A DNA stretch of 63,861 bases from Alphaproteobacteria bacterium (lineage in GTDB: Bacteria > Pseudomonadota > Alphaproteobacteria > GCA-2731375): positions 1 to 63,861 of the forward strand of contig JBGTSP010000002.1 of NCBI GenBank assembly GCA_041940205.1, in the 5' to 3' direction. Below the pieces are notes generated by a model. That model worked only from the letters and a program-made list of their open reading frames with translations, was not told the DNA's origin and did not search any database. This document shows positions 1 to 63,861 of this stretch, piece by piece (position 1 is the first letter of the stretch; the number at the start of each line of letters is the position of its first letter). A program made the translations under genes and the position numbers.

Positions 1-55
1 GAGCGCTGCCCACCGAAGGCAGAGGTCAGAGGTTCGAATCCTCTCGGGTGCGCCA
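1..55 (+). tRNA. 3' portion of a tRNA gene (5' half is outside the window); the anticodon arm reads CCG, so probably tRNA-Arg
   Basis: Folds by eye. Anticodon stem CTGCC/GGCAG (6-10/18-22) with loop CACCGAA. Variable loop AGGTC. T-arm AGAGG-TTCGAAT-CCTCT (28-44). Acceptor 3' strand CGGGTGC, discriminator G, encoded CCA (53-55), then a T-run. Confidence 0.8.
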
Positions 56-121
56 GTTTTTTCAAAGACTTACCGGATTTCGTCGTAATCGCCGTATCTT
101 CGAGATACCATCGAGATACCA

Positions 122-412
122 ATGGGGACGAACTCCGGCCTCGACCGGATGTCAAGGCAGCCGTCCCCCGCGAGGCGAGAGATGGCCGGAAAGCCGCGAT
201 CACGCACCCGCTGCGGTGCCCGCCGCAAGCGCGACGGTCAGCCCTGCTGCTGCCCGGCCGAACCCGGCCGGACCCGTTGCCGGTTTCATGGTGGTCGCTC
301 CACGGGTCCGAGGACCGCGGAGGGCCGGGCCCGGATCGCGGCGGCGCAACGGCGGCGATGGGCAGAATGGCGCCGATGCCGGGCGATGGAGAGCCGGGTC
401 GGCGCGGTCTGA
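122..412 (+). CDS. HGGxSTG-motif small basic protein (true start may be the internal Met at 182)
   Basis: The translation contains RCGARRKRDGQPC...GRTRCRFHGGRSTGPRTAEG...RRRW. This Cys-rich HGGxSTG signature is recurrent in small ORFs of alphaproteobacterial islands. Confidence 0.6.
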   Translation: MGTNSGLDRMSRQPSPARREMAGKPRSRTRCGARRKRDGQPCCCPAEPGRTRCRFHGGRSTGPRTAEGRARIAAAQRRRWAEWRRCRAMESRVGAV

Positions 413-510
413 TCGGGTCGGGCTACCCCGGTCCCCTTTTTGCACCCATCGCACCCGCAGTGTCTTTGTCTCTCCTCACATCTTGATGCGGTTTCCGCAG
501 CCTCGTCACA

Positions 511-1758
511 ATGGGGGTACGTTTCCTGCGAACTCCGGGGGCGGCTCGGATGGCGCCTGTGATCATCGATGGTTTCGACTACCACCTTGATTCCGATTTC
601 GATCGGATCGAGTGCGCGTTCCTTGACCGATGGCTGTCGAGCTACGTCGACCTCGACGAAGGCCGGCGCGGCCCGGTGCGCAAGACCGAGGTCGAAATTC
701 TGGCGATGCTGGAGGGACGTGCGCCCGTGTCGACGCGGGGCATGGAGATGTATCTGAAGTGGCGCGCAGCCAGGCAGCGCCATCGGGCACTCAAGGCCGT
801 GCCTGTGGAAACTCGGCCGGATCGCGTCGAGGTGGTCCGCACCTTTCTCGATGACCGTGTCCGGGGCCTGGGACGGATCATGAGTGCCTTGGGAGAGCAA
901 AGCCAGCCGCGCGAGAGTTCGGATGGCCGCGCGACGTCGACGGCTGCGGTTTCCTGGTTGCAGGCGATGTTGGCGAGCGATGCCGCGCGATATCTCGACA
1001 ACTGGCTGACCTCGCTCTTTGAGGCGGCGCCGACGATCTACGACCGTGCCGTTGACGCCACCTATCTCGAGACCGGCATCGGCGGTGGTCTGCATCGGCT
1101 GTTTGACGGTTCCCATACGCCGCAGGAGATGTGGGCGATCGTCCGCGATGTCCTTCCGGATGACGGCATGGCCGACGAGGTGCAGGGATGGCTGAGTTCC
1201 CTGACCAAGGATCTGGTGACGCCGGCGGGCATTCCGCTGGTGACGACCGAGCCAGCGACATACGAGGCCCTGGCCGCGACGCTCGAGCAGACCCTTGCGA
1301 TACTGCGGAACTGGACCGCCGACGCGTTGACGATCAACGGTACGGAACTGATTGCCTCTTCCATTGGAATCATCGCGATCGCGCTCAACTGGAGCCGTCC
1401 GGAAGAAGACCGGTTCGTGGAAACGGTCGGCGCGCTCGGCCTGACTGCGGCGTACGGCGCGAATCCGGTCTTGATGGTCGTGGCAGTGGTGGCCTTTGCC
1501 CGCGCCTGGCACGCGGGCAGGCATCGCAACGACCGCATCGGGTTCATGCGCACCCTGGCAGAGGGCGGCATGGGACCGGCGATCGTGGTGGTCACGTCAT
1601 CACTGATTGGCGGCCCGGCCTGGATCGGGCTTGTTGCCGGCCTTTGCCTCGCCATCACGGTGCGACGCTACGGAACCGGAGTGGATCTGCACGATCTGTC
1701 TCGATGGATGCTGCGGATCGTGATGCGCGCCATCGGCCCGACGGATGCGCCGGCCTGA
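511..1758 (+). CDS. hypothetical membrane protein
   Basis: 415-aa ORF with GC-rich third codon positions and ordinary amino-acid composition. The C-terminal third has several hydrophobic helices (IASSIGIIAIAL, VLMVVAVVAF, AIVVVTSSLIGGPAWIGLVAGLCLAI). The overlapping antisense ORF is Arg-rich shadow. Confidence 0.55.
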   Translation: MGVRFLRTPGAARMAPVIIDGFDYHLDSDFDRIECAFLDRWLSSYVDLDEGRRGPVRKTEVEILAMLEGRAPVSTRGMEMYLKWRAARQRHRALKAVPVETRPDRVEVVRTFLDDRVRGLGRIMSALGEQSQPRESSDGRATSTAAVSWLQAMLASDAARYLDNWLTSLFEAAPTIYDRAVDATYLETGIGGGLHRLFDGSHTPQEMWAIVRDVLPDDGMADEVQGWLSSLTKDLVTPAGIPLVTTEPATYEALAATLEQTLAILRNWTADALTINGTELIASSIGIIAIALNWSRPEEDRFVETVGALGLTAAYGANPVLMVVAVVAFARAWHAGRHRNDRIGFMRTLAEGGMGPAIVVVTSSLIGGPAWIGLVAGLCLAITVRRYGTGVDLHDLSRWMLRIVMRAIGPTDAPA

Positions 1759-1828
1759 GGTTAGGGAGAAATTGACGCAAACCCGTTCTACCTGTTGAAT
1801 CCCCACGGGCCAGGGGGGACAGGCGGAC

Positions 1829-4800
1829 GTGTCGACCGCATTCTTTGAACAACCGATCCTGAATTCGCCGTACGAGCCGCCGGCGCGCCACTGGGCGCTG
1901 GAGGATGGCAACCCCACCGGCGCCATTATCGAGTCGCGCAGGGAATGCGATCTCATCACGCCGGTACCGAAACCGAAGAAGCGCAAGGGTGGCAAGAAGG
2001 GCGCGGCCGCCTCCGCGTCCCAGGCGGAGATGGTGCTCGCCAGTGCCGGCGACGAACTCTCCAGCGAAGATCAGGAATACAACCCCCGCCCGATCGTCAA
2101 CGAATTGCGCGGCCACCTGGAAACCTGGCGGGCATTGCCCAACCCGGACCAGTGGCAGGTCACGCCCGAGACGGCCCGCCTGCTGCAGCACTGGCGGCAT
2201 CATCCCTTCGCCGGCGTGCGCCCGTTCTTCTGCCAGATAGAGGCGGTGGAGACGGCCATCTGGCTGACCGAGGTGGCGCCCCGGTTCGGCCCGCGTGGCG
2301 CGAAGTTCCTGAAGCACCTCGAGGGCGCCAATGCCGGCGCCAATCCGGATCTGATGCGGCTCGCCCTGAAACTCGCGACCGGCGCCGGCAAGACCACGGT
2401 GATGGCGATGCTGATCGCCTGGCAGACCGTCAATGCCGTGCGCCATCCGGGCAGCAACCGCTTCTCCCGCGGCTTCCTGATCGTCACCCCGGGCATCACC
2501 ATCCGCGACCGTCTGCGGGTTTTGCTGCCCAACGACGATCAGAGCTACTACCACACCCGCGAACTGGTGCCCCCCGACCTGCTGTCCGACATCGATCGCG
2601 CCCGCATCGTCATCACCAACTACCACGCCTTCCGGCTGCGCGAACGGCTCGACGTCGCGAAGGGAACACGGGCCCTGATCAAGGGCCGTGGCCCCGCCCT
2701 GCAGACCACGGAAAGCGACGGGCAGATGCTGCAACGGGTGATGCCGGAATTGATGGGGCTGAAGAACATCGTCGTCCTCAACGACGAGGCGCACCATTGC
2801 TATCGCGAACGCCCGGACACCGACGAGGAGGCGGCGCTGAAGGGCGAGGACAAGGAGGAGGCGAAGAAGAACAACGAGGCCGCCCGCCTCTGGATCACCG
2901 GGATCGAGGCGGTCAAGCGGCGTCTTGGCGTCCGGCGGGTCTTCGATCTGTCCGCGACACCGTTCTTCCTGCGTGGCTCCGGCTATGTCGAAGGCACACT
3001 GTTTCCCTGGACGATGAGCGACTTCTCGCTGATGGATGCGATCGAATGCGGCATCGTCAAGCTGCCCCGCGTGCCGGTCTCCGACAACATCCCGGGCCAG
3101 GATTCCCCGATCTACCGCAATCTCTGGGATCATATCGGGAAGCAGATGCCCAAAAAGGGCCGACGCAAGTCGGCCGATGCCCTGGACCCGCTCAACCTGC
3201 CGGCGCCGCTGCAGACCGCCCTGGAAGCCCTCTACGGACACTATGTCGCCGAGTTCGAGGACTGGGACGAGGCAGGCATCGAGGTGCCGCCGGTGTTCAT
3301 CGTCGTCTGCAACAACACCGCGTCCTCGAAGCTGGTCTACGATTTCATCTCCGGCTTTCACCGCACCGGCGAGGACGGCAACACGACCTTTCACCAGGGC
3401 CGCCTCGAACTCTTCCGCAACTTCGACCAGCACGGCAACCGGCTGGCGAAACCGAACACGCTGCTGATCGATTCCGAACAGCTCGAATCCGGCGAGGCTC
3501 TCGACAGGGCGTTTCGCGAGGCGGCGGCGCCGGAAATCGAGCAATACCGACGCGAGCTGGTGGCGCGCACCGGCGACCAGCGCGCCGGCGAGAACATCAC
3601 CGAATCCGAACTGTTGCGCGAAGCCATGAACACGGTCGGCCGCGCCGGCCGCCTGGGCGGCGACGTCCGCTGCGTCGTCTCCGTCTCCATGCTCACCGAG
3701 GGCTGGGACGCCAACACCGTGCGCTACATCCTGGGCGTGCGGGCCTTCGGGACCCAGCTTCTGTGTGAACAGGTGGTCGGCCGCGCCCTGCGCCGCCAGT
3801 CCTACGACCTGAACCCGGATTCGGGCCTGCTGGATGTCGAATATGCCGATGTGCTCGGCATCCCCTTCGATTTCACCGCCAGGCCCATGCCGGCGAAACG
3901 CACCCCGCCGCGCGAGACCGTGCATGTCCAGGCCCTGCCCGAACGCGCCGCGCTGGAGATCCGCTTTCCCCGGGTACAGGGCTATCGGGTCGATCTGCCA
4001 AGCGAACGGTTCGAGGTCGCCTTCAACGACGATTCCCGTCTCGTGCTCACGCCCGAGCTGGTCGGCCCGACGAAAGTCCGCAACGAGGGCATCGTCGGCG
4101 AGGGCGTGACCTTCTCGCTGGATCACCTCGATGAATTGCGTCCCAGCACCATCGTCTTCCACCTGACGCGGCACCTGCTCTTCGAGGTCTACCGCGATGC
4201 CAACGAGGAACCGAAGCTGCATCTCTTCGGGCAGTTGAAACGCATCGTGCGCCAGTGGCTTGACGGCTGGCTGGAATGCAAGGGCGGCACCTTTCCGGGC
4301 CAGCTCCTCTACAAGCAGATCGCGGCCATGGCCGCGGAACGCATCAAGGCCGCCGTTACCGCCAGCCTGCAGCAGCAGGAAGGCGCCCGGCCGGTGCGGG
4401 CCATCCTCGATCCCTACAATCCGTCGGGCTCGACCCGCTTCGTCAATTTCACCACCAGCCGCGAGACCCGCTGGAATACGGCGCCGCACCGCAGCCATGT
4501 CAACTGGGTGATCGGCGACAGCGACTGGGAGATCGAACTGGCCCGCGTGGTGGAGGAGCATCCCCGCGTGCGGGCCTACGTGAAGAACCAGAATCTCGGC
4601 CTGGAAGTGCCCTATCTGATGGGCAGCATCGCGCGCACCTACATCCCCGACTTCATCGTTCAGGTCGATGACGGCTTCGGCAAGGAGGATCCGCTGAACC
4701 TGATCGTCGAGATCAAGGGCTTTCGCGGCGAGGATGCCAAGGACAAGGCCAACACGATGAAGAGCTACTGGATCCCCGGCGTCAACGCGCTCGGCAGCCA

Positions 4801-4897
4801 CGGCCGCTGGGCCTTCGCCGAGTTCACCGACGTCTGGGAGATCGAGAGCGGGTTCGCGAAGCTGATCGAGAATTTGATCGAAAAAGAGGTCGCGTGA
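1829..4897 (+). CDS. res: Type III-like restriction enzyme Res subunit (SF2 helicase plus C-terminal PD-(D/E)xK nuclease)
   Basis: Walker A LATGAGKTTVMA, DEAH box LNDEAHHCY, helicase motif VI-like QVVGRALRR, and a C-terminal PDFIV...LIVEIKG nuclease motif. GTG start. The stop overlaps the next gene (TGATG). Confidence 0.8.
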   Translation: MSTAFFEQPILNSPYEPPARHWALEDGNPTGAIIESRRECDLITPVPKPKKRKGGKKGAAASASQAEMVLASAGDELSSEDQEYNPRPIVNELRGHLETWRALPNPDQWQVTPETARLLQHWRHHPFAGVRPFFCQIEAVETAIWLTEVAPRFGPRGAKFLKHLEGANAGANPDLMRLALKLATGAGKTTVMAMLIAWQTVNAVRHPGSNRFSRGFLIVTPGITIRDRLRVLLPNDDQSYYHTRELVPPDLLSDIDRARIVITNYHAFRLRERLDVAKGTRALIKGRGPALQTTESDGQMLQRVMPELMGLKNIVVLNDEAHHCYRERPDTDEEAALKGEDKEEAKKNNEAARLWITGIEAVKRRLGVRRVFDLSATPFFLRGSGYVEGTLFPWTMSDFSLMDAIECGIVKLPRVPVSDNIPGQDSPIYRNLWDHIGKQMPKKGRRKSADALDPLNLPAPLQTALEALYGHYVAEFEDWDEAGIEVPPVFIVVCNNTASSKLVYDFISGFHRTGEDGNTTFHQGRLELFRNFDQHGNRLAKPNTLLIDSEQLESGEALDRAFREAAAPEIEQYRRELVARTGDQRAGENITESELLREAMNTVGRAGRLGGDVRCVVSVSMLTEGWDANTVRYILGVRAFGTQLLCEQVVGRALRRQSYDLNPDSGLLDVEYADVLGIPFDFTARPMPAKRTPPRETVHVQALPERAALEIRFPRVQGYRVDLPSERFEVAFNDDSRLVLTPELVGPTKVRNEGIVGEGVTFSLDHLDELRPSTIVFHLTRHLLFEVYRDANEEPKLHLFGQLKRIVRQWLDGWLECKGGTFPGQLLYKQIAAMAAERIKAAVTASLQQQEGARPVRAILDPYNPSGSTRFVNFTTSRETRWNTAPHRSHVNWVIGDSDWEIELARVVEEHPRVRAYVKNQNLGLEVPYLMGSIARTYIPDFIVQVDDGFGKEDPLNLIVEIKGFRGEDAKDKANTMKSYWIPGVNALGSHGRWAFAEFTDVWEIESGFAKLIENLIEKEVA

Positions 4898-6762
4898 TGT
4901 TCGAATCGACCAAGACCGATCTCAGAAAGCTGCTGGAGACCGCCGCGAGCGGCGCGCTCCAGTTGCCGGACTTCCAGCGAAACTATGTCTGGAACGATGA
5001 CGACGTGCGCAGCCTGCTGGCATCGATCGCGCGCGGATTTCCCGTCGGCGCCCTTTTGACCCTGGAAACCGGAGGCGTCGTCAACTTCAAGCCGCGGGTT
5101 CTCGAAGGCGTCGAGGACAAGGGCGTGGAACCCGAGGCCTTGCTTCTGGATGGACAGCAGCGGATCACGTCGCTCTTCCAGGCGCTGTTCACGCCGGTGC
5201 CGGTCAGCACCCGGACGGCCAAGGGCAAGGAAGTCGACCGCCACTACTACATTGACATCAAGACGGCGGTGGAAGGCGAAGTCCACATGGAGGAGGCGAT
5301 CATTGGCGTGCCCGAGGATCGCATTGTCCGCCGGAACTTCGGTCGGGACGTGGAACTCGATCTCTCGACGCCCGAAAAGGAGTACGAGCTGGACCACTTT
5401 CCCCTGGACAAGGCTTTCGACAGCCGGGACTGGTTTTTCGGCTGGCGGGACTTCTGGAAGGAGAGCGGCCGGGACTTCTACGAACTCGAACGGGCCTTCA
5501 GCCGGAACGTTCTCGACTGCATCGAACGCTACGAGATGCCGATCATCCGTCTCGATCGCAACAACAGCCGCGAGGCGATCTGTCTGGTGTTCGAGAAGGT
5601 CAATGTCGGCGGCAAGAAACTCGATGCCTTCGAACTGCTGACGGCGATCTATGCGGCCGACGAGTTCGACCTCAGGACGGACTGGTATGGGCTGCCGGAT
5701 ACAGTTGACGTCGGCCGAAAGAGACGCATCATTGGCACGCCGAACCCGCGCGACGTTCTGAAGGACCTCGCCAGCATCGAGTTCCTGCAGGCCTGCACGC
5801 TCCTGCACACCCGATCGTTGCGGCTGGACAAGCAGGCCGCGGGGCAGGGCGGCCGCGATCTGCCCCAGGTGAGTTGCCGCCGCGATACCCTGCTTGCATT
5901 GCCTCTTGAGGCGTACCAGACGCACAGCGACGCCGTCGAGAATGGCTTTGTCGAGGCGGCCGGTTTCCTGAACGAGCAGAAAATCATCTGGCACCGGGAC
6001 GTGCCCTATCCGCCCGTGATCGTCGCGCTCGCTGCGACATTCGCCATTGCCGGACGGGATGCATCCACGGCCGCCGCCAAGGAGAAGCTGTCGCGCTGGT
6101 TCTGGTCGGTGGTGCTCGGTGAACTCTATGGCTCGACCACCGAATCCCGTCTTGCCCGCGATGTGCCGGAATTGGTGGAATGGCTTGCCGGCGGCGCCAG
6201 GCCACGCTCCCTGGACGAGGCGATCTTCCAGCAGGATCGGCTGCGCTCGCTGCGTTCGCGCCAGGCGGCGGCCTACAAGGGTCTGCACGCCCTGATGATG
6301 CGTCGGGGTTGTCGGGATTTCATCACCGACCGGCCGACGGACATCATGACCTTCTTCAATGACCGGATCGACATCCACCACGTCTTCCCGCAAGCCTGGT
6401 GCAAGACGCAAGGCATCGAACCGGGCGTCTTCAACGCCATCGTCAACAAGACGCCTTTGTCCAAGGCCTCCAACATCGCGATTGGTGGCGATGCCCCGTC
6501 GGTCTACCTCAAGCGCATCGAGGACAGGCAGGGGATCGAGCCCGCTCGCCTCGACGAGATCCTGCGAAGCCACCTGATCGAACCCGAACATCTCCGGACG
6601 GACGATTTCGAGGCTTTCTTCGCGACGAGACTCGCCGCCCTGACCGATGTCGTGGCGCAGGCAATGGACAAGCCCGTGGCCATGGAACATGGCACGGACG
6701 AGAACGAACGCGATGTCGTGTCTGGTGAAGACGACGACCTCGATGCAGAGGAGGCCGCCTGA
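4897..6762 (+). CDS. DUF262/DUF1524 (GmrSD-like, ParB-like NTPase plus His-Me finger nuclease) protein
   Basis: N-terminal LPDFQRNYVW and LLLDGQQRITSL (DUF262 signatures). C-terminal IDIHHVFPQAW...NKTPLS...N (DUF1524/HNH-like). RBS AAAGAGG lies 7 nt upstream. TGATG overlaps on both sides. Confidence 0.8.
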   Translation: MFESTKTDLRKLLETAASGALQLPDFQRNYVWNDDDVRSLLASIARGFPVGALLTLETGGVVNFKPRVLEGVEDKGVEPEALLLDGQQRITSLFQALFTPVPVSTRTAKGKEVDRHYYIDIKTAVEGEVHMEEAIIGVPEDRIVRRNFGRDVELDLSTPEKEYELDHFPLDKAFDSRDWFFGWRDFWKESGRDFYELERAFSRNVLDCIERYEMPIIRLDRNNSREAICLVFEKVNVGGKKLDAFELLTAIYAADEFDLRTDWYGLPDTVDVGRKRRIIGTPNPRDVLKDLASIEFLQACTLLHTRSLRLDKQAAGQGGRDLPQVSCRRDTLLALPLEAYQTHSDAVENGFVEAAGFLNEQKIIWHRDVPYPPVIVALAATFAIAGRDASTAAAKEKLSRWFWSVVLGELYGSTTESRLARDVPELVEWLAGGARPRSLDEAIFQQDRLRSLRSRQAAAYKGLHALMMRRGCRDFITDRPTDIMTFFNDRIDIHHVFPQAWCKTQGIEPGVFNAIVNKTPLSKASNIAIGGDAPSVYLKRIEDRQGIEPARLDEILRSHLIEPEHLRTDDFEAFFATRLAALTDVVAQAMDKPVAMEHGTDENERDVVSGEDDDLDAEEAA

Positions 6763-9617
6763 TGGCCCGAAAGCCGAAGGCGCCGAAGCGCCCCAAGCAG
6801 GTCGCCACCCTGCGTCACGACGAGGCGCGCCGCCCCAACATCCCCACCGCCGAGCTCGAGACCGTGATGGCGGAAGAGGAAAAGAGCCCGTTGCGCCTTG
6901 CCTACGAGCGGCGCAACCGCGATCTCGACCCGCAGCTCGTCTGGCGCGGCAAGGACGAGCAGGACGCGTCCGACCTGATCGTCCAGGCCCCGCCGCTCTA
7001 CATCCAGGAAAAGGTGCATCCCAAGGTCCTGATCGACGACCTGCTGCGTCGCAGCAAGGCGCGACGCCAGGACGAGGCGGACGCGGACACTCCGGACCTG
7101 TTCGCCGACTTCAACGGCCTCACCGATCCCGAGAAGGCGACCGAGTTCTACAAGCACGACGCCAACTGGACCAACCGCATGATCCTGGGCGACAGCTTGC
7201 AGGTGATGGCCTCGCTAGCTGAACGCGAGGGCCTGCGCGGCAAGGTGCAGTGCATCTATCTCGACCCGCCCTACGGGATAAAGTTCAACTCGAACTTCCA
7301 GTGGTCGACCACCAGTCGCGACGTGAAGGACGGCAAGTCGGAACACATCACCCGCGAACCGGAGATGGTGAAGGCGTTCCGCGATACCTGGCGGGACGGC
7401 ATCCACTCTTACCTTAGCTACCTGCGTGATCGGCTCACCGTGGCCCGCGATCTGCTGCATGAGAGCGGCTCGATCTTTGTGCAAATCGGGGATGAGAATG
7501 TGCACCGGGTGCGTGCGGTGATGGATGAGGTGTTTGGGGAAGAAAATTTCGTCTCTAGTATAACAATAACAAAGACTGCTGGACAAACAGCTGAATTAGT
7601 TCCTGGAATATCAGATTATGTTCTTTTTTATTCCAAAAATGTAAAAAACTGCAAATTTAGAAGACCCCTTCGCGAGAAAAACATAAGTGATGATAGATCA
7701 GGGGTGTACAGATGTATTTTGGATGATTCATTCTCCGTCAAACGACTTTCTATCAAAGAATTGTCTACACATATCTCGAAGTATGGAGATGATAGAATTT
7801 TTCGATTAGACAATATTACTTCTCAAAAACCACCAGGTAATTTTCCTGTTTTGTTTAAGGGAAAGAAATTTGGATCCGGGAAAGGATACTGGAAAACTGG
7901 AGGGGTCGGAATGAGTAGACTAATTCGCTCAACCCGCCTCAATGATGCAAAAAATTCTCTAACCTATATTAGATATTTAAAGGACTTCAGGGCGGTAGAA
8001 GTAAATAATGTTTGGACCGATATGGGAACTGGAAGTTTTACGGAAGATAAGATCTACGTTGTTCAATCATCTGCAAAAATAGTTCAAAGATGTTTGCTGA
8101 TGACTTCAGATCCCGGTGATTTGGTTCTTGACCCCACTTGTGGTTCCGGCACAACGGCCCAGGTCGCAGAGCAGTGGGGTCGACGCTGGATTACGATTGA
8201 TACATCCCGCGTCGCGCTAGCACTGGCTCGGTCACGAATCATGGGTGCCCGCTATCCATTCTACTTGTTGGCGGACTCGCCAGAAGGCGTCAGCAAGGAA
8301 GCTGAAGTCACGGCCGCAGCGCCACGAGAACGGGCGACCAATGGCGATCTGCGTCAAGGCTTCGTCTACGAGCGAGTCCCTCATATCACGCTGAAATCCA
8401 TCGCGAACAATGCCGAGATCGACGTCATCTGGGAGCGATTCCAGGAGCGGCTCGAACCGCTGCGCAAGCGTTTGAATGCGGATCTGGGGAAATCCTGGGA
8501 GGAATGGGAAATCCCGCGCGAGGCCGGCGGGGACTGGCCGGACAGTGCGAAAACGGTTCACGTGGACTGGTGGACACAGCGCATCGCCCGCCAGCGCGAG
8601 ATCGACGCCTCGATCGCCGCCAACGCGGATCAGGAATTTCTCTTTGACCGACCTTATGTCGACAACCGAAAGGTGCGGGTCGCCGGGCCGTTCACGGTCG
8701 AGAGCCTGTCGCCGCACCGGGTGCTGGCGGTGGACGAGACAGGCGACCCGGTCGACAACAACACCCTTCGCGAAACCGGGCCCGGCAAGCGCCATGACGG
8801 CCCGGTCGAGGAGCAGGATTTCACCGGTGTGATCCTGGAGAACCTGCGCACAGCAGGCGTGCAGCAGGCGCACAAGGAAGACCGGATCGACTTCGCCTCT
8901 CTCGTCGGCTGGCCCGGCCAGTATGTCTGCGCCGAGGGCCGCTATCGGAAGGGTGAAAGCGAGCGCCGCGCCGGTATCTTCATCGGACCGGAATTCGGGA
9001 CCGTCGCCCGACCGGACCTCGTGGCCGCGGCCCGCGAAGCCGCGGATGCCGGTTTCGACGTGCTGATCGCCTGTGCCTTCAGCTTCGATGCCCATGCCGC
9101 GGACTTCGACAAGCTGGGCCGCGTGCCGATCCTGAAGGCGCGGATGAACGCCGACCTGCACATGGCGGATGAACTCAAGAACACGGGCAAGGGCAACCTG
9201 TTCGTGATCTTCGGCGAACCCGACATCGCGATCGAGCCGGTCGATGACGAGCCCGGCTCAGGCGCGACCGCGGGGCCGGACGGCGGCCTCATCCGGGTGA
9301 AGATAAGGGGTGTCGACGTCTTCCACCCGCAGACCGGCGAGATCCGCTCCAGCGGCCCGGACGGCATCGCCTGCTGGTTCATCGATACCGACTACAACGA
9401 GGAAAGCTTCTTCGTGCGCCACGCCTACTTCCTTGGCGCCGCCGATCCCTACAAGGCGCTGAAGACCACGCTGAAGGCCGAGATCGACGAAGAGGCCTGG
9501 GCCAGCCTGAACAGCGACACCTCGCGGCCGTTCCCGAAACCGTCGACCGGCCGGATCGCGGTGAAGGTCATCAACCACTTGGGTGACGAGGTGATGAAGG
9601 TGTTTGCAGTGCAATAG
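6762..9617 (+). CDS. mod: Type III-like DNA methyltransferase Mod subunit (beta-class N6A/N4C MTase) with a long C-terminal extension
   Basis: Motif IV IYLDPPYG comes before motif I VLDPTCGSGTTA (beta-class order), with an AT-rich presumed target-recognition segment between them. Translationally coupled to the upstream gene. Confidence 0.8.
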   Translation: MARKPKAPKRPKQVATLRHDEARRPNIPTAELETVMAEEEKSPLRLAYERRNRDLDPQLVWRGKDEQDASDLIVQAPPLYIQEKVHPKVLIDDLLRRSKARRQDEADADTPDLFADFNGLTDPEKATEFYKHDANWTNRMILGDSLQVMASLAEREGLRGKVQCIYLDPPYGIKFNSNFQWSTTSRDVKDGKSEHITREPEMVKAFRDTWRDGIHSYLSYLRDRLTVARDLLHESGSIFVQIGDENVHRVRAVMDEVFGEENFVSSITITKTAGQTAELVPGISDYVLFYSKNVKNCKFRRPLREKNISDDRSGVYRCILDDSFSVKRLSIKELSTHISKYGDDRIFRLDNITSQKPPGNFPVLFKGKKFGSGKGYWKTGGVGMSRLIRSTRLNDAKNSLTYIRYLKDFRAVEVNNVWTDMGTGSFTEDKIYVVQSSAKIVQRCLLMTSDPGDLVLDPTCGSGTTAQVAEQWGRRWITIDTSRVALALARSRIMGARYPFYLLADSPEGVSKEAEVTAAAPRERATNGDLRQGFVYERVPHITLKSIANNAEIDVIWERFQERLEPLRKRLNADLGKSWEEWEIPREAGGDWPDSAKTVHVDWWTQRIARQREIDASIAANADQEFLFDRPYVDNRKVRVAGPFTVESLSPHRVLAVDETGDPVDNNTLRETGPGKRHDGPVEEQDFTGVILENLRTAGVQQAHKEDRIDFASLVGWPGQYVCAEGRYRKGESERRAGIFIGPEFGTVARPDLVAAAREAADAGFDVLIACAFSFDAHAADFDKLGRVPILKARMNADLHMADELKNTGKGNLFVIFGEPDIAIEPVDDEPGSGATAGPDGGLIRVKIRGVDVFHPQTGEIRSSGPDGIACWFIDTDYNEESFFVRHAYFLGAADPYKALKTTLKAEIDEEAWASLNSDTSRPFPKPSTGRIAVKVINHLGDEVMKVFAVQ

Positions 9618-9644
9618 TATCATTTTTCAGAAAGGAATTGGACA

Positions 9645-10268
9645 ATGACCAACATCAAATGGTGGCAGGTAAAGAATCAGAATCTGGCGGTTGCCACGAG
9701 AAAAGCAGGTTTTGACTTGGCCATCTATGATCAATATTCCAAGTCTGCGCAGAAGGAATTAAGAAAAAAATCAATCAGTGAAAGTGTGGAGATGCTGAAA
9801 GATGGATTCCATGAAGAGTCTAAAAAGAAATTGTCAGAATTGAAAAAGGGTGTTTATGCAATATGTGTTTCCTCTCCATTCACTATTAATTATGAATTAA
9901 AGAAATCAAACATCATCTATATCGGACAAGGAAATGTACTCGGGCGTCTGAAAACTCATTTTGAACGAAGCCTTTTTGATTTCATGCAGAGCCTTTCTGG
10001 CGCCAATTTCGATTTCTACATCGCGGAGCCCCGGCGCAGGAACAGCCCGAATTTCTACAGGCATGTCGAGTTCCTGCTGTTGCAGGAGTTTGCGGAGAAA
10101 ATCAGGGGCGGAAACAGAAAATTCCCGCTTCTGAACTCAAACGCTTGCAGCGACCAGCGCATCGATGACGCCGGAACCGATTGGAAGAAACCGCTGGAAA
10201 CACGCGGCAGACGGCCTCGCTGGATTCTGGAACCCTCGAAGATGGATCAGTTCAAACGTCTCGACTGA
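9645..10268 (+). CDS. hypothetical protein, possible GIY-YIG-like nuclease fold
   Basis: 207-aa ORF whose 5' two-thirds are clearly AT-rich. KKGVYAICV...NIIYIGQGNVLGRLKTHFE resembles GIY-(10-11)-YIG...R...H spacing. No other motif recognised. Confidence 0.35.
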   Translation: MTNIKWWQVKNQNLAVATRKAGFDLAIYDQYSKSAQKELRKKSISESVEMLKDGFHEESKKKLSELKKGVYAICVSSPFTINYELKKSNIIYIGQGNVLGRLKTHFERSLFDFMQSLSGANFDFYIAEPRRRNSPNFYRHVEFLLLQEFAEKIRGGNRKFPLLNSNACSDQRIDDAGTDWKKPLETRGRRPRWILEPSKMDQFKRLD

Positions 10269-10426
10269 TGTGGCCCGTTTTCTGTCGGTCGTGCGGCAAG
10301 GTCTGGATATCGATTGAACCCGCAACCCTTTGAAGTTGCGGAAAGCAGGCTCGACGATCCGAAGCCGTGCAGCCTGAAATTCACTAAACGACACAGGGTG
10401 TGAAATTCGAAGCGGAGGGGTGGTTG

Positions 10427-13030
10427 ATGTTCGAGATTGCCGACGAACTGGTTGCAACCCTGAACCTGCATGTCATCGAGACGGTCGACGTGCCGGCGAG
10501 AGCCGAACGGCGGGACCAGCTTCCCGACATCTTGCGCAAGGGTCCCCTGTCTTCGGTCCTTGCAAGGCTTGGGATCGACGACGGGACGGTCTGGGCGCAC
10601 CAGGCGTCAGCGTTGGACCACCTGGTGAACGGCAGGAATACCGTGGTGGCGACGGGAACAGCCTCGGGAAAATCCCTGGTCTTCCAGCTCCTGACCTTGC
10701 ATCGCGTACTCGAGAACCCGGATGCACGGGTTCTGATCTTCTATCCGCTGAAGGCACTGGCAGCCGATCAGCACGAACGCTGGCTGCGCATGGCCGCGAT
10801 GGCCGGGCTTGGCGAAGACGCCGTAGCCCGCATCGATGGCGACATGCTGACGGCGGAGCGGGGAAACGCGCTCGACACCGCGCGGATCGTCCTGATGACG
10901 CCGGACGTCTGCCAGGCCTGGTTGATGCGCCACGTGGGCAACAGCGTCGTGCGGCGTTTCTTCGATCACCTGGCCCTGCTCGTGCTCGACGAGGCGCATG
11001 TCTACGAATCCGTGTTCGGAAGCAATGTCGCCTTCCTGTTGCGCCGGATGATCGCCGCCAAGCGGCGCGCCAGCCGGGGCGATGGCGGGAAACCCCGGCT
11101 GCAGGTGATCGCGACCACGGCGACAATCAAGGATGCGGCAGAGCATCTCGCGGCTCTCACGGGCCTGAACTACGCCGTGGTCGACGAGGATCAGAACGGC
11201 GCACCGAGACAGCCGCTGCGAATCCTGCACGTCGATGGCGCGGAGTATGGAAGCGCCGGTGAAACCGCGGTCGGTGACCTGGCAAGGGGTATCTGCGAGC
11301 TCTCGGATCGCCGGCGGTTCATTGCCTTTCTCGATTCCCGGCAAGGCGTGGAACGAACCGTTCGCGAGCTGGATCGGCCGGAGGTTCTGCCCTACCGCAG
11401 TGGCTACGAAGCGCAGGATCGCACCGGGATAGAGACGTCGCTCCGCTCGGGGGATCTGCACGGGGTGATTGCGACGTCCGCGCTGGAACTGGGCATCGAC
11501 ATCGCCGACATGGAGATCGGTATCAATCTGGGCGTGCCGCAATCCCGCAAATCCTTCAGGCAGCGCATCGGTCGCGTCGGACGTGCCCGGCCAGGTGTGT
11601 TCTTCGTGATCGGCGGCCCCAATGCGTTCCGGCAGTACGGCGAAACATTCGCGGACTACTACAGGGGGTCGGTCGAGCCGTCCTATCTCTATCTCGGCAA
11701 TCGCTTCATCCAGTTCGCCCATGCCCGCTGCCTGTTCGAAGAACTCGAAGTTCTCGGCGCGGAAAAATCCTCGCCACCGGCCGGGGTGGGCTGGCCCGAG
11801 ACCTTCGGCGACATCATGGGCTACGCGCGCCCGGGAGGCGGACGCCCGCGGGAGTTCGACTTCATCGCCCAGCTTGGCGCGGATACCCCGCACTTCAACT
11901 ACCCGTTGCGCCAGGTGGGCGAGGCGGTCTTCCAGCTCAAGGAGGGCGGTCGTGACATGGGGCGGCAGATCGGGAACATCTCTGCCAATCAGGCCATCCG
12001 CGAGGCCTATCCGGGAGCGACCTACCTGCATCTCGGCCGTCCGTACAAGGTCCAGGAATGGAGCTACCGCTCCTACGACAGAACGATCCGGCTATCGGGA
12101 CTGAAGACCCCGGCGCCGACCCGCGGGATTCTCCGGAAGACGGTCACGCTCGATCTTTCGACGGAAGGCATTGTCGGTGGGCGCATCAAGCAGGGCCCGA
12201 CCGGCCTCGTCGCCGAGGTTCACCTACAGGTCAACGAGAGCGTGATCGGCTACTCGATCGGCAACAAGACCTTTCTCTACAAGGATCTTCGCGCGGAGAA
12301 TCCCAACATGTCGCGCAAGCAGCGCGACTTCAGGACGACGGGCATCCTGGTGAAGATCGAGGAAGACTGGTTCTCGGGAACCAAGGGTCTCGTCCCCAAG
12401 GTGCGCGAACGGCTTGCCAACGGCATCCTTAAGCTGCTGTCGCGCGACCGGAGCATCTCGCCTCAGGATATCGACGCCACGCACACGAACATTGCCCTGA
12501 TGACCGAAGCCGGTCCGCGTCGCCTGACCGATGCCATCGTCATCTATGACAGCGTCTATGGCGGTCTTCGCCTGACTGAGGATCTTTTCGACGATATCGA
12601 CCGCTATGTCACCCAGCTCGACCGGGCGGCGGATCTCGCGGGAGATGATGCCCTGGTGTCCGAGGAGATCACCGACAGGTTGCAGACCTGGATCGATACC
12701 TTGAGCGAAGGCCAGGGGAATGCGGTACCCCATACAGAGGTGCCCGATGGTTGGTTCCAGATCTACAAGCCTGGAAGCGTCGTTTCGGTTCTCTTCAACG
12801 GCTCGCTCGTTGAACGCGAGCTGGTCGAGCCAACGATGATCGATCCGTTTCAATCCGGCACGCCGTCGCTGTTCTACAAGTATCGCAACAACGGCGCGGA
12901 GGGTTTCGTCGCCCACGAGCAGGTGCAGGCGACTGGAACCGACTGGTCATGGGCGCTCTGGTGTCCGGAGAGCGGCGAGCTTCAGGACATTGACGATGAA
13001 CTGGACGATGAGGGAACAAATCCCTCATGA
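10427..13030 (+). CDS. YprA/MrfA-like DEAD/DEAH-box SF2 helicase with a C-terminal DUF1998-like region
   Basis: Walker A VATGTASGKSLVF, DEAH LVLDEAHVYESVFGS, ATSALELGIDI and QRIGRVGR (motifs V/VI), and C-terminal VIYDSVYGGLRLTE typical of DUF1998 helicases. ATG at 10427 follows GGAGGGG. An upstream GTG at 10400 is also possible. Confidence 0.7.
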   Translation: MFEIADELVATLNLHVIETVDVPARAERRDQLPDILRKGPLSSVLARLGIDDGTVWAHQASALDHLVNGRNTVVATGTASGKSLVFQLLTLHRVLENPDARVLIFYPLKALAADQHERWLRMAAMAGLGEDAVARIDGDMLTAERGNALDTARIVLMTPDVCQAWLMRHVGNSVVRRFFDHLALLVLDEAHVYESVFGSNVAFLLRRMIAAKRRASRGDGGKPRLQVIATTATIKDAAEHLAALTGLNYAVVDEDQNGAPRQPLRILHVDGAEYGSAGETAVGDLARGICELSDRRRFIAFLDSRQGVERTVRELDRPEVLPYRSGYEAQDRTGIETSLRSGDLHGVIATSALELGIDIADMEIGINLGVPQSRKSFRQRIGRVGRARPGVFFVIGGPNAFRQYGETFADYYRGSVEPSYLYLGNRFIQFAHARCLFEELEVLGAEKSSPPAGVGWPETFGDIMGYARPGGGRPREFDFIAQLGADTPHFNYPLRQVGEAVFQLKEGGRDMGRQIGNISANQAIREAYPGATYLHLGRPYKVQEWSYRSYDRTIRLSGLKTPAPTRGILRKTVTLDLSTEGIVGGRIKQGPTGLVAEVHLQVNESVIGYSIGNKTFLYKDLRAENPNMSRKQRDFRTTGILVKIEEDWFSGTKGLVPKVRERLANGILKLLSRDRSISPQDIDATHTNIALMTEAGPRRLTDAIVIYDSVYGGLRLTEDLFDDIDRYVTQLDRAADLAGDDALVSEEITDRLQTWIDTLSEGQGNAVPHTEVPDGWFQIYKPGSVVSVLFNGSLVERELVEPTMIDPFQSGTPSLFYKYRNNGAEGFVAHEQVQATGTDWSWALWCPESGELQDIDDELDDEGTNPS

Positions 13031-13188
13031 GTGCCGACAATATTGAGCCCGTTGGTTGTGCTGCCCATCCTGTACCGGTGGACGGGGGGATCATGATCGG
13101 CGAGGGGGTGAACCGTTCAACCTCAGGGGCGGAGGGGGCGGTCGAAGATCCGTCCATGAACATTCGACAGTTCTTTCCGCGCTGACCG

Positions 13189-15252
13189 ATGAATTTCCGT
13201 ATCGCCGATACTTTCACCAGGAGCCTGGAACGGCTCCAGGGTCAAGAGCAGAAGGCCGTGAAGATCACGGCCATGGATCTGCAGTTTGATCCCTCCAGCC
13301 CGGGGCTGAAGTTCCATCGGGTCGATCGCTCGAAAGACTCCAACTTCTGGTCACTCCGGGTCAATCGTGACCTGCGCATCATCGTTCACAAGACCGAGGC
13401 CGACATCTTGCTCTGTTATGTCGGGCATCATGACGAGGCCTACGCCTGGGCCGAACGGCGGCGGATCGAACGGCATCCGCGTACCGGTGCGGCCCAGCTC
13501 GTGGAACTGCGCGAGGTCGTCGAGGCGGTTGCACCGACGCAGCCGGCCGCATCGACCGTGATTTCGGGCTGGTCGGACGCGAGATTTCCATTCGGGAACC
13601 TGTCCGATGACGAGCTGCTGGATCATGGTGTGCCGCATGACTGGATCGAGGCCGTGCGAATGGCCAGCGAAGACGATCTGTTCGCACTCGCTGAACATCT
13701 GCCGCAGGAAGCTGCCGAAGCCCTGCTCGACATCGCCGTCGGTGAAACACCCGCGCCGGTGGCCGCGAACTTCGTGCAGGCAGACATGTTCGATCATCCC
13801 GATGCGGCGCGTCGTTTTCGCATTCTCGAGAATGTCGAAGAACTGGAACGTGCCTTCGATGCGCCCTGGGAGCGCTGGACGCTGTTCCTGCACCCCGCTC
13901 AGCGACGGCATGCCACGGCCGACTACAATGGTCCGGCGCGGGTGGCTGGCTCGGCCGGCACCGGCAAGACGGTCGTCGCTCTGCATCGTGCGGTTCACCT
14001 GGCCCGTCGTTCGCCCGACGCCAATGTTCTGCTCGCCACGTTCTCGCGTCCCCTGTCACGCCTGTTGTCGCTCAAGCTGGCGCGGCTTGCCGGAGAAGAG
14101 GCCGCCCGTATTCACGTCGCCGCCCTTCCGGACCTTGCGCAAGCGCAGTACCAGGAACTCATCGGAGATGCCCGGATCGCCGGGGACGCGCGGATCAGGA
14201 GCCTGATCGCGGAATCGTCGGCGGCATTGGAAGGCCTGTCGGCCCGCTTCCTGTGGACCGAATGGCGCGATGTCGTCGATCCCTGGCAGGTGCGCGATGA
14301 GTCCGCCTACATGAGTGTGCCCCGCCTCGGCCGCCGGACACGGCTTGGCGCGCGCCAGCGGGCCGCGGCCTGGCGGGTCTTCGCCAGCGTGCGTGCAGGC
14401 CTGGGCGAAGAAGATCTTCTGACCCGCGCAGACATGTTCGCCTTGCTTACCGAACGCCTGGCCGCGGGCGAAGGTCGCCGGTGGAATGCGGCCGTGATCG
14501 ACGAGGCACAGGATCTCGGCGTGGCTGAACTCCGCTGGCTTGCGGCGCTGGCCGGCGGCCGTTCCAACGGCCTGTTCTTCGCGGGCGATCTGGGGCAGCG
14601 CATCTTCCGCGCGCCGTTCTCTTGGAAGTCCCTGGGCATCGACGTGCGCGGGCGTTCGCATACCCTGAAGGTGAACTACCGCACCTCGCACCAGATCCGT
14701 CGTCAGGCCGACCGGTTGTTGCCAGAGGAACTCAGCGACATCGATGGCAATGCCGAGCGGCGCAAAGGCACCGTTTCGGTCTTTGACGGCCCGTCGCCGG
14801 AGATCCGACTGTTCGAATACGAAGCGTCGGAGATTGCCGATGTGGGAGCATGGCTGTCCGGGCTCGTCGAGACCGGCCTGACGCCGGAGGAATGCAGTGT
14901 CTTCGTTCGCACGGCGGCTGCCCTGCCCAGGGCGCATGCGGCAATCGCGGCGGCCGGTTTTGACTTCGCGAATCCCGGTGACGATCCCGAGTCCTCTTCG
15001 GGGCGGATCATTGCGGGCACCATGCACGACGCAAAGGGTCTCGAATTCCGGGCGGTGGCGGTGATGGCCTGCGATGACGAGGTCCTGCCCCTGCAGGCGC
15101 GTATCGAGGACGTCGCCGATGAATCCGATCTGGAAGAGGTCTACGCCACCGAGCGCCACCTGCTCTATGTCGCCTGCACCCGGGCACGCGAGCATCTGCG
15201 GGTATCTGGCGTCGCCCCGGGCTCGGAGTTTCTTGATGATCTGGAAGGCTGA
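13189..15252 (+). CDS. UvrD/PcrA-like SF1 helicase with an N-terminal RelE/ParE-like region
   Basis: Walker A GSAGTGKTVVALHRAV, AVIDEAQDLG, GTMHDAKGLEFRAV and LLYVACTRAREHL (UvrD_C). The first ~95 aa contain FWSLRVNRDLRIIVHK...LLCYVGHHDEAYAWA, reminiscent of RelE/ParE toxins. Confidence 0.7.
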   Translation: MNFRIADTFTRSLERLQGQEQKAVKITAMDLQFDPSSPGLKFHRVDRSKDSNFWSLRVNRDLRIIVHKTEADILLCYVGHHDEAYAWAERRRIERHPRTGAAQLVELREVVEAVAPTQPAASTVISGWSDARFPFGNLSDDELLDHGVPHDWIEAVRMASEDDLFALAEHLPQEAAEALLDIAVGETPAPVAANFVQADMFDHPDAARRFRILENVEELERAFDAPWERWTLFLHPAQRRHATADYNGPARVAGSAGTGKTVVALHRAVHLARRSPDANVLLATFSRPLSRLLSLKLARLAGEEAARIHVAALPDLAQAQYQELIGDARIAGDARIRSLIAESSAALEGLSARFLWTEWRDVVDPWQVRDESAYMSVPRLGRRTRLGARQRAAAWRVFASVRAGLGEEDLLTRADMFALLTERLAAGEGRRWNAAVIDEAQDLGVAELRWLAALAGGRSNGLFFAGDLGQRIFRAPFSWKSLGIDVRGRSHTLKVNYRTSHQIRRQADRLLPEELSDIDGNAERRKGTVSVFDGPSPEIRLFEYEASEIADVGAWLSGLVETGLTPEECSVFVRTAAALPRAHAAIAAAGFDFANPGDDPESSSGRIIAGTMHDAKGLEFRAVAVMACDDEVLPLQARIEDVADESDLEEVYATERHLLYVACTRAREHLRVSGVAPGSEFLDDLEG

Positions 15253-16109
15253 TGACGGACGAGGATGATGTTCGCAACCTGATCGGGCGGTTCGATCGGG
15301 AGGTTGTCGTGGATCTGGCGATCCCGGTCGATGGCGGTACGGATCCGCTCTGGCCGAGATTTGAGCGGAGTGCGCTGAACCAGATATCGGATGGCACGGC
15401 GACGCTGTCACGCTATGCGATCTGGGCGAACACCGTTCGCAACAACCTGCTCATGGCGCTCGATGCGATGGCGCGGGGCGATGACGTTCCGGCACGGCGC
15501 CATCTGATCAGGTCGGCCAACAGCCTTGCGGCATTCTGTGAACTGCAGATGCGGATGTCGTCGACCGATGCGGATGACGGGACTGGCCATCGTACCGAAC
15601 GTGGGCTGTTGCGCGCGCCGGCAAGGGAGGACCTTCGGCACCATGCCGACGGCGAACTCGATGAGCGGATCGACGAGCTGGAAAGCGGCGATGCGATCGG
15701 TACGGCAGAGCATCTCGCATTGCTGGAAGAACGCGCGCGGCGGAGTTCAACCGTGCTCGATGTCGAGCGCTCCCTCGCCCAACTCGTGAAGGCTGCCCGC
15801 GACGGCAGGTTCACGACCTATGGGGCGCTGGCCGAGGCGAACGGTATTGAATGGAAGCGCGCGCGACCCCTGATGATTGGCAAGAACGGCCATCTGGATC
15901 GACTGATCGATGTCTGTCACGCCAGAGGCCTGCCCTACCTGACCGCAATCTGCGTCAACAAGGAGAACGTCGATACAGGCGGGCTGTCCGACAAGGCGCT
16001 TGAAGGGTTCATCGCCTGCATTCGCCGACTGCGGGTGCCGGTGCTCGACGAACGCAAGTACCTGGAAGATTGCCAGGTCGCCTGTTTCGAGTGGGGTCGA
16101 AATCGCTGA
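15252..16109 (+). CDS. hypothetical protein coupled to the UvrD-like helicase
   Basis: The start overlaps the helicase stop (TGATG). The C-terminal RFTTYGALAEANGI...LTAICVNK faintly recalls MGMT/ATL-type winged-helix domains. No firm motif. Confidence 0.45.
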   Translation: MTDEDDVRNLIGRFDREVVVDLAIPVDGGTDPLWPRFERSALNQISDGTATLSRYAIWANTVRNNLLMALDAMARGDDVPARRHLIRSANSLAAFCELQMRMSSTDADDGTGHRTERGLLRAPAREDLRHHADGELDERIDELESGDAIGTAEHLALLEERARRSSTVLDVERSLAQLVKAARDGRFTTYGALAEANGIEWKRARPLMIGKNGHLDRLIDVCHARGLPYLTAICVNKENVDTGGLSDKALEGFIACIRRLRVPVLDERKYLEDCQVACFEWGRNR

Positions 16110-16216
16110 GCGTCGGTGCAGATCTCGACAGCATTGACCGCGATCCCTTCCACCGTTGTCGAAGGTTCCAATAACCGGATCTGGTGGAGACCGGCCATCC
16201 GCCACGGGAGCAACCC

Positions 16217-17575
16217 TCAGGGGAACAGGCGGTCGAGGCCTTCGATGATCGATCGGTTTCTGGACTTCAACAGATGGAACGGCGTCAGGTATCGGTGATC
16301 GTCGATGATCAGGGTTCGCGGTACCTCGTCCGCGTCTCGCAGGGACGCTATGGGATCGGACAGAGTCCAGGGGCCGTACAACTGCTTGCTGCTGAGCAAC
16401 ACAGCGATGTTCCTCCGTCCTTCGAGGATCAGGGCGGCCCGAGCCGTCGACGAGCGCGGCCGGGACCAGGCGAGTTGCAGGGGCAGGGGCCTCAGGACCG
16501 CCGGCGAGGTTCCGGGCGGGAGACCGGGCATCGCCCGAACCAGGCGTCGTGTTGCAAGCAGTCTGGCCCTCAGGATCGTGCCGCCATGCAGACGCTGCCG
16601 GACCTCCGTGGCCAGATCGGCGTCGTTGGCGGTGCTCCCACCGACGAGCGTGCTGTCGAAGAAGAGCGTGCAGGCAAAGTCCGCCTTCCAGCGCTCGACA
16701 AGCTCGATGGTTTCCGGACTCAGGTCGGATTCGGCCTCTTCATCGAGTACCTTCAGGACGAAATCGAGCAAAGGCAGACGCGGACGTCCATCACAGAACG
16801 GATCCTCGAGCCACGGTGAGAGGAGATAGTCGAGCACGCTCCAGTCGGACCCGCGCTTTTCCTCCCCGATCTGCGCCGTGAGCACGCCGAGCACGTTCGA
16901 CATCTCCTGATCCGACGTCCCCGCGTGCCGAGCCAGATCGGCAACCCAGACACACAAGCGTCTGGTCACGGCATCGACGAACTTCCAGCGGCCTGCTCGT
17001 GCTTCAGCGCTCGCAAGAATGTCGGTAAACCGGGAGAAGGCTTCTGGCTGATCGACAGCGGCTCGCGTCGTCATCGCAATGCCGGCGCCTGGCTCGAACA
17101 ATCCCAGCAACTGGTGCAGATCACGCCAGATGTCGAGCGCGGGATGTTGCGAGCGATTCAGGATCGTCGAGATCCATCGCGCCGCTTCGGCCTGGTCGCG
17201 TCTTCCGGGCTCGAAGTCCCTCAGGTAGCTGGTGATCAATCGAAGCAGCCCCCGCGCGCCATCTTGCCGTTCGAGGTGTTCACCGCATTGCCGCACCAGT
17301 GCGACGGAATTCTCATCGTCTTGCTGATGCTGCCAGATCACGCTCGGCAGAAACGCCCAGTCCACAGCGGAGAGGACATCGTTCGAGGATCGGTGGCGGG
17401 CTGCACGCAACCTGGCGCGCACCTGCAGAATGTTCGGATCATCTGGTGAATCGAAGATCAGACACTGTGCCCTCTGCATTCGTCGCGCCGTCGCTGACAA
17501 TTCGTTCAAAGGCCCACCGGGCCGAAACAGATCCAGTTTCTGATCGAGACCAGCGAGAGTGGCGCGGGCGCTCAT
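16217..17575 (-). CDS. hypothetical protein, third gene of the MotAB-like module
   Basis: ATG at 17575 lies 10 nt downstream of the MotB-like stop (17586). 452 aa, helical-looking, no recognisable motif. The longer ORF start at 17704 would overlap the upstream gene. Confidence 0.5.
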   Translation of the reverse strand: MSARATLAGLDQKLDLFRPGGPLNELSATARRMQRAQCLIFDSPDDPNILQVRARLRAARHRSSNDVLSAVDWAFLPSVIWQHQQDDENSVALVRQCGEHLERQDGARGLLRLITSYLRDFEPGRRDQAEAARWISTILNRSQHPALDIWRDLHQLLGLFEPGAGIAMTTRAAVDQPEAFSRFTDILASAEARAGRWKFVDAVTRRLCVWVADLARHAGTSDQEMSNVLGVLTAQIGEEKRGSDWSVLDYLLSPWLEDPFCDGRPRLPLLDFVLKVLDEEAESDLSPETIELVERWKADFACTLFFDSTLVGGSTANDADLATEVRQRLHGGTILRARLLATRRLVRAMPGLPPGTSPAVLRPLPLQLAWSRPRSSTARAALILEGRRNIAVLLSSKQLYGPWTLSDPIASLRDADEVPRTLIIDDHRYLTPFHLLKSRNRSIIEGLDRLFP

Positions 17576-17585
17576 GTCGACCTGC

Positions 17586-18719
17586 CTAGCGCTGTCCGGA
17601 AGGCTCGAGCCCGGGCGTGGCCACGAGAAAGCGGAAGTCGATCCGTCTGTTCTGCGCCCGTATGGCGCGTCCCTGTCCGGAAGCTGCCGGGCGGCTGTCG
17701 GCATAGGCGCTCAGGCCGAACAGCGGTTGTCCACGGCTGTTGACCAGACGGTTCAGGTTCGGTTCGGCCTGCAGCAGAGAGCGATAGGTCGTTGCCGAGC
17801 GCAGGGCCGACAGTTCCCAGTTGTCGCGGTACCGGCTGCTGCCGCGTCGAACCGGCTGGTCGTCGGTGTGGCCTTCGACATAGATCGCTTCAAGGGCATT
17901 GGCGGTCGCCGGATTGCAGTCGTTCGATGAGGGGGCCAGGCGTCTGTCCGTATAGCAGGGCAGCAGTTCGACAAGGATGCGGGCGACCGATCCCAGGACG
18001 ACACGCCCGGCCGGCTTCATCTCCGGCTCACCGCTATCGAACAGCAACCGTTCCTTCATCCGCAGGACCGTTCCTGAGACGACAAGGTCGTCATCGGACA
18101 CGTCGAGCTCCTGCCGCAACCGCGCCACGACTTGCAGCAGAAGTCTTCTGGTTGAACTGAAGTTCTGCCGCAGCGCCTTGTCCAGCCGGGTCAACTCTCG
18201 CTTTGTCGCGTTCAACTCGCGTTCGGTTTCCGCGGCTTCCCTGGCAATCCTCTCCCGCTCGCTGGCGTCCTGATCCAGCATGTACCTGAGTTCGATCACC
18301 CTGCCTGTCAGATCGGCCAGCTCGTCGAGCAGTCGCTGACGATCGGCCTGCACCTCCCGGGACTCCGATTGTGTGGCATCGAGCCGGCCGTAGAGTTGAT
18401 CGATCAACTCTCTCTGACTCGCCACGCGCTCCAGCAGTTTCTGCAGACGCAGATTCAGCCGGGCATTCTCCCTCTCCAGGTCGCTCGCCTGAAGATTGAG
18501 GGCAGCTCTGAGTTGCGCTGCCTGTTTCCGCTCGGCCTCGAGAGCATCCAGCTTTTCTGCATAGAGATTGAAATCATACCAGTACGAAATCGCCATCGTG
18601 CCGAACAGGATGATGAATATGAACAATATGCCAATGAAGAGGTCGGAAAGCGGCAGGAACAGAGTATCGCCACCGCCAATGGCGGTAGCATCGTTCAATC
18701 TGTCCCGTTTTCTTATCAT
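17586..18719 (-). CDS. MotB/OmpA-like protein: N-terminal TM with preceding Asp, long coiled coil, C-terminal OmpA-type peptidoglycan-binding domain
   Basis: LPLSDLFIGILFIFIILFGTMAI (Asp before the TM, as in MotB/ExbD). About 200 aa of heptad-like ERxxA/LxxL sequence. C-terminal GHTDDQPV...NWELSALRSATTYRSLL...NRRIDFRF (OmpA_C signature). ATG at 18719 lies 4 nt after the upstream stop. Confidence 0.7.
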   Translation of the reverse strand: MIRKRDRLNDATAIGGGDTLFLPLSDLFIGILFIFIILFGTMAISYWYDFNLYAEKLDALEAERKQAAQLRAALNLQASDLERENARLNLRLQKLLERVASQRELIDQLYGRLDATQSESREVQADRQRLLDELADLTGRVIELRYMLDQDASERERIAREAAETERELNATKRELTRLDKALRQNFSSTRRLLLQVVARLRQELDVSDDDLVVSGTVLRMKERLLFDSGEPEMKPAGRVVLGSVARILVELLPCYTDRRLAPSSNDCNPATANALEAIYVEGHTDDQPVRRGSSRYRDNWELSALRSATTYRSLLQAEPNLNRLVNSRGQPLFGLSAYADSRPAASGQGRAIRAQNRRIDFRFLVATPGLEPSGQR

Positions 18720-18723
18720 GCGT

Positions 18724-20475
18724 TCATTTCGAATCGGTTGTGGACATGCGGCGTTCGAGTTCCTCGATTCTGCCGTCCAGAAGACTGGCAACGCGGGCCG
18801 CATCACGATCCAGCGTGTTCATCGACGCGCTCATGGCTCTCTGATATTCGCCTAGCGCCTTTTCGAGACTGGCGAAGACCCGGGACAGTTCCTTGTCAAT
18901 GCCGGCGAAATGCTCGGCATAGGCCGACCAGACCCTTTCCGCCCGATCGGAAGCCGCCAGCATCTGCGTCTCGAGCGAGCTCAACCTCTCGCCGTGTTTG
19001 CGCAGATGCTGCACCTGTTCGCCGAGCGCCTGCACGGAATCGGCGATCGGCGCCGCCGAGCCGGCCAGTGCGCCGGAGGCCGACTGCAACTCGCTGCTCA
19101 GGGGACCAAGCTTCTCGGCCGCCTTGTTCAATTCCCTCGAGGAACTCTGCAGCCCTTCGACGGCACCGCGCATCTGCGTCGCTGCCCGTTCCGTCTGTTC
19201 GGGCAGTTGAGAGAGCAGATCCCGGGACTGCGCGACGGTGGCGAGCAGGCCTGACTCGATCGACTGGCCGGCCTCCTTTGTGGCGGAAACAAGGGTCGAA
19301 CTCGCACTACCGATGGCATTGCTCATGTTGGCCGCAGATTCGCGGCCGGCTCGGTCGAGGACGGTTCCCAGGGAATCGGCATGCTTGGCCAGTCTTTGCG
19401 CGGACCCGTCCAGCGTTGCCGCACTGCGTTCAGCCGCTTGACCGATCGTGGATTCGAAGGCGTTCAAACGGTCCGACAGGTCACCGATCGATTGCGCCAG
19501 ACGGTCGATCTGTGGTTGGGCGGCGGCCACCAGATCCTTGCCGAAGGCGCTGCTGATCTGCTGCAGCGCGTCCACATTCGCATTGGCCATGTCGGAACCC
19601 AGTTTGTCGACCGCTTCCCGCAGGGCGCTCACCGGTTCCGCCAGGAGCGGTGCGATCTGCCGGCTGACATGAACCGGCAGTTCGCGCACGACATCCACGG
19701 CGGTACCGACAAGCTGATTGCTGGAAGTTGGCACCAGACAGCCGGCCAGTTCGTTCCCGAGGTCGGCCAGCATCCGGTCGAACCGTCGCATCGCCAGATT
19801 GAACCAGATCGAGAAGACGATCGAGGAAAACAGACCGAATATCGATGCTACGAACTTGAACGAAGCCGCGCGGAGCAGGTTCTCCAGGGTCCGCAGCTGG
19901 CTGCCGGAATCCGAGTTTTGCAAGGCGCCCGCCGCTGAGTCCAGGGCGACCAGCAGGCCAACAAACGTCAGGACAAGACCGATTGTCAGCAGATATCCGG
20001 GAACGGCCTGGAAGAACCGCAGGTTGATCCAGACAGGAATCGTGTTGCTGGTGGTAAGGATAAGACGCGGATCGATGTAGCTCCGAACCGCCGTGCCTTG
20101 GGGTTCTATCGCGATCGATTCAGAAACGAACTCGCGCCACACCGATCCAAGACGAGTCTCACTTGACAACGAAGCGTCCAGTTCTCGAAATCGTCGTGCG
20201 GGGTTCTCGATGTCGCTGTTTTGTCTGATCGCCTCCCTGCTCAGCTTTATTCGTTGCCGGACCTTTCGCGTCGATCGAAAGAACCATGTTGATGCAAAAA
20301 TGAACGCTGACAAGACCACCAAAATTCCAAAAACCGGGGTGGTCAGAAGCTCCAATAAGGGAGAATCTGTTGAAATTCCAAAATGAAATTTTGTGAGAAA
20401 GTCGGTATCTGACATGAAGTTTTCCAGAATTCGACAATGTCGACAATCTTGTTCTTCGGATACTTTGATTGTCAA
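18724..20475 (-). CDS. MotA/ExbB/TolQ-like membrane protein with a ~300-aa C-terminal helical tail (ZorA-like architecture)
   Basis: N-terminal TM, then GYLLTIGLVLTFVGLLVAL and FVASIFGLFSSIVFSIWFNLAMRRF (MotA/ExbB channel-helix pattern). A long Ala/Leu/Ser/Glu-rich helical C-terminal tail follows. Alternative start at 20415. Confidence 0.6.
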   Translation of the reverse strand: MTIKVSEEQDCRHCRILENFMSDTDFLTKFHFGISTDSPLLELLTTPVFGILVVLSAFIFASTWFFRSTRKVRQRIKLSREAIRQNSDIENPARRFRELDASLSSETRLGSVWREFVSESIAIEPQGTAVRSYIDPRLILTTSNTIPVWINLRFFQAVPGYLLTIGLVLTFVGLLVALDSAAGALQNSDSGSQLRTLENLLRAASFKFVASIFGLFSSIVFSIWFNLAMRRFDRMLADLGNELAGCLVPTSSNQLVGTAVDVVRELPVHVSRQIAPLLAEPVSALREAVDKLGSDMANANVDALQQISSAFGKDLVAAAQPQIDRLAQSIGDLSDRLNAFESTIGQAAERSAATLDGSAQRLAKHADSLGTVLDRAGRESAANMSNAIGSASSTLVSATKEAGQSIESGLLATVAQSRDLLSQLPEQTERAATQMRGAVEGLQSSSRELNKAAEKLGPLSSELQSASGALAGSAAPIADSVQALGEQVQHLRKHGERLSSLETQMLAASDRAERVWSAYAEHFAGIDKELSRVFASLEKALGEYQRAMSASMNTLDRDAARVASLLDGRIEELERRMSTTDSK

Positions 20476-20769
20476 CCATGTGGAGGGAGTGATGGCCGCA
20501 CGGGAGACACGATCAGCCTTGCAGCAAACTCTGGTCCAGGCAACTGCTGGCGCGCTGCCCGCCGACGTCGGCGCTGCCTTTCTCTGCTACCGCCGTTTGC
20601 CTTCGACAGGACGGCATGATGCATCGCTGGCGCTGCGGCTGGCCTATCGAAGGCATTCGATACCTGTTGGTCGAAGGGTGAGTGCTTTCCTCGTTTCGAT
20701 CGAATAGTCTCCTGCCACATGCATTCCCGGCCTGCCGGCAAACGTCCCGATTGAACTGTCCGGCAGGGA

Positions 20770-21219
20770 TTGCAGAAATCCGGGTGGAGGCGGACAGGAT
20801 TGGGCTTTGCAAGCAGTGTGCTCGCGCATGACGAGTACATCCTGCATTCGGCGAAATTTCACTGGCTGTACACTCTGACGGCATCGGGATTACTGCTGAC
20901 CTTGTTCTGGGTGTTCGGTCTCGGTATCGCGATCTTCGCCATCATGATGATCCGCAAGTGGACGACCGAGCTCGTCGTCACCAACAGGCGGATCATCTTC
21001 AAACGGGGCTGGATCGCGCGGCGCACGGAGGAACTGGCGCTCAACCGGATCGAGGAAATCCGACTGCTTCAGAGCGTGCCCGGTCGCCTGCTGCAGTACG
21101 GCCGGGTCAGCATCGGCGGTATCGGGGTCAGCACGATCACCACGCCCACCATTGCGCATCCCCTCGACTTGCGAAAGGCGATCTACGAGGCGCAGGCGGT
21201 TCTGGCGAGCTCGACCTGA
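20770..21219 (+). CDS. bacterial PH-domain (bPH_2/YdbT-like) membrane protein
   Basis: DEYILHSAKFHWLY, two TM helices, then LVVTNRRIIFKRGWIARRTEELALNRIEEI...GRVSIGG, typical of the DUF304/bPH_2 family. Confidence 0.7.
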   Translation: MQKSGWRRTGLGFASSVLAHDEYILHSAKFHWLYTLTASGLLLTLFWVFGLGIAIFAIMMIRKWTTELVVTNRRIIFKRGWIARRTEELALNRIEEIRLLQSVPGRLLQYGRVSIGGIGVSTITTPTIAHPLDLRKAIYEAQAVLASST

Positions 21220-21291
21220 ACGCGTCACGTTGGCTGGCGCGGCTCCGCCAACCCGGTGATCACGGACGGCGTTTCTTCGCTGGCCGGGACT

Positions 21292-21708
21292 TCAGCGATG
21301 GTCCCGTCTGCTGCCGATCTCCGCCTTGTTCAGACAGAATATGACGGACTGTCCTCTTTCAACCCGGCGTTCGCGAATGCCCGCGAGCAGCCCCTGGGCG
21401 GCCCCGTAGGTCACGTCGGCGCTGCAGGGCAGGTTGTCTTCGTAGATGTGAAACCAGTCATGCAGTTCGGCAAACGTCATGGGCGAATAGTCGGGCACGA
21501 AGCGCTCGACAGCTTCGAGCCTGACCTGCTGCCGCCGCGTGTTCTCCTCACGCTCGATATCCGCCGGCGTCAGACGTGGCGCGTTCTGCGTATCCGACAG
21601 CCATGGCCACGACATCGACGAGCCCGTGCTCGGCCCGACCGGGGGAAGGGCAGAATAGAGCAGGACGAGCAGGCAGGCCGGCGGCAACAGCAGGAAATGC
21701 GCGTTCAT
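21292..21708 (-). CDS. small secreted or periplasmic hypothetical protein (last gene of the minus-strand operon)
   Basis: 138 aa with a signal-peptide-like N-terminus MNAHFLLLPPACLLVLLYSAL. Starts 12 nt after the PBP-like stop. Confidence 0.5.
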   Translation of the reverse strand: MNAHFLLLPPACLLVLLYSALPPVGPSTGSSMSWPWLSDTQNAPRLTPADIEREENTRRQQVRLEAVERFVPDYSPMTFAELHDWFHIYEDNLPCSADVTYGAAQGLLAGIRERRVERGQSVIFCLNKAEIGSRRDHR

Positions 21709-21720
21709 ACTCTACCCCGT

Positions 21721-24600
21721 TCAGTTCTTGCGCGCTCTGGCGGCGTTCAGCAGGTGGCTCTTCAGCGATGTCCGGATCAGTCGGCCGACCAGCTCGACGG
21801 CGTCACGCGAGCCGTCCAGAGCGTTCTCGAGGCGAACCGCGATCACCAGGGCTGCACGCGGCTCGGCTTCCACATCGACGGTGCTGAAACTGCCGCCGTT
21901 CAGCGGTTTTCCCACCGCGCTCCGGTCGAAGGCGCCCAGGTAGACCACGACAGCGCCGCCGTTCTCCACCTCTTCGAGATCGTCCCGCGCGGCCAGCAGT
22001 TCGCCCTCGTCACTGACATCGAACAGGGCCTGTCGCTGCGCCCTGTTCCTCGAGCGGTTGAACAGTGCGACACGCCAGACGATTTCTCGGACGCTCACCG
22101 CCCGGCCGGGACCGGCGGCCTGCTGGATCCGTTGCCGGTCTCCCTTATTGCCGCTCAACGCGTCGATCGTCGAGTTGTCGAGCGTCCGATCCGCGACGTT
22201 GCGGTATCTGCGAACCACGCCTGCATTCCTGTAGTGGATCTTGCCCGAAGCGCGGTCGTAGTGCAGCGCCTTGTCCTCGATCAGCGCATCGAGGGCGCGC
22301 TTCAACCGGGTCGACTTGCGCGAAACGATTTGCGGCGTGCCGGTCTTGGCGAATACGCCCAGCGCCAGTCCGTGCTGTTCGAGTTCCCGGTCCAACGCAA
22401 CCAGGCTCGACTTCATGCGCCTTGCGGTGCCGGCGGCGGCGGGCAGGGTCAAAGCATTCATCAGTGCCTTGCGGACCGTTGAATCGAGGCCGATCCGGCC
22501 TTTTGTTCCGCGCTGGGCGCCGCATTCCGGACCGATCCGTTGATGCCAGTAGAGCCGGGCGTGCAGGCGGCAGCCGCTGACCAGTCGAGCGAAGGATTCT
22601 GCGGTCTTGACAAGGCTCCAGCGCGATTCCGCCCCACCCAGTACCTGCGAGAGGTAGTCGTCGCGCACGTTGCGGATCAGATTGAACTTCAGGTTGGTCC
22701 TCTCCGGCGAAACGCTGCGAAAGGCGACTTCGCTTGTCGAGGGGGGGCCCTCCTGGTCGGGATAGATTCGCACCAGCAGGTCGCGCCAGATCGCCGTATC
22801 GATCCGGTCGTCACCGGTCCAGAACGGTCTTGACGAGGACGGACTGCCATAGCCGATTTCGCCGTTGGTGCTGTGCACCATGACGGAGAACAGGTCTCTC
22901 ATTTGGCCCGCGACCGGAAGGGTTTCGAACTCACCGGCCTGCGTCGGGTCCCCGGCCCGGGCGAAGGCAAGCCGGGACGGATCCAGTTCGTAGACTTGCC
23001 GGCCGACGACATACTGGCGTTGTCCGACGCGGCAATCCCGCTGGACGGTTGCCACCGGCCGCCGCTCCGGCGGCGCTCGTTCGGCCGCCAGCAGCATGAG
23101 GGCAAAGGCATAGCCGTTCGAGGAATGCTGTATGAAACTGTTCAGATCGACGCACTTCAGCGTCTGCACACTGGCCTGTTCCTTGTCCAGATCGACAGGG
23201 ATTCCGAGGAGCGTCTCGATCGGCGTGCGCAGGCTTTGTCCGGAAAGACGCAAACCGATCAGTTCGGGCCTCTCGTTCAGGATCGCCGCGGCGTAGAATG
23301 CCTTCACGACGGAGCCCATGGGGCGGGCGATGAAGTTCTGGTTGCGCAGTAGACTGGAGTTCAGTTCGGCGCCGTCGTCGTCCGCTTCGCGCTGCGGATA
23401 GCTCGCCAGGGCCAGCAGTTCTCCTGTCCTGGCATCGAGGATGGTCACGGCAGCGCGTTTGGCTTCGTCCTTTCGACCCCGCGACGGGCCATAGCGAAGG
23501 CGCAACTCCTCGACCTTCCGGTTCAGCAGTTCCTGCGTGCCAAGCTGCAGGTCGGGATCGAGAGTGAGCGCGATCCGGTTCGGCCATGCATCGGGTCCGT
23601 TGCGCAGCGACATGCCAGCCGCGTAGGGGCGGTCGAGCAACGACAGGACGGTGCTGTCCAGCACGGCGACCACATCGCGCGCCAGGGGAATCTCCGGTTC
23701 TGCAGGATGACGCTGGAAGCGTCCGTTGACGTTCTGGTGCGTCGACAGGATACGGGCGACACGGGTCAGGTTGACCCAGAACAGACGGGAACGATCGAAT
23801 TTCTCTCCCGTGGGCCGTGTCCGGATCCAGGAGACCCGCACGACATCCCCTTCTTCGAGCCGCCAATGGGTTCCTCGCGCCACCCGCTGTCCGTTGACAT
23901 GGATGCTGCCCCGCGCGCTCTGTACTTCGCTTTCCAGAACGATGAAATCGCCGACGAGACGAAGCGTCGCGATATTCATCTTGCCAAGCGTCAGCCGAAC
24001 CTTCTGACCGCTGGTCTGCGGTTGACCCGCCGACCGTCCGAGCTCGACCAGTTCGAACCGGTCCAGCGTGGCCAGCGGTTCGCGCGGGGGCGAGACAACG
24101 ACGTTGAGATCCTTTGTTTGCAGTCTGCCGGCGATCGCGCTGGGCGGGCGATAGGTCAGCGTCCCGGTCCAGCGCCAGTTACGCCGTCCGATATTTGGCA
24201 GGATCACGTTGTGTGCGAACTGGTCGACGCCGCGAAGACGGCCGTTGCGGATCTCGAAACGCGAATGGTTGCCGCGCTCGTTGAACTCCCGGATGTCGTC
24301 GATCAGATAGGACTTGCGGACATATTCCCTAAGCGCCTTCTTTTCATCGTCGCCTAGTTTCTGGTTCTCGTAGGCTTCCGTGATGACCGTGCGTGTCCGG
24401 CAGGTCTCGCCGGGCAGGCAGGGCATTTCTTCGAGACGCAGCCAGTCGCGCTGGATGTACAGATCCACCATCTGCAGATAACCGCGCGGCTTGTGCACGA
24501 GCTTGGGCGGTTCGCGCTCAATGAACAGGCTGATCCCGACGATGGAGAGAAGCGCCGCCAACGGCAGTGCGATCAGGACGATGACGGGATAATTCCTCAT
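21721..24600 (-). CDS. class B penicillin-binding-protein-like transpeptidase with N- and C-terminal extensions
   Basis: N-terminal TM (MRNYPVIVLIALPLAALLSIVGISLF), LTLDPDLQ, and AAVTILDARTGELLALASYPQ. The motifs SxxK (GSVVKAF), SxN (HSSNGY) and KTG (AKTGTP) occur in canonical order. ATG at 24600 forms an ATGA overlap with the upstream gene. The ORF extension to 25164 is rejected. Confidence 0.7.
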   Translation of the reverse strand: MRNYPVIVLIALPLAALLSIVGISLFIEREPPKLVHKPRGYLQMVDLYIQRDWLRLEEMPCLPGETCRTRTVITEAYENQKLGDDEKKALREYVRKSYLIDDIREFNERGNHSRFEIRNGRLRGVDQFAHNVILPNIGRRNWRWTGTLTYRPPSAIAGRLQTKDLNVVVSPPREPLATLDRFELVELGRSAGQPQTSGQKVRLTLGKMNIATLRLVGDFIVLESEVQSARGSIHVNGQRVARGTHWRLEEGDVVRVSWIRTRPTGEKFDRSRLFWVNLTRVARILSTHQNVNGRFQRHPAEPEIPLARDVVAVLDSTVLSLLDRPYAAGMSLRNGPDAWPNRIALTLDPDLQLGTQELLNRKVEELRLRYGPSRGRKDEAKRAAVTILDARTGELLALASYPQREADDDGAELNSSLLRNQNFIARPMGSVVKAFYAAAILNERPELIGLRLSGQSLRTPIETLLGIPVDLDKEQASVQTLKCVDLNSFIQHSSNGYAFALMLLAAERAPPERRPVATVQRDCRVGQRQYVVGRQVYELDPSRLAFARAGDPTQAGEFETLPVAGQMRDLFSVMVHSTNGEIGYGSPSSSRPFWTGDDRIDTAIWRDLLVRIYPDQEGPPSTSEVAFRSVSPERTNLKFNLIRNVRDDYLSQVLGGAESRWSLVKTAESFARLVSGCRLHARLYWHQRIGPECGAQRGTKGRIGLDSTVRKALMNALTLPAAAGTARRMKSSLVALDRELEQHGLALGVFAKTGTPQIVSRKSTRLKRALDALIEDKALHYDRASGKIHYRNAGVVRRYRNVADRTLDNSTIDALSGNKGDRQRIQQAAGPGRAVSVREIVWRVALFNRSRNRAQRQALFDVSDEGELLAARDDLEEVENGGAVVVYLGAFDRSAVGKPLNGGSFSTVDVEAEPRAALVIAVRLENALDGSRDAVELVGRLIRTSLKSHLLNAARARKN

Positions 24601-27600
24601 TCCGCCGCCGCCTGTCGTTCCCTCAGCAGGTAACCGACCGGCCAGGCCGCCATCAGCAACAGGATCACGCCCTCCAGCAGGTCGCTCTTCGACAGGGCGG
24701 CAAGAAGATAGACATTCTTGCCCGTGAACGGGAGATACCCCATGTTGGCGAGGATCATGTAGGCGTCGGTTGTCAGCACGATAAGGGCCGCGAAGACGGC
24801 AACGGTCGACAGAATGGCAGCACGCCGTCTCCCGGCACCCGCCAGTCCCTTCTCGCCCGGCAGACGTCCCCCGAAGCTCGCCGACAGCCGTTGCGCCGAA
24901 AGGCTGATGATCGCGACCCAGACAGTGACAGCGACGATCAGTGCAACCGCGCCCAGCTGGCCGAAGGGACCCAGGATGTGTACCGCCGGCACGTTGTCGG
25001 TGGTCTGGGTGCTGCGCAGGACCGGTGGCAGGCGCTGTGCCAGAAATCCCTGGCCCAATGGCCCCGAAGCGCTCAGCGACTTCATCGTCTGGGCGACGAT
25101 CAGCAGTTCCTCCGCACTCTTGGTGCCGACCCATTGCAGGCGTTCCGGAGCGAGGGGCTCCCACAGGCGAAGCTGGTTCGTGTGGGTTTCGACCTGATCT
25201 GCAATGAAGGCGATGGCGGCGTCGTCGCTAAGGGAGTCGGGATCGTCCAGTTCCCGGCCGAAGGTCGGTGTACTGAACATCCAGCTTGCGATCGAGTTGG
25301 TCAGGGGCAGTCTCTCCGCGCTGGCGAACCAGATCGTCAACAGGGCCACACTGATCAGGGGAAGGTAGGCTGGCCGGATGTAGACCGGCCATCTGTCCAG
25401 CCAGGCGTTCGCGCGATGCAGAATGTGAGGTCGCGTGGCGCCACTCCCGGCACGAAACACATGGCGGATGGTACCTTCCGCGAGCGGCCATCTTGCCGCG
25501 CCAAGCATCGCGATCAGGATGACGAAGGCGATCAGCATAATGACCGCCAGGCCTGAATCGCTGGCGAGCACGGGCAGGGCAAGACCGAGAAAACCGAAGG
25601 CGAGGATTGAGAACAGCATCCGCCAGGGCCAGATGACTGCATCCAACTGACGCGGTGTATCGGCACACCGCGAGCTCCGCCCAAGTTTGCGTCGGATACA
25701 CGGTAGCGGCCTCACGAACAGGCAACGGAACACCCCGGTCAGCCGTCGTACGGCCCGTCGTCCGGCGTGGAGCGTCAGGGCCACCGTAATCAAGAGCAGT
25801 GGAATTGTCAGTGCGCTCACCGCGATCTGCAGGCCGCCAAACAGGTAGATCCGTTCCTTAACGCCGAACAGCAGGAGGGCGCCCAGGCGCAAGAATCCGA
25901 CAACAATCAGCAGGTAGAACAGAGCCGGCCAGAACCAACGGGGGCTGAACCACCTCAGCAGGCGACGACCCGGGCCCGGTTTCGTGGCCGCCGGGTCGGG
26001 CGGTGTCGGCATCGCGCCGGCCGTGGCTGGGTGCAGACGCGCCGGACGGCGAAGCCAATTGACGAGATAAAGCAGAAGATGTGCAATTGCCCAGGCGATC
26101 AGGGGCAGCAGCACGCCGATCACGACCGCCCCCACCAGCGTTATTCCAAGGTCGATCCGACCCATGGCATAGGCGCCATAGGCCCCGAAACCACTGAGCA
26201 AAACGCCGGCAAAGGTGCTGCGAAACAACCAGGCGACACGCTGATCGCTGGACCCGGGCGGTCGGCTTGTCAAGGTCAGGATGCGCTCGAACAGGAACGG
26301 GATGCACGCATAGACCGGAAGCAGATACCAGAACTGAACCGCGTTTTCCGGGTCGAGATTGGTGCCGGCGATGCCGATAAGCAGGCGGTAGGCCAGCAGG
26401 CTTTCCAGAAGCAGCAAGGTTGCTCCGGCAACCGGCTCGCAGCGCACCGAACCGGTGGTTGCTTCTTCGGACCGTACGAGCCAGATCTGCACGAACAAGA
26501 CGCCGATCACCATGATCAGCACCCCGACAGGAAAGACCTGGGCATCGATCTGCAGCTGAAGCCTGGCTTCCTCACCGATCCAGTGACTGTTCCCGTATTC
26601 CAGGGGTGAAAGGACTGTCTGCTCGGTTGCCAGCCAGGCGCGCGGTTCCGGCGGTTCGAAGCGCAACTGGCCGAACAGCGACCGGCTGAGGTCGCCGCCG
26701 ACAATCGGGAAACGCAGAACGGCGGCTTCCGGCGGGATATAGTGGCCGCTCACGCTGCTCGAACCGACGATGGTGAAGCCCGGAGAGGGGAACTGTTGCG
26801 AAGAGGACGCGCCGCCGTGTCGCGTATCGACGAGGTCGCGCTTCTCCAGTCGCACGGTGTAGGGCGTGTCGAAATGGAAGGATACCGAACGCCCGGTCTC
26901 CGCGCGGACCGTCAGGCTCCGCCGGATCTGCACCCGACTTCTACGGATGGTTCTTTCCTGGGAACGGAAGTAGTCGACACGGAACAGTTCCAGACGAAGG
27001 CTGTTTCCAGGCTGCAGTTCGGCGAGCATGGCGTAGCGCTGGCCTTCGCTGTCGGTATGGATTTCGTCCGAAACCGCCGTTTCCGATGTCAGTGCCTGCT
27101 GGCCGGCTTCCACGCTGACATGGGGATCGAGCATGGCGAGATACAGCCCGTCCTTGAACCAGCCGCCTGCCGAGAGCCAACTCTCGGCCAACGGACTGGC
27201 GGCTCGAAACAGGAACGACCGCGTGGCGTCAATGGTCTCGTCGGGAAGGTTGGCGTTGATCTGTCGCAGGAGATTCTGCAACGGAAAGATCTCGATCTCC
27301 GGTCCGTTCTGCCGTCTGATTCTGAACGAAACTTCCAGGACGGTATTGGTCCTGCTCGGCAGCTCGGTCGCGGCGCCTCCAGGCCCGGTGAAGCGAACCC
27401 CGTCTCCGGTGGCCTGAAGTTCGAACTTCTGCCCGGCCACGGTGAGCTGGCTTGTCTTTCGTCCTGTCAGGTCCTTTGCGGCAGTGAACGGATACCCCGT
27501 GGCCAGGATCGTGGCATTCGGACCGTTGTGCTCCTCTCCGTCTCGCAGCACCCGGACAAGGCCGACGGTGTTCCCGTCCTCGCCGCCCGACGGCTCGGAA

Positions 27601-27962
27601 TCGATCCGGCGATACAGCGCGATGGCGCGCCCGTCAGCACTCTCCACCTTCAGGAAGCCGGCCGGCAGACCGCGTACCACCAGGTCGTCCTGGGCGCTGC
27701 TGCCGCCGATCCGGGCCCCATCCAGATTGACATCAAAGAACGAGAACTGCATGCCGTCGGCGCTGACGATGACATTGCCGAACCGCTCGTGCGAGAGCAT
27801 CAGCACGAGACAGACCAGCGTCGGCGGTGCGACAAGTGCGGTCAGCCAGATCCATCGTGATGTGCCCGAGCGGTCGACCGGATCGGCGCGGCTTCGCCAG
27901 AACGCTGCCAGATAGCAGCACATCGGCAGCAGCAGGCAAATCGTCAGGATCAGTGACTGCAT
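24597..27962 (-). CDS. large polytopic membrane protein with a divergent SEDS (FtsW/RodA)-like C-terminal region and a ~450-aa N-terminal extracytoplasmic region
   Basis: More than 10 predicted TM helices in the C-terminal ~650 aa. GQGFLAQRLPPVLRSTQTTDNVPAVHILGPFGQLGAVALI matches the SEDS pattern G.G......LP...TDFIF..igEE.G..G in a degenerate form. Sits immediately upstream of, and coupled to, a bPBP-like gene, as rodA-pbpA pairs are. Confidence 0.5.
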   Translation of the reverse strand: MQSLILTICLLLPMCCYLAAFWRSRADPVDRSGTSRWIWLTALVAPPTLVCLVLMLSHERFGNVIVSADGMQFSFFDVNLDGARIGGSSAQDDLVVRGLPAGFLKVESADGRAIALYRRIDSEPSGGEDGNTVGLVRVLRDGEEHNGPNATILATGYPFTAAKDLTGRKTSQLTVAGQKFELQATGDGVRFTGPGGAATELPSRTNTVLEVSFRIRRQNGPEIEIFPLQNLLRQINANLPDETIDATRSFLFRAASPLAESWLSAGGWFKDGLYLAMLDPHVSVEAGQQALTSETAVSDEIHTDSEGQRYAMLAELQPGNSLRLELFRVDYFRSQERTIRRSRVQIRRSLTVRAETGRSVSFHFDTPYTVRLEKRDLVDTRHGGASSSQQFPSPGFTIVGSSSVSGHYIPPEAAVLRFPIVGGDLSRSLFGQLRFEPPEPRAWLATEQTVLSPLEYGNSHWIGEEARLQLQIDAQVFPVGVLIMVIGVLFVQIWLVRSEEATTGSVRCEPVAGATLLLLESLLAYRLLIGIAGTNLDPENAVQFWYLLPVYACIPFLFERILTLTSRPPGSSDQRVAWLFRSTFAGVLLSGFGAYGAYAMGRIDLGITLVGAVVIGVLLPLIAWAIAHLLLYLVNWLRRPARLHPATAGAMPTPPDPAATKPGPGRRLLRWFSPRWFWPALFYLLIVVGFLRLGALLLFGVKERIYLFGGLQIAVSALTIPLLLITVALTLHAGRRAVRRLTGVFRCLFVRPLPCIRRKLGRSSRCADTPRQLDAVIWPWRMLFSILAFGFLGLALPVLASDSGLAVIMLIAFVILIAMLGAARWPLAEGTIRHVFRAGSGATRPHILHRANAWLDRWPVYIRPAYLPLISVALLTIWFASAERLPLTNSIASWMFSTPTFGRELDDPDSLSDDAAIAFIADQVETHTNQLRLWEPLAPERLQWVGTKSAEELLIVAQTMKSLSASGPLGQGFLAQRLPPVLRSTQTTDNVPAVHILGPFGQLGAVALIVAVTVWVAIISLSAQRLSASFGGRLPGEKGLAGAGRRRAAILSTVAVFAALIVLTTDAYMILANMGYLPFTGKNVYLLAALSKSDLLEGVILLLMAAWPVGYLLRERQAAAE

Positions 27963-27979
27963 GATCGACCGGGCGCGGA

Positions 27980-29929
27980 TCAGGTCGACTCGTCGGCCTG
28001 GCGCCGTTTCGCCAGCCTTTCGCGACGATGTTCGCTTTCGAACGCGGACGCGAACCGCGGCCGGGCAAACCAGAACCAGAATACCAGCCGATGCAGGAAA
28101 TACAGGCCGGCCGCGAACGCCAGAATGCCCGAGCCCAGAAGCGCCAGAATCTCGACCGAGAACGTGGACAGGGAGGACACCAAGACCCCGAGGCTGCGTC
28201 GCTCACGGATGATCTCGATCGCGACGGATTTTGCCACGCCGGCCTCTTCTGTCCGGCCCTGTGCTTCGAAGCGGCGCATCAGGGTGAACGTCCGCCGAAC
28301 GGCCTCGGACGTTACGGCGTCGATCCAGTCCTTGTGGGTCGACAGCAGGATGTCCCTGTCTTCGAGCTGCCTGACGGTGTCGAAAAAGCGGGACAAGCCG
28401 TCATGGGATCCGGAGATCAGCCGCCGCCATTCAAGAAAGAACAGGAAATGATCGAGGTCCTCGCTTTCCTTCGCGGTGAACAGCGATGTCTCGGCAAACG
28501 GCGGAAAGCCGTTTCCCGACACGATGCGATCACTGGCCGCTTTGCGATAGGCCTGTCGTGACGGCGATGTCCTGCCGGCGGCCACCCTTGACTGCGGCCA
28601 GCGCTGCTGCAACGCCTTTCCATCGACCGCGGCCGACATCAGGGAAATCAGACGGGAGAAAGATGCCTCCCGATCCGAACCGCCGCGCTCGGCAGGGTCG
28701 ATCAGAAGGAGGCGCCGCCGAGCCTGCTCGTAGCGTTCGAGCAACGCCAGCATGAGCGCTAGATTGTGGTTCAGCAGACGATCGTTCCGGGCTCGAGGCT
28801 CTCTCTTGAGCAGGGGCGCCGCCGCCATGAAGGCGGTGATCAGGCCAACGTCCTCGTTCGCCGACGGGGTCCGGGCGCCGGGCGATGCCCCGAACCATTC
28901 GCGGTGCTGGCGGGTGCCGAGTTGTTCCTTCGCGGCCAGCAGGGTGTCTTCGAACCTGGCGCAGTCGCTCTCGAGTTCCGCCACCGCGGGCGGACAGGCA
29001 ACGACCCGGCTGGACAGAAGGCTTGCGATCAGGTCGTTCCAGATCGAGTAGACGCGCAGCCCGAGCGGCTCGACCTTCAGGTCGCTGAATTCGTCATAGG
29101 TCGAGTTGGGAGTTCGTTTGAGATGGCGGGGCAGCAGGGCCAGCGCCTGCCAGAACTGCAATATTCCGGCGCGCAGTCTGAGTTGCATCTGACGGGATTC
29201 GGAACCGGCCAGTTCGCGCACCGTGGTGAGCGCCATCGCGTAGTTGGTGGCAATCTCCGCCATGACGATGCGCGCCTCGTTCTTGTCCTTATTGTCGCTA
29301 CTGTACTTTCCTTCCGAAATCTGCTTTCTCCCGACGGCCAGTCGGGCCGCGGATTTCTTGAAATTCTCGAAGGCGGCGGCGTAGTTGCCACGCCAGAACT
29401 CGATCACACCCAGATTGTACAGGACTGGCCAGCGCACGTTCGATGACGGCACCGCGTTCAGCACCGAATAGGCAGTCTCCAGATCTGCTTTCGCTCTGTT
29501 CGACAATTCTCCAGGTGTCGGTCGGGGTATCCGATCGTTGAGGAGTATCGGCCGTAAAAGCGTGTCGGCCCGCTGCATCTCCTCGAGTCCCAAGCCCTTA
29601 CGGAACGCAAAGACGGCAGTGTCCTGGTAGATCGTCAGGAACGGCCTGAGATCGAACGCAAAGACAGCAAAACGGCGGTCGATCACACTCCCGAGGATCC
29701 GCCGCTCGACATCCGTCAGCTCGGGAAAGCCGCGCCATGGCAGTTCCAGAACCGTCTGCGCCTTCGCTCGCGCGCTGTCGGTCCGACCCTTCAGGACATC
29801 CGAATCCGCGTCGCCGAAAAAGACCCCGTACAGCGCGGCAGCCGCCACCGTCAGTATGCCGGTAATGAAAACCGAAATGATAAAATATCTATTGCGATAT
29901 TTGCCGACATGCGCATCGTCGCCCTGCAA
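27980..29929 (-). CDS. membrane-anchored helical-repeat (TPR-like) protein
   Basis: N-terminal TM (YFIISVFITGILTVAAAALYGVFF) and C-terminal TMs (ILALLGSGILAFAAGLYFL). The middle is helical with a TPR-like stretch (VLYNLGVIEFWRGNYAAAFENFKKS). TTG start as given by the ORF track, so the start is uncertain. Confidence 0.45.
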   Translation of the reverse strand: MQGDDAHVGKYRNRYFIISVFITGILTVAAAALYGVFFGDADSDVLKGRTDSARAKAQTVLELPWRGFPELTDVERRILGSVIDRRFAVFAFDLRPFLTIYQDTAVFAFRKGLGLEEMQRADTLLRPILLNDRIPRPTPGELSNRAKADLETAYSVLNAVPSSNVRWPVLYNLGVIEFWRGNYAAAFENFKKSAARLAVGRKQISEGKYSSDNKDKNEARIVMAEIATNYAMALTTVRELAGSESRQMQLRLRAGILQFWQALALLPRHLKRTPNSTYDEFSDLKVEPLGLRVYSIWNDLIASLLSSRVVACPPAVAELESDCARFEDTLLAAKEQLGTRQHREWFGASPGARTPSANEDVGLITAFMAAAPLLKREPRARNDRLLNHNLALMLALLERYEQARRRLLLIDPAERGGSDREASFSRLISLMSAAVDGKALQQRWPQSRVAAGRTSPSRQAYRKAASDRIVSGNGFPPFAETSLFTAKESEDLDHFLFFLEWRRLISGSHDGLSRFFDTVRQLEDRDILLSTHKDWIDAVTSEAVRRTFTLMRRFEAQGRTEEAGVAKSVAIEIIRERRSLGVLVSSLSTFSVEILALLGSGILAFAAGLYFLHRLVFWFWFARPRFASAFESEHRRERLAKRRQADEST

Positions 29930-29991
29930 CGCGCGCAGTTGCCGTTCACCGAGCTTGAACAGGGCCCCTCACCCTCCTCCGCGGGAAATGT

Positions 29992-31548
29992 TCAGAAAAA
30001 CAGATCACGAAAACGAGATCCCGAAAACCTGCGATGAAAAGCAGTCAAGGCCCGGCCGCGCCCGAAATATCCCAATCCCTTCGACGCCGCGCCATTTTTG
30101 CTCTCAAGTTGTTCCCGCAGCCAATGAAAAGCAGGATCTACTCCATAGTGCTCTGTGGAATAAAATACAGTATCTTCGGTTGGTTTTTCTCCATTCATGC
30201 TGAATTCATCGAACGCGGTAACAAAATCTATGCGAAAATCCGAAAATCTTTGCTGAATTACATTGACGATTGTGCTGATGGAGGTGCGTGAAAATTCGAC
30301 AGGATCAAGATCGTATGTTTCACCATATTCATGTTTTTGCTTGCGGTGGAGCAATTTCTCAAGCTGATCTGCTTGCGACATCAACAGCATTATCGGAAGA
30401 TCGACACGCCGCAGTTTTTTCAACGATTTGTCGTCGAGGTCGCTCGCCGTTATCCCCCTTTCCATCATTCCGGCCACACCGTTTTCCAGATTGGCGGATC
30501 GGGTGCGGCAATGGGCTATTGCGTTGGCAATATTCGTGAACGTGCTCTCGTGTTCGCGGAGTTTGCTATGGATAGCTTTGGCTCTTTTTTCCTCCGGATC
30601 TTCTTCCTCCGGATCTTCTTTCTCCGGGCTGCCTTGACCACTCCGGTCTGCGTCTGACGGCCTGGTGTTGAAATCAGGTTCAAGGGCCAGAATATCCGCC
30701 GGAACCACAAAAACGAACGCGTCCGATGCCGCGAGCAAGGCAATCATGTGGCGGGATTGCGAATCCGGGCTTATAGAAAACACGCGATCAAAAAGCGAGC
30801 TGAAGTCTTCGCCGGCAATATCCACAAGCAGGTAATTTTTTGCCGAATGCTTGCCCGCATCCTGGTCCGGCGCGTTCAGCTCGTGCACGAACCAAGCGCC
30901 CGGATCTGTATTTCCGACAATTTCACCTTCCTGTAGCGGAGGCACCGTATCGGGATCGGACTGTTGACGATCAAGGTAGGCGTCTCTGAGTTGCAGGTCG
31001 TATTCAACGCTCCAAGTGACGCGGTCACGTCCGTTCAGTTTGCCTTCGAGTGCCAGCTTCAGGATCCGGCGCAATAGCCATGTTTTTCCGGAGTTCGCGA
31101 AACCGACCACGGTGACGATACAGGTAGCGGGGTCGTCTTGGGCGCGGATAATCTTGTCCAGATTGTCCATTCGCGCGCCGCTTGGCGCCAAACGAGCCTC
31201 ATCCTGTGACGATGATTGCCCGTGGTTGGCGTCCGGAGGATTCTCGTCGATGGGCGCAGCCTCGTGCCCGATCCCGTCGAATTTGGTACCGCCGTTGGCG
31301 CCATCTCCAGCCAAATCATGGCCGGTGGCCGCCTTGCCGTCGGCAGACGCTACGTCATCGACGGGCGTGGCATCGATGTCGGGCGGATCGTCGACCGGCG
31401 GTTGCGCTGGCGTGTCCGCTCGGTCCGCGTCGTCCCCCGTCAGCGGGCCATCAGGCAACGATATTTCGAACGGCTCGCCACAATAGCTGCACAGTGGCGA
31501 CGCTTCGCCGTTATCGGCCTGCAGTTTGCCGCAATGCGGACATTCCAT
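29992..31548 (-). CDS. Zn-ribbon plus P-loop GTPase (paralogue A)
   Basis: MECPHCGK...CSYCGEPF zinc ribbon, an acidic low-complexity linker, G1 VVGFANSGKTWLL, G3 LVDIAGED, and G4-like LLMSQAD. An upstream TTG at 31569 is an alternative start. Confidence 0.65.
   Translation of the reverse strand: MECPHCGKLQADNGEASPLCSYCGEPFEISLPDGPLTGDDADRADTPAQPPVDDPPDIDATPVDDVASADGKAATGHDLAGDGANGGTKFDGIGHEAAPIDENPPDANHGQSSSQDEARLAPSGARMDNLDKIIRAQDDPATCIVTVVGFANSGKTWLLRRILKLALEGKLNGRDRVTWSVEYDLQLRDAYLDRQQSDPDTVPPLQEGEIVGNTDPGAWFVHELNAPDQDAGKHSAKNYLLVDIAGEDFSSLFDRVFSISPDSQSRHMIALLAASDAFVFVVPADILALEPDFNTRPSDADRSGQGSPEKEDPEEEDPEEKRAKAIHSKLREHESTFTNIANAIAHCRTRSANLENGVAGMMERGITASDLDDKSLKKLRRVDLPIMLLMSQADQLEKLLHRKQKHEYGETYDLDPVEFSRTSISTIVNVIQQRFSDFRIDFVTAFDEFSMNGEKPTEDTVFYSTEHYGVDPAFHWLREQLESKNGAASKGLGYFGRGRALTAFHRRFSGSRFRDLFF
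30591..30627. repeat. about 2.5 copies of a 15-bp in-frame tandem repeat inside GTPase A
   Basis: CCTCCGGATCTTCTT occurs at 30591-30605 and 30606-30620, then TCTCCGG. On the coding (minus) strand it encodes the acidic PEKEDPEEEDPEEK linker. Confidence 0.85.
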
Positions 31549-31607
31549 GCTCGGCACCCCGATAAGCAACCATCGGTAGCTTAACGGCCGCCGACAGCGA
31601 GTGCAAT

Positions 31608-33914
31608 TCAGAGCCGCGATTCGGCAAGTATGGAATTCAGATAGTTGAGAGAAGATGGGCTGTCTATGCGACGTCCCCTTGATGCCCGGCTTAATTCCTC
31701 TCTGTACTTGCCTTGCAGGCCTTGAAACTGTTTTGAATAACGTCTGCCGCGCTCATCCTTGGCGAGACGCTCACATGCCCGGAGCAGCAGGAGAAGAATC
31801 CGGGCGGTCAGTTGCTGCTGCCGCCGGTTGAGATCGCGAGCAGCCGGGTCGTTGGCCCTTCCCGGCCAGCGGAGCAAGACCTCGATCAGCGCATCGGGCA
31901 CCAGGTGCTGCTGCATCGTTCCGGCCTCCCGGGAGGACCGGAGATTCTGCACGGCCCCGGCGATGAACCGATCGATCAGGCCGCCTTCTTCGTCCGCTCC
32001 GTCAGCCAGGGCCTGCACGAGACGATCACAAAGGGCGAAGAAATCCGCATGTTTCTGTCTGGCGCCATGCAGGCGCGCATAGCGCAGATGCGGCGTGATG
32101 ACCGTGGCGACAACGCATATGTAGGCGTTCACCTGTGTGACGTCCGGGCCGTCGCCGTCGCGGGTGCAGAGCCGGCGGACGCAGTGCTCAGCAAGTGACA
32201 ACGCGACGGGTCTTCCAAGTTCTTCGACAAGAGCTGGCCGTCGCTGCACGGGATGCACCAGACCAGGCGCAATCGCCCTGGCGAGCTGGCGATCCAGGTA
32301 TTCTTCGCGCAGGCATTTGGTCTGCAATGCCAGTTTCGCGGCCGCATCGTGATCGAACAGCGGTTCGAACCGGCTCCAGATCAACAGAAATTGCACGAAC
32401 CGGTTGCGGCGAGATTCTTCCGGCTCGCCACCAAGAGCCTGCAAGAAACAGGCGGCGAGCAGCGAGAGCTCATTTCGATCGCGGTCACCGAAGGAGGTGC
32501 TCTGGCCCAGGGATGCGACGACGGTCTGCACCAATTCGAGCGCCGCTTCGGCGCCGATCCACGCAAACAGATCGCTCAATATCGTCGAAGCCAGGTCGAC
32601 ATCCGGTTCGGCCAGGTCCCTCAGCCAGGACCAGAAGGAATCCGGCGCCAGCAGGGCGCGACCGGAGGGGCCCACGATCATGCGCGCCGAACCCGGATCC
32701 CCTGCCGCCATCAACACCGCGAGGGCGGCCACGCGGTCGGCCTGCCGATGGCGATCGTCCTCGTCCCGTTGCTTGCGGGCCTGGACGGTGGCGATCACCT
32801 CGCCGGTCGATGGTTCCAGCGGATATCGTGTCCTCAGCAGTTCCGGGACGCCGGCGCACAGGCCCCGCCATTCATCTGGCGTGCCACTCTTCCAGATCGT
32901 CAGGAACTGGTCTCGAACGTGGTCCAGAAGGACATGCAGCGGACCGCCACTGGCAAGCCCATAGCGTTCGTTGTCCGGGTCCATCCTGGCCCGCAAGACG
33001 GTATCGTTGACATGGCGAGGGCGTGGTTCCACGGTGCCTGTCAATGCGGCATAGCCCATCCGGGCCAGCAGGACGCGGGCGGATCGCAGGCCGGTTGCCG
33101 GTGCATCCCACAACGAAAGCGAACGGATCGGTGGCAAGCTCGGGGCGACATCCCGACACCAGTCCTTCATCGGCTCGAAGAACGGGGCACCGATTGCCCG
33201 AACGTCGTCAAGTCCCGCAGCCACGCTTTCGGGCAGCGCCCGAGCCAGCAGATCCTTGTCCTGATCTCGAACGAAGCCCAGTCTGTACGGCAACGGACCC
33301 CGGTAGGCGGCTCGGGTGCAGAAAGTGAAGCGTCGGCGGTCGTCGACAGGAAGCAGGCGTTGCAGCGAAAGACATATCTCCAGCGGATCGAAGGTGTCGG
33401 TCTGCGGCAGCGATAGGGCCAGTCGGTTCCTGGCCAGCGCCGAGAGAAGGGCGATGACGCGTGTATCCATCGAAGCGAGAGAAACGGATTCCTTCAGCGC
33501 GCCCGACTGGCCTTGCGGCCCCACGAGCAGCGGGTCGACCTTCCTCTCCTTGCTCGTGCGTTGAAACAGCGGTTCGGTCAGCAGCTCGCCGGTCAGCCAG
33601 TCGCGCGCGTCGAGAGCGTCGGTCGACAGCACCACCCCCACGCTGAGAAAGTCTGGTCCCCGCCGGCCCTTTCCCAGATACCGGGTCCGGGACAGCACGT
33701 GCACCGTATCGTCGACGGGGTAGAAGGCGATGATGTCGCGCCAGTGTGCCTCCGGCGTGTGTATCGCCGGGGTTCCCGACAGGAAACCGATGACATCGCG
33801 CCAACGGTCAGAGAAGCGCTCCGACGTGGCGATGAAGTCGTAATCCCCCAGACCGGAAGCCGATCCGTAGACGAACGTCGGACAGGAAACGGTATGCTGA
33901 ATCTGGTCGCTCAC
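31608..33914 (-). CDS. large helical partner protein of GTPase A (paralogue of 44715-47372)
   Basis: 768 aa, GTG start. The N-terminal IQHTVSC...VHVLSRTRYLGKGRRGPDFLSVGVVL parallels QLHYTSC...IVLTSTVYAGLDYSGREGNCFAHSLVF in the 885-aa protein. The rest is Leu/Ala/Arg-rich helical sequence. Confidence 0.5.
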   Translation of the reverse strand: MSDQIQHTVSCPTFVYGSASGLGDYDFIATSERFSDRWRDVIGFLSGTPAIHTPEAHWRDIIAFYPVDDTVHVLSRTRYLGKGRRGPDFLSVGVVLSTDALDARDWLTGELLTEPLFQRTSKERKVDPLLVGPQGQSGALKESVSLASMDTRVIALLSALARNRLALSLPQTDTFDPLEICLSLQRLLPVDDRRRFTFCTRAAYRGPLPYRLGFVRDQDKDLLARALPESVAAGLDDVRAIGAPFFEPMKDWCRDVAPSLPPIRSLSLWDAPATGLRSARVLLARMGYAALTGTVEPRPRHVNDTVLRARMDPDNERYGLASGGPLHVLLDHVRDQFLTIWKSGTPDEWRGLCAGVPELLRTRYPLEPSTGEVIATVQARKQRDEDDRHRQADRVAALAVLMAAGDPGSARMIVGPSGRALLAPDSFWSWLRDLAEPDVDLASTILSDLFAWIGAEAALELVQTVVASLGQSTSFGDRDRNELSLLAACFLQALGGEPEESRRNRFVQFLLIWSRFEPLFDHDAAAKLALQTKCLREEYLDRQLARAIAPGLVHPVQRRPALVEELGRPVALSLAEHCVRRLCTRDGDGPDVTQVNAYICVVATVITPHLRYARLHGARQKHADFFALCDRLVQALADGADEEGGLIDRFIAGAVQNLRSSREAGTMQQHLVPDALIEVLLRWPGRANDPAARDLNRRQQQLTARILLLLLRACERLAKDERGRRYSKQFQGLQGKYREELSRASRGRRIDSPSSLNYLNSILAESRL

Positions 33915-33952
33915 TGTGTCACCGAGCCAGGACCATCGCTGGTATCGGTTTT

Positions 33953-35392
33953 CTATTTTCCATTCGAGTCAGATATTTCGATCAGCCTCTTGTTCACCAG
34001 AACATGACCCAGAAAGATGAACATTTCCCTAATGAACGGATCCGAATAATACACCATTTTACCACTTTCCGGTTTAAACATAATGGCCATTGAACTGTTA
34101 TTGTTATTCAGATGTTTCTTAATCATATTGAATCCATCGAATGTCGGCATGCAATCAATTGAAGATTTGAGAAATTTTTCGACCATATTTCCATACTTGC
34201 CGTCAATTTTTGAAGCCCCGGTTGCGGATTCTAGAAAATTGTCGGCATCACATCCCTCAAGCTCAATTTTTTCTTTAGATTTTTTGTATTTATCAATTGT
34301 TTCTATTAGTGCATCGATGTTTATTTCGTGATATACTATTGATGAGGCGATCATTTGAATAGAAAGCAAATTATTTCTAAATAGTATGTTTTCAGTGTTT
34401 TTCTCCACGTACCGTTTGCACCGCGTCATCCAATCAGTTTTATCAATGAAGTTTATATATTCAAAGTCATTCGCACAATACTGCTGAACGAAAGGCAGTC
34501 GCTTGCCTGATTCTTCTTCCAAAAAAATATCAATTTTAATAATATCACGATAAGCAAACAATAAAAGCTGTGTTCGGCAGGTATTATCAGGATGAGTGTC
34601 GTAGGGGTTGCATGTTTGCAAGGCGCGCAGTTTCCTCTTTTCAAATATCTCCGCGTCTTGGTCGAGCCGTTCGTTTGCGGAAACTGCAGATTGGCCTTCT
34701 GTCTGCCTGGCCGTCGTCGCCGAGTGTGCTTCCGAATCAGAAGCTACTGTCGCGGCCGGTCTGTCCCTGAAAAGGTCACCGTTGGTAAACTCCAAGACGA
34801 AATACGCCGACACGACGATGATCACGACGCCGGCAAGAATGCCAATGGCACGTCCTTCTGTGAGCCATGGCGCCTGCAATTGTGCTGGCTCGCCGTGCTG
34901 AGGGTCCCGTTGTTCAGGGGGGCCGCTATCCTCCGTCGACGACGGCGTCCCAGGCTCCGGTGTCGCTCCTGCCGGATCGCGATCCGGTCGCGGCCGGTCA
35001 AGCATCGTTGCGTCTGGCGTGGCATGTCCGTCGGGCTCTTGCTTCAGCGCCGCGGCAACGGCATCGTGCAACCGATCCAGTCGTGACTTCAGTCCCTCAA
35101 GTTGACTTCTGCCATCAGCTTCGTTCCGATGAATGATCTTCTCGAGACCCTGAAGCTGATCGCTGAAGTGCGCTGTCTGTTCGTCGAGGCGCTTTGCGAG
35201 GTCGGTGTCGAGATGCTCGCTCTTGAAACGAAGCAACGCCGTGTCGAAGGCGTTCTGAACAAACCCCTGTGCTGAGCCCTGCCCGCTTCTGTCCAGCAGG
35301 TACAGAAAGTGATGCAACAGCCGGACCGACAACTCGTCGATATCCGGATCGCGGTTTGGATCACTGGCGTTCGGGTCGGTCTGGTCACTCAT
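33953..35392 (-). CDS. single-pass membrane protein: cytoplasmic coiled coil, TM, and an AT-rich-encoded Cys-containing ectodomain
   Basis: RBS GGGGAGA before the ATG at 35392. TM AIGILAGVVIIVVSAYFVL lies mid-protein. The C-terminal ~210 aa (33953-34600) are encoded by strikingly AT-rich DNA and are Asn/Lys/Ile-rich with several Cys. Confidence 0.55.
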   Translation of the reverse strand: MSDQTDPNASDPNRDPDIDELSVRLLHHFLYLLDRSGQGSAQGFVQNAFDTALLRFKSEHLDTDLAKRLDEQTAHFSDQLQGLEKIIHRNEADGRSQLEGLKSRLDRLHDAVAAALKQEPDGHATPDATMLDRPRPDRDPAGATPEPGTPSSTEDSGPPEQRDPQHGEPAQLQAPWLTEGRAIGILAGVVIIVVSAYFVLEFTNGDLFRDRPAATVASDSEAHSATTARQTEGQSAVSANERLDQDAEIFEKRKLRALQTCNPYDTHPDNTCRTQLLLFAYRDIIKIDIFLEEESGKRLPFVQQYCANDFEYINFIDKTDWMTRCKRYVEKNTENILFRNNLLSIQMIASSIVYHEINIDALIETIDKYKKSKEKIELEGCDADNFLESATGASKIDGKYGNMVEKFLKSSIDCMPTFDGFNMIKKHLNNNNSSMAIMFKPESGKMVYYSDPFIREMFIFLGHVLVNKRLIEISDSNGK

Positions 35393-35638
35393 CGCTCATC
35401 TCCCCGCGATGCCGGCGTGACTGCTTGACGGGGTGGCGATAACCCGCTCCTTCCTCCCTCCTGTTCCAGCCACACTTGCAACGACACGATCCGACGCTGC
35501 GACCGGTGCGAAGCAACCTTCCGGAATCATCTGGCATTGAACCGGCGACCCGCTTGAACTGTCTGGTCCGGACAGACGAACAAAGTAAACAGGTCAGACG
35601 ATGCAGCGGTTTGCGATGTCTTGTCGAGCGTCATGTGC

Positions 35639-35666
35639 TTGCGCGCCTTAGGTTGCGAAGTATGAT
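35639..35666 (+). promoter_or_regulatory. candidate sigma70-type promoter for the plus-strand operon
   Basis: TTGCGC-N16-TATGAT lies about 35 nt upstream of the AAGGAGG RBS (35689-35695) and the ATG at 35700. Confidence 0.3.
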
Positions 35667-35699
35667 GGTAGAGTCTACCTCTTGTTGCAAGGAGGCCGC

Positions 35700-36578
35700 A
35701 TGGGCACCGACGGTGACGGCGATTTGGAAGGCGCTGCAGGTCAGGTTCGCCGTGGGGAACATGAAGACATCGGAAGCTCCGACACGCTCGCAGCGACAAC
35801 GGATCCGCCTTCTCCTGAGCCGCGCGAAGATCAACCGGCGACGGAACCGTCCCGATCCGATAGCGAGGGGGCCGACCCGGCCGGAAGCAGGGGTGAATTC
35901 GGGTGTCCTCACGAGCCGCCCGCGGCGGCGGCGTTCAACTCTTCCGGTTCGCTGCAGGGAGAACTTTCCGCCTCCACCGACCCGACCGTTGCTGACGAAG
36001 GGAAACCGGCAGACGGTGAAAGCGGTTCGCAGGAGCCTGCGCATGAGGAGAATTCACTCCTTCCGGTTCTGACCAGGCTTGCGGCGCTCGAGAGCGATCT
36101 TGCGGCTTTTCGTGCTGCATTCGACGAGCGACTGCGAACCGATCGGTTCCGGGAAGAACAGGTGGCCAAGCTGCATGGAGAACTCCAGAACTACAAGACG
36201 GATTTCGTCGGCGCTCTGCTGGAGCCGGTGCTTGGCACTCTGGTCAATCTGCACATTGAAGCAAGCCGACTGATCGAGGCGTTACAGGTGGACGCGGATG
36301 CCTCGATCAGCAAGCGGGATGCCGCAGAGCTCCTTGACAGTTTTCGGGAGGATGTTCGATCGACTTTGCAGGTGCAGGGCGTCTCGGTCTTTCAGGACAG
36401 GGAGACCGGTGACACCTTCAATCCCCGTCGACAGCAGGTCCTGAACTCCATCGCCACGGACGACGTGACGCGGCACGGACTCATCGCGCGTCGTGTTCGT
36501 CCCGGGTTCGAGCGCGGCTCTTCCCTGCTTCAGAAAGAACGAGTCGATATCTATGTATCGCCAACAGTGAAGTCATGA
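35700..36578 (+). CDS. GrpE-like nucleotide-exchange-factor homologue with a long acidic/Pro-rich N-terminus
   Basis: Coiled-coil segment LESDLAAFRAAFDERLRTDRFREEQVAKLHGELQNYK. LLEPVLGTLVNLH matches the GrpE 'lLpvlDnler' position. C-terminal GDTFNPRRQQVL...GLIARRVRPGFERGSSLLQKERVDIYV matches GrpE 'fdP..HeA...G.v..v...GY....llR.a.V.V'. Confidence 0.6.
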   Translation: MGTDGDGDLEGAAGQVRRGEHEDIGSSDTLAATTDPPSPEPREDQPATEPSRSDSEGADPAGSRGEFGCPHEPPAAAAFNSSGSLQGELSASTDPTVADEGKPADGESGSQEPAHEENSLLPVLTRLAALESDLAAFRAAFDERLRTDRFREEQVAKLHGELQNYKTDFVGALLEPVLGTLVNLHIEASRLIEALQVDADASISKRDAAELLDSFREDVRSTLQVQGVSVFQDRETGDTFNPRRQQVLNSIATDDVTRHGLIARRVRPGFERGSSLLQKERVDIYVSPTVKS

Positions 36579-36599
36579 TGCATGGATTGTCATGATGCA
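36572..36599 (+). repeat. 11-bp direct repeat GTCATGATGCA x2 (6-nt spacer) spanning the grpE-like stop codon, followed by a T8 tract
   Basis: Copies at 36572-36582 and 36589-36599 are identical. T8 lies at 36603-36610. Only a weak 5-bp stem (TGCAT/ATGCA) can form. Confidence 0.85.
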
Positions 36600-36651
36600 C
36601 CGTTTTTTTTCATTATTGATCTCCTAATTTGTATGCAATTCCGGGGGTAAT

Positions 36652-38304
36652 ATGAACAAGATCTATGGAATTGACTTGGGAACCACCTACTCTTGCATTT
36701 CCTATTACAACGAGTTTGGCCAACAGGTAGTTATCAACAATGCAGAGGGAAGTGCGACCACGCCCTCGGTAGTTTTTTTCGAAAGCGCGGACAATTCCGT
36801 CGTTGGCCAGACGGCCAAGGATGCGGCGCCGGCGCACAGCGATCGTGTGGTCGAGACCGTAAAGCGGGCGATGGGTGACGAGGAATGGCGTTTCCCGGCC
36901 TTCGGGCAGGACTATCGCCCGGAAGAGGTTTCGGCGCTGATACTGAAGAAACTGGTCAACGACGCGAGGCTCGAGACCGGTGAAGACATCACGGATGTGG
37001 TGATCACCTGTCCGGCCTATTTCGGAAATGTCCAGCGTCAGGCGACCAAGCAGGCGGGAGAGATTGCCGGCCTTACCGTTCACTACATCATCACCGAACC
37101 GACCGCGGCGGCGATCGCCTACGGCATGGATCTTGGCGAGGACAAGAACGTCCTGGTCTACGACCTCGGCGGCGGGACCTTCGATGTCACGATCATCGCC
37201 ATCGAAGGCGAGGAAATCCGGGAGGTCGCCATTGGCGGTGACGACCGGCTCGGTGGCAAGAACTGGGACAACGCCATCGTGCAGTACCTGGTGGCCGAAT
37301 TCGAGGAACAGAAGGGTCAGCCGGCGGAGGCGTTGCTTGATGACCCGGAAACTTTCAGGGAACTGATGCTAAGCGCGGAACGCGCCAAAATCGCGCTGTC
37401 GAGCCGGATGGAGACGGAGACGCCGGTCCTCTTCGACATCGTACGTGCGCGCATCAAGCTGACGCGGGAGAAATTCGAGGAGATCACCGCCGACCTTCTG
37501 GCCCGGACCATCGAATACACGAAACAGGTCATGGAGAGAGGGCGGGAGAAGGGCGTCGACAGGATCGATACGGTGTTGCTGGTCGGTGGCTCGACCACGA
37601 TGCCTCAGGTTTCGGAGCGGCTGGAGGCGGAGTTTCCGGATATCGAGATCAAACGCCAGGATCCGCATCTGATCGTCGCGAAAGGAGCTGCCATCTACGG
37701 GTTCAAGCATCAACTCGACAGCGAACTGGAAGACGTGAAAGCGCAGATCACGGCAGACGGATCGGTTGATGCCGAGGCGGCGAACGAACAGGCGCTTGAC
37801 GAGATGTCCGATCGCTACGGTATGCCCAAGGACAGCCTGGCAGCGATCACGGCCAAGAAGATCGAGACCGTCACTTCGAAGAGCTTCGGCGTGATCTTCA
37901 CCGACGACGCGACCCGACAGGACTATGTCGTCAATCTGATCGAGGTCGACGACCGACTGCCGATCAAGGTGCATCAGGATGCCCAGACGCTGGATGATGA
38001 TCAGGGCCGGGTGACCATTCGCGTCGTCGAGAACCGTCAGAAGGTCAAGGGAGGAGGGCATCGCGTCGACGTTGGCGACTGCCGGCAGCTTGGCGAGGCT
38101 GAGCTGATTTTCGAGCATGCACTGCCGAAGGATTCGCCCTTGCGGGTGACTTTCAACATTTCCACTGACGGTCTGCTGAAGATGACGGGCGAGGACCTGA
38201 CCACGCATCGTGACGTCAGAGCGGAGTTCCGAACCGACAGCGTGATGAGCGAGGAGGATGTGCAGCAGGCGAGGAGCCGCCAGTCAGGCATGACCGTCAG
38301 CTAG
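36652..38304 (+). CDS. Hsp70/DnaK-family ATPase, short (550 aa, no full C-terminal lid)
   Basis: IYGIDLGTTYSCISY (phosphate 1), VITCPAYF, ITEPTAAAIAYG, VLVYDLGGGTFDVTI (phosphate 2), and VLLVGGSTTMPQV (adenosine motif). Confidence 0.85.
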   Translation: MNKIYGIDLGTTYSCISYYNEFGQQVVINNAEGSATTPSVVFFESADNSVVGQTAKDAAPAHSDRVVETVKRAMGDEEWRFPAFGQDYRPEEVSALILKKLVNDARLETGEDITDVVITCPAYFGNVQRQATKQAGEIAGLTVHYIITEPTAAAIAYGMDLGEDKNVLVYDLGGGTFDVTIIAIEGEEIREVAIGGDDRLGGKNWDNAIVQYLVAEFEEQKGQPAEALLDDPETFRELMLSAERAKIALSSRMETETPVLFDIVRARIKLTREKFEEITADLLARTIEYTKQVMERGREKGVDRIDTVLLVGGSTTMPQVSERLEAEFPDIEIKRQDPHLIVAKGAAIYGFKHQLDSELEDVKAQITADGSVDAEAANEQALDEMSDRYGMPKDSLAAITAKKIETVTSKSFGVIFTDDATRQDYVVNLIEVDDRLPIKVHQDAQTLDDDQGRVTIRVVENRQKVKGGGHRVDVGDCRQLGEAELIFEHALPKDSPLRVTFNISTDGLLKMTGEDLTTHRDVRAEFRTDSVMSEEDVQQARSRQSGMTVS

Positions 38305-38338
38305 TTCCCGATTCGACGGGCAAGAAGGGGAGCGGCCG

Positions 38339-40450
38339 TTGAAACCGCCGGTAGGCATCGATCTGGGCACGACGAACTGTGCCGTTGCAACGGTCGATGC
38401 CTATGGACGCGGCGTCATCGTTCCCAACCGGGACGGCGCTCGGTTTACGCCGTCTGTCATTCACTTCGGCGATAGCGGAATCGAGGTCGGCGATGCCGCC
38501 AGAGAGCGGCTCGCATTCGGCGATCGGCGCACACTTGCACAATTCAAGCGGCTCATGGGCGATCGGTCGCCGCTGATCACGGCAGACGGCGTCGACCACG
38601 AGCCGACCTCCCTGTCCGCATTGCTGCTCTCCAGGCTCAAGGAAGACGCCGAACACCGGCTGGCGTGCCGGATCGACGAAGCGGTGATCACGGTGCCCGC
38701 CTATTTCAGGGAACGGGAACGAACGGCCACCATCGAAGCTGCGCACATGGCCGGGTTGAACGTCAGTCGGCTGATCAACGAACCGACGGCCGCCGCCATC
38801 GCCTACGGCCAGTCCGAGGCCCGGCCCAATGGCCACCTGTTGGTCTACGACCTTGGCGGCGGAACGTTCGACGTCACCCTGCTGGATCTGGCCGACGACA
38901 TCCGGATCCTGGGTTCGGAGGGGGATCACCAGCTTGGTGGAAAGGACTTTGATGCCGCCCTTTACTCCCTCTTGGCGCATCGTTTCGAAGACGAGCACGG
39001 CATGGAGATCGCGAGCGATTTCGAGGCCCAGATCGAACTGCTGGCCCGTGCCGAGAGCGCGAAGCATGCCCTGTCAGAGCGCCAGAGCGTGCGGGTTTCC
39101 ATGTTGGCGCACGGTATTCGCGCGGCCTATGAGATAGCTCGGGAGGCCTTCGAGGAGGCTTCGAGCGATCATCTGAACCGCACCATCGCACTGGTGGACA
39201 AGGTCCTCCTCGATCACGGCATGCAGGACAGCGATATCGATGCGGTGCTGACCGTCGGTGGAGCCTCACGCATGCCAATGGTGAGCCGGTTCCTTGCCCG
39301 GAGGTTCGGCCGCGCCCCTGTGCGTGGCATTGATGTCGACGAGGCGGTCGCGCTTGGGGCGGCGCTGGAGGCGCATCGCCTGCAGCAGTCTCGCCGGTTG
39401 ACTGTCAGCGATGGCGGACCAGGTCCGGGAACGGCCATGCGCCCGGTCGTCGATGTGACCAATCACAGCCTGGGGATGATTGCCGTCACCCCGGACGCTC
39501 TAGCCTTCGTGAATTCCGTGATCGTTCCCAAAAGCCGTTCGCTGCCCTGTCGCGAAGTGCGCCGGTTTCGTCATGAATTCAGTCCCGGTCCGCTCGAGCG
39601 GGAAGTGCTGGAGATCTTCCTTACCCAGGGTGGTTCGGACATGGCCGCGCCGGATACGGTGTCCTATCTGGGGCGATACGTGGTGGATGGTACCGAATTG
39701 AAGGCGACGGGCCCTCAAGAGGTGGATGTCGCCTACGGGTACAACGAAAACGGCACCGTCGACGTCACCGCGACACTGGTTGCGGACGGCACGAACCTTG
39801 CCCTTGTGGCTCGGCCTCTGCCGGCGGATGTACCGGATCGTTTCCTTCAGCCGCCACAAAAGATCATTTCCGGACAATCCATGACCATCTATCTGGTCTT
39901 CGACCTGTCGGGCTCGATGGACGGCGAACCTCTTGCAGAAGCCAAGCGGTCGGCGCTGGCGTTCCTGCAGCATACCGATCTGGACGGCGCACGGATCGGT
40001 TTGATCTCGGTTGCCGACCACGCCCGGATCAAGCTGAAGGCCTGCGAGAAACCGGAGCGCATCCGCCGGGCCATTGCGGCGATGGCGATCGGAGAGGTGG
40101 GCATTTCAAATTCGGCCCATCCGTTCGATGCCTTGCTTTCCGTGCTCGATGATGTCGAGGGCCCGCGATTGGCTATCGTCTTGGCCGACGGCATCTGGAG
40201 CGATCAGGCGGGAGCGATCGACCGTGCCCGTGCCTGCCATGCTGCCGGCATTGAGATCGTCGCGCTGGGTTTTGGCGAGGCGGATTCGGAATTCCTCGAG
40301 CAGATCGCTTCTCTCGAAAATGCAGCCATCTTCACCGAACTTTCCGCCCTGCAGACGACCTTCTCGACCATCGCGCAGATCATTGCCGACAGTGGCGGCA
40401 GACTGAGTTCCGGCCAGGCCCGCGCGGCGCTGCGGGCGTTGCGGCACTGA
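38339..40450 (+). CDS. Hsp70-family ATPase fused to a C-terminal von Willebrand factor A (vWA) domain
   Basis: VGIDLGTTNCAVA, VITVPAYF, INEPTAAAIAYG, LLVYDLGGGTFDVTLL and LTVGGASRMPMV. The C-terminal ~190 aa carry the MIDAS motif IYLVFDLSGSMDG plus IVLADGIWSD and AGIEIVALGFG. TTG start. Confidence 0.8.
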   Translation: MKPPVGIDLGTTNCAVATVDAYGRGVIVPNRDGARFTPSVIHFGDSGIEVGDAARERLAFGDRRTLAQFKRLMGDRSPLITADGVDHEPTSLSALLLSRLKEDAEHRLACRIDEAVITVPAYFRERERTATIEAAHMAGLNVSRLINEPTAAAIAYGQSEARPNGHLLVYDLGGGTFDVTLLDLADDIRILGSEGDHQLGGKDFDAALYSLLAHRFEDEHGMEIASDFEAQIELLARAESAKHALSERQSVRVSMLAHGIRAAYEIAREAFEEASSDHLNRTIALVDKVLLDHGMQDSDIDAVLTVGGASRMPMVSRFLARRFGRAPVRGIDVDEAVALGAALEAHRLQQSRRLTVSDGGPGPGTAMRPVVDVTNHSLGMIAVTPDALAFVNSVIVPKSRSLPCREVRRFRHEFSPGPLEREVLEIFLTQGGSDMAAPDTVSYLGRYVVDGTELKATGPQEVDVAYGYNENGTVDVTATLVADGTNLALVARPLPADVPDRFLQPPQKIISGQSMTIYLVFDLSGSMDGEPLAEAKRSALAFLQHTDLDGARIGLISVADHARIKLKACEKPERIRRAIAAMAIGEVGISNSAHPFDALLSVLDDVEGPRLAIVLADGIWSDQAGAIDRARACHAAGIEIVALGFGEADSEFLEQIASLENAAIFTELSALQTTFSTIAQIIADSGGRLSSGQARAALRALRH

Positions 40451-40462
40451 GCGTCGACGATC

Positions 40463-43400
40463 ATGGGCGAGGAAGACAATCTCTTCATTCTCCTGGATCT
40501 TGATCCAAAGTGTCGGGATCCAAGCGTTGTGCAGGACACCATCCGTTCGAAGCGGATGGCCTGGAAACGAGAGGAGAGCCAGGGCGCGAATTCGGCCGCG
40601 GCATCCGTGCGCCTTGAGAAGCTGAGACTTCTCGAGGGCAAGGCCGTTTCCGCGGAAGCGCTGACGACGGAAGCGAAGGCGGCAAGCCGGATCCTGAGAA
40701 AGAGGCGGAACGCCGCACTGAAGAAACTTGATCCGCACATTGCGCTGTTGAAGGTGCACGGGTTCTTTTCGCCCCAACAGATCGCCAATATCGAGCGTGA
40801 TCTTGACGGTGTTCTATCGCGTGAAACGATCGAGAAGCAACTGAAGAGCGCCGGTCTTCACGAAAAGAAAGAGAGAACTGAACCGGAGGAAGATCCTTGG
40901 GCGGATAGGCCAAGACTCGACCGCGCCTATGCGGACCGGATTCGCCAGCAGCTCGACGCGATCGACAAGGCCACTCTTTACGAGGCTCTGGATTTGCCAG
41001 CGTCCACGTCTTCAGGCGAACTGCTGAAACGGGCCAGCGAACTCTACCGCGAGATCCAGGACCGCGGTGATACGGGCAACCGCATTCAGGCCAGTCTGAA
41101 GGTGCTGGCGGGGCAGGCGGTCGACATCTTCGCGGATGATGACAAGAGGCGGCGATACGATCACAGCATCGCCTTTGAGATTTTCGAGGCCTTCCGGCCG
41201 CTCATCGAAACGGCCGGCGCTAAGGGATACCTGACGCGCGCGGACCACGACGCCCTGTTGCGCCAGATGACGGTAGCGGGATGCGATGCCGGTGATGCGG
41301 AGGCGTTCGTGCGCCATAGGGCTGTCAAACGGGGCTGGCACATTGAAGATGCGCAACAGCGAGACGCGCGCCAGATCGATATCTGGCGCTGTCCGTGCGG
41401 GGAGTTGCAGGTTGGAGATGAGCGCATGCAATGCCGCAGTTGCGACCGCGATCTGCATGTGTCCTGCCCGAGTTGTGGTCATAGCTGTCGTATCGACCTG
41501 CACCAGTGTCCCCGATGCGGCTTCGAAACCGGCAATCAGGTTCGACTGGAACGGCTGGTTGACCGAGCACGAAGTCTCGAGCAGTCGGACGATCTCTCCG
41601 GTGCAGCGGCGAGCTTCCGCGAGGCCTTGTCCTTGTGGCCGAATTGGCCGCCTGCCGCACAGGGTCTTTCGCGGGTCGAAGCACTTGCACAGCGGCGCAG
41701 CGAGTTTCTCGCGAAAGTCCGTGCATTGCGCAACGACAACAAACTGTTTGCAGTCGAGACACTGCTGGCTACGGAATCACGTGACGGCGGAGGAGAAGCC
41801 CTGGAGAAGCTTGCAAATCAGAACCGGAAGGATCTGGAACGCGCGCGCCAACTGCTGATCGAGGCAAGGCAGACGGCGAACAGTGGGCGTCAGGCGAAGG
41901 CCATTGCGCTTTGCCGGGATGCGTTGAGCATTGCGGGGGACTACGGGGAAGCCGCCGCGTTGATTCAACGTCTTCCCCCGCCGGCCCCGTCGCGTGTCGT
42001 TGTCGAACGCAATGGCCACGGGTTCAGGCTGCATTGGGATCCTGTCCGCTCTCATGAACGGCACACCTATCGCATAATGCGGAAGATCGGCAGTGCCATC
42101 CACAGTGGTCAGGACGGTCAGGAGATCGGCACGACGGCAATGGCGCGGTTCGACGACGGCAACGCGCCGGTGGGAGTACCCGTTTACTATGGCGTCTTTT
42201 CGGTTCGCGATGGCGTGATCTCCGGTCAGGCTGCCCTGGTGGGGCCCGTACTTCGAACTGAGAGTGTCTCGAACCTGGTCTCGGACGCGGACGCGACCTC
42301 GATCGCATTGAGATGGAAGAAACCTGCGGGCACGGTTCAGATCAAGGTCTGGCGACGCCTCAACACCGAACCCGAGGCCGCGGGAGACGGCAAACAGGTA
42401 AGAGCCGGTCTGGAGGGGGCCGTCGATCAGCCACTGCGGACCGGGAATGTCTATGGCTACCGGGTTGTTCCCTATTTTCGCGATCCCGAGGATGCAGAAG
42501 GGGTGATTGCGGGTCCGGGTGCGACGATCCTTACCAGGACACAGCAACGGCCTGAACCCGTCATGGATCTGACCCTGCAGGGCAAGACTGCCCATGTCCT
42601 CGACATTGCCTTCACCGAACCCGAGCGTGGTAACCTGCATCTCTATATGTGCGGGCGTGGGCAGGACCCCGTCGTCGGCAGACGTATGCCGGCAGTCGAT
42701 GTCGGGACAATCGGGACACGCATCGCAGATCGGGAACTGAGGGCACGAAAGGTATCGTTGACCCAGTCGGGAAGCCAACTTCTTGTGCCGGTCACCATTT
42801 TGGAAGACCAGGCCGTGATCGGCCAGGGGCTGCTGGTTCAGCATTTTGAGGCCGCCGCAAACTTTGATTGCGATCCGACGGCTGGTGGCTTCGTGTTCTA
42901 CTGGCGCTGGCCGGACGGTGCTCACGCCGCGCGTCTTTCGCTATCCAGTGACCGGATTCCGAAGAGTCCCAACGATCCGGCAGCCGAGCAACATACGATG
43001 CTGCGCAAGGGCGATCGTGCGCGCATGGAGATCGTGCGCAGCGAACCGGGCGAGTTCTTTATTCTTCTGTCCTTTGCCGCGTCGCTTTCTGGCCCGTTTC
43101 TGCCCAATCTCGGTCGTCAGATCCGGAACAGTCTGCCCATTCGCATCACCTACGAACTGGTGCTGCACACACGGCGGTTTCCGCGTGCCTTGCTAAGGGC
43201 CGCGCTGCGAGTGACCGCGGAGAACGATGTCGTTGTGCGGGGTCTGGTCGTGGTCGCGAGCGCCGACCGTATTCCGTTGCGAATCGAGGATGGAGACCGG
43301 TTGCTCCGCGTGGACGCTCTTGAACTGAAGCGGAATCGGCCCTGCGATCTCGATCTGGATGTATCGCGTCTGTCCCGGGGTCAGACGATACGACTGTTTC

Positions 43401-43465
43401 TGCATCATGCATTCGAACATGATCCGGTACGGCTGCAACAACTCGGATCGACACGCGTATCATAG
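40463..43465 (+). CDS. 1000-aa multidomain protein: J-domain-like helices (no HPD seen), Cys4 zinc ribbons, TPR-like helices, and FN3/Ig-like beta region
   Basis: LYEALDLPASTSSGELLKRASELYREIQ...DDDKRRRYD has J-domain helix I/IV character, but no HPD tripeptide occurs anywhere. WRCPCGE...CRSCDRDLHVSCPSCGH...HQCPRCG forms zinc ribbons. AASFREALSLWPNWPPAAQGL is TPR-like. FRLHWDP..., IALRWKKPAG and YGYRVVPYF are FN3-like. Confidence 0.5.
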   Translation: MGEEDNLFILLDLDPKCRDPSVVQDTIRSKRMAWKREESQGANSAAASVRLEKLRLLEGKAVSAEALTTEAKAASRILRKRRNAALKKLDPHIALLKVHGFFSPQQIANIERDLDGVLSRETIEKQLKSAGLHEKKERTEPEEDPWADRPRLDRAYADRIRQQLDAIDKATLYEALDLPASTSSGELLKRASELYREIQDRGDTGNRIQASLKVLAGQAVDIFADDDKRRRYDHSIAFEIFEAFRPLIETAGAKGYLTRADHDALLRQMTVAGCDAGDAEAFVRHRAVKRGWHIEDAQQRDARQIDIWRCPCGELQVGDERMQCRSCDRDLHVSCPSCGHSCRIDLHQCPRCGFETGNQVRLERLVDRARSLEQSDDLSGAAASFREALSLWPNWPPAAQGLSRVEALAQRRSEFLAKVRALRNDNKLFAVETLLATESRDGGGEALEKLANQNRKDLERARQLLIEARQTANSGRQAKAIALCRDALSIAGDYGEAAALIQRLPPPAPSRVVVERNGHGFRLHWDPVRSHERHTYRIMRKIGSAIHSGQDGQEIGTTAMARFDDGNAPVGVPVYYGVFSVRDGVISGQAALVGPVLRTESVSNLVSDADATSIALRWKKPAGTVQIKVWRRLNTEPEAAGDGKQVRAGLEGAVDQPLRTGNVYGYRVVPYFRDPEDAEGVIAGPGATILTRTQQRPEPVMDLTLQGKTAHVLDIAFTEPERGNLHLYMCGRGQDPVVGRRMPAVDVGTIGTRIADRELRARKVSLTQSGSQLLVPVTILEDQAVIGQGLLVQHFEAAANFDCDPTAGGFVFYWRWPDGAHAARLSLSSDRIPKSPNDPAAEQHTMLRKGDRARMEIVRSEPGEFFILLSFAASLSGPFLPNLGRQIRNSLPIRITYELVLHTRRFPRALLRAALRVTAENDVVVRGLVVVASADRIPLRIEDGDRLLRVDALELKRNRPCDLDLDVSRLSRGQTIRLFLHHAFEHDPVRLQQLGSTRVS

Positions 43466-43481
43466 GAGGCGACGGCCGATC

Positions 43482-44711
43482 ATGTTACGACATGCTGGAC
43501 GCTGGGGTCGAAAGATCAAGGGAACGCTGCGGACCTCGATGAAGAACGAGGTCTGTCCCAACTGCTTTCGCGAAATCAGGCTCGGACAGGCGCCGTTTCG
43601 GTGTATTTCCCCACCGCAAGCGTGCCGACCGGAACCGGATCCCGTGTTGTCGGAACACTGGTCGGTTGGTGTTCCGGTTGGCAGGGTGATCCCCCCGACC
43701 GGCCAATTCGAACTAACAGCAGAATGCCTGGAGTGCCATACCGCCAGTGGGCAGCGGATCTGCCCGGTGTGCCACGCCGACCTGCCAAGAACGATCGGCG
43801 AGTATGACAACTTTGTCATTGCGATCGTCGGTCTGAAGGAAGTGGGAAAATCGAACTTCATCACCGTACTGATCGAAACGTTGCGTCAGGATGGTAGAAG
43901 ACAGTTTGGACTACTTGTCTCTGCCGAAAACGAATATACTCAGAATAGATTTGAGAACGAGTTTCGCAAACCATTGTATGATCAAATGCAATCACTCGAT
44001 GTAACGCAAACAGCGTTTATAAATAAAGATATTAAAAGACCTCTTGTTTTCAATATACGAAATGTAGATTCGAATAGTGGTATTGCATTAAGAAAGAACA
44101 GATTTTCAACTCTTTCCTTTTTTGATTCCGCGGGTGAAGATCTTGAATCCGAAGCGACAATGTCAGCCGTCAATCGTTACATATTCAAGGCGGATGGTAT
44201 TGTCCTGTTGATCGATCCGCTGCAATTTCCTCTCATGCGGCGTGAGCTGGAAGACAAGATCCGCCTGCCCGAACCCTCGGCGCCGGTTGATAAACTTGTA
44301 AACAGCATCGCCCGCTTGGTCCGTCAGGGCCAGGAGTTGAGCGAGAAGACCCGGATCGAAACGCCGATCGCTGCAACTCTCTCCAAGACTGATGTGCTGG
44401 AAGGACTGCATCGGATCATTGATCCCGGTACACCAATGCTGCAGGCCTCAGATCATTCAAAAGGTTTCGACCGGCAGGATTTCGAGAACGTCAGTGCCGA
44501 TGTGGAAGAATTGATCGGCCGGCTTGGCGGTCATCCGTTGGTCAATGAACTTCATGCGAACTTCAGGCATGTCGGCTTCTTTGCCTCCTCGTCGTTCGGC
44601 GCGCCCCCCGACGAAAACATGAACATCCAGCGTCTTTCACCCCGGCGAGTGGTGGACCCGTTCATCTGGCTCATGACCCAAAAGGGCATTTTGTCGAACA
44701 AGGGGCCGTAG
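43482..44711 (+). CDS. double Zn-ribbon plus P-loop GTPase (paralogue B)
   Basis: CPNCF...C and CLECH...CPVCH ribbons. G1 IAIVGLKEVGKSNFI, G3 FFDSAGED, G4-like ATLSKTD. AGGAGG lies 12 nt before the ATG at 43482. The G1-to-G3 segment is AT-rich. Confidence 0.7.
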   Translation: MLRHAGRWGRKIKGTLRTSMKNEVCPNCFREIRLGQAPFRCISPPQACRPEPDPVLSEHWSVGVPVGRVIPPTGQFELTAECLECHTASGQRICPVCHADLPRTIGEYDNFVIAIVGLKEVGKSNFITVLIETLRQDGRRQFGLLVSAENEYTQNRFENEFRKPLYDQMQSLDVTQTAFINKDIKRPLVFNIRNVDSNSGIALRKNRFSTLSFFDSAGEDLESEATMSAVNRYIFKADGIVLLIDPLQFPLMRRELEDKIRLPEPSAPVDKLVNSIARLVRQGQELSEKTRIETPIAATLSKTDVLEGLHRIIDPGTPMLQASDHSKGFDRQDFENVSADVEELIGRLGGHPLVNELHANFRHVGFFASSSFGAPPDENMNIQRLSPRRVVDPFIWLMTQKGILSNKGP

Positions 44712-44714
44712 AAA

Positions 44715-47372
44715 GTGGCTACTGTCGATCAACTGCACTACACGTCCTGTCGTCGAGGCTATTTCGGGGGAGACGGTTTTCAGGTCCGGACCCTGTCGGA
44801 CGGTCTGGATCGTGCCCACAGCAACGAGATCGTCGCGCATTGCGGTTATCTCCGTCCGAAACAGCGAGGCGAGTCGGAGTATCCCGTCGCCTATAGAGGG
44901 TACCCGCTTTCGGACGGTCGGATAGTGCTCACCTCGACGGTGTATGCCGGCCTCGACTACTCGGGTCGCGAAGGTAATTGCTTTGCGCACTCTCTGGTCT
45001 TCGAACGCGACTGTGCACCCCATCCCCTGCTCAGCCTGTCGCGATGGACGGGCTGGGTCCGTCAACTGAACGCGGATGACGACACGGATAACGCGCCTTC
45101 ACCCCTGCCTCGCCTGGAATGCGATATCTTCTCGAGCCACTCCGCCTTCCTGCATGGCGAGGTCCGGAATTTTCTGGCTTCTCCCGATCGGCAACGGCAT
45201 CTGCGCGATGCGCTGGTCGCAGTTCTGTGCAGAGGCATTCTGGGGCGCAGCATCGTCTTTCGTGACACACCGGAACACAATCACCTCTGGGTCGGCGCAA
45301 CGCTATCCTGCCTGCCCGTGCACCTTGCTCTGCCGCTGACGTGGTCGACCTATGCCCACAACGAGAGGGAACTGTGCGATATCAATGCAACAGTATCGGG
45401 ATCGACACTGCGTTTCGATGAGACCGATCACAAGTTCCTGTACTTTGCGATCGATATTGAAGGCGGTGTCTGCTCGTCGTTCACGGGTTACGAAGGTGAG
45501 AGACACGCGAGTGCCAGCTTCTTTGCCGAGTTTGCGGTGCGCTCGATCGTCTCGTCTCCAGAACGGCTTGCAGAATTCACCTGCTTCCTGAGCAGAAATT
45601 TCATCGACCTGCCTCTCGGGCCCGATCTGGGACTCTTGTGCGCCCTGTGGCAAGGCACCGACGACGCGATCAGGTGGGCTACGCCCGAAATCGAAAGACT
45701 GTCTGCGATTGTGCGCGATCACCTTTCTCCCGAAGCCGACGATGCTCTCGTGAATACGGTGGGAGATCTGGTGCGGCGGCTTGCGCGTTCTGGCGGGACG
45801 AAACAAGCCGATATTGCCGTCCATCTCCTGGTTGCGGCTGCTCAGGCGGTGGACAGCGGCATGGCGAAGCAAATGACGGCGACGGAGCTGGTTCGCCTGT
45901 TGCTGGATCGGCTCCACTCTGGTGATCGGGAGCTCCTGATCCGCCATGTCGAGGTGATTACCGGCCTTCTGTCGTCGAACCGGGGCTGGCGGGAATCCCT
46001 TGAGGAAATCCTGTCAGGCGACGAGTTGATTGACGATCTCTGCAATCTAATTGCCAGTCTGGAAGCAGATCAGGTCCGGCCGATTCTCGATCTGGTGCAG
46101 GCATTCCCGAGGGATGCGGCGGTCTGGGAATACCTGTTCCCGGCGATTGCCAGCAGGTTTCTTGTGTTGCAACCGTCGCAGGATAAGGCGGACGAGATCC
46201 TGACAGTTCTCTGCGAGGAGACCGACGGTTGCGTCGAGGTGTCGGCACACGTTTTCAGGGAGCTGGCGGATCGTCCGCAAAAACAGTCACAGTTCGTTCT
46301 ATCGTTGAACGGCCGGTTGAGACAGATCGCGCCAGCACGATCGGCTCACATTCGAGCACGTCTGGTCGACGTTGGTGAGGAGGCGCTGGCATTGGCGGAG
46401 TTCCTGGCCGATCTGGAGCGCCAGGAGGATCCGGTTCAAGCGCTTGAGCTGTTTCTCGAACGACCGAAACCAGATGCCGTGGCAGAACATCGCTGGCGGA
46501 AGTTCAAGGTCGAGGGGCTTTCCGAAACCCTCCGCCGAAGTGATGAGAGATTTATCAAGCCCTTGTGTCTGGCGGCCGCTCGGACCGAGACCTGGAACGA
46601 ACTTGATGCCGTCATCCGAGCCGAAATCGTGCGACGGATCGACAGACAGCTCTCGGGGAAGCGAACCAGCGCCGCGGACCACGTGTTTGCCACGATGATC
46701 GACCAGATGGCGGCCTCGTTGAGCATCGATCGCGCTCGCTTGAATGCTGCCTACATCCTTTTGTCCAGACATATGATCGAAGATCCCTTCAGCTTCGATC
46801 TGGACATGGCGGAACAGGTGCTGTGTTCCCGAACTGTTGCAGAACGCAACCGATTCATGGAACTGGCATTCGATCGGTTTGTCTTCGATGTCGACGATGA
46901 CCCGATTCCTCATCTCGATTTCTGCATTCGCCTTGGTGAACGCAAGCGAATTCTGGCGCTGTTTGCACGGAGCGTGCGCAGGCGGGCTAGGACGGGGCCA
47001 GGGAACCTGATAACTGTGCTCTCCACCGTGATCGACGATGCCGGTACCGGCGAATGGTCAGCGTTCGTTGCTTCGGAACTTGAACCGCTTGTGGAGTGTT
47101 GCGCCGAGGCATTGTCGTCGAGCTATCGACGCGATGAACTTCCCGATCTGTTCGCGCGACTGGAGCCTCATTTCAGCGACGGCCTGACATCGGAAAAATT
47201 CCAGCTTGTTCAGCAGTCGACCGAGCGCCTTGCAGAACCTCTCGTCACCCGAGTGAGTCGCGCGGTCCAGCAGTTCAGGATCTGGCCAGCAAGGCGAGGT
47301 GTCCAACCAAAGCCTGTGGCGGGAAAGCAGCACCCGCAACGACAGGGCCAGCGGCCATCACGTGATGAGTGA
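44715..47372 (+). CDS. 885-aa helical partner protein of GTPase B (paralogue of 31608-33914)
   Basis: GTG start 3 nt after the GTPase stop, with AAGGGG upstream. The N-terminal QLHYTSCRRGYFGGDGFQVRT...GREGNCFAHSLVF resembles N-terminal domains I recall being described for GTPase-associated partner proteins. The rest is helical repeats. Confidence 0.5.
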   Translation: MATVDQLHYTSCRRGYFGGDGFQVRTLSDGLDRAHSNEIVAHCGYLRPKQRGESEYPVAYRGYPLSDGRIVLTSTVYAGLDYSGREGNCFAHSLVFERDCAPHPLLSLSRWTGWVRQLNADDDTDNAPSPLPRLECDIFSSHSAFLHGEVRNFLASPDRQRHLRDALVAVLCRGILGRSIVFRDTPEHNHLWVGATLSCLPVHLALPLTWSTYAHNERELCDINATVSGSTLRFDETDHKFLYFAIDIEGGVCSSFTGYEGERHASASFFAEFAVRSIVSSPERLAEFTCFLSRNFIDLPLGPDLGLLCALWQGTDDAIRWATPEIERLSAIVRDHLSPEADDALVNTVGDLVRRLARSGGTKQADIAVHLLVAAAQAVDSGMAKQMTATELVRLLLDRLHSGDRELLIRHVEVITGLLSSNRGWRESLEEILSGDELIDDLCNLIASLEADQVRPILDLVQAFPRDAAVWEYLFPAIASRFLVLQPSQDKADEILTVLCEETDGCVEVSAHVFRELADRPQKQSQFVLSLNGRLRQIAPARSAHIRARLVDVGEEALALAEFLADLERQEDPVQALELFLERPKPDAVAEHRWRKFKVEGLSETLRRSDERFIKPLCLAAARTETWNELDAVIRAEIVRRIDRQLSGKRTSAADHVFATMIDQMAASLSIDRARLNAAYILLSRHMIEDPFSFDLDMAEQVLCSRTVAERNRFMELAFDRFVFDVDDDPIPHLDFCIRLGERKRILALFARSVRRRARTGPGNLITVLSTVIDDAGTGEWSAFVASELEPLVECCAEALSSSYRRDELPDLFARLEPHFSDGLTSEKFQLVQQSTERLAEPLVTRVSRAVQQFRIWPARRGVQPKPVAGKQHPQRQGQRPSRDE

Positions 47373-47559
47373 CAATTCCGAAGACAGGGGGGCTGTCGCA
47401 ATCGTCCTGCTGCTGCTTGTGATCGTCGTGGCCGGAATGCTGATCTCTGTGGCGACCGTGGCTGTTCTCGCGATCGGGGCCACCGGGTCCATCTTTGGGG
47501 CGATCCATGCGGCTGGCAGCTACTATCAGGCTTTCCGTAAGAACGTTCGCTACGAGTAG
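47365..47559 (+). CDS. small two-TM membrane protein
   Basis: The ATG at 47365 overlaps the upstream stop by 8 nt. 64 aa with AVAIVLLLLVIVVAGMLISVATVAVLAIGATGSIFGAI. The longer ORF start at 47299 lies inside the upstream gene. Confidence 0.5.
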   Translation: MSDNSEDRGAVAIVLLLLVIVVAGMLISVATVAVLAIGATGSIFGAIHAAGSYYQAFRKNVRYE

Positions 47560-47565
47560 TCAACC

Positions 47566-48951
47566 ATGTCGGATGAGACGCACCCTGCCATCGAGAGCTA
47601 TTTTTTCGGCAAGGGATACCGCGATCTCAAACGTACTGTTGCCGCCGCTTCGCATGCCAACTATGTCTATGCTAAATCCAATATTTCCGAAGGAATTGCA
47701 CTCTTTGAAGAAGGTGGTTGGAATATATTTATAACTGTATTTAGATTTTTCGTTTCTGCATCAGTATTATTATTTGGAAGTATATTTATTATTGTTTTTT
47801 CTTTTATTCATTCACTTGTTCTTATCGTGGTTTTTTCATCAGTATATGTAGTTTTTGCAATTTTTTATTTGATAGAATCGACAATTTATCTTGTAAAGAG
47901 AATCAGTGTTCGTTGTCCTCACTGTCATCGCGATTCGGCACTCCCTGTTTATCTTTGCGACACGTGTGGTCGACGACATCACCATCTTCGTCCGTCCCGA
48001 TTCGGGATTTTCTTCCACCGCTGCCGGTGCGGCAAACGATTGCCTTGCACGATGTTCTCGAACCGGAGTCGGCTTCCCAGTCGCTGTCGTCATTGTGATC
48101 GTCCACTGAATGCGAAGCATCTGTCTGGTCGGAAGCTGCTTGTTCCGGTCTATGGAGGGCCCGCTGTCGGCAAGACCGCATTCATCAATGCCTGTATCGC
48201 CAAGACGTTCACTGATCTTCAAGCTCGAGGTTTGCATGCTGAATTTCTGGATCCGACCACTGAGCAGGAGAACGAAGAAATTGTACAGCACATGAAACAA
48301 GGAAGAATGCCAGATAAAACAAATGACAGAGTACCACGTACAATCAATTTTCAAATCACAGACAATAAAAAACGGTTATGGATGGTATATTTTTACGATG
48401 AAGCGGGTGAAGTTCTGCAAGGTCTAGGCGGGATTCAGGGCCATGACTTTCTTGACAGCGCTTCGGGACTGATTTTTCTGATAGACCCTTTCTCGTTGCC
48501 AGAGGTTCCAAAGATGTACGGGCAAGATTTCCGGCGGTTGCAGAAAATGGTCAAGCCTTCGGGACTTGCTCCGGATCTCGCATTTGAACGACTGCTACTT
48601 AATTTGGAAACGAGTTTCGGTGCTCCTCGGAGTAAAAAAATCGATATTCCAATAGTTATTGTTCTTACGAAAATTGATGCTGGGAGACTTGAGAGCATTG
48701 TTGGAGATGAGGCGCTACCGCTTGGCCTGATAAATCAAAATGAACGGGATACAGCCCGCAATGAACTCATTCGCCGTCAGTTAATTGCATGGGGAGCCCA
48801 ACGTTTGATTGATCTTGTTGAGATTAGATTTAACAATTTTTCATATTTTAGTGTATCTGCGATTGCCAAAAACAAGGGAGATAATATTGGACGAAGAATA
48901 TCAGACCCAATTATGTGGATATTGTCTCAATATATTGCAGACATGAAATAA
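47566..48951 (+). CDS. membrane-anchored double Zn-ribbon plus P-loop GTPase (paralogue C), AT-rich
   Basis: Two or three N-terminal TM helices (FFVSASVLLFGSIFIIVFSF, LIVVFSSVYVVFAIFYLI). CPHCH...CDTCG and RCRCG...CRHCD ribbons. G1 VYGGPAVGKTAFI, G3 YFYDEAGE, ASGLIFLIDP, G4 IVLTKID. Confidence 0.7.
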   Translation: MSDETHPAIESYFFGKGYRDLKRTVAAASHANYVYAKSNISEGIALFEEGGWNIFITVFRFFVSASVLLFGSIFIIVFSFIHSLVLIVVFSSVYVVFAIFYLIESTIYLVKRISVRCPHCHRDSALPVYLCDTCGRRHHHLRPSRFGIFFHRCRCGKRLPCTMFSNRSRLPSRCRHCDRPLNAKHLSGRKLLVPVYGGPAVGKTAFINACIAKTFTDLQARGLHAEFLDPTTEQENEEIVQHMKQGRMPDKTNDRVPRTINFQITDNKKRLWMVYFYDEAGEVLQGLGGIQGHDFLDSASGLIFLIDPFSLPEVPKMYGQDFRRLQKMVKPSGLAPDLAFERLLLNLETSFGAPRSKKIDIPIVIVLTKIDAGRLESIVGDEALPLGLINQNERDTARNELIRRQLIAWGAQRLIDLVEIRFNNFSYFSVSAIAKNKGDNIGRRISDPIMWILSQYIADMK

Positions 48952-49134
48952 ATTCTACAAATTATACTGAATATTCAATAATGAAATATTTGCAAACTCA
49001 TTATTACTTTAACGTCACAATTCATCTACTTCAATTTCAGTATATTGAGAAAAATTTTTAGATTCATTCTGGTTGGGAATGGATCGGACTCTTTGCGAGA
49101 AACGACGAAATTTCTCTCTATTTTAGCTGTGATC

Positions 49135-50055
49135 TCACCCCTCCAGCACCAGCCCCGGGCGCGGCCAGTCCACCGCCAGCAGCGTGCCCGTGCCCGACAG
49201 GGTGATGAAGGCGGTCTTCATGTCAGGGCCGCCGAAGCAGATGTTGGTGCAGTAGGGATCGGCGGCCGCGTGGAATTCCAGCAGGTCGCCGTCGGGGGAG
49301 ATCACGCTGATGCCGCCGCGCACCAGGGTGGCGACGCAGATGTTGCCGCCGGCCTCCACCGCCAGGGAATCATAGCGCTGGTAGTGCGGCGCGCCGTAGA
49401 GCATGCGGCCGCCGCCGGGCGAGGGCCAGGGCGCCTTCGCCACCTCGCCTTCGCCGACGATGTCGAAGGCCCACAGCCGGCTGGTCTCGGTCTCGGCGAC
49501 GTAGAGCGTGCTGCCGTCCGGCGACAGGCCGACGCCGTTCGGCGTCATCGCCGGAAACACCGCCTCGCGGATCAGCGAGCCGTCGCAGCGGGCGTAGTAG
49601 ACCGCGCCGCGGTCCATCTGCCGTTCGTAGACCTTGCCGAGGTCGGTGAACCAGAAACCGCCGTTCCGGTCGAAGACGATGTCGTTCGGGCCCTTCAGCA
49701 GGTGCTCGCCGCAGCGGTCGTAGAGCACCTTGGTCTGGCCGGTCTCGATGTCGACCTGCTCGATGCGCCCGCCGGAATAGTCGTCGGCGCAGCCGATCGG
49801 CCGCTGCAGGCCGCTGTCATCGCGGGTCCAGTTGAAGCCGCCGTTGTTGCAGACATAGCACTTGCCATCCGGCCCCATGGCGGCGCCGTTGGGGCCGCCG
49901 CCGGGCTCGGCGACCACCTCCAGTTCGCCCGAGGGGCGGACCCGGGTCAGCCGGCCGCCCTCGATCTCCACCACGATGACGCTGCCGTCGGGCATCGCGA
50001 TCGGTCCCTCGGGAAAGGCGAGCTGGTCCGTGATCACCCGGCCTTCAAGTTGCAT
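49135..50055 (-). CDS. SMP-30/gluconolactonase/LRE-family protein
   Basis: FPEGPIAMPDGS, GPNDIVFDRNGGFWFTD, PNGVGLSPDGSTLYVAET and CTNICFGGPD, a typical six-bladed propeller lactonase pattern. Internal Met at 50055 chosen as the start. Confidence 0.75.
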   Translation of the reverse strand: MQLEGRVITDQLAFPEGPIAMPDGSVIVVEIEGGRLTRVRPSGELEVVAEPGGGPNGAAMGPDGKCYVCNNGGFNWTRDDSGLQRPIGCADDYSGGRIEQVDIETGQTKVLYDRCGEHLLKGPNDIVFDRNGGFWFTDLGKVYERQMDRGAVYYARCDGSLIREAVFPAMTPNGVGLSPDGSTLYVAETETSRLWAFDIVGEGEVAKAPWPSPGGGRMLYGAPHYQRYDSLAVEAGGNICVATLVRGGISVISPDGDLLEFHAAADPYCTNICFGGPDMKTAFITLSGTGTLLAVDWPRPGLVLEG

Positions 50056-51172
50056 TGCCGCTCTCCGCTTTCTGTGCGCTGGCCCGCTCGCGCAGGCGGT
50101 CGATGACGATCCCGGCGAAATCCCGCGTGCCGACCGGGCCGCCGAGATCCCGGGTGCGGTGTCCGGGCACGGCGATCGCCGCATCCAGCGCGGTCTCGAT
50201 CAGGCCCGCGGCCCGGGCGAGGCGCGCATCCTCGCGCCGTTCGCCGAGCCAGTCGAGCAGCATCGCCAGCGAGCCGATCAGCGAGCCCGGATTGGCGCGG
50301 TCCGTTCCGGCGATGTCGGGCGCGGAGCCGTGCTGCGCCTGGGCCACCGCGTGCGCGCTTCCGGCGTTCAGAGAGGCGGCGAGGCCGAGGCTGCCGGCGA
50401 TCTCGGAAGCCTGGTCGGAGAGGATGTCGCCGATCATGTTGGTGGTCACCTCCACGTCGAAGGGTGCGGGATCGCGACCCAGCAGGGCGGCCATGGCATC
50501 GACGATGCGCTCCTCGTAAGACACCTCGGGATAGTCCGCCGCCACCGCGCGCACGCAGTCCAGGAACAGCCCGTCGCCGACGCGCAGCACGTTCGCCTTG
50601 TGCACCGCCGTCAGCTTCCGCCGCCGCCGCATCGCCAGCTCGAAGGCGGCGCGGGCGATCCGCGTGCTGCCCTCGCGGGTGATCTTGCGCAGCGACATCG
50701 CGATGTCCGGCGTCGGCATGAACTCGCCGGGCCCCAGATGCATCGCCCGGTCGGCATAGAAGCCCTCGGTGTTCTCGCGCACGATCACCAGGTCGATGCT
50801 CTCGCCGCATTTCGGCGGCAGGCCCGGGCGGGAGCGGGCCGGGCGGATGTTGGCGTAGAGGTCGAGCCGCCGGCGCAGCTCGCCCGAGGGGTTGAGCCCG
50901 CCGTCGGCCGGTGCGGGATAGTCGTTGTGCGAGACCGGCCCCAGGATCACCCCGTCGGCGGCCCGGGCGGCGTCCGCCACCGCATCGGGAAAGCTGGTGC
51001 CGCTGTCCGCAAGCGCCTCGAAGCCGATCGGCAGGAATTCCAGCGCCGGCCGGAAGCCGCAGGCCTCGCCGGCCGCGACGAGCACCGCGAGCGCGGCGTC
51101 GGTGATCTCCGGGCCGATGCCGTCGCCCTTCAGGACGAGCAGCCTCGGATCCCCGCTGCCGGCAGACGCCAT
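50045..51172 (-). CDS. isocitrate/isopropylmalate dehydrogenase family enzyme (tartrate/3-IPM dehydrogenase-like)
   Basis: LLVLKGDGIGPEIT, VIVRENTEGFY, NMIGDILSD and GSAPDIAG are family signatures. Start set at the Met preceding the conserved N-terminus. Confidence 0.75.
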   Translation of the reverse strand: MASAGSGDPRLLVLKGDGIGPEITDAALAVLVAAGEACGFRPALEFLPIGFEALADSGTSFPDAVADAARAADGVILGPVSHNDYPAPADGGLNPSGELRRRLDLYANIRPARSRPGLPPKCGESIDLVIVRENTEGFYADRAMHLGPGEFMPTPDIAMSLRKITREGSTRIARAAFELAMRRRRKLTAVHKANVLRVGDGLFLDCVRAVAADYPEVSYEERIVDAMAALLGRDPAPFDVEVTTNMIGDILSDQASEIAGSLGLAASLNAGSAHAVAQAQHGSAPDIAGTDRANPGSLIGSLAMLLDWLGERREDARLARAAGLIETALDAAIAVPGHRTRDLGGPVGTRDFAGIVIDRLRERASAQKAESGNAT

Positions 51173-51346
51173 CCCGTTCCCCCGATCCGCGCGCCACGGG
51201 AGGCTGTCCCGGCGGCGGCATTTGAAAAAAATCTGCAACGCCGGCAAGATTAATATTGAAACTCGTATTCAACAAGTGGATAAATGACGGGCGCGCGCCG
51301 GCCGGGACGGCTGCCGTCCGCCGGTCGCGCACGGGAGGGAACGGCC

Positions 51347-52180
51347 ATGGCCTACCGGCATATCGAGGTCCGCCCGATCGCGGGCGCGCTGGGCGCCGAG
51401 ATCGCGGGCGTCGATTTCTCGAAGGATGTCGACGACGAAACCATCGCGGAGATCCGCGCCGCCTGGCTCGAACATCTGGTGGTGTTCTTCCGCGACCAGG
51501 CGCTGAGCCCCGCGCGGCAGGTCGCGCTGGCCGAGCGTTTCGGGGAGCCGGTCGAGTATCCCTTCGTGCAGGGCCTGCCGGAGCATCCGGTGATCACGCC
51601 GATCATCAAGCGCGAGGACGAGACCGTGAATTTCGGCGGTCTCTGGCACACCGACACCACCTACCAGCCGCGCCCGCCGATGGCGACGATGCTCTATGCG
51701 CTGGAAACCCCGCCGCATGGCGGCGACACGCTGTTCGCCAATTGCTACCGGGCCTACGAGACCCTCTCGGACGGCCTGAAGCAGCTTCTTGAGGGGCTGG
51801 TCGGGGTCAATTCCTCGCACAAGGGCCGCGTCGTCGACACCCGCGCCGGGGCCATCGCCGAAGCGCCGAAGGAAGCGAACGTGGCCCGCGTCGCCGAACA
51901 CCCGGTGGTGCGGGTGCATCCCGAGACCGGGCGCAAGAGCCTCTATGTCAGCTTCGCCCACACCACGCATTTCCGGGGCTGGAGCGAGGCCGAGAGCCGG
52001 CCGCTGCTGGACTACCTGTTCGAGCACCAGACCCGGCCGGAATTCACCTGCCGCTTCCGCTGGGCGCCGGGCTCGATCGCGCTGTGGGACAACCGCTGTG
52101 CCCTGCACAACCCGATCAACGACTATCACGGCCACCGCCGGGTGCTGCATCGCATCACCTTCGCCGGCGGCGCGGTCTGA
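51347..52180 (+). CDS. TauD/TfdA-family Fe(II)/2-oxoglutarate dioxygenase
   Basis: IEVRPIAGALGAEIAGVDFS, WHTDTTY (HxD iron ligands), GGDTLFAN, VVRVHPETGRKSLYV and LWDNRCALH. RBS GGGAGGGA before the ATG. Confidence 0.8.
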   Translation: MAYRHIEVRPIAGALGAEIAGVDFSKDVDDETIAEIRAAWLEHLVVFFRDQALSPARQVALAERFGEPVEYPFVQGLPEHPVITPIIKREDETVNFGGLWHTDTTYQPRPPMATMLYALETPPHGGDTLFANCYRAYETLSDGLKQLLEGLVGVNSSHKGRVVDTRAGAIAEAPKEANVARVAEHPVVRVHPETGRKSLYVSFAHTTHFRGWSEAESRPLLDYLFEHQTRPEFTCRFRWAPGSIALWDNRCALHNPINDYHGHRRVLHRITFAGGAV

Positions 52181-52256
52181 GGGCTTCCCGGCCCGGTCGC
52201 GCCGGCGCCCCCGCGGCCGGACACAAGGCATCCGTTTTCCCCAATAAGGAGCATTC

Positions 52257-52865
52257 ATGACGAAAACCCTCCTGCTGGTCATGGACATGATCAACGACCT
52301 GGTCAGCGAGACCGGACCGAACGCCGGGACGTACGGGCGGCTGATGGCCGAACGCGGCGTGCTGGCGAATACCGCCCGGACGATCGCCGCGGCGCGGGCC
52401 GCCGGCGTGGCGGTGGGTTATGTCCGCGTCGGCTTCTCGGCCGACTATCGCGAATGCCCGCCGGCTTCCCCGGTCTTCTCGAAGGCGCGCGAGGCCGGCC
52501 TGTTCCGCCTCGACACGCCGGGCACCGCGGTGCATCCGTCGCTGGCGCCCGAGCCGGGCGACTTCGACATCGTCAAGCACCGGGTCAGCCCGTTCTACGG
52601 CACCGCGCTGGAGCCGATCCTGCGCGCGAACGGCATCGGTCGGCTGGTGCTCACGGGCGTGTCCACCAACGGCGTGGTGCATTCGGGCGCCCGCGACGCG
52701 CACGACCGGGACTACGACGTCGTCATCCTGGAAGACTGCTGCGCCGGGGCGACGGCGGACGAGCACGCCCACGCGCTCTCCTGCCTCGGCCGCTACGCCA
52801 CGATCACCGACGGCGCGGCCTTCCGCTTCGATCTCCCCGCCCCGAGTTCCGGAGAACCGGCATGA
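52257..52865 (+). CDS. isochorismatase-family cysteine hydrolase
   Basis: TLLLVMDMINDLV, KHRVSPFYGT.LE..LR..GI..LVLTGVSTNGVVHSGARDA. Typical isochorismatase/CSHase layout. Confidence 0.75.
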   Translation: MTKTLLLVMDMINDLVSETGPNAGTYGRLMAERGVLANTARTIAAARAAGVAVGYVRVGFSADYRECPPASPVFSKAREAGLFRLDTPGTAVHPSLAPEPGDFDIVKHRVSPFYGTALEPILRANGIGRLVLTGVSTNGVVHSGARDAHDRDYDVVILEDCCAGATADEHAHALSCLGRYATITDGAAFRFDLPAPSSGEPA

Positions 52866-53614
52866 CGACGATCCCCCTCAGCGCGCCGGCCCGCATGGAC
52901 GGCCGCAAAGTCCTGATCACAGGCGCGGCGGGCGGCATCGGCCGCGCCGTGGTCGACGCCTTCGCCGAGGCCGGCGCAAGCGTGCTGGCCACCGATCTCG
53001 TGCCCGAGGATCCCTTCGCCGGGCAGGCGGGCGTGCGCTACCGGCGCTACGACGTCACCAGCCGGGAAGAGACCGACCGCATCGTCGCGGAGATGCTGCA
53101 GGCCGACGGGCGGATCGACGCCCTGGTGCTGTGCGCCGGTTCCATCGCCAACACCCCGATCGCCGAGGCCGACGATGATGAGTGGCGCAGCATCCTCGAC
53201 GTCAACGTGATGGGCGTGGTCAACCCGCTGCGCCGGATCTATCCGCAGATGTGCGCGCAGGGCGGCGGCAAGATCGTCGCCCTGGGCTCGATCGCCGCCA
53301 AGATCGGCGGCGTCGCGGCCGGTCCGGCCTATGTCGCGGCCAAGTCGGCGGTGCACGGCATCATCAAGTGGACCGCCAAGGCCGGCGCGGCGCACGGTGT
53401 CTACGCCAACGTCATCGCGCCGGGCCCGGTGGAGACGCCGATGTGGCAGAGCGTCACCGAACGCCAGCCGCCGAAGGCGCACGGCAGCGTGCCGCTCGGC
53501 CGGTTTGGCCAGCCCGAGGACATCGCCCAGGGCATCCTGTTCCTGTGCTCGCCCGCCTCGAACTGGATCACCGGCACGACGCTCGACGTCAACGGCGGCA
53601 TGCTGATGGACTGA
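52862..53614 (+). CDS. SDR-family oxidoreductase
   Basis: KVLITGAAGGIGRA (TGxxxGxG), GSIA...YVAAKSAV (YxxxK), and NVIAPGPVETPM. ATGA overlap with the isochorismatase gene. Confidence 0.8.
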   Translation: MTTIPLSAPARMDGRKVLITGAAGGIGRAVVDAFAEAGASVLATDLVPEDPFAGQAGVRYRRYDVTSREETDRIVAEMLQADGRIDALVLCAGSIANTPIAEADDDEWRSILDVNVMGVVNPLRRIYPQMCAQGGGKIVALGSIAAKIGGVAAGPAYVAAKSAVHGIIKWTAKAGAAHGVYANVIAPGPVETPMWQSVTERQPPKAHGSVPLGRFGQPEDIAQGILFLCSPASNWITGTTLDVNGGMLMD

Positions 53615-53618
53615 CGGC

Positions 53619-54521
53619 ATGACGGACAACGACATTCCCGCGATCGGCTTCATCGGCCTCGGCGTCATGGGCGGGCCGATGTGCCGCAACCTCGTCGCGA
53701 AACATCCCGGCCCGGTGCGGGCCTTCGACCGCGATTCCGACGCGCTGGCGACGGCGGTGGCGGCCGGCGCGCAACCGGCGCCTTCGGTGGCTTCGCTGGC
53801 CGCGGGTGCGGACATCATCTTCCTGTCCCTGCCCGGCGGCGCGCAGGTCACCGAGGTCTGCCTCGGCGACGACGGCATCGCCGGCGCGGCGCGACGCGGC
53901 GCCATCGTCGTCGACCTCAGCACCACCGGGGTCGACGAGGCCCGCGACGTTGCCGGCCGGCTCGCGGCCGCCGGCCTCGCCTTCGCCGACGCGCCGGTCG
54001 CCCGCACCCGCCAGGCGGCCGAAGAGGGCACGCTGGCGATCATGGTCGGCGCAGAGCCGGCGCTGTTCGCGACGATCGCGCCGCTGCTGCGCCACATGGG
54101 CTCCGACATCACGCTGTGCGGCGGCGTCGGCTGCGGCCAGGTCGTCAAGCTGCTGAACAACACCCTGGTGTTCGAGCATGTCGCCGCGCTGGCCGAGGTG
54201 ATGGTGATCGGCGAACGCGCCGGGGTGGCGCCGGAGACGCTGCTGGACGCCATTTCCGGCGGTTCGGGCGACAGCTTCGTCCTGCGCAACCACGGCAGGA
54301 AGGCGATGCTGCCGCGCCGCTTCCCCGAACGCGCCTTTCCTTCGGGCTATGTGCTGAAGGACCTGGGCTACGCCATCGCGCTGGCCGAACGCTGCGGGGT
54401 CGAGCCGAGGGTCGCCAGCCTCGTGGCAGGCTATTACGAGGCCGCGATCGCCGAGGGACTGGGCGAAAACTACTTTCCCGCGATCATCGAGCTGATCGAC
54501 CGTCCGGGGGAGGACGGTTAG
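53619..54521 (+). CDS. NAD(P)-dependent oxidoreductase, 3-hydroxyisobutyrate/6-phosphogluconate dehydrogenase-like
   Basis: IGFIGLGVMGGPMCRNL Rossmann motif, DAPVARTRQAAEEGTLAIMVGA, and VGCGQVVKLLNN. Confidence 0.75.
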   Translation: MTDNDIPAIGFIGLGVMGGPMCRNLVAKHPGPVRAFDRDSDALATAVAAGAQPAPSVASLAAGADIIFLSLPGGAQVTEVCLGDDGIAGAARRGAIVVDLSTTGVDEARDVAGRLAAAGLAFADAPVARTRQAAEEGTLAIMVGAEPALFATIAPLLRHMGSDITLCGGVGCGQVVKLLNNTLVFEHVAALAEVMVIGERAGVAPETLLDAISGGSGDSFVLRNHGRKAMLPRRFPERAFPSGYVLKDLGYAIALAERCGVEPRVASLVAGYYEAAIAEGLGENYFPAIIELIDRPGEDG

Positions 54522-55342
54522 TCCCCGCCGTCGTCCGTACTGTTCGCGAGGCCGGCCGCGTCCGCCTCCAGCCGCCGGCCGATGGCGGCGGCGGTGCGGT
54601 TCAGCGGCGGCAGGATCCCGTTCAGCAGCCGTTTCGGCTCGCCGGCGGGCTGCAGCACCATGGTGGCGAGCGCCGCGTCGACCCGGCCGGCGACCACGAT
54701 GGGCACGGCCACGGCCCACAGGCGAGAATCGTAGACGGCATCGAGGTAGGCCTGCGCCGACAGGCCGTAGCCGTCGCGGCGCACGGCATCGAGCCGCTGT
54801 TCCAGGCCCTCGCGATAGGTCGGATCGGTGTCCCAGGCGCTGCGGGACTGATCCAGCCGCTCGAGAATGGCCGCGCATTCCTCCTCCTCGCGGTGGGCGA
54901 GATAGACGATGCCGGCCGCGGTCACCAGCAGCGGCACCCGCGCGCCCAGCCGGCCGGGCATGGAGAGGCCGTAGGCGCTGCGGTTGGTGTAGGCGATCGA
55001 CATCGCCGCCTCGGCCTCGATGTAGACCGCCAGGCTGGTCGGCCAGCCGACCTCCGCGGTCAGTTCCTCGACGAGGGGCCGGGCCAGCTCGATCCGCCGC
55101 GTGTCGGCGTCGTAGCCGCTGCCCAGCGACAGCGCCCGGGCCGTCACCCCGAAGGTGCTGGCGCCGGCGACGCGGTAGACATAGCCCGCCGCGATCAGGG
55201 TCTCGAGCAGGCGGATCACCGTCGGCTGCGGCAGGTCCAGCGCGCGGGAGAGATCGGTCGCGGTCAGCGGCCCGTCCTCGCTGACGACGCGCAGGACCTC
55301 CAGGCCCCGCAGCAGCGCCCGCACCGGCGCGAATGACGCCAT
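54518..55342 (-). CDS. IclR-family transcriptional regulator
   Basis: VRALLRGLEVLRVVSEDGPLTATDLSRALDLPQPTVIRLLETLIAAGYV (IclR HTH) plus a C-terminal effector-domain pattern (PLLVTAAGIVYLA). Confidence 0.8.
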   Translation of the reverse strand: MASFAPVRALLRGLEVLRVVSEDGPLTATDLSRALDLPQPTVIRLLETLIAAGYVYRVAGASTFGVTARALSLGSGYDADTRRIELARPLVEELTAEVGWPTSLAVYIEAEAAMSIAYTNRSAYGLSMPGRLGARVPLLVTAAGIVYLAHREEEECAAILERLDQSRSAWDTDPTYREGLEQRLDAVRRDGYGLSAQAYLDAVYDSRLWAVAVPIVVAGRVDAALATMVLQPAGEPKRLLNGILPPLNRTAAAIGRRLEADAAGLANSTDDGGD

Positions 55343-55447
55343 CCCGGCCCTCTTTCTTCTCCGCGCGACTTCGTCGCGAAACATTCATCTGTTGAATAGA
55401 TTACCCGGATCGAGGCGCCGGCGAAAGCGGCCGGCCGCTGATCACTG

Positions 55448-56347
55448 CTATTCGCCGGGCAGGGTGAGGCCGGCGTTGCGGGCATAGACCTTGGCGACCG
55501 CCGCGTCGTCCTCGCCGCCCAGGCCCATGCCGGCGGCGGCCAGGAACTGCTGCAGCGCAGCGGCCGTGATCGGCGCGCTGAAGCGGGCCTCGCGAGCGAT
55601 GTCGAGGACGATGCCCAGGTCCTTGGGCCAGATCGCCACCTGGCTGTGCGGCGTGTAGTCGCCGGCGATCACGTGCGGCGCCCGGTTCTCCAGCATCCAG
55701 CTCGTGCCCGCGCACTTGCCGATCACCTCGAGGAAGGTCTCGGGCGCAATGCCCTGGGTCATGCCGAAGGTCAGGGCCTCGGCCATGGTGGCGATATGCA
55801 CGCCGGCCAGCAGCTGGTTGACCGCCTTCATCGCCGAACCGGCGCCCGCGGTCCCGCCCAGTTCGAACACCGTCTCGGCGGTGGCCGAGAGCACCGGGCG
55901 GGCGGCGGCGAAGGCCTCCGGCGTGCCGGCGGCCATGACCGAGAGCTGGCCCGTCGCGGCCTTCGCCGCGCCGCCGGAGATCGGCGCGTCGAGATAGTGC
56001 AGGTCGTGTTCCCGGCAGCGCGCCGCCATCGCCCGGGCGAAGTCCGGCGGCACGGTGGCGCAGGCGATCACCACGCTGCCCGGCCGCATCGCCGGCGCCA
56101 GGCCGCCGTCGCCGAACAGCACCGTCTCGGTCTGCGCGGCGTTCAGCACCACGACGACCGGGGCGTCCAGCCGGTCGGCGACCTCGGACGGCGCCTCGCC
56201 GGCGCCGCCCTCGTCGCGAAAGCGGTCGACCCGTTCGGAGACGACGTCGAAACCGTGGGTGACATGGCCGGCCCGCAGGCAGGATCGGGCGATCCCGTAG
56301 CCCATGGAGCCGAGGCCGATGACGGCGGTTCTGGGGGTGGCGGTCAT
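55448..56347 (-). CDS. NAD(P)-dependent oxidoreductase, 3-hydroxyisobutyrate dehydrogenase-like
   Basis: TAVIGLGSMGYGIARS, LDAPISGGAAKAATGQLSVMAAG, and GAGSAMKAVNQLL. Confidence 0.75.
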   Translation of the reverse strand: MTATPRTAVIGLGSMGYGIARSCLRAGHVTHGFDVVSERVDRFRDEGGAGEAPSEVADRLDAPVVVVLNAAQTETVLFGDGGLAPAMRPGSVVIACATVPPDFARAMAARCREHDLHYLDAPISGGAAKAATGQLSVMAAGTPEAFAAARPVLSATAETVFELGGTAGAGSAMKAVNQLLAGVHIATMAEALTFGMTQGIAPETFLEVIGKCAGTSWMLENRAPHVIAGDYTPHSQVAIWPKDLGIVLDIAREARFSAPITAAALQQFLAAAGMGLGGEDDAAVAKVYARNAGLTLPGE

Positions 56348-56463
56348 GCGGTGTTCTCCCAGCGGCGATTCCCGGCGCATCGTGGGTCCCGGTGCCGTCC
56401 GGCGCAATGCCGGCGGCCGGGCCGCGCCGGCGACGGATCCGCAAGCGGGCTCGTGAACGCGCC

Positions 56464-57594
56464 CTAGCGGTTGCCGGTCTCGATGCGCACGCGGGCGGCG
56501 CTGCCGGGACGGGCGCTCTCCGGCCAGGCCGTCCCGTCGGGCACGATCTTCACGGCGAAGCGCGAGCGGTCGGGCAGCAGGGGACTGATCGGCCGGCCGG
56601 GCAGGGTGCGCTCGCGGGCGTCCGCCGCGATCAGGACCTGCGCGACCCGTCCGCCGAACGGCGTGTCGCGGGGCAGGGCGTCGAAGCGGATCTCGACCGC
56701 CATGCCCGGGCGGATCCGCGTCGCGTCGTTCTCCGAGACCCAGGCCGCGATCCAGCTGCGCTCGCGGATCCAGTAGCTCAGGATCGTGTCGTTCGGGCGG
56801 ACCGAGGCGCCTTCGCGGGCCGCGACCTCGGTCACCAGCCCGGCATGCGCGGCGCTCAGCCGGGTCGCGGCGAGATCGGTCTCCAGCACCTCGACGTCCC
56901 GCCGGACGCGCTCCTCCCGCTGCGTCAGCACGGCGAGCTCCACCTGGCGGACCCGCCGGCGCTCGATCTCGATCTCGGCGATGGCGAGCGCGGTGCGCGC
57001 CGCCTTGCGCTCGGCGGCGAGCCGTTCGACGTCCGCCCGCGCGGTCAGGAACTCCTCGCGCGCAAGGTCGAACTGCCGGGCGCTGGCCGTGCCCCGCTCG
57101 TACAGGCTGCGGGTGCGCTCCAGCCGGTTTTCCGCCTGTTCCCGCGAGGCCCGGGCGGCGGCGAGTTCGGCTTCCAGCGCCCGGATCTCCAGCGCGGCCT
57201 GGTCGCGCCGCTCGTCGGCCCGCCGCGCGTCCAACTCCAGGGCGATCTCCGCGGCCTGCCGCTCCGCCCCGATCTCCCCGGCGCGGGCGCGGCCGGCGGC
57301 GACCCGGGCGCGCAGGTGCGCATCCTCCAGCTCGACCAGGACCTGGCCGCGGGCGACTTCATCGCCCAGGTCGACATGCAGCGCCGCGATCCGGGCGTCG
57401 AACCGCGTGCCGAGGCGCACCACCGCGCCGTGGACATGGGCGTCGCCGGAGGTGACCACGCTCCCGTACCGGCCTTCGGCCAGCAGGTAGCCGCCACCCG
57501 CCAGCGCCGCCAGCAGGACGAGGACGACGGCGAGGCGGCCCCGGCGGCGGGCGGCACCGCCCGGGCGTGCGTTCTGGTCGTTCGAGGCGCTCAT
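56464..57594 (-). CDS. HlyD-family membrane-fusion/secretion protein
   Basis: N-terminal TM (LAVVLVLLAALAGGGYLL), lipoyl-like VTSGDAHVHG...RIAALHVDLGDEVARGQVLVELED, a long coiled coil, and a C-terminal beta-barrel segment (GMAVEIRFDA...). ATGA overlap with the upstream gene. Confidence 0.75.
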   Translation of the reverse strand: MSASNDQNARPGGAARRRGRLAVVLVLLAALAGGGYLLAEGRYGSVVTSGDAHVHGAVVRLGTRFDARIAALHVDLGDEVARGQVLVELEDAHLRARVAAGRARAGEIGAERQAAEIALELDARRADERRDQAALEIRALEAELAAARASREQAENRLERTRSLYERGTASARQFDLAREEFLTARADVERLAAERKAARTALAIAEIEIERRRVRQVELAVLTQREERVRRDVEVLETDLAATRLSAAHAGLVTEVAAREGASVRPNDTILSYWIRERSWIAAWVSENDATRIRPGMAVEIRFDALPRDTPFGGRVAQVLIAADARERTLPGRPISPLLPDRSRFAVKIVPDGTAWPESARPGSAARVRIETGNR

Positions 57595-58706
57595 GGCAGA
57601 TCTCCGGAGGCGATGACGCGGCGGGGCGGCAGGAAGACGAGGGACAGCCTGGCGACGAAGGCCAGCAGGATGCAGGCGATCAGGAACGGCACGCTCATCA
57701 TGCCGATCCCGTATTGCAGCAGCTCGGTCACGAACAGCACGCCGCTGAGGGTGAAGCCGACGCAGCCGGCGATGCCGGCCGCCGTGCGGACGAGGCCCAC
57801 CCGCGCCGCGTCGCTTGCCAGCAGGCCGGCAAGCAGCACCCCGACCACCGCGAGCGAGGGCGTGACCGTGGCGATCGTCGCGCCGCCGAAACAGGCCTCG
57901 CGGACGGCCGACAGGGCCCAGGACAGGCAGGCGCCCACGATCAGGTGGGCCGCGAAGCGCCGGCGGCCGAAGGTGATCGTGCAAGGTTCCACGAGGTAGC
58001 GCACGACGAGGATCGTGGCGGCCGCGGTCAGCGCGGCGAGCAGCAGTTCGACCGGCTGCAGCACCAGCAGGGTCATGAAGGCGCCGCCCAGGACGCCGCC
58101 GCAGCGCAGCCGGCCGACCCGGGTGAGGCCGTACCAGCCGATCAGGCTCAGGAAGACCAGCAGCGGCAGCAGGCGCAGATCGACGGGGTAGAGCGGCACG
58201 ACGGCGCTCTCGTGCACCCGGCCGTAGACCGGCATGAGGGAGGCCACGAGGAACAGGGCGGCGGCCACGATCGCCGAGGTCAGCAGGATGTTGCGGCTGG
58301 TCGCGGCGATGCCGTGGCGGGAGAAATCGTGCGCGATCAGTCCCGGCACCACGTAGCCGATCCCGCGCAGCAGGGCGGCGTTCTCGTCGAACGCCGCGTC
58401 GGCCTGCAGGAACAGGTCCAGGACCAGATGGCAGGCCGAGGCGATGATCACCAGCAGGGAGAATTTCAGGCGGGCCGGGAGAATGAAGAACCGCCCGGCG
58501 AGGACGTGAACCAGGGTGAAGCTGAACAGGGCGACGGCGAAGACGACCGGCGCCAGGTAGGGATAGAAGATCGTCAGGCTCAGATAGGCGGGAACGGCGA
58601 TGCCGCCGGTGGTCAGGTGGCGGGAATCGTAGAACAGGATCGACACGCAGATGCCCATGACGAAGGCGAAGCGGATCAGTTCGGGGTGCAGGAATTCCAG
58701 GCTCAT
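57591..58706 (-). CDS. CapC/PgsC-like polytopic membrane protein, about twice the usual length
   Basis: TGGIAVPAYLSL and GYVVPGLIAHD resemble PgsC signature loops. A second hydrophobic half (CGGVLGGAFMTLL...) follows. ATGA overlaps at both ends. The 670-aa ORF extension is rejected. Confidence 0.55.
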   Translation of the reverse strand: MSLEFLHPELIRFAFVMGICVSILFYDSRHLTTGGIAVPAYLSLTIFYPYLAPVVFAVALFSFTLVHVLAGRFFILPARLKFSLLVIIASACHLVLDLFLQADAAFDENAALLRGIGYVVPGLIAHDFSRHGIAATSRNILLTSAIVAAALFLVASLMPVYGRVHESAVVPLYPVDLRLLPLLVFLSLIGWYGLTRVGRLRCGGVLGGAFMTLLVLQPVELLLAALTAAATILVVRYLVEPCTITFGRRRFAAHLIVGACLSWALSAVREACFGGATIATVTPSLAVVGVLLAGLLASDAARVGLVRTAAGIAGCVGFTLSGVLFVTELLQYGIGMMSVPFLIACILLAFVARLSLVFLPPRRVIASGDLP

Positions 58707-59962
58707 CGACGCCCCGTTCCCCGCTCCGGCGGCGTGATCGCGGCGCCGTTCCCGGCCTTCTCGAAATGCTCGACGATCATGCCGGCCGCCTCGGTGTGGA
58801 TGTTGGACAGGCCGAACACCGCGACCGACGGCGCCTCGATCGCCGCCACCGTCTCCGCGATCAGGGTCGCGAAGGCTGCGGGACTTTCCGCCGCGAAGTC
58901 CAGCACGCGGTCCTCCGCAACGCCGCCTCCGACGAGTTCCTGGCGGACCTGGTCCTGCAGCTCGCCGGCCAGGATGACGGCGTCGCAGCGCCGCGCCCCG
59001 GCCAGCAGCCCGGCGAAGTCGGTCGACCGGTCGGGCCGGTCCGCGCGGTTGTTGAGGATGAAGACGCGGCCGTGATCGTCGCCGATCCAGTCGCCGACGC
59101 GCTCGACGTTCTGCACCACGCTGTCGATGTCGTTGACCCCGAACAGGTTGATCCAGAACACCTGCCGGCCTTCGATCTCGTGTTCGCTCGCCCGCGAGGC
59201 GCCGGGATCCTCGGGCGCGGCGCGGGCGCCGGCCAGCGCGTCCGCGCGGGCGACGCCGTGGCGCTCGGCGATCGCCAGGGCGATCGCGACATTCTCGGGA
59301 AACACGAAGGGTCCGAAGGGGCGGAGTTCCTCGCGTGTCAGGCCATCCCCGGCGACCCGGCGGTAGACCGTTCCCAGGCGGGCCGCCGCCGTCCGCAGCA
59401 CGGGCTCGGCCTCGTCGTTCTCCTCGCCCACATAGAGGTGCCCGCCGCGCGGAACCGTGTTCGCCAGCGAGACCGCGATCGCCCCGACCGTCTCGCCCAG
59501 GACCTCCATGTGATCGCGGCGGACATTCAGGATCACCCCGTCCGTGGCGCGGATGATCCGGTGTTCGGAGACCCTCTGATAGTCGGGATTGAGCGCCATG
59601 CATTCGAACACCATGGCCCGGGTCGCGGGCGTCGCCCGCTCGGCAAGGATCTCGATCTGCTCCAGGATGGTCGGGGCGCCGGGCCGGTGGATCTCGTGGT
59701 CCCGGCCCGAGGAATCGATGAAGCGGGTGGCGCTGCCGGTGGTCTTGGCGATGGTCTCGATGCCGCCGCCACGCAGGGCGCCGGCGATCAGGCGCACCAG
59801 CGACGACTTGCCCCGGATGCCGTTGACGTGCACCCGGATCGGGATGGCCCGCAGCCGCCGCGCATGTCCGCGATACTCGATGACCCAGGAGAGGATGACG
59901 CCGAAGGACATGGCCACGGCGAGCAGCAGCAGCAGCCAGCGTTCGAGCAGGTCGGGATCCAT
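58703..59962 (-). CDS. PgsB/CapB-like Mur-ligase-family amide ligase (poly-gamma-glutamate synthase-like)
   Basis: N-terminal TM, then IRVHVNGIRGKSSLVRLIAGAL (Mur-ligase P-loop GxRGKS), ETIAKTTGS, and ECMALNPDYQ. Confidence 0.65.
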   Translation of the reverse strand: MDPDLLERWLLLLLAVAMSFGVILSWVIEYRGHARRLRAIPIRVHVNGIRGKSSLVRLIAGALRGGGIETIAKTTGSATRFIDSSGRDHEIHRPGAPTILEQIEILAERATPATRAMVFECMALNPDYQRVSEHRIIRATDGVILNVRRDHMEVLGETVGAIAVSLANTVPRGGHLYVGEENDEAEPVLRTAAARLGTVYRRVAGDGLTREELRPFGPFVFPENVAIALAIAERHGVARADALAGARAAPEDPGASRASEHEIEGRQVFWINLFGVNDIDSVVQNVERVGDWIGDDHGRVFILNNRADRPDRSTDFAGLLAGARRCDAVILAGELQDQVRQELVGGGVAEDRVLDFAAESPAAFATLIAETVAAIEAPSVAVFGLSNIHTEAAGMIVEHFEKAGNGAAITPPERGTGRR

Positions 59963-60146
59963 GGCGTCCGGCCGCGGCGGATCAGCAGACCGCGGCCGGG
60001 ACCCGGCGTTCCGGGGAGAACCCGAAGGACGGACGGGGACGGCGAACGGCAACGGTCATGACGCGGCCCGGAGTATGCTGCCGTCATGGCCGGCGCGGAA
60101 GCCGGCATATGAACGGGTTTCGGCGCGCCGCTGTCAGCGACTGCTG

Positions 60147-60479
60147 TCAGCCCGGCGCCGCGTCGGCCGGCGGCGAAAGCCGCACCAGGACATCCCGCGA
60201 GACGAACGGACTGTCCTCGCGTTCGACCACCAGCGGCGCGATCGCCCGAAGGATCGCGGCATGGCGCGGATCGGCGCGGTGATCCGCATAGGCCGCCGCA
60301 TCGCGATAGACCTCGTAGAGCAGGAACAGCGCGGCGTCGGTCTCGTCCCGGCAAAGATCGAAGGCGAGGCAGCCGGGTTCTTCCTCGCGCGAGCGCCGGG
60401 CGTGTTCCGCCATCAGGCGTTCGAAGGCGGGCGCCTGTCCCGGACGCGCGCGGAAGCGGGCGAGCACCACGTAGCTCAC
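60147..60479 (-). CDS. antibiotic-biosynthesis-monooxygenase (ABM) domain protein
   Basis: About 110 aa: YVVLARFRARPG...FERLMAEHARRSREEEPGCLAFDLCRD....FLLYEVYRDAAAYADH. GTG start overlaps the upstream stop (GTGA). Confidence 0.65.
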   Translation of the reverse strand: MSYVVLARFRARPGQAPAFERLMAEHARRSREEEPGCLAFDLCRDETDAALFLLYEVYRDAAAYADHRADPRHAAILRAIAPLVVEREDSPFVSRDVLVRLSPPADAAPG

Positions 60480-60970
60480 GGCTGACCGCCGGCATCGCGG
60501 CGCGCCGCCTCGATGGCGGCGACGTCGATCCGGTGCATGGTCAGCATCGCCTCGAAGGCGCGCCGGGCCTCCTCGCCGCCCGCCGCCATCGCCTCGGTGA
60601 GCACGCGCGGGGTGATCTGCCAGAAGATCCCCCAGCGGTCCCGGCACCAGCCGCAGGCGCGCTCCTCGCCGCCGTTGCCGACGATGGCATCCCAGTAGCG
60701 GTCCGTCTCGGCCTGGTCCGCCGTCGCGACCTGGAAGGAAAAGGCTTCGGAATGGGTGAAGACCGGGCCGCCGTTGAGGCCGAGACAGGGAATGCCGAGC
60801 ACCGTGAAGTCGACCATCAGCGGGTCGCCCTTGCTGCCTCCCGGATAGTCCGCCGGGGCATGATGCACGGCCTCGAGGCGGCTGTCGGGAAAGGTCTGCG
60901 CATAGAAGCGGGCGGCCGCCTCGGCCTCGCTCTCGTACCACAGGCAGACCCTGTTCGCGGGAACCGTCAT
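60476..60970 (-). CDS. VOC/glyoxalase-superfamily protein (PhnB / 3-demethylubiquinone methyltransferase-domain type)
   Basis: VCLWYESEAEAAARFYAQTFPDS...MVDFTVLGIPCLGLNGGP.FTHSEAFSFQV...ETDRYWDAIV..GGEE.ACGWCRDRWG..WQI. Confidence 0.75.
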   Translation of the reverse strand: MTVPANRVCLWYESEAEAAARFYAQTFPDSRLEAVHHAPADYPGGSKGDPLMVDFTVLGIPCLGLNGGPVFTHSEAFSFQVATADQAETDRYWDAIVGNGGEERACGWCRDRWGIFWQITPRVLTEAMAAGGEEARRAFEAMLTMHRIDVAAIEAARRDAGGQP

Positions 60971-61182
60971 GTCCTCATCCTCCTATGCATTGCCGTTCGC
61001 CGTGGTGCAGGCGTGGCCGGCGAGATCCTCCGGCCGCTCCGGCCTGCCGTTGCGGGCGAGATGGTCCGGAGAGGCGCAGATTGTTCGCCCGACTGCTTCA
61101 GCGCCAGCGCGCGGGCCGCGGCCGCGAAGCTGCCCCGGTCGACCACTTCAACGAAGGCCCGCATTGCCGCATTCGAGATCAT
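60967..61182 (-). pseudogene. remnant of a LysR-family regulator (N-terminal HTH only)
   Basis: MRAFVEVVDRGSFAAAARAL is the LysR HTH consensus, but the reading frame then decays into Pro/Arg/Ser-rich sequence. There is no room for a substrate-binding domain before the VOC gene. Confidence 0.55.
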
Positions 61183-61309
61183 GTTCGTTCCATTCTTTCA
61201 TGGTGCTCCCGTCTGATTCCCCGCTTTATCCATCTTCGGGCATGAATAGGGTGGCGGGTATCCGGCACTGCCGATGCCGGCCGACCTGATTGCAAACCGG
61301 GAGGATCCC

Positions 61310-61708
61310 ATGAGTGACGCACGCGACGCCCTGCATGCCCTGGCGGCCGACTATGCCGCGGCCTGGAGCGCGAAATCGCCCGAGGCGGTGGCCGCTTTCT
61401 TCGCCGAAGACGGGCAGATCGTCATCAATCGCGGCGACGTCCTGAAGGGCCGGCCGGCGCTTCGCGAGATGGCGGCGGGCTTCTATGCCGCCTATCCCGA
61501 TCTCGTCGTCCGCTGCGACGACATCCGGGGTGCCGGCTCGCACGCCGTGTTCGCCTGGACCTTCGAGGGCCATCACGCGGAGACGGGAAACCGGGTCGTG
61601 GTCCGCGGCTGGGAGGAATGGGAACTCGACGACAGCGGCAAGATCGCATCGTCGCAAGGCTGGTTCGACGCGGAGGACGAGGCCCGTCAGATCGGAGCCG
61701 CCGCCTGA
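61310..61708 (+). CDS. SnoaL/NTF2-like (ester cyclase-like) protein
   Basis: 132 aa: LAADYAAAWSAKSPEAVAAFFAEDGQIVINRG...FYAAYPDLVV.CDD...GSHAVFAWTFEGHH.ETG. RBS GGGAGGA before the ATG. Confidence 0.65.
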   Translation: MSDARDALHALAADYAAAWSAKSPEAVAAFFAEDGQIVINRGDVLKGRPALREMAAGFYAAYPDLVVRCDDIRGAGSHAVFAWTFEGHHAETGNRVVVRGWEEWELDDSGKIASSQGWFDAEDEARQIGAAA

Positions 61709-61891
61709 CCGGCCGCGCCGATGCCGCCGCGGGGCAATCGACCGCGCGCGGGGCCGCCGGCCATCGCCAGCGGCCCTCCCGCGATCGGCCGACGTGCCGT
61801 CGGCGGACTCCCGCGAACGTGAACGCGCGAGCCAGCCGGAAACCCCGACATTGGGTAGAATTCCGGATCGGAAAGTCGGAGGGACATCAGC

Positions 61892-62383
61892 ATGTGGCGC
61901 GGCATCGCACTCTTCCTCATCGGCGGCGTGTTCGGCACCGCCTTCGGCGTGGCCGTCGGCTTCTTCGCCTTTCCCTACGTGTTCCCGCCGCCCGAGGCGG
62001 CCGAAACGCTGACCGCCGAGGAGGGGCGGGGCCTCGTGGCGCGCGGCCGCTTCATCCATGCCGATCCCTCCGATCCCATCCATCACGGGACCGGCGGTGT
62101 CGCGGTCTATCCCGGGCTTGTGCACCTGGAGGCGGATTTCGAGGTCGGACCCGGGCCGAAATACCATGTCTACCTGGTGCCGGGCGAAGCGGTGCGCGAC
62201 GAGGCCGCGGTCGAGCGCAGCATGTTCGTCGACCTCGGCCGCCTGCGGGCCTTCAAGGGTTCGCAGAAATATCCGATCCCGGCCGGCCTCGATCTCGCCG
62301 CCTACCGCAGCGTGGTGATCTGGTGCGAGCAGTTCGGCGTGCTGATCTCGCCGGCCGACCTCGCCTTCGCGGACGGCGCCTGA
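61892..62383 (+). CDS. DM13-domain protein with an N-terminal TM
   Basis: TM GIALFLIGGVFGTAFGVAVGFFAF, then GRFIHADPSDPIHHGTGGVAVY...VHLEADFEVGPGPKYHVYLVP...LGRLRAFKGSQKY.IP...VVIWCEQFGVLIS. Confidence 0.7.
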   Translation: MWRGIALFLIGGVFGTAFGVAVGFFAFPYVFPPPEAAETLTAEEGRGLVARGRFIHADPSDPIHHGTGGVAVYPGLVHLEADFEVGPGPKYHVYLVPGEAVRDEAAVERSMFVDLGRLRAFKGSQKYPIPAGLDLAAYRSVVIWCEQFGVLISPADLAFADGA

Positions 62384-62456
62384 CGCCGACCGCACCCGCC
62401 CGGCACCTGCCGGGGACACGGCGCTCGGGAATTCGTTCCCCGTCGCGCGAACGGTC

Positions 62457-62487
62457 TTGACCTTCCCCTTGCGGGAAACACTAGATC
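62457..62487 (+). promoter_or_regulatory. MerR-family (CueR/HmrR-type) regulated promoter upstream of the P1B ATPase
   Basis: TTGACC (-35) is followed by a 19-nt spacer containing the dyad TTCCC-N5-GGGAA, then TAGATC (-10). The 19-nt spacer and ACCTTCCCCTTGC core closely recall copA-type CueR operators. Confidence 0.45.
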
Positions 62488-62539
62488 GGGGAGGCGTGCC
62501 GAACCGGGCGCGTTTTCTCTCCTCCGAGACCGTTCCGCC

Positions 62540-63861
62540 ATGAACCAGACGACCCTCGATCACGTGTCCGATCCCGCGTCCGATGCCGCCGCCGGCAGCG
62601 ACGGCGACGCGGCCCTGCCGCCCGCCGACCGCGATCCGGTCTGCGGCATGACGGTGGATCCCGCGACCGCGAAGCACAGCCATCACCATGCCGGCCGGAC
62701 CTTCCATTTCTGCAGCGGGCGCTGCCGCGAACGGTTCGCCGCCGCACCGGAAGACTTTCTCGGCCCCCGGCGCGAACCGGAACCGGCGCCGCCGGGCACG
62801 CTCTACACCTGCCCGATGGATCCGGAGATCGTGCAGGAGGGGCCCGGCGACTGTCCGGTCTGCGGCATGGCGTTGGAACCGATGATGCCCGCGGCGGAGT
62901 CTGGACCGAACCCGGAACTCGTCGACTTCCGGCGCCGGTTGCTGTTCGCGGGGCCGCTGGCGCTTGCCGTGCTGGTGCTGGAGATGGGCGGCCATCTCGG
63001 TCTGCCGTTCCAGCGCTGGCTCGGACCGGACCTGTTCCTCTGGCTGCAGGCCGGGCTGACGACGCCCATCGTCGTGCCGCTCGCCCTGCCGTTCTTCCGC
63101 CGTGGCTGGGCCTCGATCCGCAACCGCAGCGCCAACATGTGGACCCTGATCGCGCTGGGCACCGGCGCGGCCTACGGCTTCTCGCTCGTCGCCCTGCTGC
63201 TGCCGGGCCTGTTCCCGGCCGAACTGACCGACGCCCACGGCCGGCCGCCGGTCTACTTCGAATCCGCCGCGGTGATCCTGGTGCTCGTGCTGGTCGGACA
63301 GATCCTGGAACTGGCGGCCCGCGAGCGAACCGGCGATGCCCTGCGCGCCCTGATGGACCTGGCGCCGAAGACGGCGCGCCGGCTGGCGGCTGACGGCGAC
63401 GACGAGGAAATCGCGCTCGATGCCGTGCAGGCGGGCGACCGGCTGCGGGTCCGGCCGGGCGAGGCGGTGCCGGTCGACGGTATCGTGCTCGAGGGCCGCT
63501 CGGCGGTCGACGAGAGCCTGATGACCGGCGAGCCGGTGCCGGTGGCCAAGACGCCGGGCGATCCGGTCACCGGCGGCACGCTGAACGGCAGCGGTTCCTT
63601 CGTGATGCAGGCCGAACGGGTCGGCGCGGCCACCGTGCTGGCGCGGATCGTCGCCCTGGTCGCCGCCGCCCAGCGCAGCCGGGCGCCGATCCAGGCGCTG
63701 GCCGACCGGGTGGCCGGCTGGTTCGTTCCGGTGGTGGTCACCGTCGCCGTGGCTGCCTTCTTCGCCTGGCTCGCCCTGGGCCCCGAGCCGGCGCTCGGCC
63801 ATGCCCTGGTGGCGGCGATCAGCGTGCTGATCATCGCCTGCCCCTGCGCGCTCGGCCTGGC
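62540..63861 (+). CDS. heavy-metal (copper-type) P1B-ATPase, 5' partial (runs off the window)
   Basis: Read manually; not in the ORF track because no stop occurs. N-terminal TRASH/YHS-like DPVCGMTVD...[20 protein letters not shown]...[10 protein letters not shown] metal-binding module. [18 protein letters not shown] and TGGTLNG actuator motifs. The window ends in the [11 protein letters not shown] (CPC) transmembrane metal site. Confidence 0.85.

Follow-up and report, generated by a model that had tools for sequence, protein, structure and literature searches.

The window analysed here is a stretch of 63,861 nt from an alphaproteobacterial assembly (JBGTSP010000002.1). On its minus strand lie two neighbouring genes: E (24597..27962, product P0001), encoding a polytopic membrane protein of 1121 aa, and F (21721..24600, product P0002), encoding an N-anchored protein of 959 aa. 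The window sequence bears out both reading frames and their coupling, with the E stop codon overlapping the F start codon as ATGA. A sequence-only reading of this DNA had described the two genes as an orphan pair, one SEDS-like and the other class-B-PBP-like. That observation was overall real, with corrections. In particular, the pair is not an orphan: the E family includes at least 527 representative clusters, and E-F are part of a conserved seven-gene cassette.

Composition and surroundings of the cassette

The cassette encodes, in order, a bitopic coiled-coil protein (A), a GAP1-N2-like protein (B), a zinc-ribbon DO-GTPase-like GTPase (C), a TM-TPR-TM protein (D), E, F and a small anchored protein (G). 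This order was common to six loci (the window, L086, L088, L090, L094 and L095), with E-F as genes 5 and 6. E was followed by F in every locus read (nine distinct loci, listed as the window, L001, L083, L086, L088, L090, L092, L093, L094 and L095). The E-F pair thus forms the invariant part of a seven-gene membrane cassette that is widespread, has not been described before, includes a GTPase switch and sits in anti-phage defence islands.

The other five window genes are also on the minus strand. Gene A (33953..35392, 479 aa) encodes a protein whose cytoplasmic coiled coil is joined by a single TM helix (about residues 176-207) to an extracytoplasmic domain containing Cys. The gene is also the first of the cassette in L086, L088, L090, L094 and L095, with the same architecture in all copies, but evolves fast: BLAST similarity was detected between close loci only, and no Pfam family matches A. 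Gene B (31608..33914, 768 aa) encodes a cytoplasmic protein with no predicted TM helix and a GAP1-N2-like (GTPase-associated protein 1) N-terminus. Window B is homologous to B of L086 and L090 (E 3e-11 and 1e-16). The GAP1-N2 matches of B were sub-threshold and in register (E 0.13 in the window, 2e-4 in L090, 7.9e-5 in L095), and L095 B also matched GAP1-M (E 0.005). Gene C (29992..31569, 525 aa) encodes an N-terminal zinc ribbon followed by a DO-GTPase2-type P-loop GTPase, and the alignment displays both the CxxC...CxxC ribbon and the GxxxxGK(T/S) P-loop. Window C is homologous to C of all other cassettes; it matched Pfam DO-GTPase2 at E 6.8e-5 and 23.1 bits (cut-off 27), a family also matched by C of L088, L090, L094 and L095. 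All DO-GTPase2 and GAP1 matches of cassette proteins fall under the Pfam cut-offs.

Gene D (27980..29929, 649 aa) encodes a protein with one TM helix near each end; the roughly 540 aa between them contain TPR repeats and are predicted to be periplasmic, and the second helix is followed by a basic tail in the cytoplasm. TPR matches were weak; 6/6 copies have both terminal TM helices, and their termini are basic. Similarity of window D was weak to D of L086 and L090, and D similarity was strong between closer loci. Finally, gene G (21292..21708, 138 aa) encodes a small N-anchored protein, predicted periplasmic, with the two-Cys pattern '..C(S)A...LCL..'. In L086, L088, L090, L092, L094 and L095, F is likewise followed by a short gene (107-153 aa). 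Between the L095 and L090 copies of G the match reaches E 7e-15, and no Pfam family matches G. No recognisable effector domain was found in the cassette. In a variant at L093, two Ser/Thr kinases, with PEGA and PG-binding domains, lie directly upstream of E-F and replace the GTPase switch.

The pair had been placed between GTPase and chaperone genes. A GTPase gene does lie upstream of it, but belongs to the same cassette, so that the pair does not stand alone; the HSP70 genes are part of a separate GAP1-N2/DO-GTPase/HSP70 system, which lies opposite the cassette and is divergently transcribed. This system, Zorya ZorABC just downstream and restriction/helicase genes upstream uphold the description of the region as a defence island. 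At other loci, the cassette adjoins a SIR2 and nSTAND-WD40 pair (L095) or vWA-PP2C genes (L086), or is flanked by housekeeping genes (L088 and L094). The L093 neighbours are kinases, pYEATS, FGE-sulfatase, PDDEXK and an integrase fragment. A transposase insertion is present at L087, and an SLT-LysM lytic transglycosylase adjoins the cassette at L090.

The E family clusters, all unnamed and nearly all singletons, come from Acidobacteriota, Alphaproteobacteria and metagenomes and are patchily distributed across taxa. Among the carriers are Alphaproteobacteria that form stalks or differentiate (Brevundimonas, Rhizomicrobium). Searches of viral contigs and plasmids yielded no relatives, and PADLOC has no model for any cassette protein. 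The cassette is horizontally scattered, and its association with defence genes, seen in gene neighbourhood only, suggests a defence role.

The transpeptidase-like protein F

The N-terminus of F is basic and precedes a predicted TM anchor (residues 4-28), as in class B PBPs. A predicted periplasmic domain of unknown fold follows (about residues 30-320), and then a transpeptidase-like domain of class-B-PBP type (residues 340-959, 21724..23583) carrying large insertions of about 100-130 aa. The three catalytic motifs were found in the order reported previously: SxxK as S430-V-V-K433 (23302-23313), SSN as S493-S-N495 (23116-23124) and KTG as K752-T-G754 (22339-22347), all on the minus strand. They are invariant in nine homologues out of nine sharing just 25-50% identity, and their presence is therefore not due to chance.

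Profile comparisons agreed with the PBP-like assignment. When the F family was compared with 67 class B PBPs by hhalign, the probability was 99.1% (E 1e-18), with SxxK, SxN and KTG in register. The F family profile matched only class B PBPs in the PDB (best matches 3equ PBP2, E 1.4e-8, and 6pl5_B, E 5.6e-7), and Pfam Transpeptidase gave sub-threshold to threshold matches in 5/5 F members tested. By homology, F is thus predicted to be a diverged class-B-PBP-type transpeptidase. Neither Pfam nor the family profile against the PDB revealed a recognisable PBP_dimer pedestal.

Two features of F had to be reinterpreted. The C-terminal stretch of about 230 aa exists, but is not a mere tail: it is largely an insertion after KTG. 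In the family alignment, an 800-aa homologue (P0003) lacks most of the post-KTG stretch and retains its end, and this end may correspond to the strands and helix with which the transpeptidase fold closes. Furthermore, the segment described as FHA-like (residues 232-257, window 23830-23907) drew no FHA hit, either from Pfam or when profiles were searched against the PDB; it is a family-conserved segment, predicted periplasmic.

SEDS-like features of protein E

The proposed architecture of E, an extracytoplasmic N-terminal region followed by a polytopic domain, was recovered by topology prediction: a pair of TM helices at the N-terminus leads into about 410 aa of soluble sequence, after which come about 13 further TM helices. 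The soluble region (residues 59-467, 26562..27788, minus strand), between TM2 and TM3, was placed in the periplasm because the loop before TM2 is rich in K+R and hence inside the cell. It contains a family-conserved motif, 'vGG.d..DDlvV.glP' (G86, G87, D92), and no similarity to the N-terminal domain of F was found.

The last eight helices (residues 676-1121, 24600..25937, minus strand) form a SEDS-like core, equivalent to SEDS TM3-TM10 as judged from conservation, hhalign, HMM and loop charges. In 114 sequences, residues conserved at 95-100% are R692...K702-E703, D802-x-G804, R932...P939, G970-x-G972, D989, G1001, N1073, P1078-F-T-G1081, S1091 and D1094. Conservation in the E family is highest at the loop TTDNVPAVHILGPFGQLG and the motif NMGYLPFTGKNVYLLAALSKSD, both of which are genuinely present. 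Every conserved polar residue falls in a periplasmic loop poor in K+R, and the alternation of K+R-rich with K+R-poor loops follows the pattern of SEDS TM3-TM10.

Alignment of the deep E family with the SEDS alignment by hhalign gave a score of 39.1 (E 3e-4) at a probability of only 30-38%. Controls scored 16 (reversed), 17.5 +/- 2.2 with a maximum of 24.1 (60 block-shuffled alignments) and 17.3 (MraY decoy); SEDS against MraY, an unrelated pair, scored 27. With the E family HMM, SEDS sequences outranked both MraY (Mann-Whitney p 5e-9) and their own reversed or shuffled versions (p 1e-5). The best match of the HMM was a RodA-like sequence (E 7e-5), with D802-x-G804 (25551-25559) aligned with PDLG. 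A second, colinear segment placed D989 (24996-24998) on the Asp of TDFIF, the catalytic ECL4 Asp. D802, opposite the PDLG Asp, and D989 are both conserved at 97-100%.

Direct searches were negative. Pfam FTSW_RODA_SPOVE was absent in 50/50 E members searched, E had zero matches in Pfam, NCBIfam and PDB sequence searches, and the E family profile did not find RodA or FtsW in the PDB. As the sequence-only reading had remarked, E has no QPSE; the SEDS TM4 QPSE/E-K motif is not conserved in the family. AlphaFold2 models were of low confidence (pLDDT 43 and 31). Thus, the claimed resemblance to FtsW/RodA stood as a weak but specific profile-level similarity with two key Asp residues aligned, and did not extend to the Pfam family or to PDB profile matches. 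SEDS ancestry of E, visible at profile level only, is nevertheless quite probable.

Possible function and relation to known systems

We tentatively favor a reading in which E-F is the enzymatic core of an accessory, GTPase-gated peptidoglycan polymerase/transpeptidase cassette of conflict or defence type. E would be a strongly diverged SEDS-type membrane glycosyltransferase that keeps D802 and D989 in a RodA/FtsW-like TM3-TM10 core, to which five more TM helices, the N-terminal TM hairpin and the 410-aa periplasmic domain would have been added. F would be its class-B-PBP-type partner, anchored at the N-terminus, with SxxK/SxN/KTG intact but another domain in place of the 'pedestal'. The parallel with RodA-PBP2 and FtsW-FtsI would make E and F a machine that polymerises lipid II and cross-links what it has made; the pair's catalytic activity and its gating by the GTPase are both presumed. 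A, D and G could act as membrane-anchored periplasmic partners in place of MreC or FtsQLB/FtsN, and C together with B as the cytoplasmic switch. A signal, probably envelope- or invader-related, would set the GTPase; the change would be relayed through the membrane-spanning partners, and the E-F synthase, once turned on, would remodel, seal or mis-build peptidoglycan. The cassette would therefore be an accessory conflict/defence-type module, and not a housekeeping elongasome or divisome.

The same proteins might instead form a sensor that builds no wall, which we consider unlikely. The PBP-like domain of F would bind, or be acylated by, a wall-derived ligand (free D-Ala-D-Ala stems, or muropeptides released by phage lysins) or a beta-lactam, as in BlaR1/MecR1. 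E would be the membrane transducer and the GTPase/GAP1-like pair the downstream switch, with the effector elsewhere, for example in A, G or a neighbouring system. An acylation-based sensor would keep SxxK/SxN/KTG too, the pedestal by which real class B PBPs activate SEDS proteins is not recognisable in F, and fast evolution of A and G is expected for adversary-facing parts. Moreover, GAP1 systems have been treated as sensor-switch-effector chains (Kaur et al. 2020, PMC7159879). However, the E residues conserved at 95-100% are those aligning with the SEDS active-site Asp and ECL4/ECL5 motifs, which is hard to explain for a passive transducer. The strict E-F coupling by stop/start overlap mirrors enzyme pairs, and an effector domain is not recognisable in the cassette.

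It is similarly improbable that the cassette is a GTPase-controlled extra 'elongasome/divisome' for a special wall (stalk, cyst, spore-like or aggregate-specific), unrelated to defence and located in a defence island incidentally. SEDS-class B PBP pairs dedicated to special walls exist (SpoVE-SpoVD), as do kinase/FHA-linked rodA-pbpA clusters in Actinobacteria. The L093 kinases with PEGA and PG-binding domains, the stalked or differentiating carriers, the housekeeping flanks of L088 and L094 and the lytic transglycosylase at L090 would all fit such a synthase. Against this, the distribution is patchy across phyla with near-singleton clusters, neighbours differ in every genome and include transposase or integrase remnants, and the cassette repeatedly adjoins known or predicted defence genes. 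Furthermore, the families that its switch proteins resemble have been seen in predicted conflict systems only.

Finally, a convergent or chance resemblance of E to SEDS proteins, with E as a new-fold transporter, scaffold or Wzy/WaaL-like polymerase/ligase and F as a beta-lactamase-fold hydrolase or carboxypeptidase with a non-peptidoglycan or trimmed substrate, would agree with the lack of Pfam and PDB matches, the hhalign probability below 40%, the missing QPSE, the five extra TM helices and large insertions and the poor AlphaFold2 models, but is unlikely given two separate colinear stretches in register with the key SEDS Asp residues, a score well outside the reversed, shuffled and decoy nulls, a SEDS-like loop-charge topology and a specifically class-B-PBP-like partner, the hallmark of SEDS proteins.

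SEDS-class B PBP pairs (RodA-PBP2/MrdB-MrdA, FtsW-FtsI, SpoVE-SpoVD) are among the closest known counterparts of E-F. The resemblance includes a polytopic protein and an N-anchored PBP encoded side by side with translational coupling, a homologous transpeptidase domain with SxxK/SxN/KTG, and colinearity of the last eight E helices with SEDS TM3-TM10. The PDLG-type Asp, ECL4 Arg...Pro, Gly-rich stretch, catalytic Asp and N.G..P.TG / S motifs occur in the same order and on the same membrane side. Unlike SEDS proteins, E is three times longer (N-terminal hairpin, 410-aa periplasmic domain, five extra TM helices, an ECL4 of about 110 aa, no QPSE) and escapes Pfam PF01098 entirely; unlike class B PBPs, F has insertions of about 100-130 aa in its transpeptidase domain and no recognisable PBP_dimer pedestal. 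Here the SEDS-like gene comes first and the PBP-like gene second, the partners are GTPase, GAP1-like, TPR and small bitopic proteins instead of MreCD/FtsQLBN, and occurrence is patchy and island-like, not universal.

BlaR1/MecR1 are membrane proteins with an extracytoplasmic penicillin-binding sensor domain; in BlaR1 this domain is similar to a class D beta-lactamase and forms one protein with a zinc protease. As in the cassette, a serine penicillin-binding-fold domain outside the cytoplasm has its acylation motifs intact and is linked to transmembrane signalling components. The cassette differs in that the best matches of F are class B PBPs only, and in that its membrane partner E looks like a glycan polymerase.

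The switch genes recall the GAP1-N2-type DO-GTPase ('GTPase-centric') conflict systems, which are predicted to act at the membrane or cell wall (Kaur, Burroughs, Iyer & Aravind 2020, PMC7159879). Common features are a zinc-ribbon TRAFAC GTPase matching DO-GTPase2, a large protein with a GAP1-N2-matching N-terminus (GAP1-M once), many TM-containing partners, a TPR-containing partner and variable flanking components; a bona fide GAP1-N2/HSP70 example adjoins the cassette in the window. In contrast to these systems, the cassette has one GTPase instead of two, the GAP1-like gene precedes the GTPase gene, matches are all under Pfam cut-offs, no FNIII-repeat protein or GAP1-C was detected, and E-F occurs with kinases at L093. 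Transpeptidase, FtsW, RodA, SEDS and lactamase are unmentioned in that paper (PMC7159879), and a SEDS-like/PBP-like pair is not among its components.

The L093 arrangement, with kinases upstream of E-F, is reminiscent of the actinobacterial fhaA-fhaB-pstP-rodA-pbpA-pknA-pknB cluster, where a SEDS-class B PBP pair is likewise tied to nucleotide-dependent signalling proteins. That cluster encodes canonical RodA/PbpA, is vertically conserved and is needed for normal growth, whereas the E-F family is extremely diverged, mostly GTPase-linked and patchily distributed.

Class B PBP-like protein F

The pair consists of E, a 1121-aa ORF encoding a SEDS-like polytopic protein (24597-27962, minus strand), and F, a 959-aa ORF encoding a class-B-PBP-like protein (21721-24600, minus strand), which are genes 5 and 6 of a seven-gene cassette (genes A to G in transcription order). 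The TGA stop codon of E overlaps the ATG start codon of F as ATGA. The mechanical ORF of F extends upstream to a GTG at 25164. However, translation more likely begins at ATG 24600, since the protein then has the basic N-terminus and TM anchor common to all homologues. The coordinates, ATGA coupling, motifs and topology described in an earlier, sequence-only reading of this DNA were borne out by ORF, motif and TM checks.

The SxxK, SxN and KTG motifs, which that reading had recognized in this order, are present in F as S430-V-V-K433, S493-S-N495 and K752-T-G754. They are invariant in nine homologues (25-50% identity), as is a 'GG...W' motif that hhalign pairs with the 'GQG' stretch of the class B PBP (bPBP) consensus. 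Both a PDB family-profile search and hhalign placed SxxK, SxN and KTG in register with those of PBP2/FtsI. As a single sequence, F displayed sub-threshold matches to Pfam Transpeptidase PF00905 (E 0.0016, 18.2 bits, cut-off 22.1), to NCBIfam pbp2_mrdA (E 3.6e-4) and to PBP3 in the PDB (E 5.6e-4), all around the SxxK region. At the family level, PF00905 was matched by all five members tested, one of which (the F protein of comparison locus L090) scored above the cut-off with 25.3 bits. A five-sequence F profile searched against all PDB sequences retrieved PBPs only, with class B at the top; the best match was Neisseria PBP2 (E 1.4e-8), and PBP2 of the Thermus RodA-PBP2 complex (6pl5_B) was matched with E 5.6e-7. 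Finally, hhalign of the F family with 67 ordinary bPBPs gave a probability of 99.1% over 540 columns, with the three motifs in register. These bPBPs had been collected through a motif that F also has, which inflates the hhalign E-value; the PDB and Pfam results are free of such a bias. Judged by its sequence, F is a very diverged class-B-type PBP, matching the transpeptidase profile only at the family level.

As in bPBPs, a single N-terminal TM anchor (residues 4-28) with a basic cytoplasmic tail is predicted for F, the family N-terminus 'M.RR' being basic. Residues 30-320, at the position of the bPBP pedestal, match nothing. No F member tested matched the pedestal profile PBP_dimer PF03717 in Pfam, the PDB profile matches begin at the 'LTLD' linker (around residue 317), and the hhalign path through the pedestal region has near-zero confidence. 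Among the three Pfam profiles proposed in the sequence-only reading, Transpeptidase was matched at the family level, and neither PBP_dimer nor FTSW_RODA_SPOVE gave a match.

The transpeptidase domain of F contains an insertion of ~100 aa between SxN and KTG and a second one of ~130 aa after KTG. The ~230-aa C-terminal stretch described earlier is real, but rather than a plain tail it appears to be mostly the post-KTG insertion followed, as the alignment suggests, by the strands and helix that complete the fold. An 800-aa F homologue is devoid of most of this stretch and keeps its end. The segment of F thought to be FHA-like (residues 232-257) is conserved in the family and predicted to be periplasmic. 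Its assignment was not upheld, as neither F nor E had an FHA match in Pfam or in the PDB profile search.

Polytopic protein E and the SEDS family

E is predicted to comprise two N-terminal TM helices, a soluble region of ~410 aa (residues 59-467) and ~13 TM helices, and its C-terminal end contains the loop 'TTDNVPAVHILGPFGQLG' and the motif 'NMGYLPFTGKNVYLLAALSKSD'. This region, the predicted periplasmic domain of E (26562-27788, minus strand), opens with a family-wide pattern, 'vGG.d..DDlvV.glP ... l..Gd', which is superficially FHA-like and has no profile support as FHA. The N-terminal domains of E and F have no mutual similarity. AlphaFold2 models were weak, with a pLDDT of 43 for E (3-sequence alignment) and 31 for F (2-sequence alignment), and Foldseek comparison of the low-confidence E model with the PDB returned only noise.

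E alone had no match in Pfam, NCBIfam, PADLOC or PDB sequences. None of 50 E family members matched PF01098 (FTSW_RODA_SPOVE) in Pfam at E<=1, a 50-sequence E profile found neither RodA nor FtsW in the PDB, and our own SEDS HMM gave non-significant scores. For alignment-based comparison, a SEDS alignment was assembled from E. coli RodA and FtsW and 26 RodA/FtsW genes adjoining ordinary PBP genes in metagenome loci. The hhalign comparison of the E family (114 full-length members) with SEDS gave a score of 39.1 (E 3e-4, probability 30-38%) over 134 columns (295 when extended), and ECL4 to TM10 were aligned as the motifs would predict. In the controls, reversed alignments scored 16 (E about 0.4), 60 block-shuffled and reversed versions scored 17.5 +/- 2.2 with a maximum of 24.1, and MraY, a real ten-TM decoy, scored 17.3 against the E family. 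SEDS against MraY reached 27.2, indicating that the margin of the E-SEDS score is real, not huge. The E family HMM gave a higher median best-domain score for SEDS (4.6 bits) than for MraY (-2.2 bits, p 5e-9) and ranked SEDS above reversed or block-shuffled SEDS (p about 1e-5), these p-values being optimistic because the SEDS sequences are mutually related.

The best target of the E family HMM was a RodA-like protein (E 7e-5 among 65 targets), aligned along two colinear stretches. In the first, D802-x-G804 of E falls on the SEDS 'PDLG' motif (D159 of E. coli RodA, between TM5 and TM6), a match seen in both hmmsearch and the extended hhalign. In the second, D989 of E ('TDNVPA') falls on the Asp of 'TDFIF', corresponding to the catalytic residue D262 of E. 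coli RodA in ECL4, the large periplasmic loop. D802 and G804 are each 100% conserved in the 114 members; D989 is 97% conserved in the 114 and invariant in the 50. The resemblance of the E loop to FtsW/RodA, proposed in the sequence-only reading, is seen as a weak but specific similarity at the profile level, where two Asp are aligned, but not in Pfam or PDB sequence searches. The canonical QPSE-type motif was correctly described as absent: 'QPSE..K' (Glu-Lys, start of TM4) is not conserved across the E family, which has 'G.KER......AVS..YTP' instead, and the residue of E matching it differs between alignments.

The most conserved residues of E among the 114 members are R526, R692, E703, P721, D802, G804, R932, P939, G946, G970, G972, D989, N990, A993, H995, G1001, Y1068, N1073, F1079-T-G1081, N1083, S1091, D1094 and E1097. 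From R692 on, they keep the order of the SEDS motifs, namely R...G, TM4 start, PDLG, R.R(I/L)...P, G.G.G, TDFIFA..G and N.G..P.tG...S. Family-averaged hydropathy and K+R counts indicate that K+R-rich and K+R-poor loops alternate. The last eight helices are predicted to fit SEDS TM3-TM10, with a cytoplasmic C-terminus and with all the conserved motif residues on the periplasmic side; upstream, five helices and a hairpin are predicted where SEDS proteins have TM1-TM2. Taken together, the profile results, the motif order, the topology and the class-B-PBP partner gene make a SEDS ancestry of E probable.

The E-F family, its cassette and its genomic surroundings

The pair had been called orphan in the sequence-only reading. 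It looked so because word-indexed searches were near-empty: E retrieved only itself, F one homologue and the E C-terminus two fragments. An exhaustive HMMER search with a profile of the 206 C-terminal positions of E against 1.84 billion representative proteins corrected this and refuted the claim, with 527 representatives (clusters at 50% identity) at E<=1e-3 and 378 at E<=1e-10. A typical E homologue is 900-1000 aa long, the conserved region is always C-terminal and, where sources name these proteins, the name is 'hypothetical protein'. The carriers to which a name is attached belong to Acidobacteriota (including Thermoanaerobaculia), Phaeospirillum, Brevundimonas, Rhizomicrobium and unclassified Alphaproteobacteria, and the 90% clusters are mostly singletons from metagenomes. 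One complete carrier genome is a 3.41-Mb Brevundimonas sp. chromosome, which encodes WP_428150840.1. No E-F relatives were found in IMG/VR viral contigs or PLSDB plasmids. A pattern scan of genome contigs, with patterns drawn from a poorly conserved stretch, returned only the known contig. A metagenome scan with the block 'RTGELLALA' gave 80 ordinary PBP loci and no family member; these loci were the source of the RodA/FtsW, bPBP and MraY alignments.

The loci read were the window, L001, L083 (a short contig), L086/87, L088/89, L090/91, L092, L093, L094 and L095. E and F are strictly coupled genetically, with a homologue of F directly after E in all nine distinct loci read. The same seven genes are found in the same order and with tight spacing in six loci (window, L086, L088, L090, L094 and L095). 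In the window, A (33953-35392, 479 aa) encodes a cytoplasmic coiled coil, one TM helix and a Cys-containing outer domain. B (31608-33914, 768 aa) encodes a cytoplasmic protein with a GAP1-N2-like N-terminus, and C (29992-31569, 525 aa) a zinc ribbon and a P-loop GTPase, DO-GTPase2-like. D (27980-29929, 649 aa) encodes a TM helix, a ~540-aa TPR-containing periplasmic domain, a further TM helix and a basic tail, and G (21292-21708, 138 aa) a small anchored protein with two conserved Cys. The cassette includes a cytoplasmic GTPase with a GAP1-like partner, and three further membrane-anchored proteins, predicted to be periplasmic, accompany E-F. B, C, D, E and F are homologous across loci; A and G keep their architecture, with BLAST similarity only between close loci.

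Five of the seven C proteins matched DO-GTPase2, with E-values of 2e-5 to 6e-3 and every score under the 27-bit cut-off, and the C proteins also have zinc-ribbon matches and a CxxC pattern. Three of the six B proteins tested had a GAP1-N2 match in register (E 7.9e-5, 2e-4 and 0.13), the best score being 23.2 bits for a cut-off of 24. GAP1-M was matched once among them (E 0.005), and GAP1-C was not seen in the B proteins tested. The order differs in Brevundimonas (L092), which has a 527-aa gene, C, a 181-aa gene, E, F and a 131-aa gene; the 527-aa gene, at the position of B, has no GAP1-N2 match. In L093 (539-17573), E-F is preceded by two giant Ser/Thr kinases (920 aa with PEGA; 1377 aa) and followed by FGE-sulfatase, pYEATS, metallophosphatase and PDDEXK genes and a third kinase with PG_binding_1; the contig starts with an integrase fragment. 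The two variants thus show E-F to be the invariant part, accompanied by an exchangeable switch. A search of 16-36 kb for promoters and terminators yielded no more hits than shuffled sequences did, and was uninformative on operon limits.

A type I Zorya-like set (16217-20475, minus strand) lies directly downstream of the cassette, with ZorA (18724-20475, PADLOC E 1e-41), ZorB (17586-18806, E 5e-56) and ZorC (16217-17704, E 9e-9), all on the minus strand; no ZorD-like gene follows ZorC on that strand. Zorya was rejected as part of the cassette, which ends at G in all other loci, none of them with ZorAB. Between G and zorA are two small minus-strand ORFs of 112 aa (20890-21228) and 122 aa (20472-20840), without family match and absent after G in other loci; the latter overlaps the mechanical zorA start by 4 nt. 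A convergent UvrD-like helicase gene (13189-15252, plus strand) and a 285-aa ORF (15252-16109, plus strand) abut the Zorya set. The helicase has a weak HigB-like match at its N-terminus. A tRNA-Arg(GCG) called by ARAGORN inside its ORF (14510-14580, plus strand) is probably a false positive, since the ORF has good Pfam support. The plus-strand run 1829-15252 consists of restriction/helicase genes, which encode a ResIII helicase carrying an endonuclease domain, GmrSD_N, an N6/N4 DNA methylase (951 aa), a 207-aa ORF, a DEAD/Helicase_C protein (876 aa) and this UvrD-like helicase.

On the other side, a bona fide GAP1-N2-type DO-GTPase system of the 'HSP70 theme' (35682-50106, plus strand) is divergent from the cassette, so that two GTPase/GAP1-type systems stand back to back. 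Its plus-strand genes encode a 298-aa ORF, HSP70 (36652-38304), HSP70-vWA (38339-40450), a 1000-aa protein with a weak BTAD match, DO-GTPase2 (43359-44711), GAP1-N2/M (44715-47372), DO-GTPase2/1 (47566-48951) and a 353-aa ORF. The G+C content is 53-66% over 1-50 kb and 70-75% over 50-64 kb, and the step at position ~50000 probably marks where an acquired island ends on the right, in a host of very high G+C. In the flanks (1-1.8 kb and 49-64 kb), Pfam detected only a CapC-like match (57591-59603, minus strand).

The neighbours of the other cassettes differ each time. In L095, a defence-type pair, SIR2_2 and nSTAND1-WD40 (1156 aa), immediately adjoins the cassette (13047-17527, minus strand), with dap biosynthesis genes beyond. 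L086 and L087 are the same Phaeospirillum-type cassette in two assemblies, which differ slightly in the F start call (952 and 959 aa) and by a DDE transposase gene inserted after G in L087; vWA-PP2C genes neighbour L086. An IS1 remnant is found near L094 and an SLT-LysM lytic transglycosylase gene next to L090, and the flanks of L088 are plain housekeeping genes. Such a distribution is characteristic of a mobile accessory module with a tendency to land among defence genes; it does not prove a defence function.

Possible functions and comparison with known systems

By analogy with RodA-PBP2 and FtsW-FtsI, lipid II would be polymerised by E and the strands cross-linked by F. TPR proteins such as LpoA and CpoB activate other synthases; A, D and G may be counterparts of the periplasmic activators of the RodA-PBP2 and FtsW-FtsI machines. 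Following the sensor-switch-effector logic of Kaur et al. (PMC7159879), the GTPase/GAP1-like pair might control the timing of synthase activity. This activity could result in protective wall remodelling or sealing, or in a suicidal drain on lipid II.

A more radical and rather less likely reading is that the cassette is a new kind of immune system with regulated peptidoglycan synthesis as its output, in which a cytoplasmic GTPase/GAP1-like switch, fed by periplasmic sensors, would turn on a dedicated wall synthase that seals or thickens the wall or misdirects lipid II. Sealing or thickening at the site of attack would block genome injection or lysis from within; alternatively, lipid II would be fatally misdirected as an abortive-infection act. 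The family is large (527 clusters), was missed by profiles and recurs beside defence genes. It is rather doubtful that the cassette is instead a portable morphogenetic synthase unrelated to defence. F, whose sequence bears a bPBP-type domain with intact acylation motifs, might also be a ligand sensor of the BlaR1 kind with E as its transducer; this is unlikely, and in the alignments the best-conserved residues of E coincide with the SEDS active-site aspartates. Finally, it is quite improbable that E is not SEDS-related at all. The family fails formal profile tests for SEDS; it has the two Asp motifs and the pairing with a bPBP, and its predicted topology is compatible with SEDS.

If the cassette is an immune system, it would be the first defence system with a cell-wall polymerase as effector, and a first function would be assigned to a DO-GTPase/GAP1-type system. 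The GTPase switch of the cassette resembles one known only from predicted conflict systems; uncharacterised DO-GTPase/GAP1 systems would then gain a concrete, assayable output, and regulated wall synthesis as a bacterial immune or stress response would become testable. The sequence and architectural range of SEDS enzymes would also be broader than thought. Even without the defence link, a self-contained 'portable wall synthase' of seven genes, with its own regulators, would be useful for studies of SEDS-bPBP activation.

At the core of bacterial wall building are SEDS-bPBP pairs, which are also major targets of antibiotics. To our knowledge, all known pairs are housekeeping or sporulation enzymes recognised by standard profiles. 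In contrast, E is three times the usual size of a SEDS protein, and the E-F pair is giant, decorated and wired to a GTPase switch. No model of PADLOC-DB v2 matches A-F, in a scan that detects ZorA, ZorB and ZorC, and a literature search found no earlier description of such a pair or cassette.

The DO-GTPase systems of Kaur et al. 2020 (PMC7159879), for which the sensor-switch-effector logic was proposed, are predicted to act at the membrane and wall. Their DO-GTPase usually has N-terminal zinc ribbon(s), and GAP1 (N2, M and C domains) is typically encoded downstream of the GTPase. In the cassette, by contrast, the GAP1-like gene is upstream of the GTPase gene, neither the GTPase nor the GAP1 matches reach threshold, and both the order of the genes and the set of partners are different. 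TPR repeats, reported in that paper only as fusions to the FNIII protein, are located here in gene D, and no cassette protein had an FNIII match in Pfam. The paper (PMC7159879) makes no mention of transpeptidase, penicillin, FtsW, RodA, SEDS or lactamase components. We therefore regard the cassette as a variation on known kinds, in which the SEDS-like/bPBP-like pair is giant and decorated and the GTPase-centric system follows a new theme.

Follow-up and report, generated by a model that had tools for sequence, protein, structure and literature searches.

The seven tightly spaced, co-directional genes at positions 35700–48951 of the window (the 63,861-nucleotide stretch of alphaproteobacterial contig JBGTSP010000002.1 that was analyzed) are predicted, with high confidence, to encode a GAP1-N2-type DO-GTPase 'conflict system' of the Hsp70/GrpE theme. 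This identity follows from the DO-GTPase/GAP1-N2 composition of the block and from its gene match to a system type predicted by comparative genomics (Kaur, Burroughs, Iyer and Aravind, eLife 2020; PMC7159879). Four chaperone genes make up the front half of the block, and we conclude with high confidence that they form the private Hsp70 machine of the GAP1-N2 system. A GAP1-N2 conflict system with its own Hsp70 machine is the best explanation overall, and we consider it very likely to be correct; the role of the operon is probably anti-phage. The genes are as follows.

35700–36578, + strand: GrpE, a divergent nucleotide-exchange factor of 292 aa with an acidic, Pro-rich extension of 120 aa at its N-terminus
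36652–38304, + strand: Hsp70A, 550 aa, with nucleotide-binding domain (NBD), linker insert of ~55 aa, SBD-beta and conserved C-terminal tail, without helical lid
38339–40450, + strand: Hsp70B-vWA fusion, 703 aa, with NBD and SBD-beta (aa 4–480) and a vWA domain replacing the lid
40463–43465, + strand: scaffold protein, 1000 aa, with two predicted HPD-less J-fold domains, double Zn ribbon, TPR and FN3-like array
43482–44711, + strand: first DO-GTPase, ~409 aa, with two N-terminal Zn ribbons (PF19993, 7.2e-8)
44715–47372, + strand: GAP1 protein with N2-type N-terminal domain, 885 aa (PF20013 GAP1-N2, 3.9e-25)
47566–48951, + strand: second DO-GTPase, 461 aa, with N-terminal hydrophobic membrane segment and Zn ribbons (PF19993, 6.5e-11)

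Gene order, genomic context and distribution

The intergenic gaps along the block are 73, 34, 12, 16, 3 and 193 nt, taking 43482 as the start of the first GTPase. This ATG, rather than 43359, is the probable start based on an upstream GGAGG and on the lengths of homologues (398–424 aa). The region 35700–48951 is probably a single operon, with the last GTPase probably co-transcribed with the rest despite the 193-nt gap before its gene. A preliminary description had placed four open reading frames at 35700–43465; all four were recovered there, on the + strand. Its treatment of that interval as a complete unit and a self-contained 'chaperone set' had to be abandoned: those limits cut in half a block that extends to 48951, and the four genes belong to the seven-gene DO-GTPase/GAP1-N2 operon.

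The first DO-GTPase contains the motifs GLKEVGKS, FFDSAGE and SKTD. The second contains GGPAVGKT and TKID, YDEAGE in its translation, and a hydrophobic stretch at aa 51–111; the two are paralogous (2.7e-8). The GAP1 protein scores 88.9 bits against the GAP1-N2 model (cut-off 24), and its GAP1-M match (4.4e-4, 20.9 bits) falls under that model's cut-off of 24. No toxic or enzymatic effector domain was recognizable in the seven-gene operon.

The operon is located in a horizontally acquired, lower-GC defense island. Genes upstream encode a Type III methyltransferase (1343 bits) and GmrSD-like, BrxH/SngC-like and GajB-like proteins, and GC content is 0.53–0.65 within the island compared to 0.70–0.75 past 50 kb. 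Nearby, the opposite strand carries a PBP-like and a multi-TM gene. PADLOC offered no model matching the seven proteins except for one weak PDC-M61B match (5e-5).

The order GrpE, Hsp70A (~552 aa), Hsp70B-vWA (~700 aa), ~1000-aa protein, GTPase and GAP1-N2 recurs in other loci. It is found in full in L001, L006 (Phaeospirillum), L008, L010 and L011 (Acidobacteriota), L015, L017 and L019, up to the contig end in L013 (Trebonia), and as far as the ~1000-aa protein in JGI 3300045391. The order occurs in Acidobacteriota, Alphaproteobacteria, Actinomycetota and metagenomes, with a patchy distribution across phyla; Acidobacteriota account for most of the relatives, which also include one alphaproteobacterium and one actinomycete. 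Where the contig is long enough, the GTPase and GAP1-N2 genes come next, after short gaps or with overlaps, in 9 contexts, the window included; the 3.2 kb that follow the scaffold gene in L022 yielded nothing. Flanking genes vary from locus to locus. L005, L007, L012 and L018 carry a trio of GrpE, Hsp70A and J-like genes but have no Hsp70B-vWA, GTPases or GAP1, which makes the trio a separable cassette. In L005 and L007 it directly adjoins TPR-CHAT and caspase genes, another conflict-type core. A search of viral contigs and plasmids did not find the system, a result that is neutral as to a defense role.

Domain structure of the chaperones and the scaffold protein

The GrpE start codon (ATG 35700) is preceded by GGAGG, and the first 120 residues contain 27 acidic residues, 6 basic residues and 13 Pro, in agreement with the long acidic/proline-rich N-terminus described previously. 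A direct Pfam search with the window protein gave no match. All seven of its homologues (33–43% identity) matched PF01025 (best 1.6e-9), and the family profile matched the GrpE structures 3a6m (5e-5) and 8gb3 (3e-3). As judged from these family profiles, with their modest E-values (5e-5), the protein encoded at 35700–36578 is a divergent but genuine GrpE, and the earlier label of 'GrpE-like' can be replaced with this one.

Both Hsp70 paralogues match Pfam HSP70 (PF00012; 2.8e-101 for Hsp70A and 5.7e-101 for Hsp70B). A motif scan recovered DLGTT, EPTAAA, DLGGGTFD and GGxxxxP in each, so the nucleotide-binding motifs are intact as had been reported, and the ATPase motifs are conserved along with the Lys equivalent to K70. 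Hsp70A aligns with M. tuberculosis DnaK in two blocks, the NBD (aa 3–361) and SBD-beta (aa 421–539), separated by the insert of ~55 aa; its C-terminus stops where lid helix A begins. The alignment of Hsp70B with DnaK 2v7y spans the NBD and SBD-beta (aa 4–480) and is followed by the vWA domain, and these structure alignments confirm that both proteins are lid-less. The vWA domain is positioned as follows.

39887–40447, + strand: vWA domain of Hsp70B, aa 517–703, with DLSGS at aa 522 and LADGIWS further downstream

Residues 517–667 match Pfam VWA (PF00092, 5.3e-15). The fusion was found in 14 related gene contexts, and among full-length relatives DxSxS is kept in 11 of 11 and xADGxWS matched in 6 of 11. 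The proposed exchange of the lid for a vWA domain bearing DxSxS is thus real and conserved.

In Hsp70A, Tyr and Thr occupy the positions of DnaK-R167, the DnaK residue in contact with HPD, and of DnaK-N170. Arg at the R167 position is found in none of 21 Hsp70A-type relatives and in 3 of 12 of the Hsp70B type. The two paralogues score 357 (Hsp70A) and 319 bits against the DnaK equivalog NF001413 (cut-off 648), and 344 and 309 bits against TIGR02350 (cut-off 823). NCBIfam DnaK and HscA scores reach about half of the curated cut-offs or less, supporting the view that this is a dedicated, non-housekeeping set.

The scaffold protein has the following parts.

40475–40687, + strand: predicted J-like domain 1, aa ~5–75, with K-R-E at the HPD position (family consensus S-R-D)
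40700–40867, + strand: EF-hand-like helical unit, aa ~80–135, separating the two J-like domains
40922–41215, + strand: predicted J-like domain 2, aa ~154–251, without HPD
41375–41527, + strand: double zinc ribbon, CPC..CRSC..CPSC..CPRC, with Cys pairs at aa 310, 324, 335 and 349
41528–41968, + strand: TPR-like helical repeats, aa 356–502
41984–43462, + strand: string of about 4–5 FN3-like beta-sandwich domains, aa 508–1000

The N-terminal family comprises 495 clusters at E<=1e-3. Positions 5–70 of its profile match the J domain of DNAJB8 (2dmx, 2.4e-4), positions 81–136 match calmodulin (1.5e-5), and positions 165–232 match the J domain of DNAJA3/Tid1 (6iws, 3.8e-4). An AlphaFold model of the whole 1000-aa protein is of high confidence, with a pLDDT of 88.1. 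In a model of the N-terminal part (pLDDT 94.7) the top 22 Foldseek matches were all J domains (probability 0.92–0.99), and helices of J-like domain 2 are placed at residues 184–201, 207–222 and 226–251. DnaJ-family Pfam models gave no match to the J-like regions or to the rest of the scaffold. On the basis of the family profiles (~3e-4) and structure prediction, the scaffold is taken to start with two J-fold domains. The J-domain-like helices noted in the preliminary description therefore stand, as two domains and not one. Profiles and the predicted J fold argue against the GrpE and J regions being unrelated coiled coils.

A motif scan of the seven operon proteins, the scaffold included, found no HPD tripeptide. 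None of the 149 family representatives carries HPD in its J-like segments, and the tripeptide is likewise missing in 7 of 7 locus homologues, so that its reported absence holds for the window protein and for the relatives checked. In one of the 149 representatives an HPD occurs incidentally at residue 268, beyond the J-like segments.

The remaining modules, noticed earlier as Cys4 ribbons and TPR-like and FN3-like segments, were recovered by profile and structure. The zinc-ribbon Cys residues are nearly invariant across the family (Pfam DZR match weak, 0.054). The TPR profile matches consensus TPR structures (3.6e-15), with helices at 356–502 in the model. The FN3 array matches fibronectin 6mfa by profile (1.5e-9), four-domain fibronectin fragments by Foldseek (1.4e-13), and PF25832 (Fn3_SaeA_2nd) as a precomputed match. 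The FN3/TPR part diverges fast, with 22–29% identity among relatives.

Comparison with known systems and alternative explanations

As given in the text of Kaur et al. (PMC7159879), the theme combines Hsp70 and GrpE with another, atypical Hsp70, an FNIII protein joined to DnaJ or TPR, a ZnR-GTPase and a TM-GTPase. Both that theme and the present operon contain a ZnR-DO-GTPase, GAP1-N2, a second TM-bearing DO-GTPase, an FNIII-repeat protein with DnaJ-type and TPR modules, and linked Hsp70, GrpE and second atypical Hsp70 genes. They differ in that the second Hsp70 of the paper lacks a peptide-binding domain, whereas both Hsp70s here keep SBD-beta and only the lid is gone; the theme is described mainly from actinobacteria and firmicutes, whereas the relatives here are mostly Acidobacteriota. 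The main text of the paper is silent on the Hsp70-vWA fusion, tandem J folds and family-wide HPD loss found here, and one of its supplements holds no Hsp70 entry. Its MoxR-vWA pairs and ternary conflict systems also couple an NTP-driven remodelling ATPase to a vWA (MIDAS) peptide-binding adaptor, but the ATPase here is an Hsp70 instead of AAA+ MoxR, the vWA is fused in cis, and the seven-gene operon contains no MoxR gene. Our literature search for DO-GTPase/GAP1 systems found the 2020 prediction alone and no experimental study.

With the housekeeping DnaK-DnaJ-GrpE system the operon shares three superfamilies in one operon, including a GrpE-type exchange factor, and the Hsp70 ATPase motifs and K70-equivalent Lys of its cycle; it differs in lacking the lid, HPD and the Cys-rich and C-terminal client-binding domains of DnaJ, and in the loss of R167. 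HPD-less J-like proteins, mitochondrial Pam16/Tim16 among them, keep the J fold and bind or regulate an Hsp70 machine while leaving its ATPase unstimulated; Pam16 works via a true J-protein partner, Pam18. The scaffold resembles Pam16 in keeping the J fold and losing HPD; it differs in having two tandem J-like domains on a 1000-aa sensor-type protein, and the operon encodes no HPD-bearing J protein.

Host DnaK, DnaJ and GrpE are needed or manipulated by many phages. HPD-less J folds and lid-less Hsp70s might accordingly mimic host chaperones as guards or decoys, capturing phage proteins or folding intermediates that would otherwise engage the host machinery and thereby firing the GTPase switch. 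The family-wide retention of a J fold that has lost its catalytic HPD and the retention of SBD-beta and ATPase motifs in the Hsp70s fit this reading, and decoy-type effectors were proposed for these systems by Kaur et al. (PMC7159879). There is a precedent for Hsp70/J-protein machinery in bacterial phage detection in bNACHT25, which needs host DnaJ to detect MS2 coat protein (Conte et al., PLoS Biol 2025; PMC12169576); that system borrows the housekeeping DnaJ, whereas the present one has its own rewired chaperone set and no NACHT protein. We consider this reading, which is purely inferential, unlikely: loss of the R167 contact argues against the Hsp70s being faithful mimics of DnaK, and the reading is a sub-hypothesis of the GAP1-N2 explanation and not an alternative identity.

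The membrane anchor of one GTPase, the absence of a toxin-type effector, and the nearby PBP-like and multi-TM genes on the other strand would suit a non-defense role in regulated assembly of a cytoskeleton-like or envelope complex, for instance when multicellular or filamentous bacteria develop or meet envelope stress. This is quite improbable given the low-GC island packed with restriction-modification and defense-type genes, and the patchy phyletic distribution, fast FN3/TPR divergence and variable flanks that are typical of conflict systems. The loci with the trio alone would suit a reading, that of the preliminary description, in which GrpE, the two Hsp70s and the J-like protein are a free-standing specialized chaperone or 'capture-and-remodel' module for a dedicated client, with the GTPase and GAP1 as unrelated neighbors. 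That is very unlikely, because the trio adjoins a TPR-CHAT/caspase core in L005 and L007, GTPase and GAP1-N2 genes follow in the 9 contexts, and the FN3 array is the hallmark third component of GAP1-N2 systems. Family membership is all that favors identification of these genes as the organism's housekeeping DnaK, DnaJ and GrpE. This identity is effectively refuted by the equivalog scores far under cut-off (NF001413, TIGR02350), the missing lid and HPD, the lack of a DnaJ-family Pfam match, and co-occurrence in one operon with DO-GTPase and GAP1 in a foreign-GC island; it is almost certainly wrong.

A tentative model for the predicted GAP1-N2 system with its Hsp70 machine

The analysis establishes what the domains are, that motifs and gene order are conserved, and in what kind of island the operon lies; from these we infer each functional step of a mechanism that, taken as a whole, is tentative and somewhat doubtful. 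The scaffold would act as sensor, its variable TPR and FN3 array binding an invader- or stress-derived protein, and its two J-fold domains would dock the two Hsp70 paralogues. Docking onto these domains may not alone trigger ATP hydrolysis. With HPD gone and the DnaK-R167 contact largely lost, J-fold domains and Hsp70s are probably isolated as a pair from the housekeeping DnaJ/DnaK network. The lid-less Hsp70s, with catalytic residues kept, may bind clients through SBD-beta with fast exchange, while the vWA metal site of Hsp70B could provide a second grip dependent on acidic residues. The dedicated GrpE would reset the ADP state, allowing the ATP cycle to power the assembly or remodelling of the complex. 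Together with GAP1, the two zinc-ribbon GTPases, of which one is membrane-anchored, may form a GTP-timed switch that sets a threshold and relays the signal to a membrane output; this last step is guesswork.

The 'capture-and-remodel or switch' idea of the preliminary description, itself hypothetical, agrees with the hypothesis of Kaur et al. (PMC7159879). Two findings apparently go beyond the text of that paper. The J-like segments lack HPD in every relative checked, and R167 is lost in 21 of 21 Hsp70A relatives; and the GrpE/Hsp70A/J-like trio is also paired with CHAT/caspase genes in place of the GTPases.

Operon organization and system type

The chaperone genes form the first part of a run of seven co-directional ORFs on the plus strand (window 35700–48951), separated by gaps of 73, 34, 12, 16, 3, and 193 nt. 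The operon is about 13 kb in size and all of its catalytic motifs are intact. The preliminary description had delimited a four-gene chaperone set; the genes and motifs of that set were borne out but its extent was not, since three more genes lie downstream. The observation itself was confirmed and that interpretation as a whole was partly right; the three downstream genes had been missed.

Genes of the operon (window coordinates, strand, product)
35700–36578, +, GrpE (292 aa)
36652–38304, +, Hsp70A (550 aa)
38339–40450, +, Hsp70B-vWA (703 aa)
40463–43465, +, scaffold protein (1000 aa)
43482–44711 (probable start), +, zinc-ribbon DO-GTPase (PF19993, 7.2e-8)
44715–47372, +, GAP1 protein with an N2-type domain (PF20013, 3.9e-25; 88.9 bits against a cut-off of 24)
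47566–48951, +, second DO-GTPase, with an N-terminal hydrophobic segment (PF19993, 6.5e-11)

Both DO-GTPases scored above the 27-bit cut-off of PF19993, at 32.8 bits for the first and 42.8 bits for the second. DO-GTPases are recognized as TRAFAC GTPases with a Glu in Walker B and, usually, N-terminal Zn ribbons. Both proteins have these features, with CxxC pairs N-terminal to the P-loop, a GxxxxGK[ST] motif, and the sequence D-S-A-G-E in the first and D-E-A-G-E in the second. The longest ORF for the first GTPase (43359–43539 region) shares 107 nt with the end of the scaffold gene; the ATG at 43482 is the likelier start, because it has GGAGG upstream and the resulting 409-aa product fits the 398–424 aa of its homologues. 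The GAP1 gene begins 3 nt past the GTPase stop codon and its product is of the GAP1-N2 type, its match to GAP1-M being weak (20.9 bits against a cut-off of 24). A crude hydropathy scan of the second GTPase gave a single long hydrophobic stretch (aa 51–111) and no C-terminal transmembrane segment. In paired-GTPase systems, according to the defining paper (PMC7159879), one GTPase carries four N-terminal transmembrane helices and one C-terminal helix.

The definition of the DO-GTPase and GAP1 families comes from Kaur, Burroughs, Iyer, and Aravind (eLife 2020, PMC7159879). As described there, a ‘second theme’ accounts for about 14% of GAP1-N2 GTPase-centric neighbourhoods and comprises Hsp70 and GrpE, in some cases with an atypical second Hsp70, and a protein in which FNIII repeats are fused to DnaJ or TPR (PMC7159879). 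The operon agrees with that description of the theme feature by feature (PMC7159879): Hsp70 and GrpE genes are linked, and the scaffold has two DnaJ-type folds plus TPR. The rapidly evolving FNIII-repeat component corresponds to the scaffold as well, given its fibronectin profile and Foldseek matches and the low identity among its relatives. We consider it very probable from the sequence that the operon is a GAP1-N2-type DO-GTPase conflict system of the Hsp70/GrpE theme. The operon belongs to a known, uncharacterised system type, already published as a computational prediction alone (Kaur et al. 2020, PMC7159879); a literature search found no experimental paper on DO-GTPase/GAP1 systems. A PADLOC search of the operon proteins returned no model apart from one weak PDC-M61B match, and a promoter/terminator scan performed no better than on shuffled sequence.

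Chaperone components and scaffold protein

Neither the GrpE of the window, which alone had no match in Pfam, NCBIfam, or PDB sequences, nor the N-terminus of the scaffold gave anything useful when these collections were searched directly, and family profiles were therefore needed for both. The database holds seven GrpE homologues at 33–43% identity, and 7/7 match PF01025 (best E 1.6e-9). The family profile matches the structures 3a6m (5e-5) and 8gb3 (3e-3) from the long dimerisation helix through the C-terminal beta domain. These matches identify the 292-aa protein as a genuine, divergent member of the GrpE family, as had been proposed, and not as an unrelated coiled coil. The subfamily bears the signature RVRPGFE...LLQKE. 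At its N-terminus the window protein extends further, by a tail of 120 residues (27 acidic, 13 Pro) that is missing from its relatives. We considered this acidic tail as a general vWA ligand and rejected the idea, the tail not being conserved in the homologues (212–253 aa).

Pfam HSP70 matches each of the two paralogues at about 1e-101, and a motif scan found DLGTT, EPTAAA, DLGGGTFD, and GGxxxxP in both. Alignment of Hsp70A with M. tuberculosis DnaK places the nucleotide-binding domain at residues 3–361 and the beta-sandwich substrate-binding domain (SBD-beta) at 421–539, with an insert of ~55 residues in the inter-domain linker, and the chain goes no further than the opening turn of lid helix A. 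Residues 4–480 of Hsp70B align with the same two domains of Geobacillus DnaK and are followed by a vWA domain (VWA, 5.3e-15). Because the alignments stop at SBD-beta or at the start of lid helix A, both paralogues are lid-less, with vWA in the place of the lid (SBD-alpha) in the second; this agrees with what was first read from the sequence. The DxSxS motif ascribed to Hsp70B is present as DLSGS at residue 522 and is conserved in 11/11 full-length relatives. A downstream LADGIWS motif, matched in 6/11 relatives, would supply the metal-ligand Asp, and there is a conserved Asn in the region expected for the MIDAS Thr ligand.

Known chaperone systems fit these proteins poorly. Against NCBIfam equivalog models, Hsp70A and Hsp70B scored 357 and 319 bits (DnaK cut-off 648), 344 and 309 bits (DnaK cut-off 823), and 274 and 293 bits (HscA cut-off 708.55), that is, under half of the curated cut-offs apart from the first value. 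With DnaK scores this far below the cut-offs, no lid, no HPD tripeptide, and no match to DnaJ-family Pfam models, a housekeeping DnaK/DnaJ/GrpE set was rejected on the evidence of the window, and the non-housekeeping assignment is supported. We also rejected an HscA/HscB Fe-S pair, since the HscA scores are too low and the operon and flanking ORFs scanned contain no isc or HscB genes, and a MoxR-vWA ternary system, since no operon or flanking protein has an AAA+/MoxR match.

An exhaustive HMMER search of representatives with scaffold residues 1–305 retrieved 495 clusters at E<=1e-3 (245 at E<=1e-10), most members being about 1000 aa long; a word-indexed homologue search found just 3–4 relatives, even with a 50-sequence profile. 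The N-terminal profile matches the J domain of DNAJB8 (2dmx) over positions 5–70 (2.4e-4) and that of DNAJA3 (6iws) over positions 165–232 (3.8e-4). DnaJ-family Pfam models gave no match to the scaffold even at E<=10, and the DnaJ Cys-rich and C-terminal domains were not found. When the AlphaFold model of residues 1–245 (mean pLDDT 94.7) was compared with the PDB by Foldseek, the top 22 matches were all J domains (probability 0.92–0.99, rmsd 2.0–4.8 Å), with target-normalised TM-scores of 0.19–0.70, or 0.45–0.70 against isolated J-domain entries. Note that the Foldseek E-values were close to 1, the usual outcome for a helical domain of 63 residues, so that the case for the J fold rests on the uniformity of these matches together with the independent sequence-profile matches. 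Model and profiles thus agree on the helix II/helix III hairpin fold of a J domain for the helices first noted as J-like, in two copies (aa ~5–75 and ~154–251).

The reported absence of HPD also held: the tripeptide occurs neither in the 1000-aa protein nor in any of the seven operon proteins. At the position aligned to the HPD of DNAJB8, the window scaffold has KRE and the family consensus SRD. Across 149 family representatives, the J-like segments are free of HPD, a single incidental HPD lying outside them at residue 268, and 0/7 homologues from the fetched loci has one anywhere. Because HPD is lost at the helix II–III loop, the predicted domains are J-like in fold, not canonical functional J domains, and by model and sequence this holds family-wide.

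A calmodulin-like/EF-hand helix-loop-helix unit (aa ~80–135, window 40700–40867; calmodulin profile 1.5e-5) lies between the two J-like domains, and a similar strand-plus-two-helix unit follows the second (aa ~255–291, window 41225–41335). Since each J-like domain has a small helical unit behind it, the modelled N-terminus looks like a duplication of the pair. In the remainder of the protein, the family profile and the full-length model (pLDDT 88.1) bore out the zinc ribbons, TPR, and FN3 segments of the preliminary description. The Cys pairs of a double zinc ribbon are nearly invariant in the family, TPR repeats lie at 356–502 (whole-family profile, 3.6e-15), and from residue 508 to the end there are four to five FN3-like beta-sandwiches (fibronectin profile 1.5e-9; Foldseek against four-domain FN3 fragments of fibronectin, 1.4e-13). 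Relatives of the scaffold are 17–29% identical overall.

Hsp70A and its relatives have in common a C-terminal tail (window 38230–38304) of the form S-I/V-M-S-x-E-E...A-K/R-S-R-N-L-x-L-x-V-S/A. By analogy with EEVD, this peptide may be where a TPR domain docks, and the TPR of the scaffold might clamp it as Hop and CHIP do EEVD. The tail is also kept in loci of a CHAT variant, in which the J-like protein is without the TPR region and a TPR-CHAT protein is encoded nearby.

The J–Hsp70 interface and variant cassettes

The HPD loop of a J domain is received on DnaK at a site formed by R167, N170, and T173. This contact site reportedly goes back to suppressor work with DnaK R167H and DnaJ D35N, and 5NRO, a structure of DnaK with a J domain, is reported to show it. 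None of the 21 relatives of the Hsp70A type has Arg at the R167 position (Y in 16, E in 4, Q in 1; Tyr in the window copy), and at the N170 position 17 have P and 4 have N, the window copy having Thr. Among 12 relatives of the Hsp70B type, Arg is kept in 3 at the R167 position (Q in 8, K in 1) and N in 9 at the N170 position (S in 3); the window copy has Arg and Asn. All Hsp70 relatives compared have kept the phosphate-binding motifs as well as the Lys equivalent to K70. At the sequence level, loss of HPD on the J side together with loss of contact residues on the Hsp70 side points to a private, insulated interface, not decay. This paired loss predicts insulation from host DnaJ and DnaK, and a different coupling of J-fold binding to ATP hydrolysis.

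With the motif of the GrpE subfamily (RVRPGFE) as probe, relatives of the operon were collected from public genomes and metagenomes, and contigs that encode homologues were added. The order GrpE, Hsp70A (552–558 aa), Hsp70B-vWA (692–714 aa), ~1000-aa protein, ZnR-GTPase, GAP1-N2 recurs in Acidobacteriota MAGs (L008, L010, L011), a Phaeospirillum MAG (L006), and metagenome contigs (L001, L015, L017, L019), and up to the contig end in a Trebonia MAG (L013). The Hsp70-vWA gene follows Hsp70A in 14 contexts. At four other loci (L005, L007, L012, L018), it is a ~690-aa protein with the same J-like N-terminus that directly follows Hsp70A. In two of these (L005, 3598–15332; L007, 3609–15278), genes for a TPR-CHAT protein (PF12770, 1e-68), a ~445-aa protein, and a caspase-like Peptidase_C14 directly precede the GrpE/Hsp70A/J-like trio, and Hsp70B-vWA, GTPase, and GAP1 are missing. 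The trio thus stands beside either GTPase or CHAT/caspase cores, and is therefore a cassette combined with different conflict-system cores. No relatives of the operon were found in viral contigs or in annotated plasmids.

Several features of individual loci were also recorded. Locus L004 has CHAT/NACHT and VWA neighbours. Upstream of GrpE in a JGI 3300045391 contig are a 707-aa TIR_2 protein, a 130-aa Hsp70 fragment, and a divergently oriented 505-aa VWA protein, which is further defence-type company. In L010 (12068–17352) and L011 (10541–17361 and 18149–20487), several overlapping ORFs stand in place of single genes for Hsp70, the scaffold, GTPase, or GAP1, which could reflect assembly frameshifts or real pseudogenisation in these Acidobacteriota MAGs.

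Three features seem to go beyond the main text of Kaur et al. 2020: the fusion of Hsp70 with vWA and its conservation, the two HPD-less J folds in tandem together with the matching R167 loss, and the occurrence of the trio with CHAT/caspase genes instead. One supplement of that paper has no Hsp70, GrpE, or DnaJ entries (PMC7159879).

Genomic context and proposed function

The operon lies within ~46 kb (~4000–50000) having a GC content of 0.53–0.65, and the content is 0.70–0.75 at 50001–63861; this jump is consistent with an island acquired horizontally by a high-GC genome. Upstream of the operon, window 1829–16109 (+) is a restriction-modification/defence-type block, and the region is a defence island. 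A conflict (anti-invader) role for the operon is supported by association only, through its defence-island neighbours and foreign GC.

Upstream defence-type genes (window coordinates, strand, product)
1829–4897, +, ResIII/Type III REase-like helicase
4894–6762, +, GmrSD_N/DUF262 protein (PDC-M55C, 3.6e-25)
6762–9617, +, Type III DNA methyltransferase (PADLOC, 1343 bits)
10400–13030, +, BrxH/SngC-like DEAD helicase
13189–15252, +, NERD-UvrD/GajB-like helicase

An ARAGORN call of tRNA-Arg(gcg) at 14510–14580 (+) falls inside the UvrD-like helicase ORF and is probably a false positive. The block at 27980–35392 (−), transcribed divergently from the GrpE operon, may represent another GTPase-centric system that has diverged very far. 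Its 525-aa product has a Zn ribbon at the N-terminus, GFANSGKTW as P-loop, and a weak match to DO-GTPase2 (PF19993, 6.8e-5); the other products are proteins of 768 and 479 aa without matches and a TPR/TM protein of 649 aa. Two large ORFs at 21721–27962 (−), whose calls overlap by ~570 nt, have no Pfam match at 1e-3; one carries, in the C-terminal half, an SxxK motif (GSVVKAF) like that of penicillin-binding proteins, and the other (1121 aa) has many hydrophobic, TM-like segments. A 353-aa ORF at 49045–50106 (+), rich in Ala, Gly, Arg, and Val and without a family match, looks like an antisense artefact of the opposite-strand high-GC gene at 49135–50184.

The analysis showed the identities and order of the parts, the intact ATPase and GTPase motifs, the family-wide HPD-less J fold, the lid-less Hsp70s, the DxSxS vWA fused to one of them, and the dedicated GrpE. 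A mechanistic chain may be proposed that follows and extends Kaur et al. 2020; taken as a whole, it is a possible but somewhat doubtful account. In this chain, an invader-derived protein would be sensed by the FN3/TPR scaffold, and its pair of J-fold domains would be the docking site of both Hsp70s. Target or partner proteins would be gripped by the open SBD-beta and the vWA metal site, ATP turnover, with reset by GrpE, would remodel or multimerise the complex, and the GTPase pair and GAP1, partly at the membrane, would act as a timed switch to an output. An attractive variant is that of a guard or decoy, in which the private chaperones would trap phage proteins that normally exploit DnaK and DnaJ; there is a precedent in bNACHT25, which senses phage via host DnaJ (PMC12169576).

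Beyond this chain, the operon could be an orthogonal Hsp70 cycle with a rewired J–Hsp70 interface, insulated from the housekeeping network and serving as an immune receptor that gates the DO-GTPase/GAP1 switch, a reading that we consider unlikely. The rewiring would lie in the loss of HPD on the J side and of the R167/N170 contacts in Hsp70A and, mostly, in Hsp70B. The lid-less SBD-beta and vWA would capture phage structural or chaperone-dependent proteins shown by the FN3/TPR scaffold, this capture would gate the switch, and the same cassette could plug into CHAT/caspase outputs.

The pairing of the trio with CHAT/caspase genes suggests that bacterial conflict systems have a reusable chaperone cassette. 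The locus itself is a complete and compact DO-GTPase/GAP1 system of seven genes. We know of no bacterial defence system that runs on its own Hsp70 cycle. If true, the immune-receptor reading would make this the first Hsp70-based pattern-recognition machine in bacteria.
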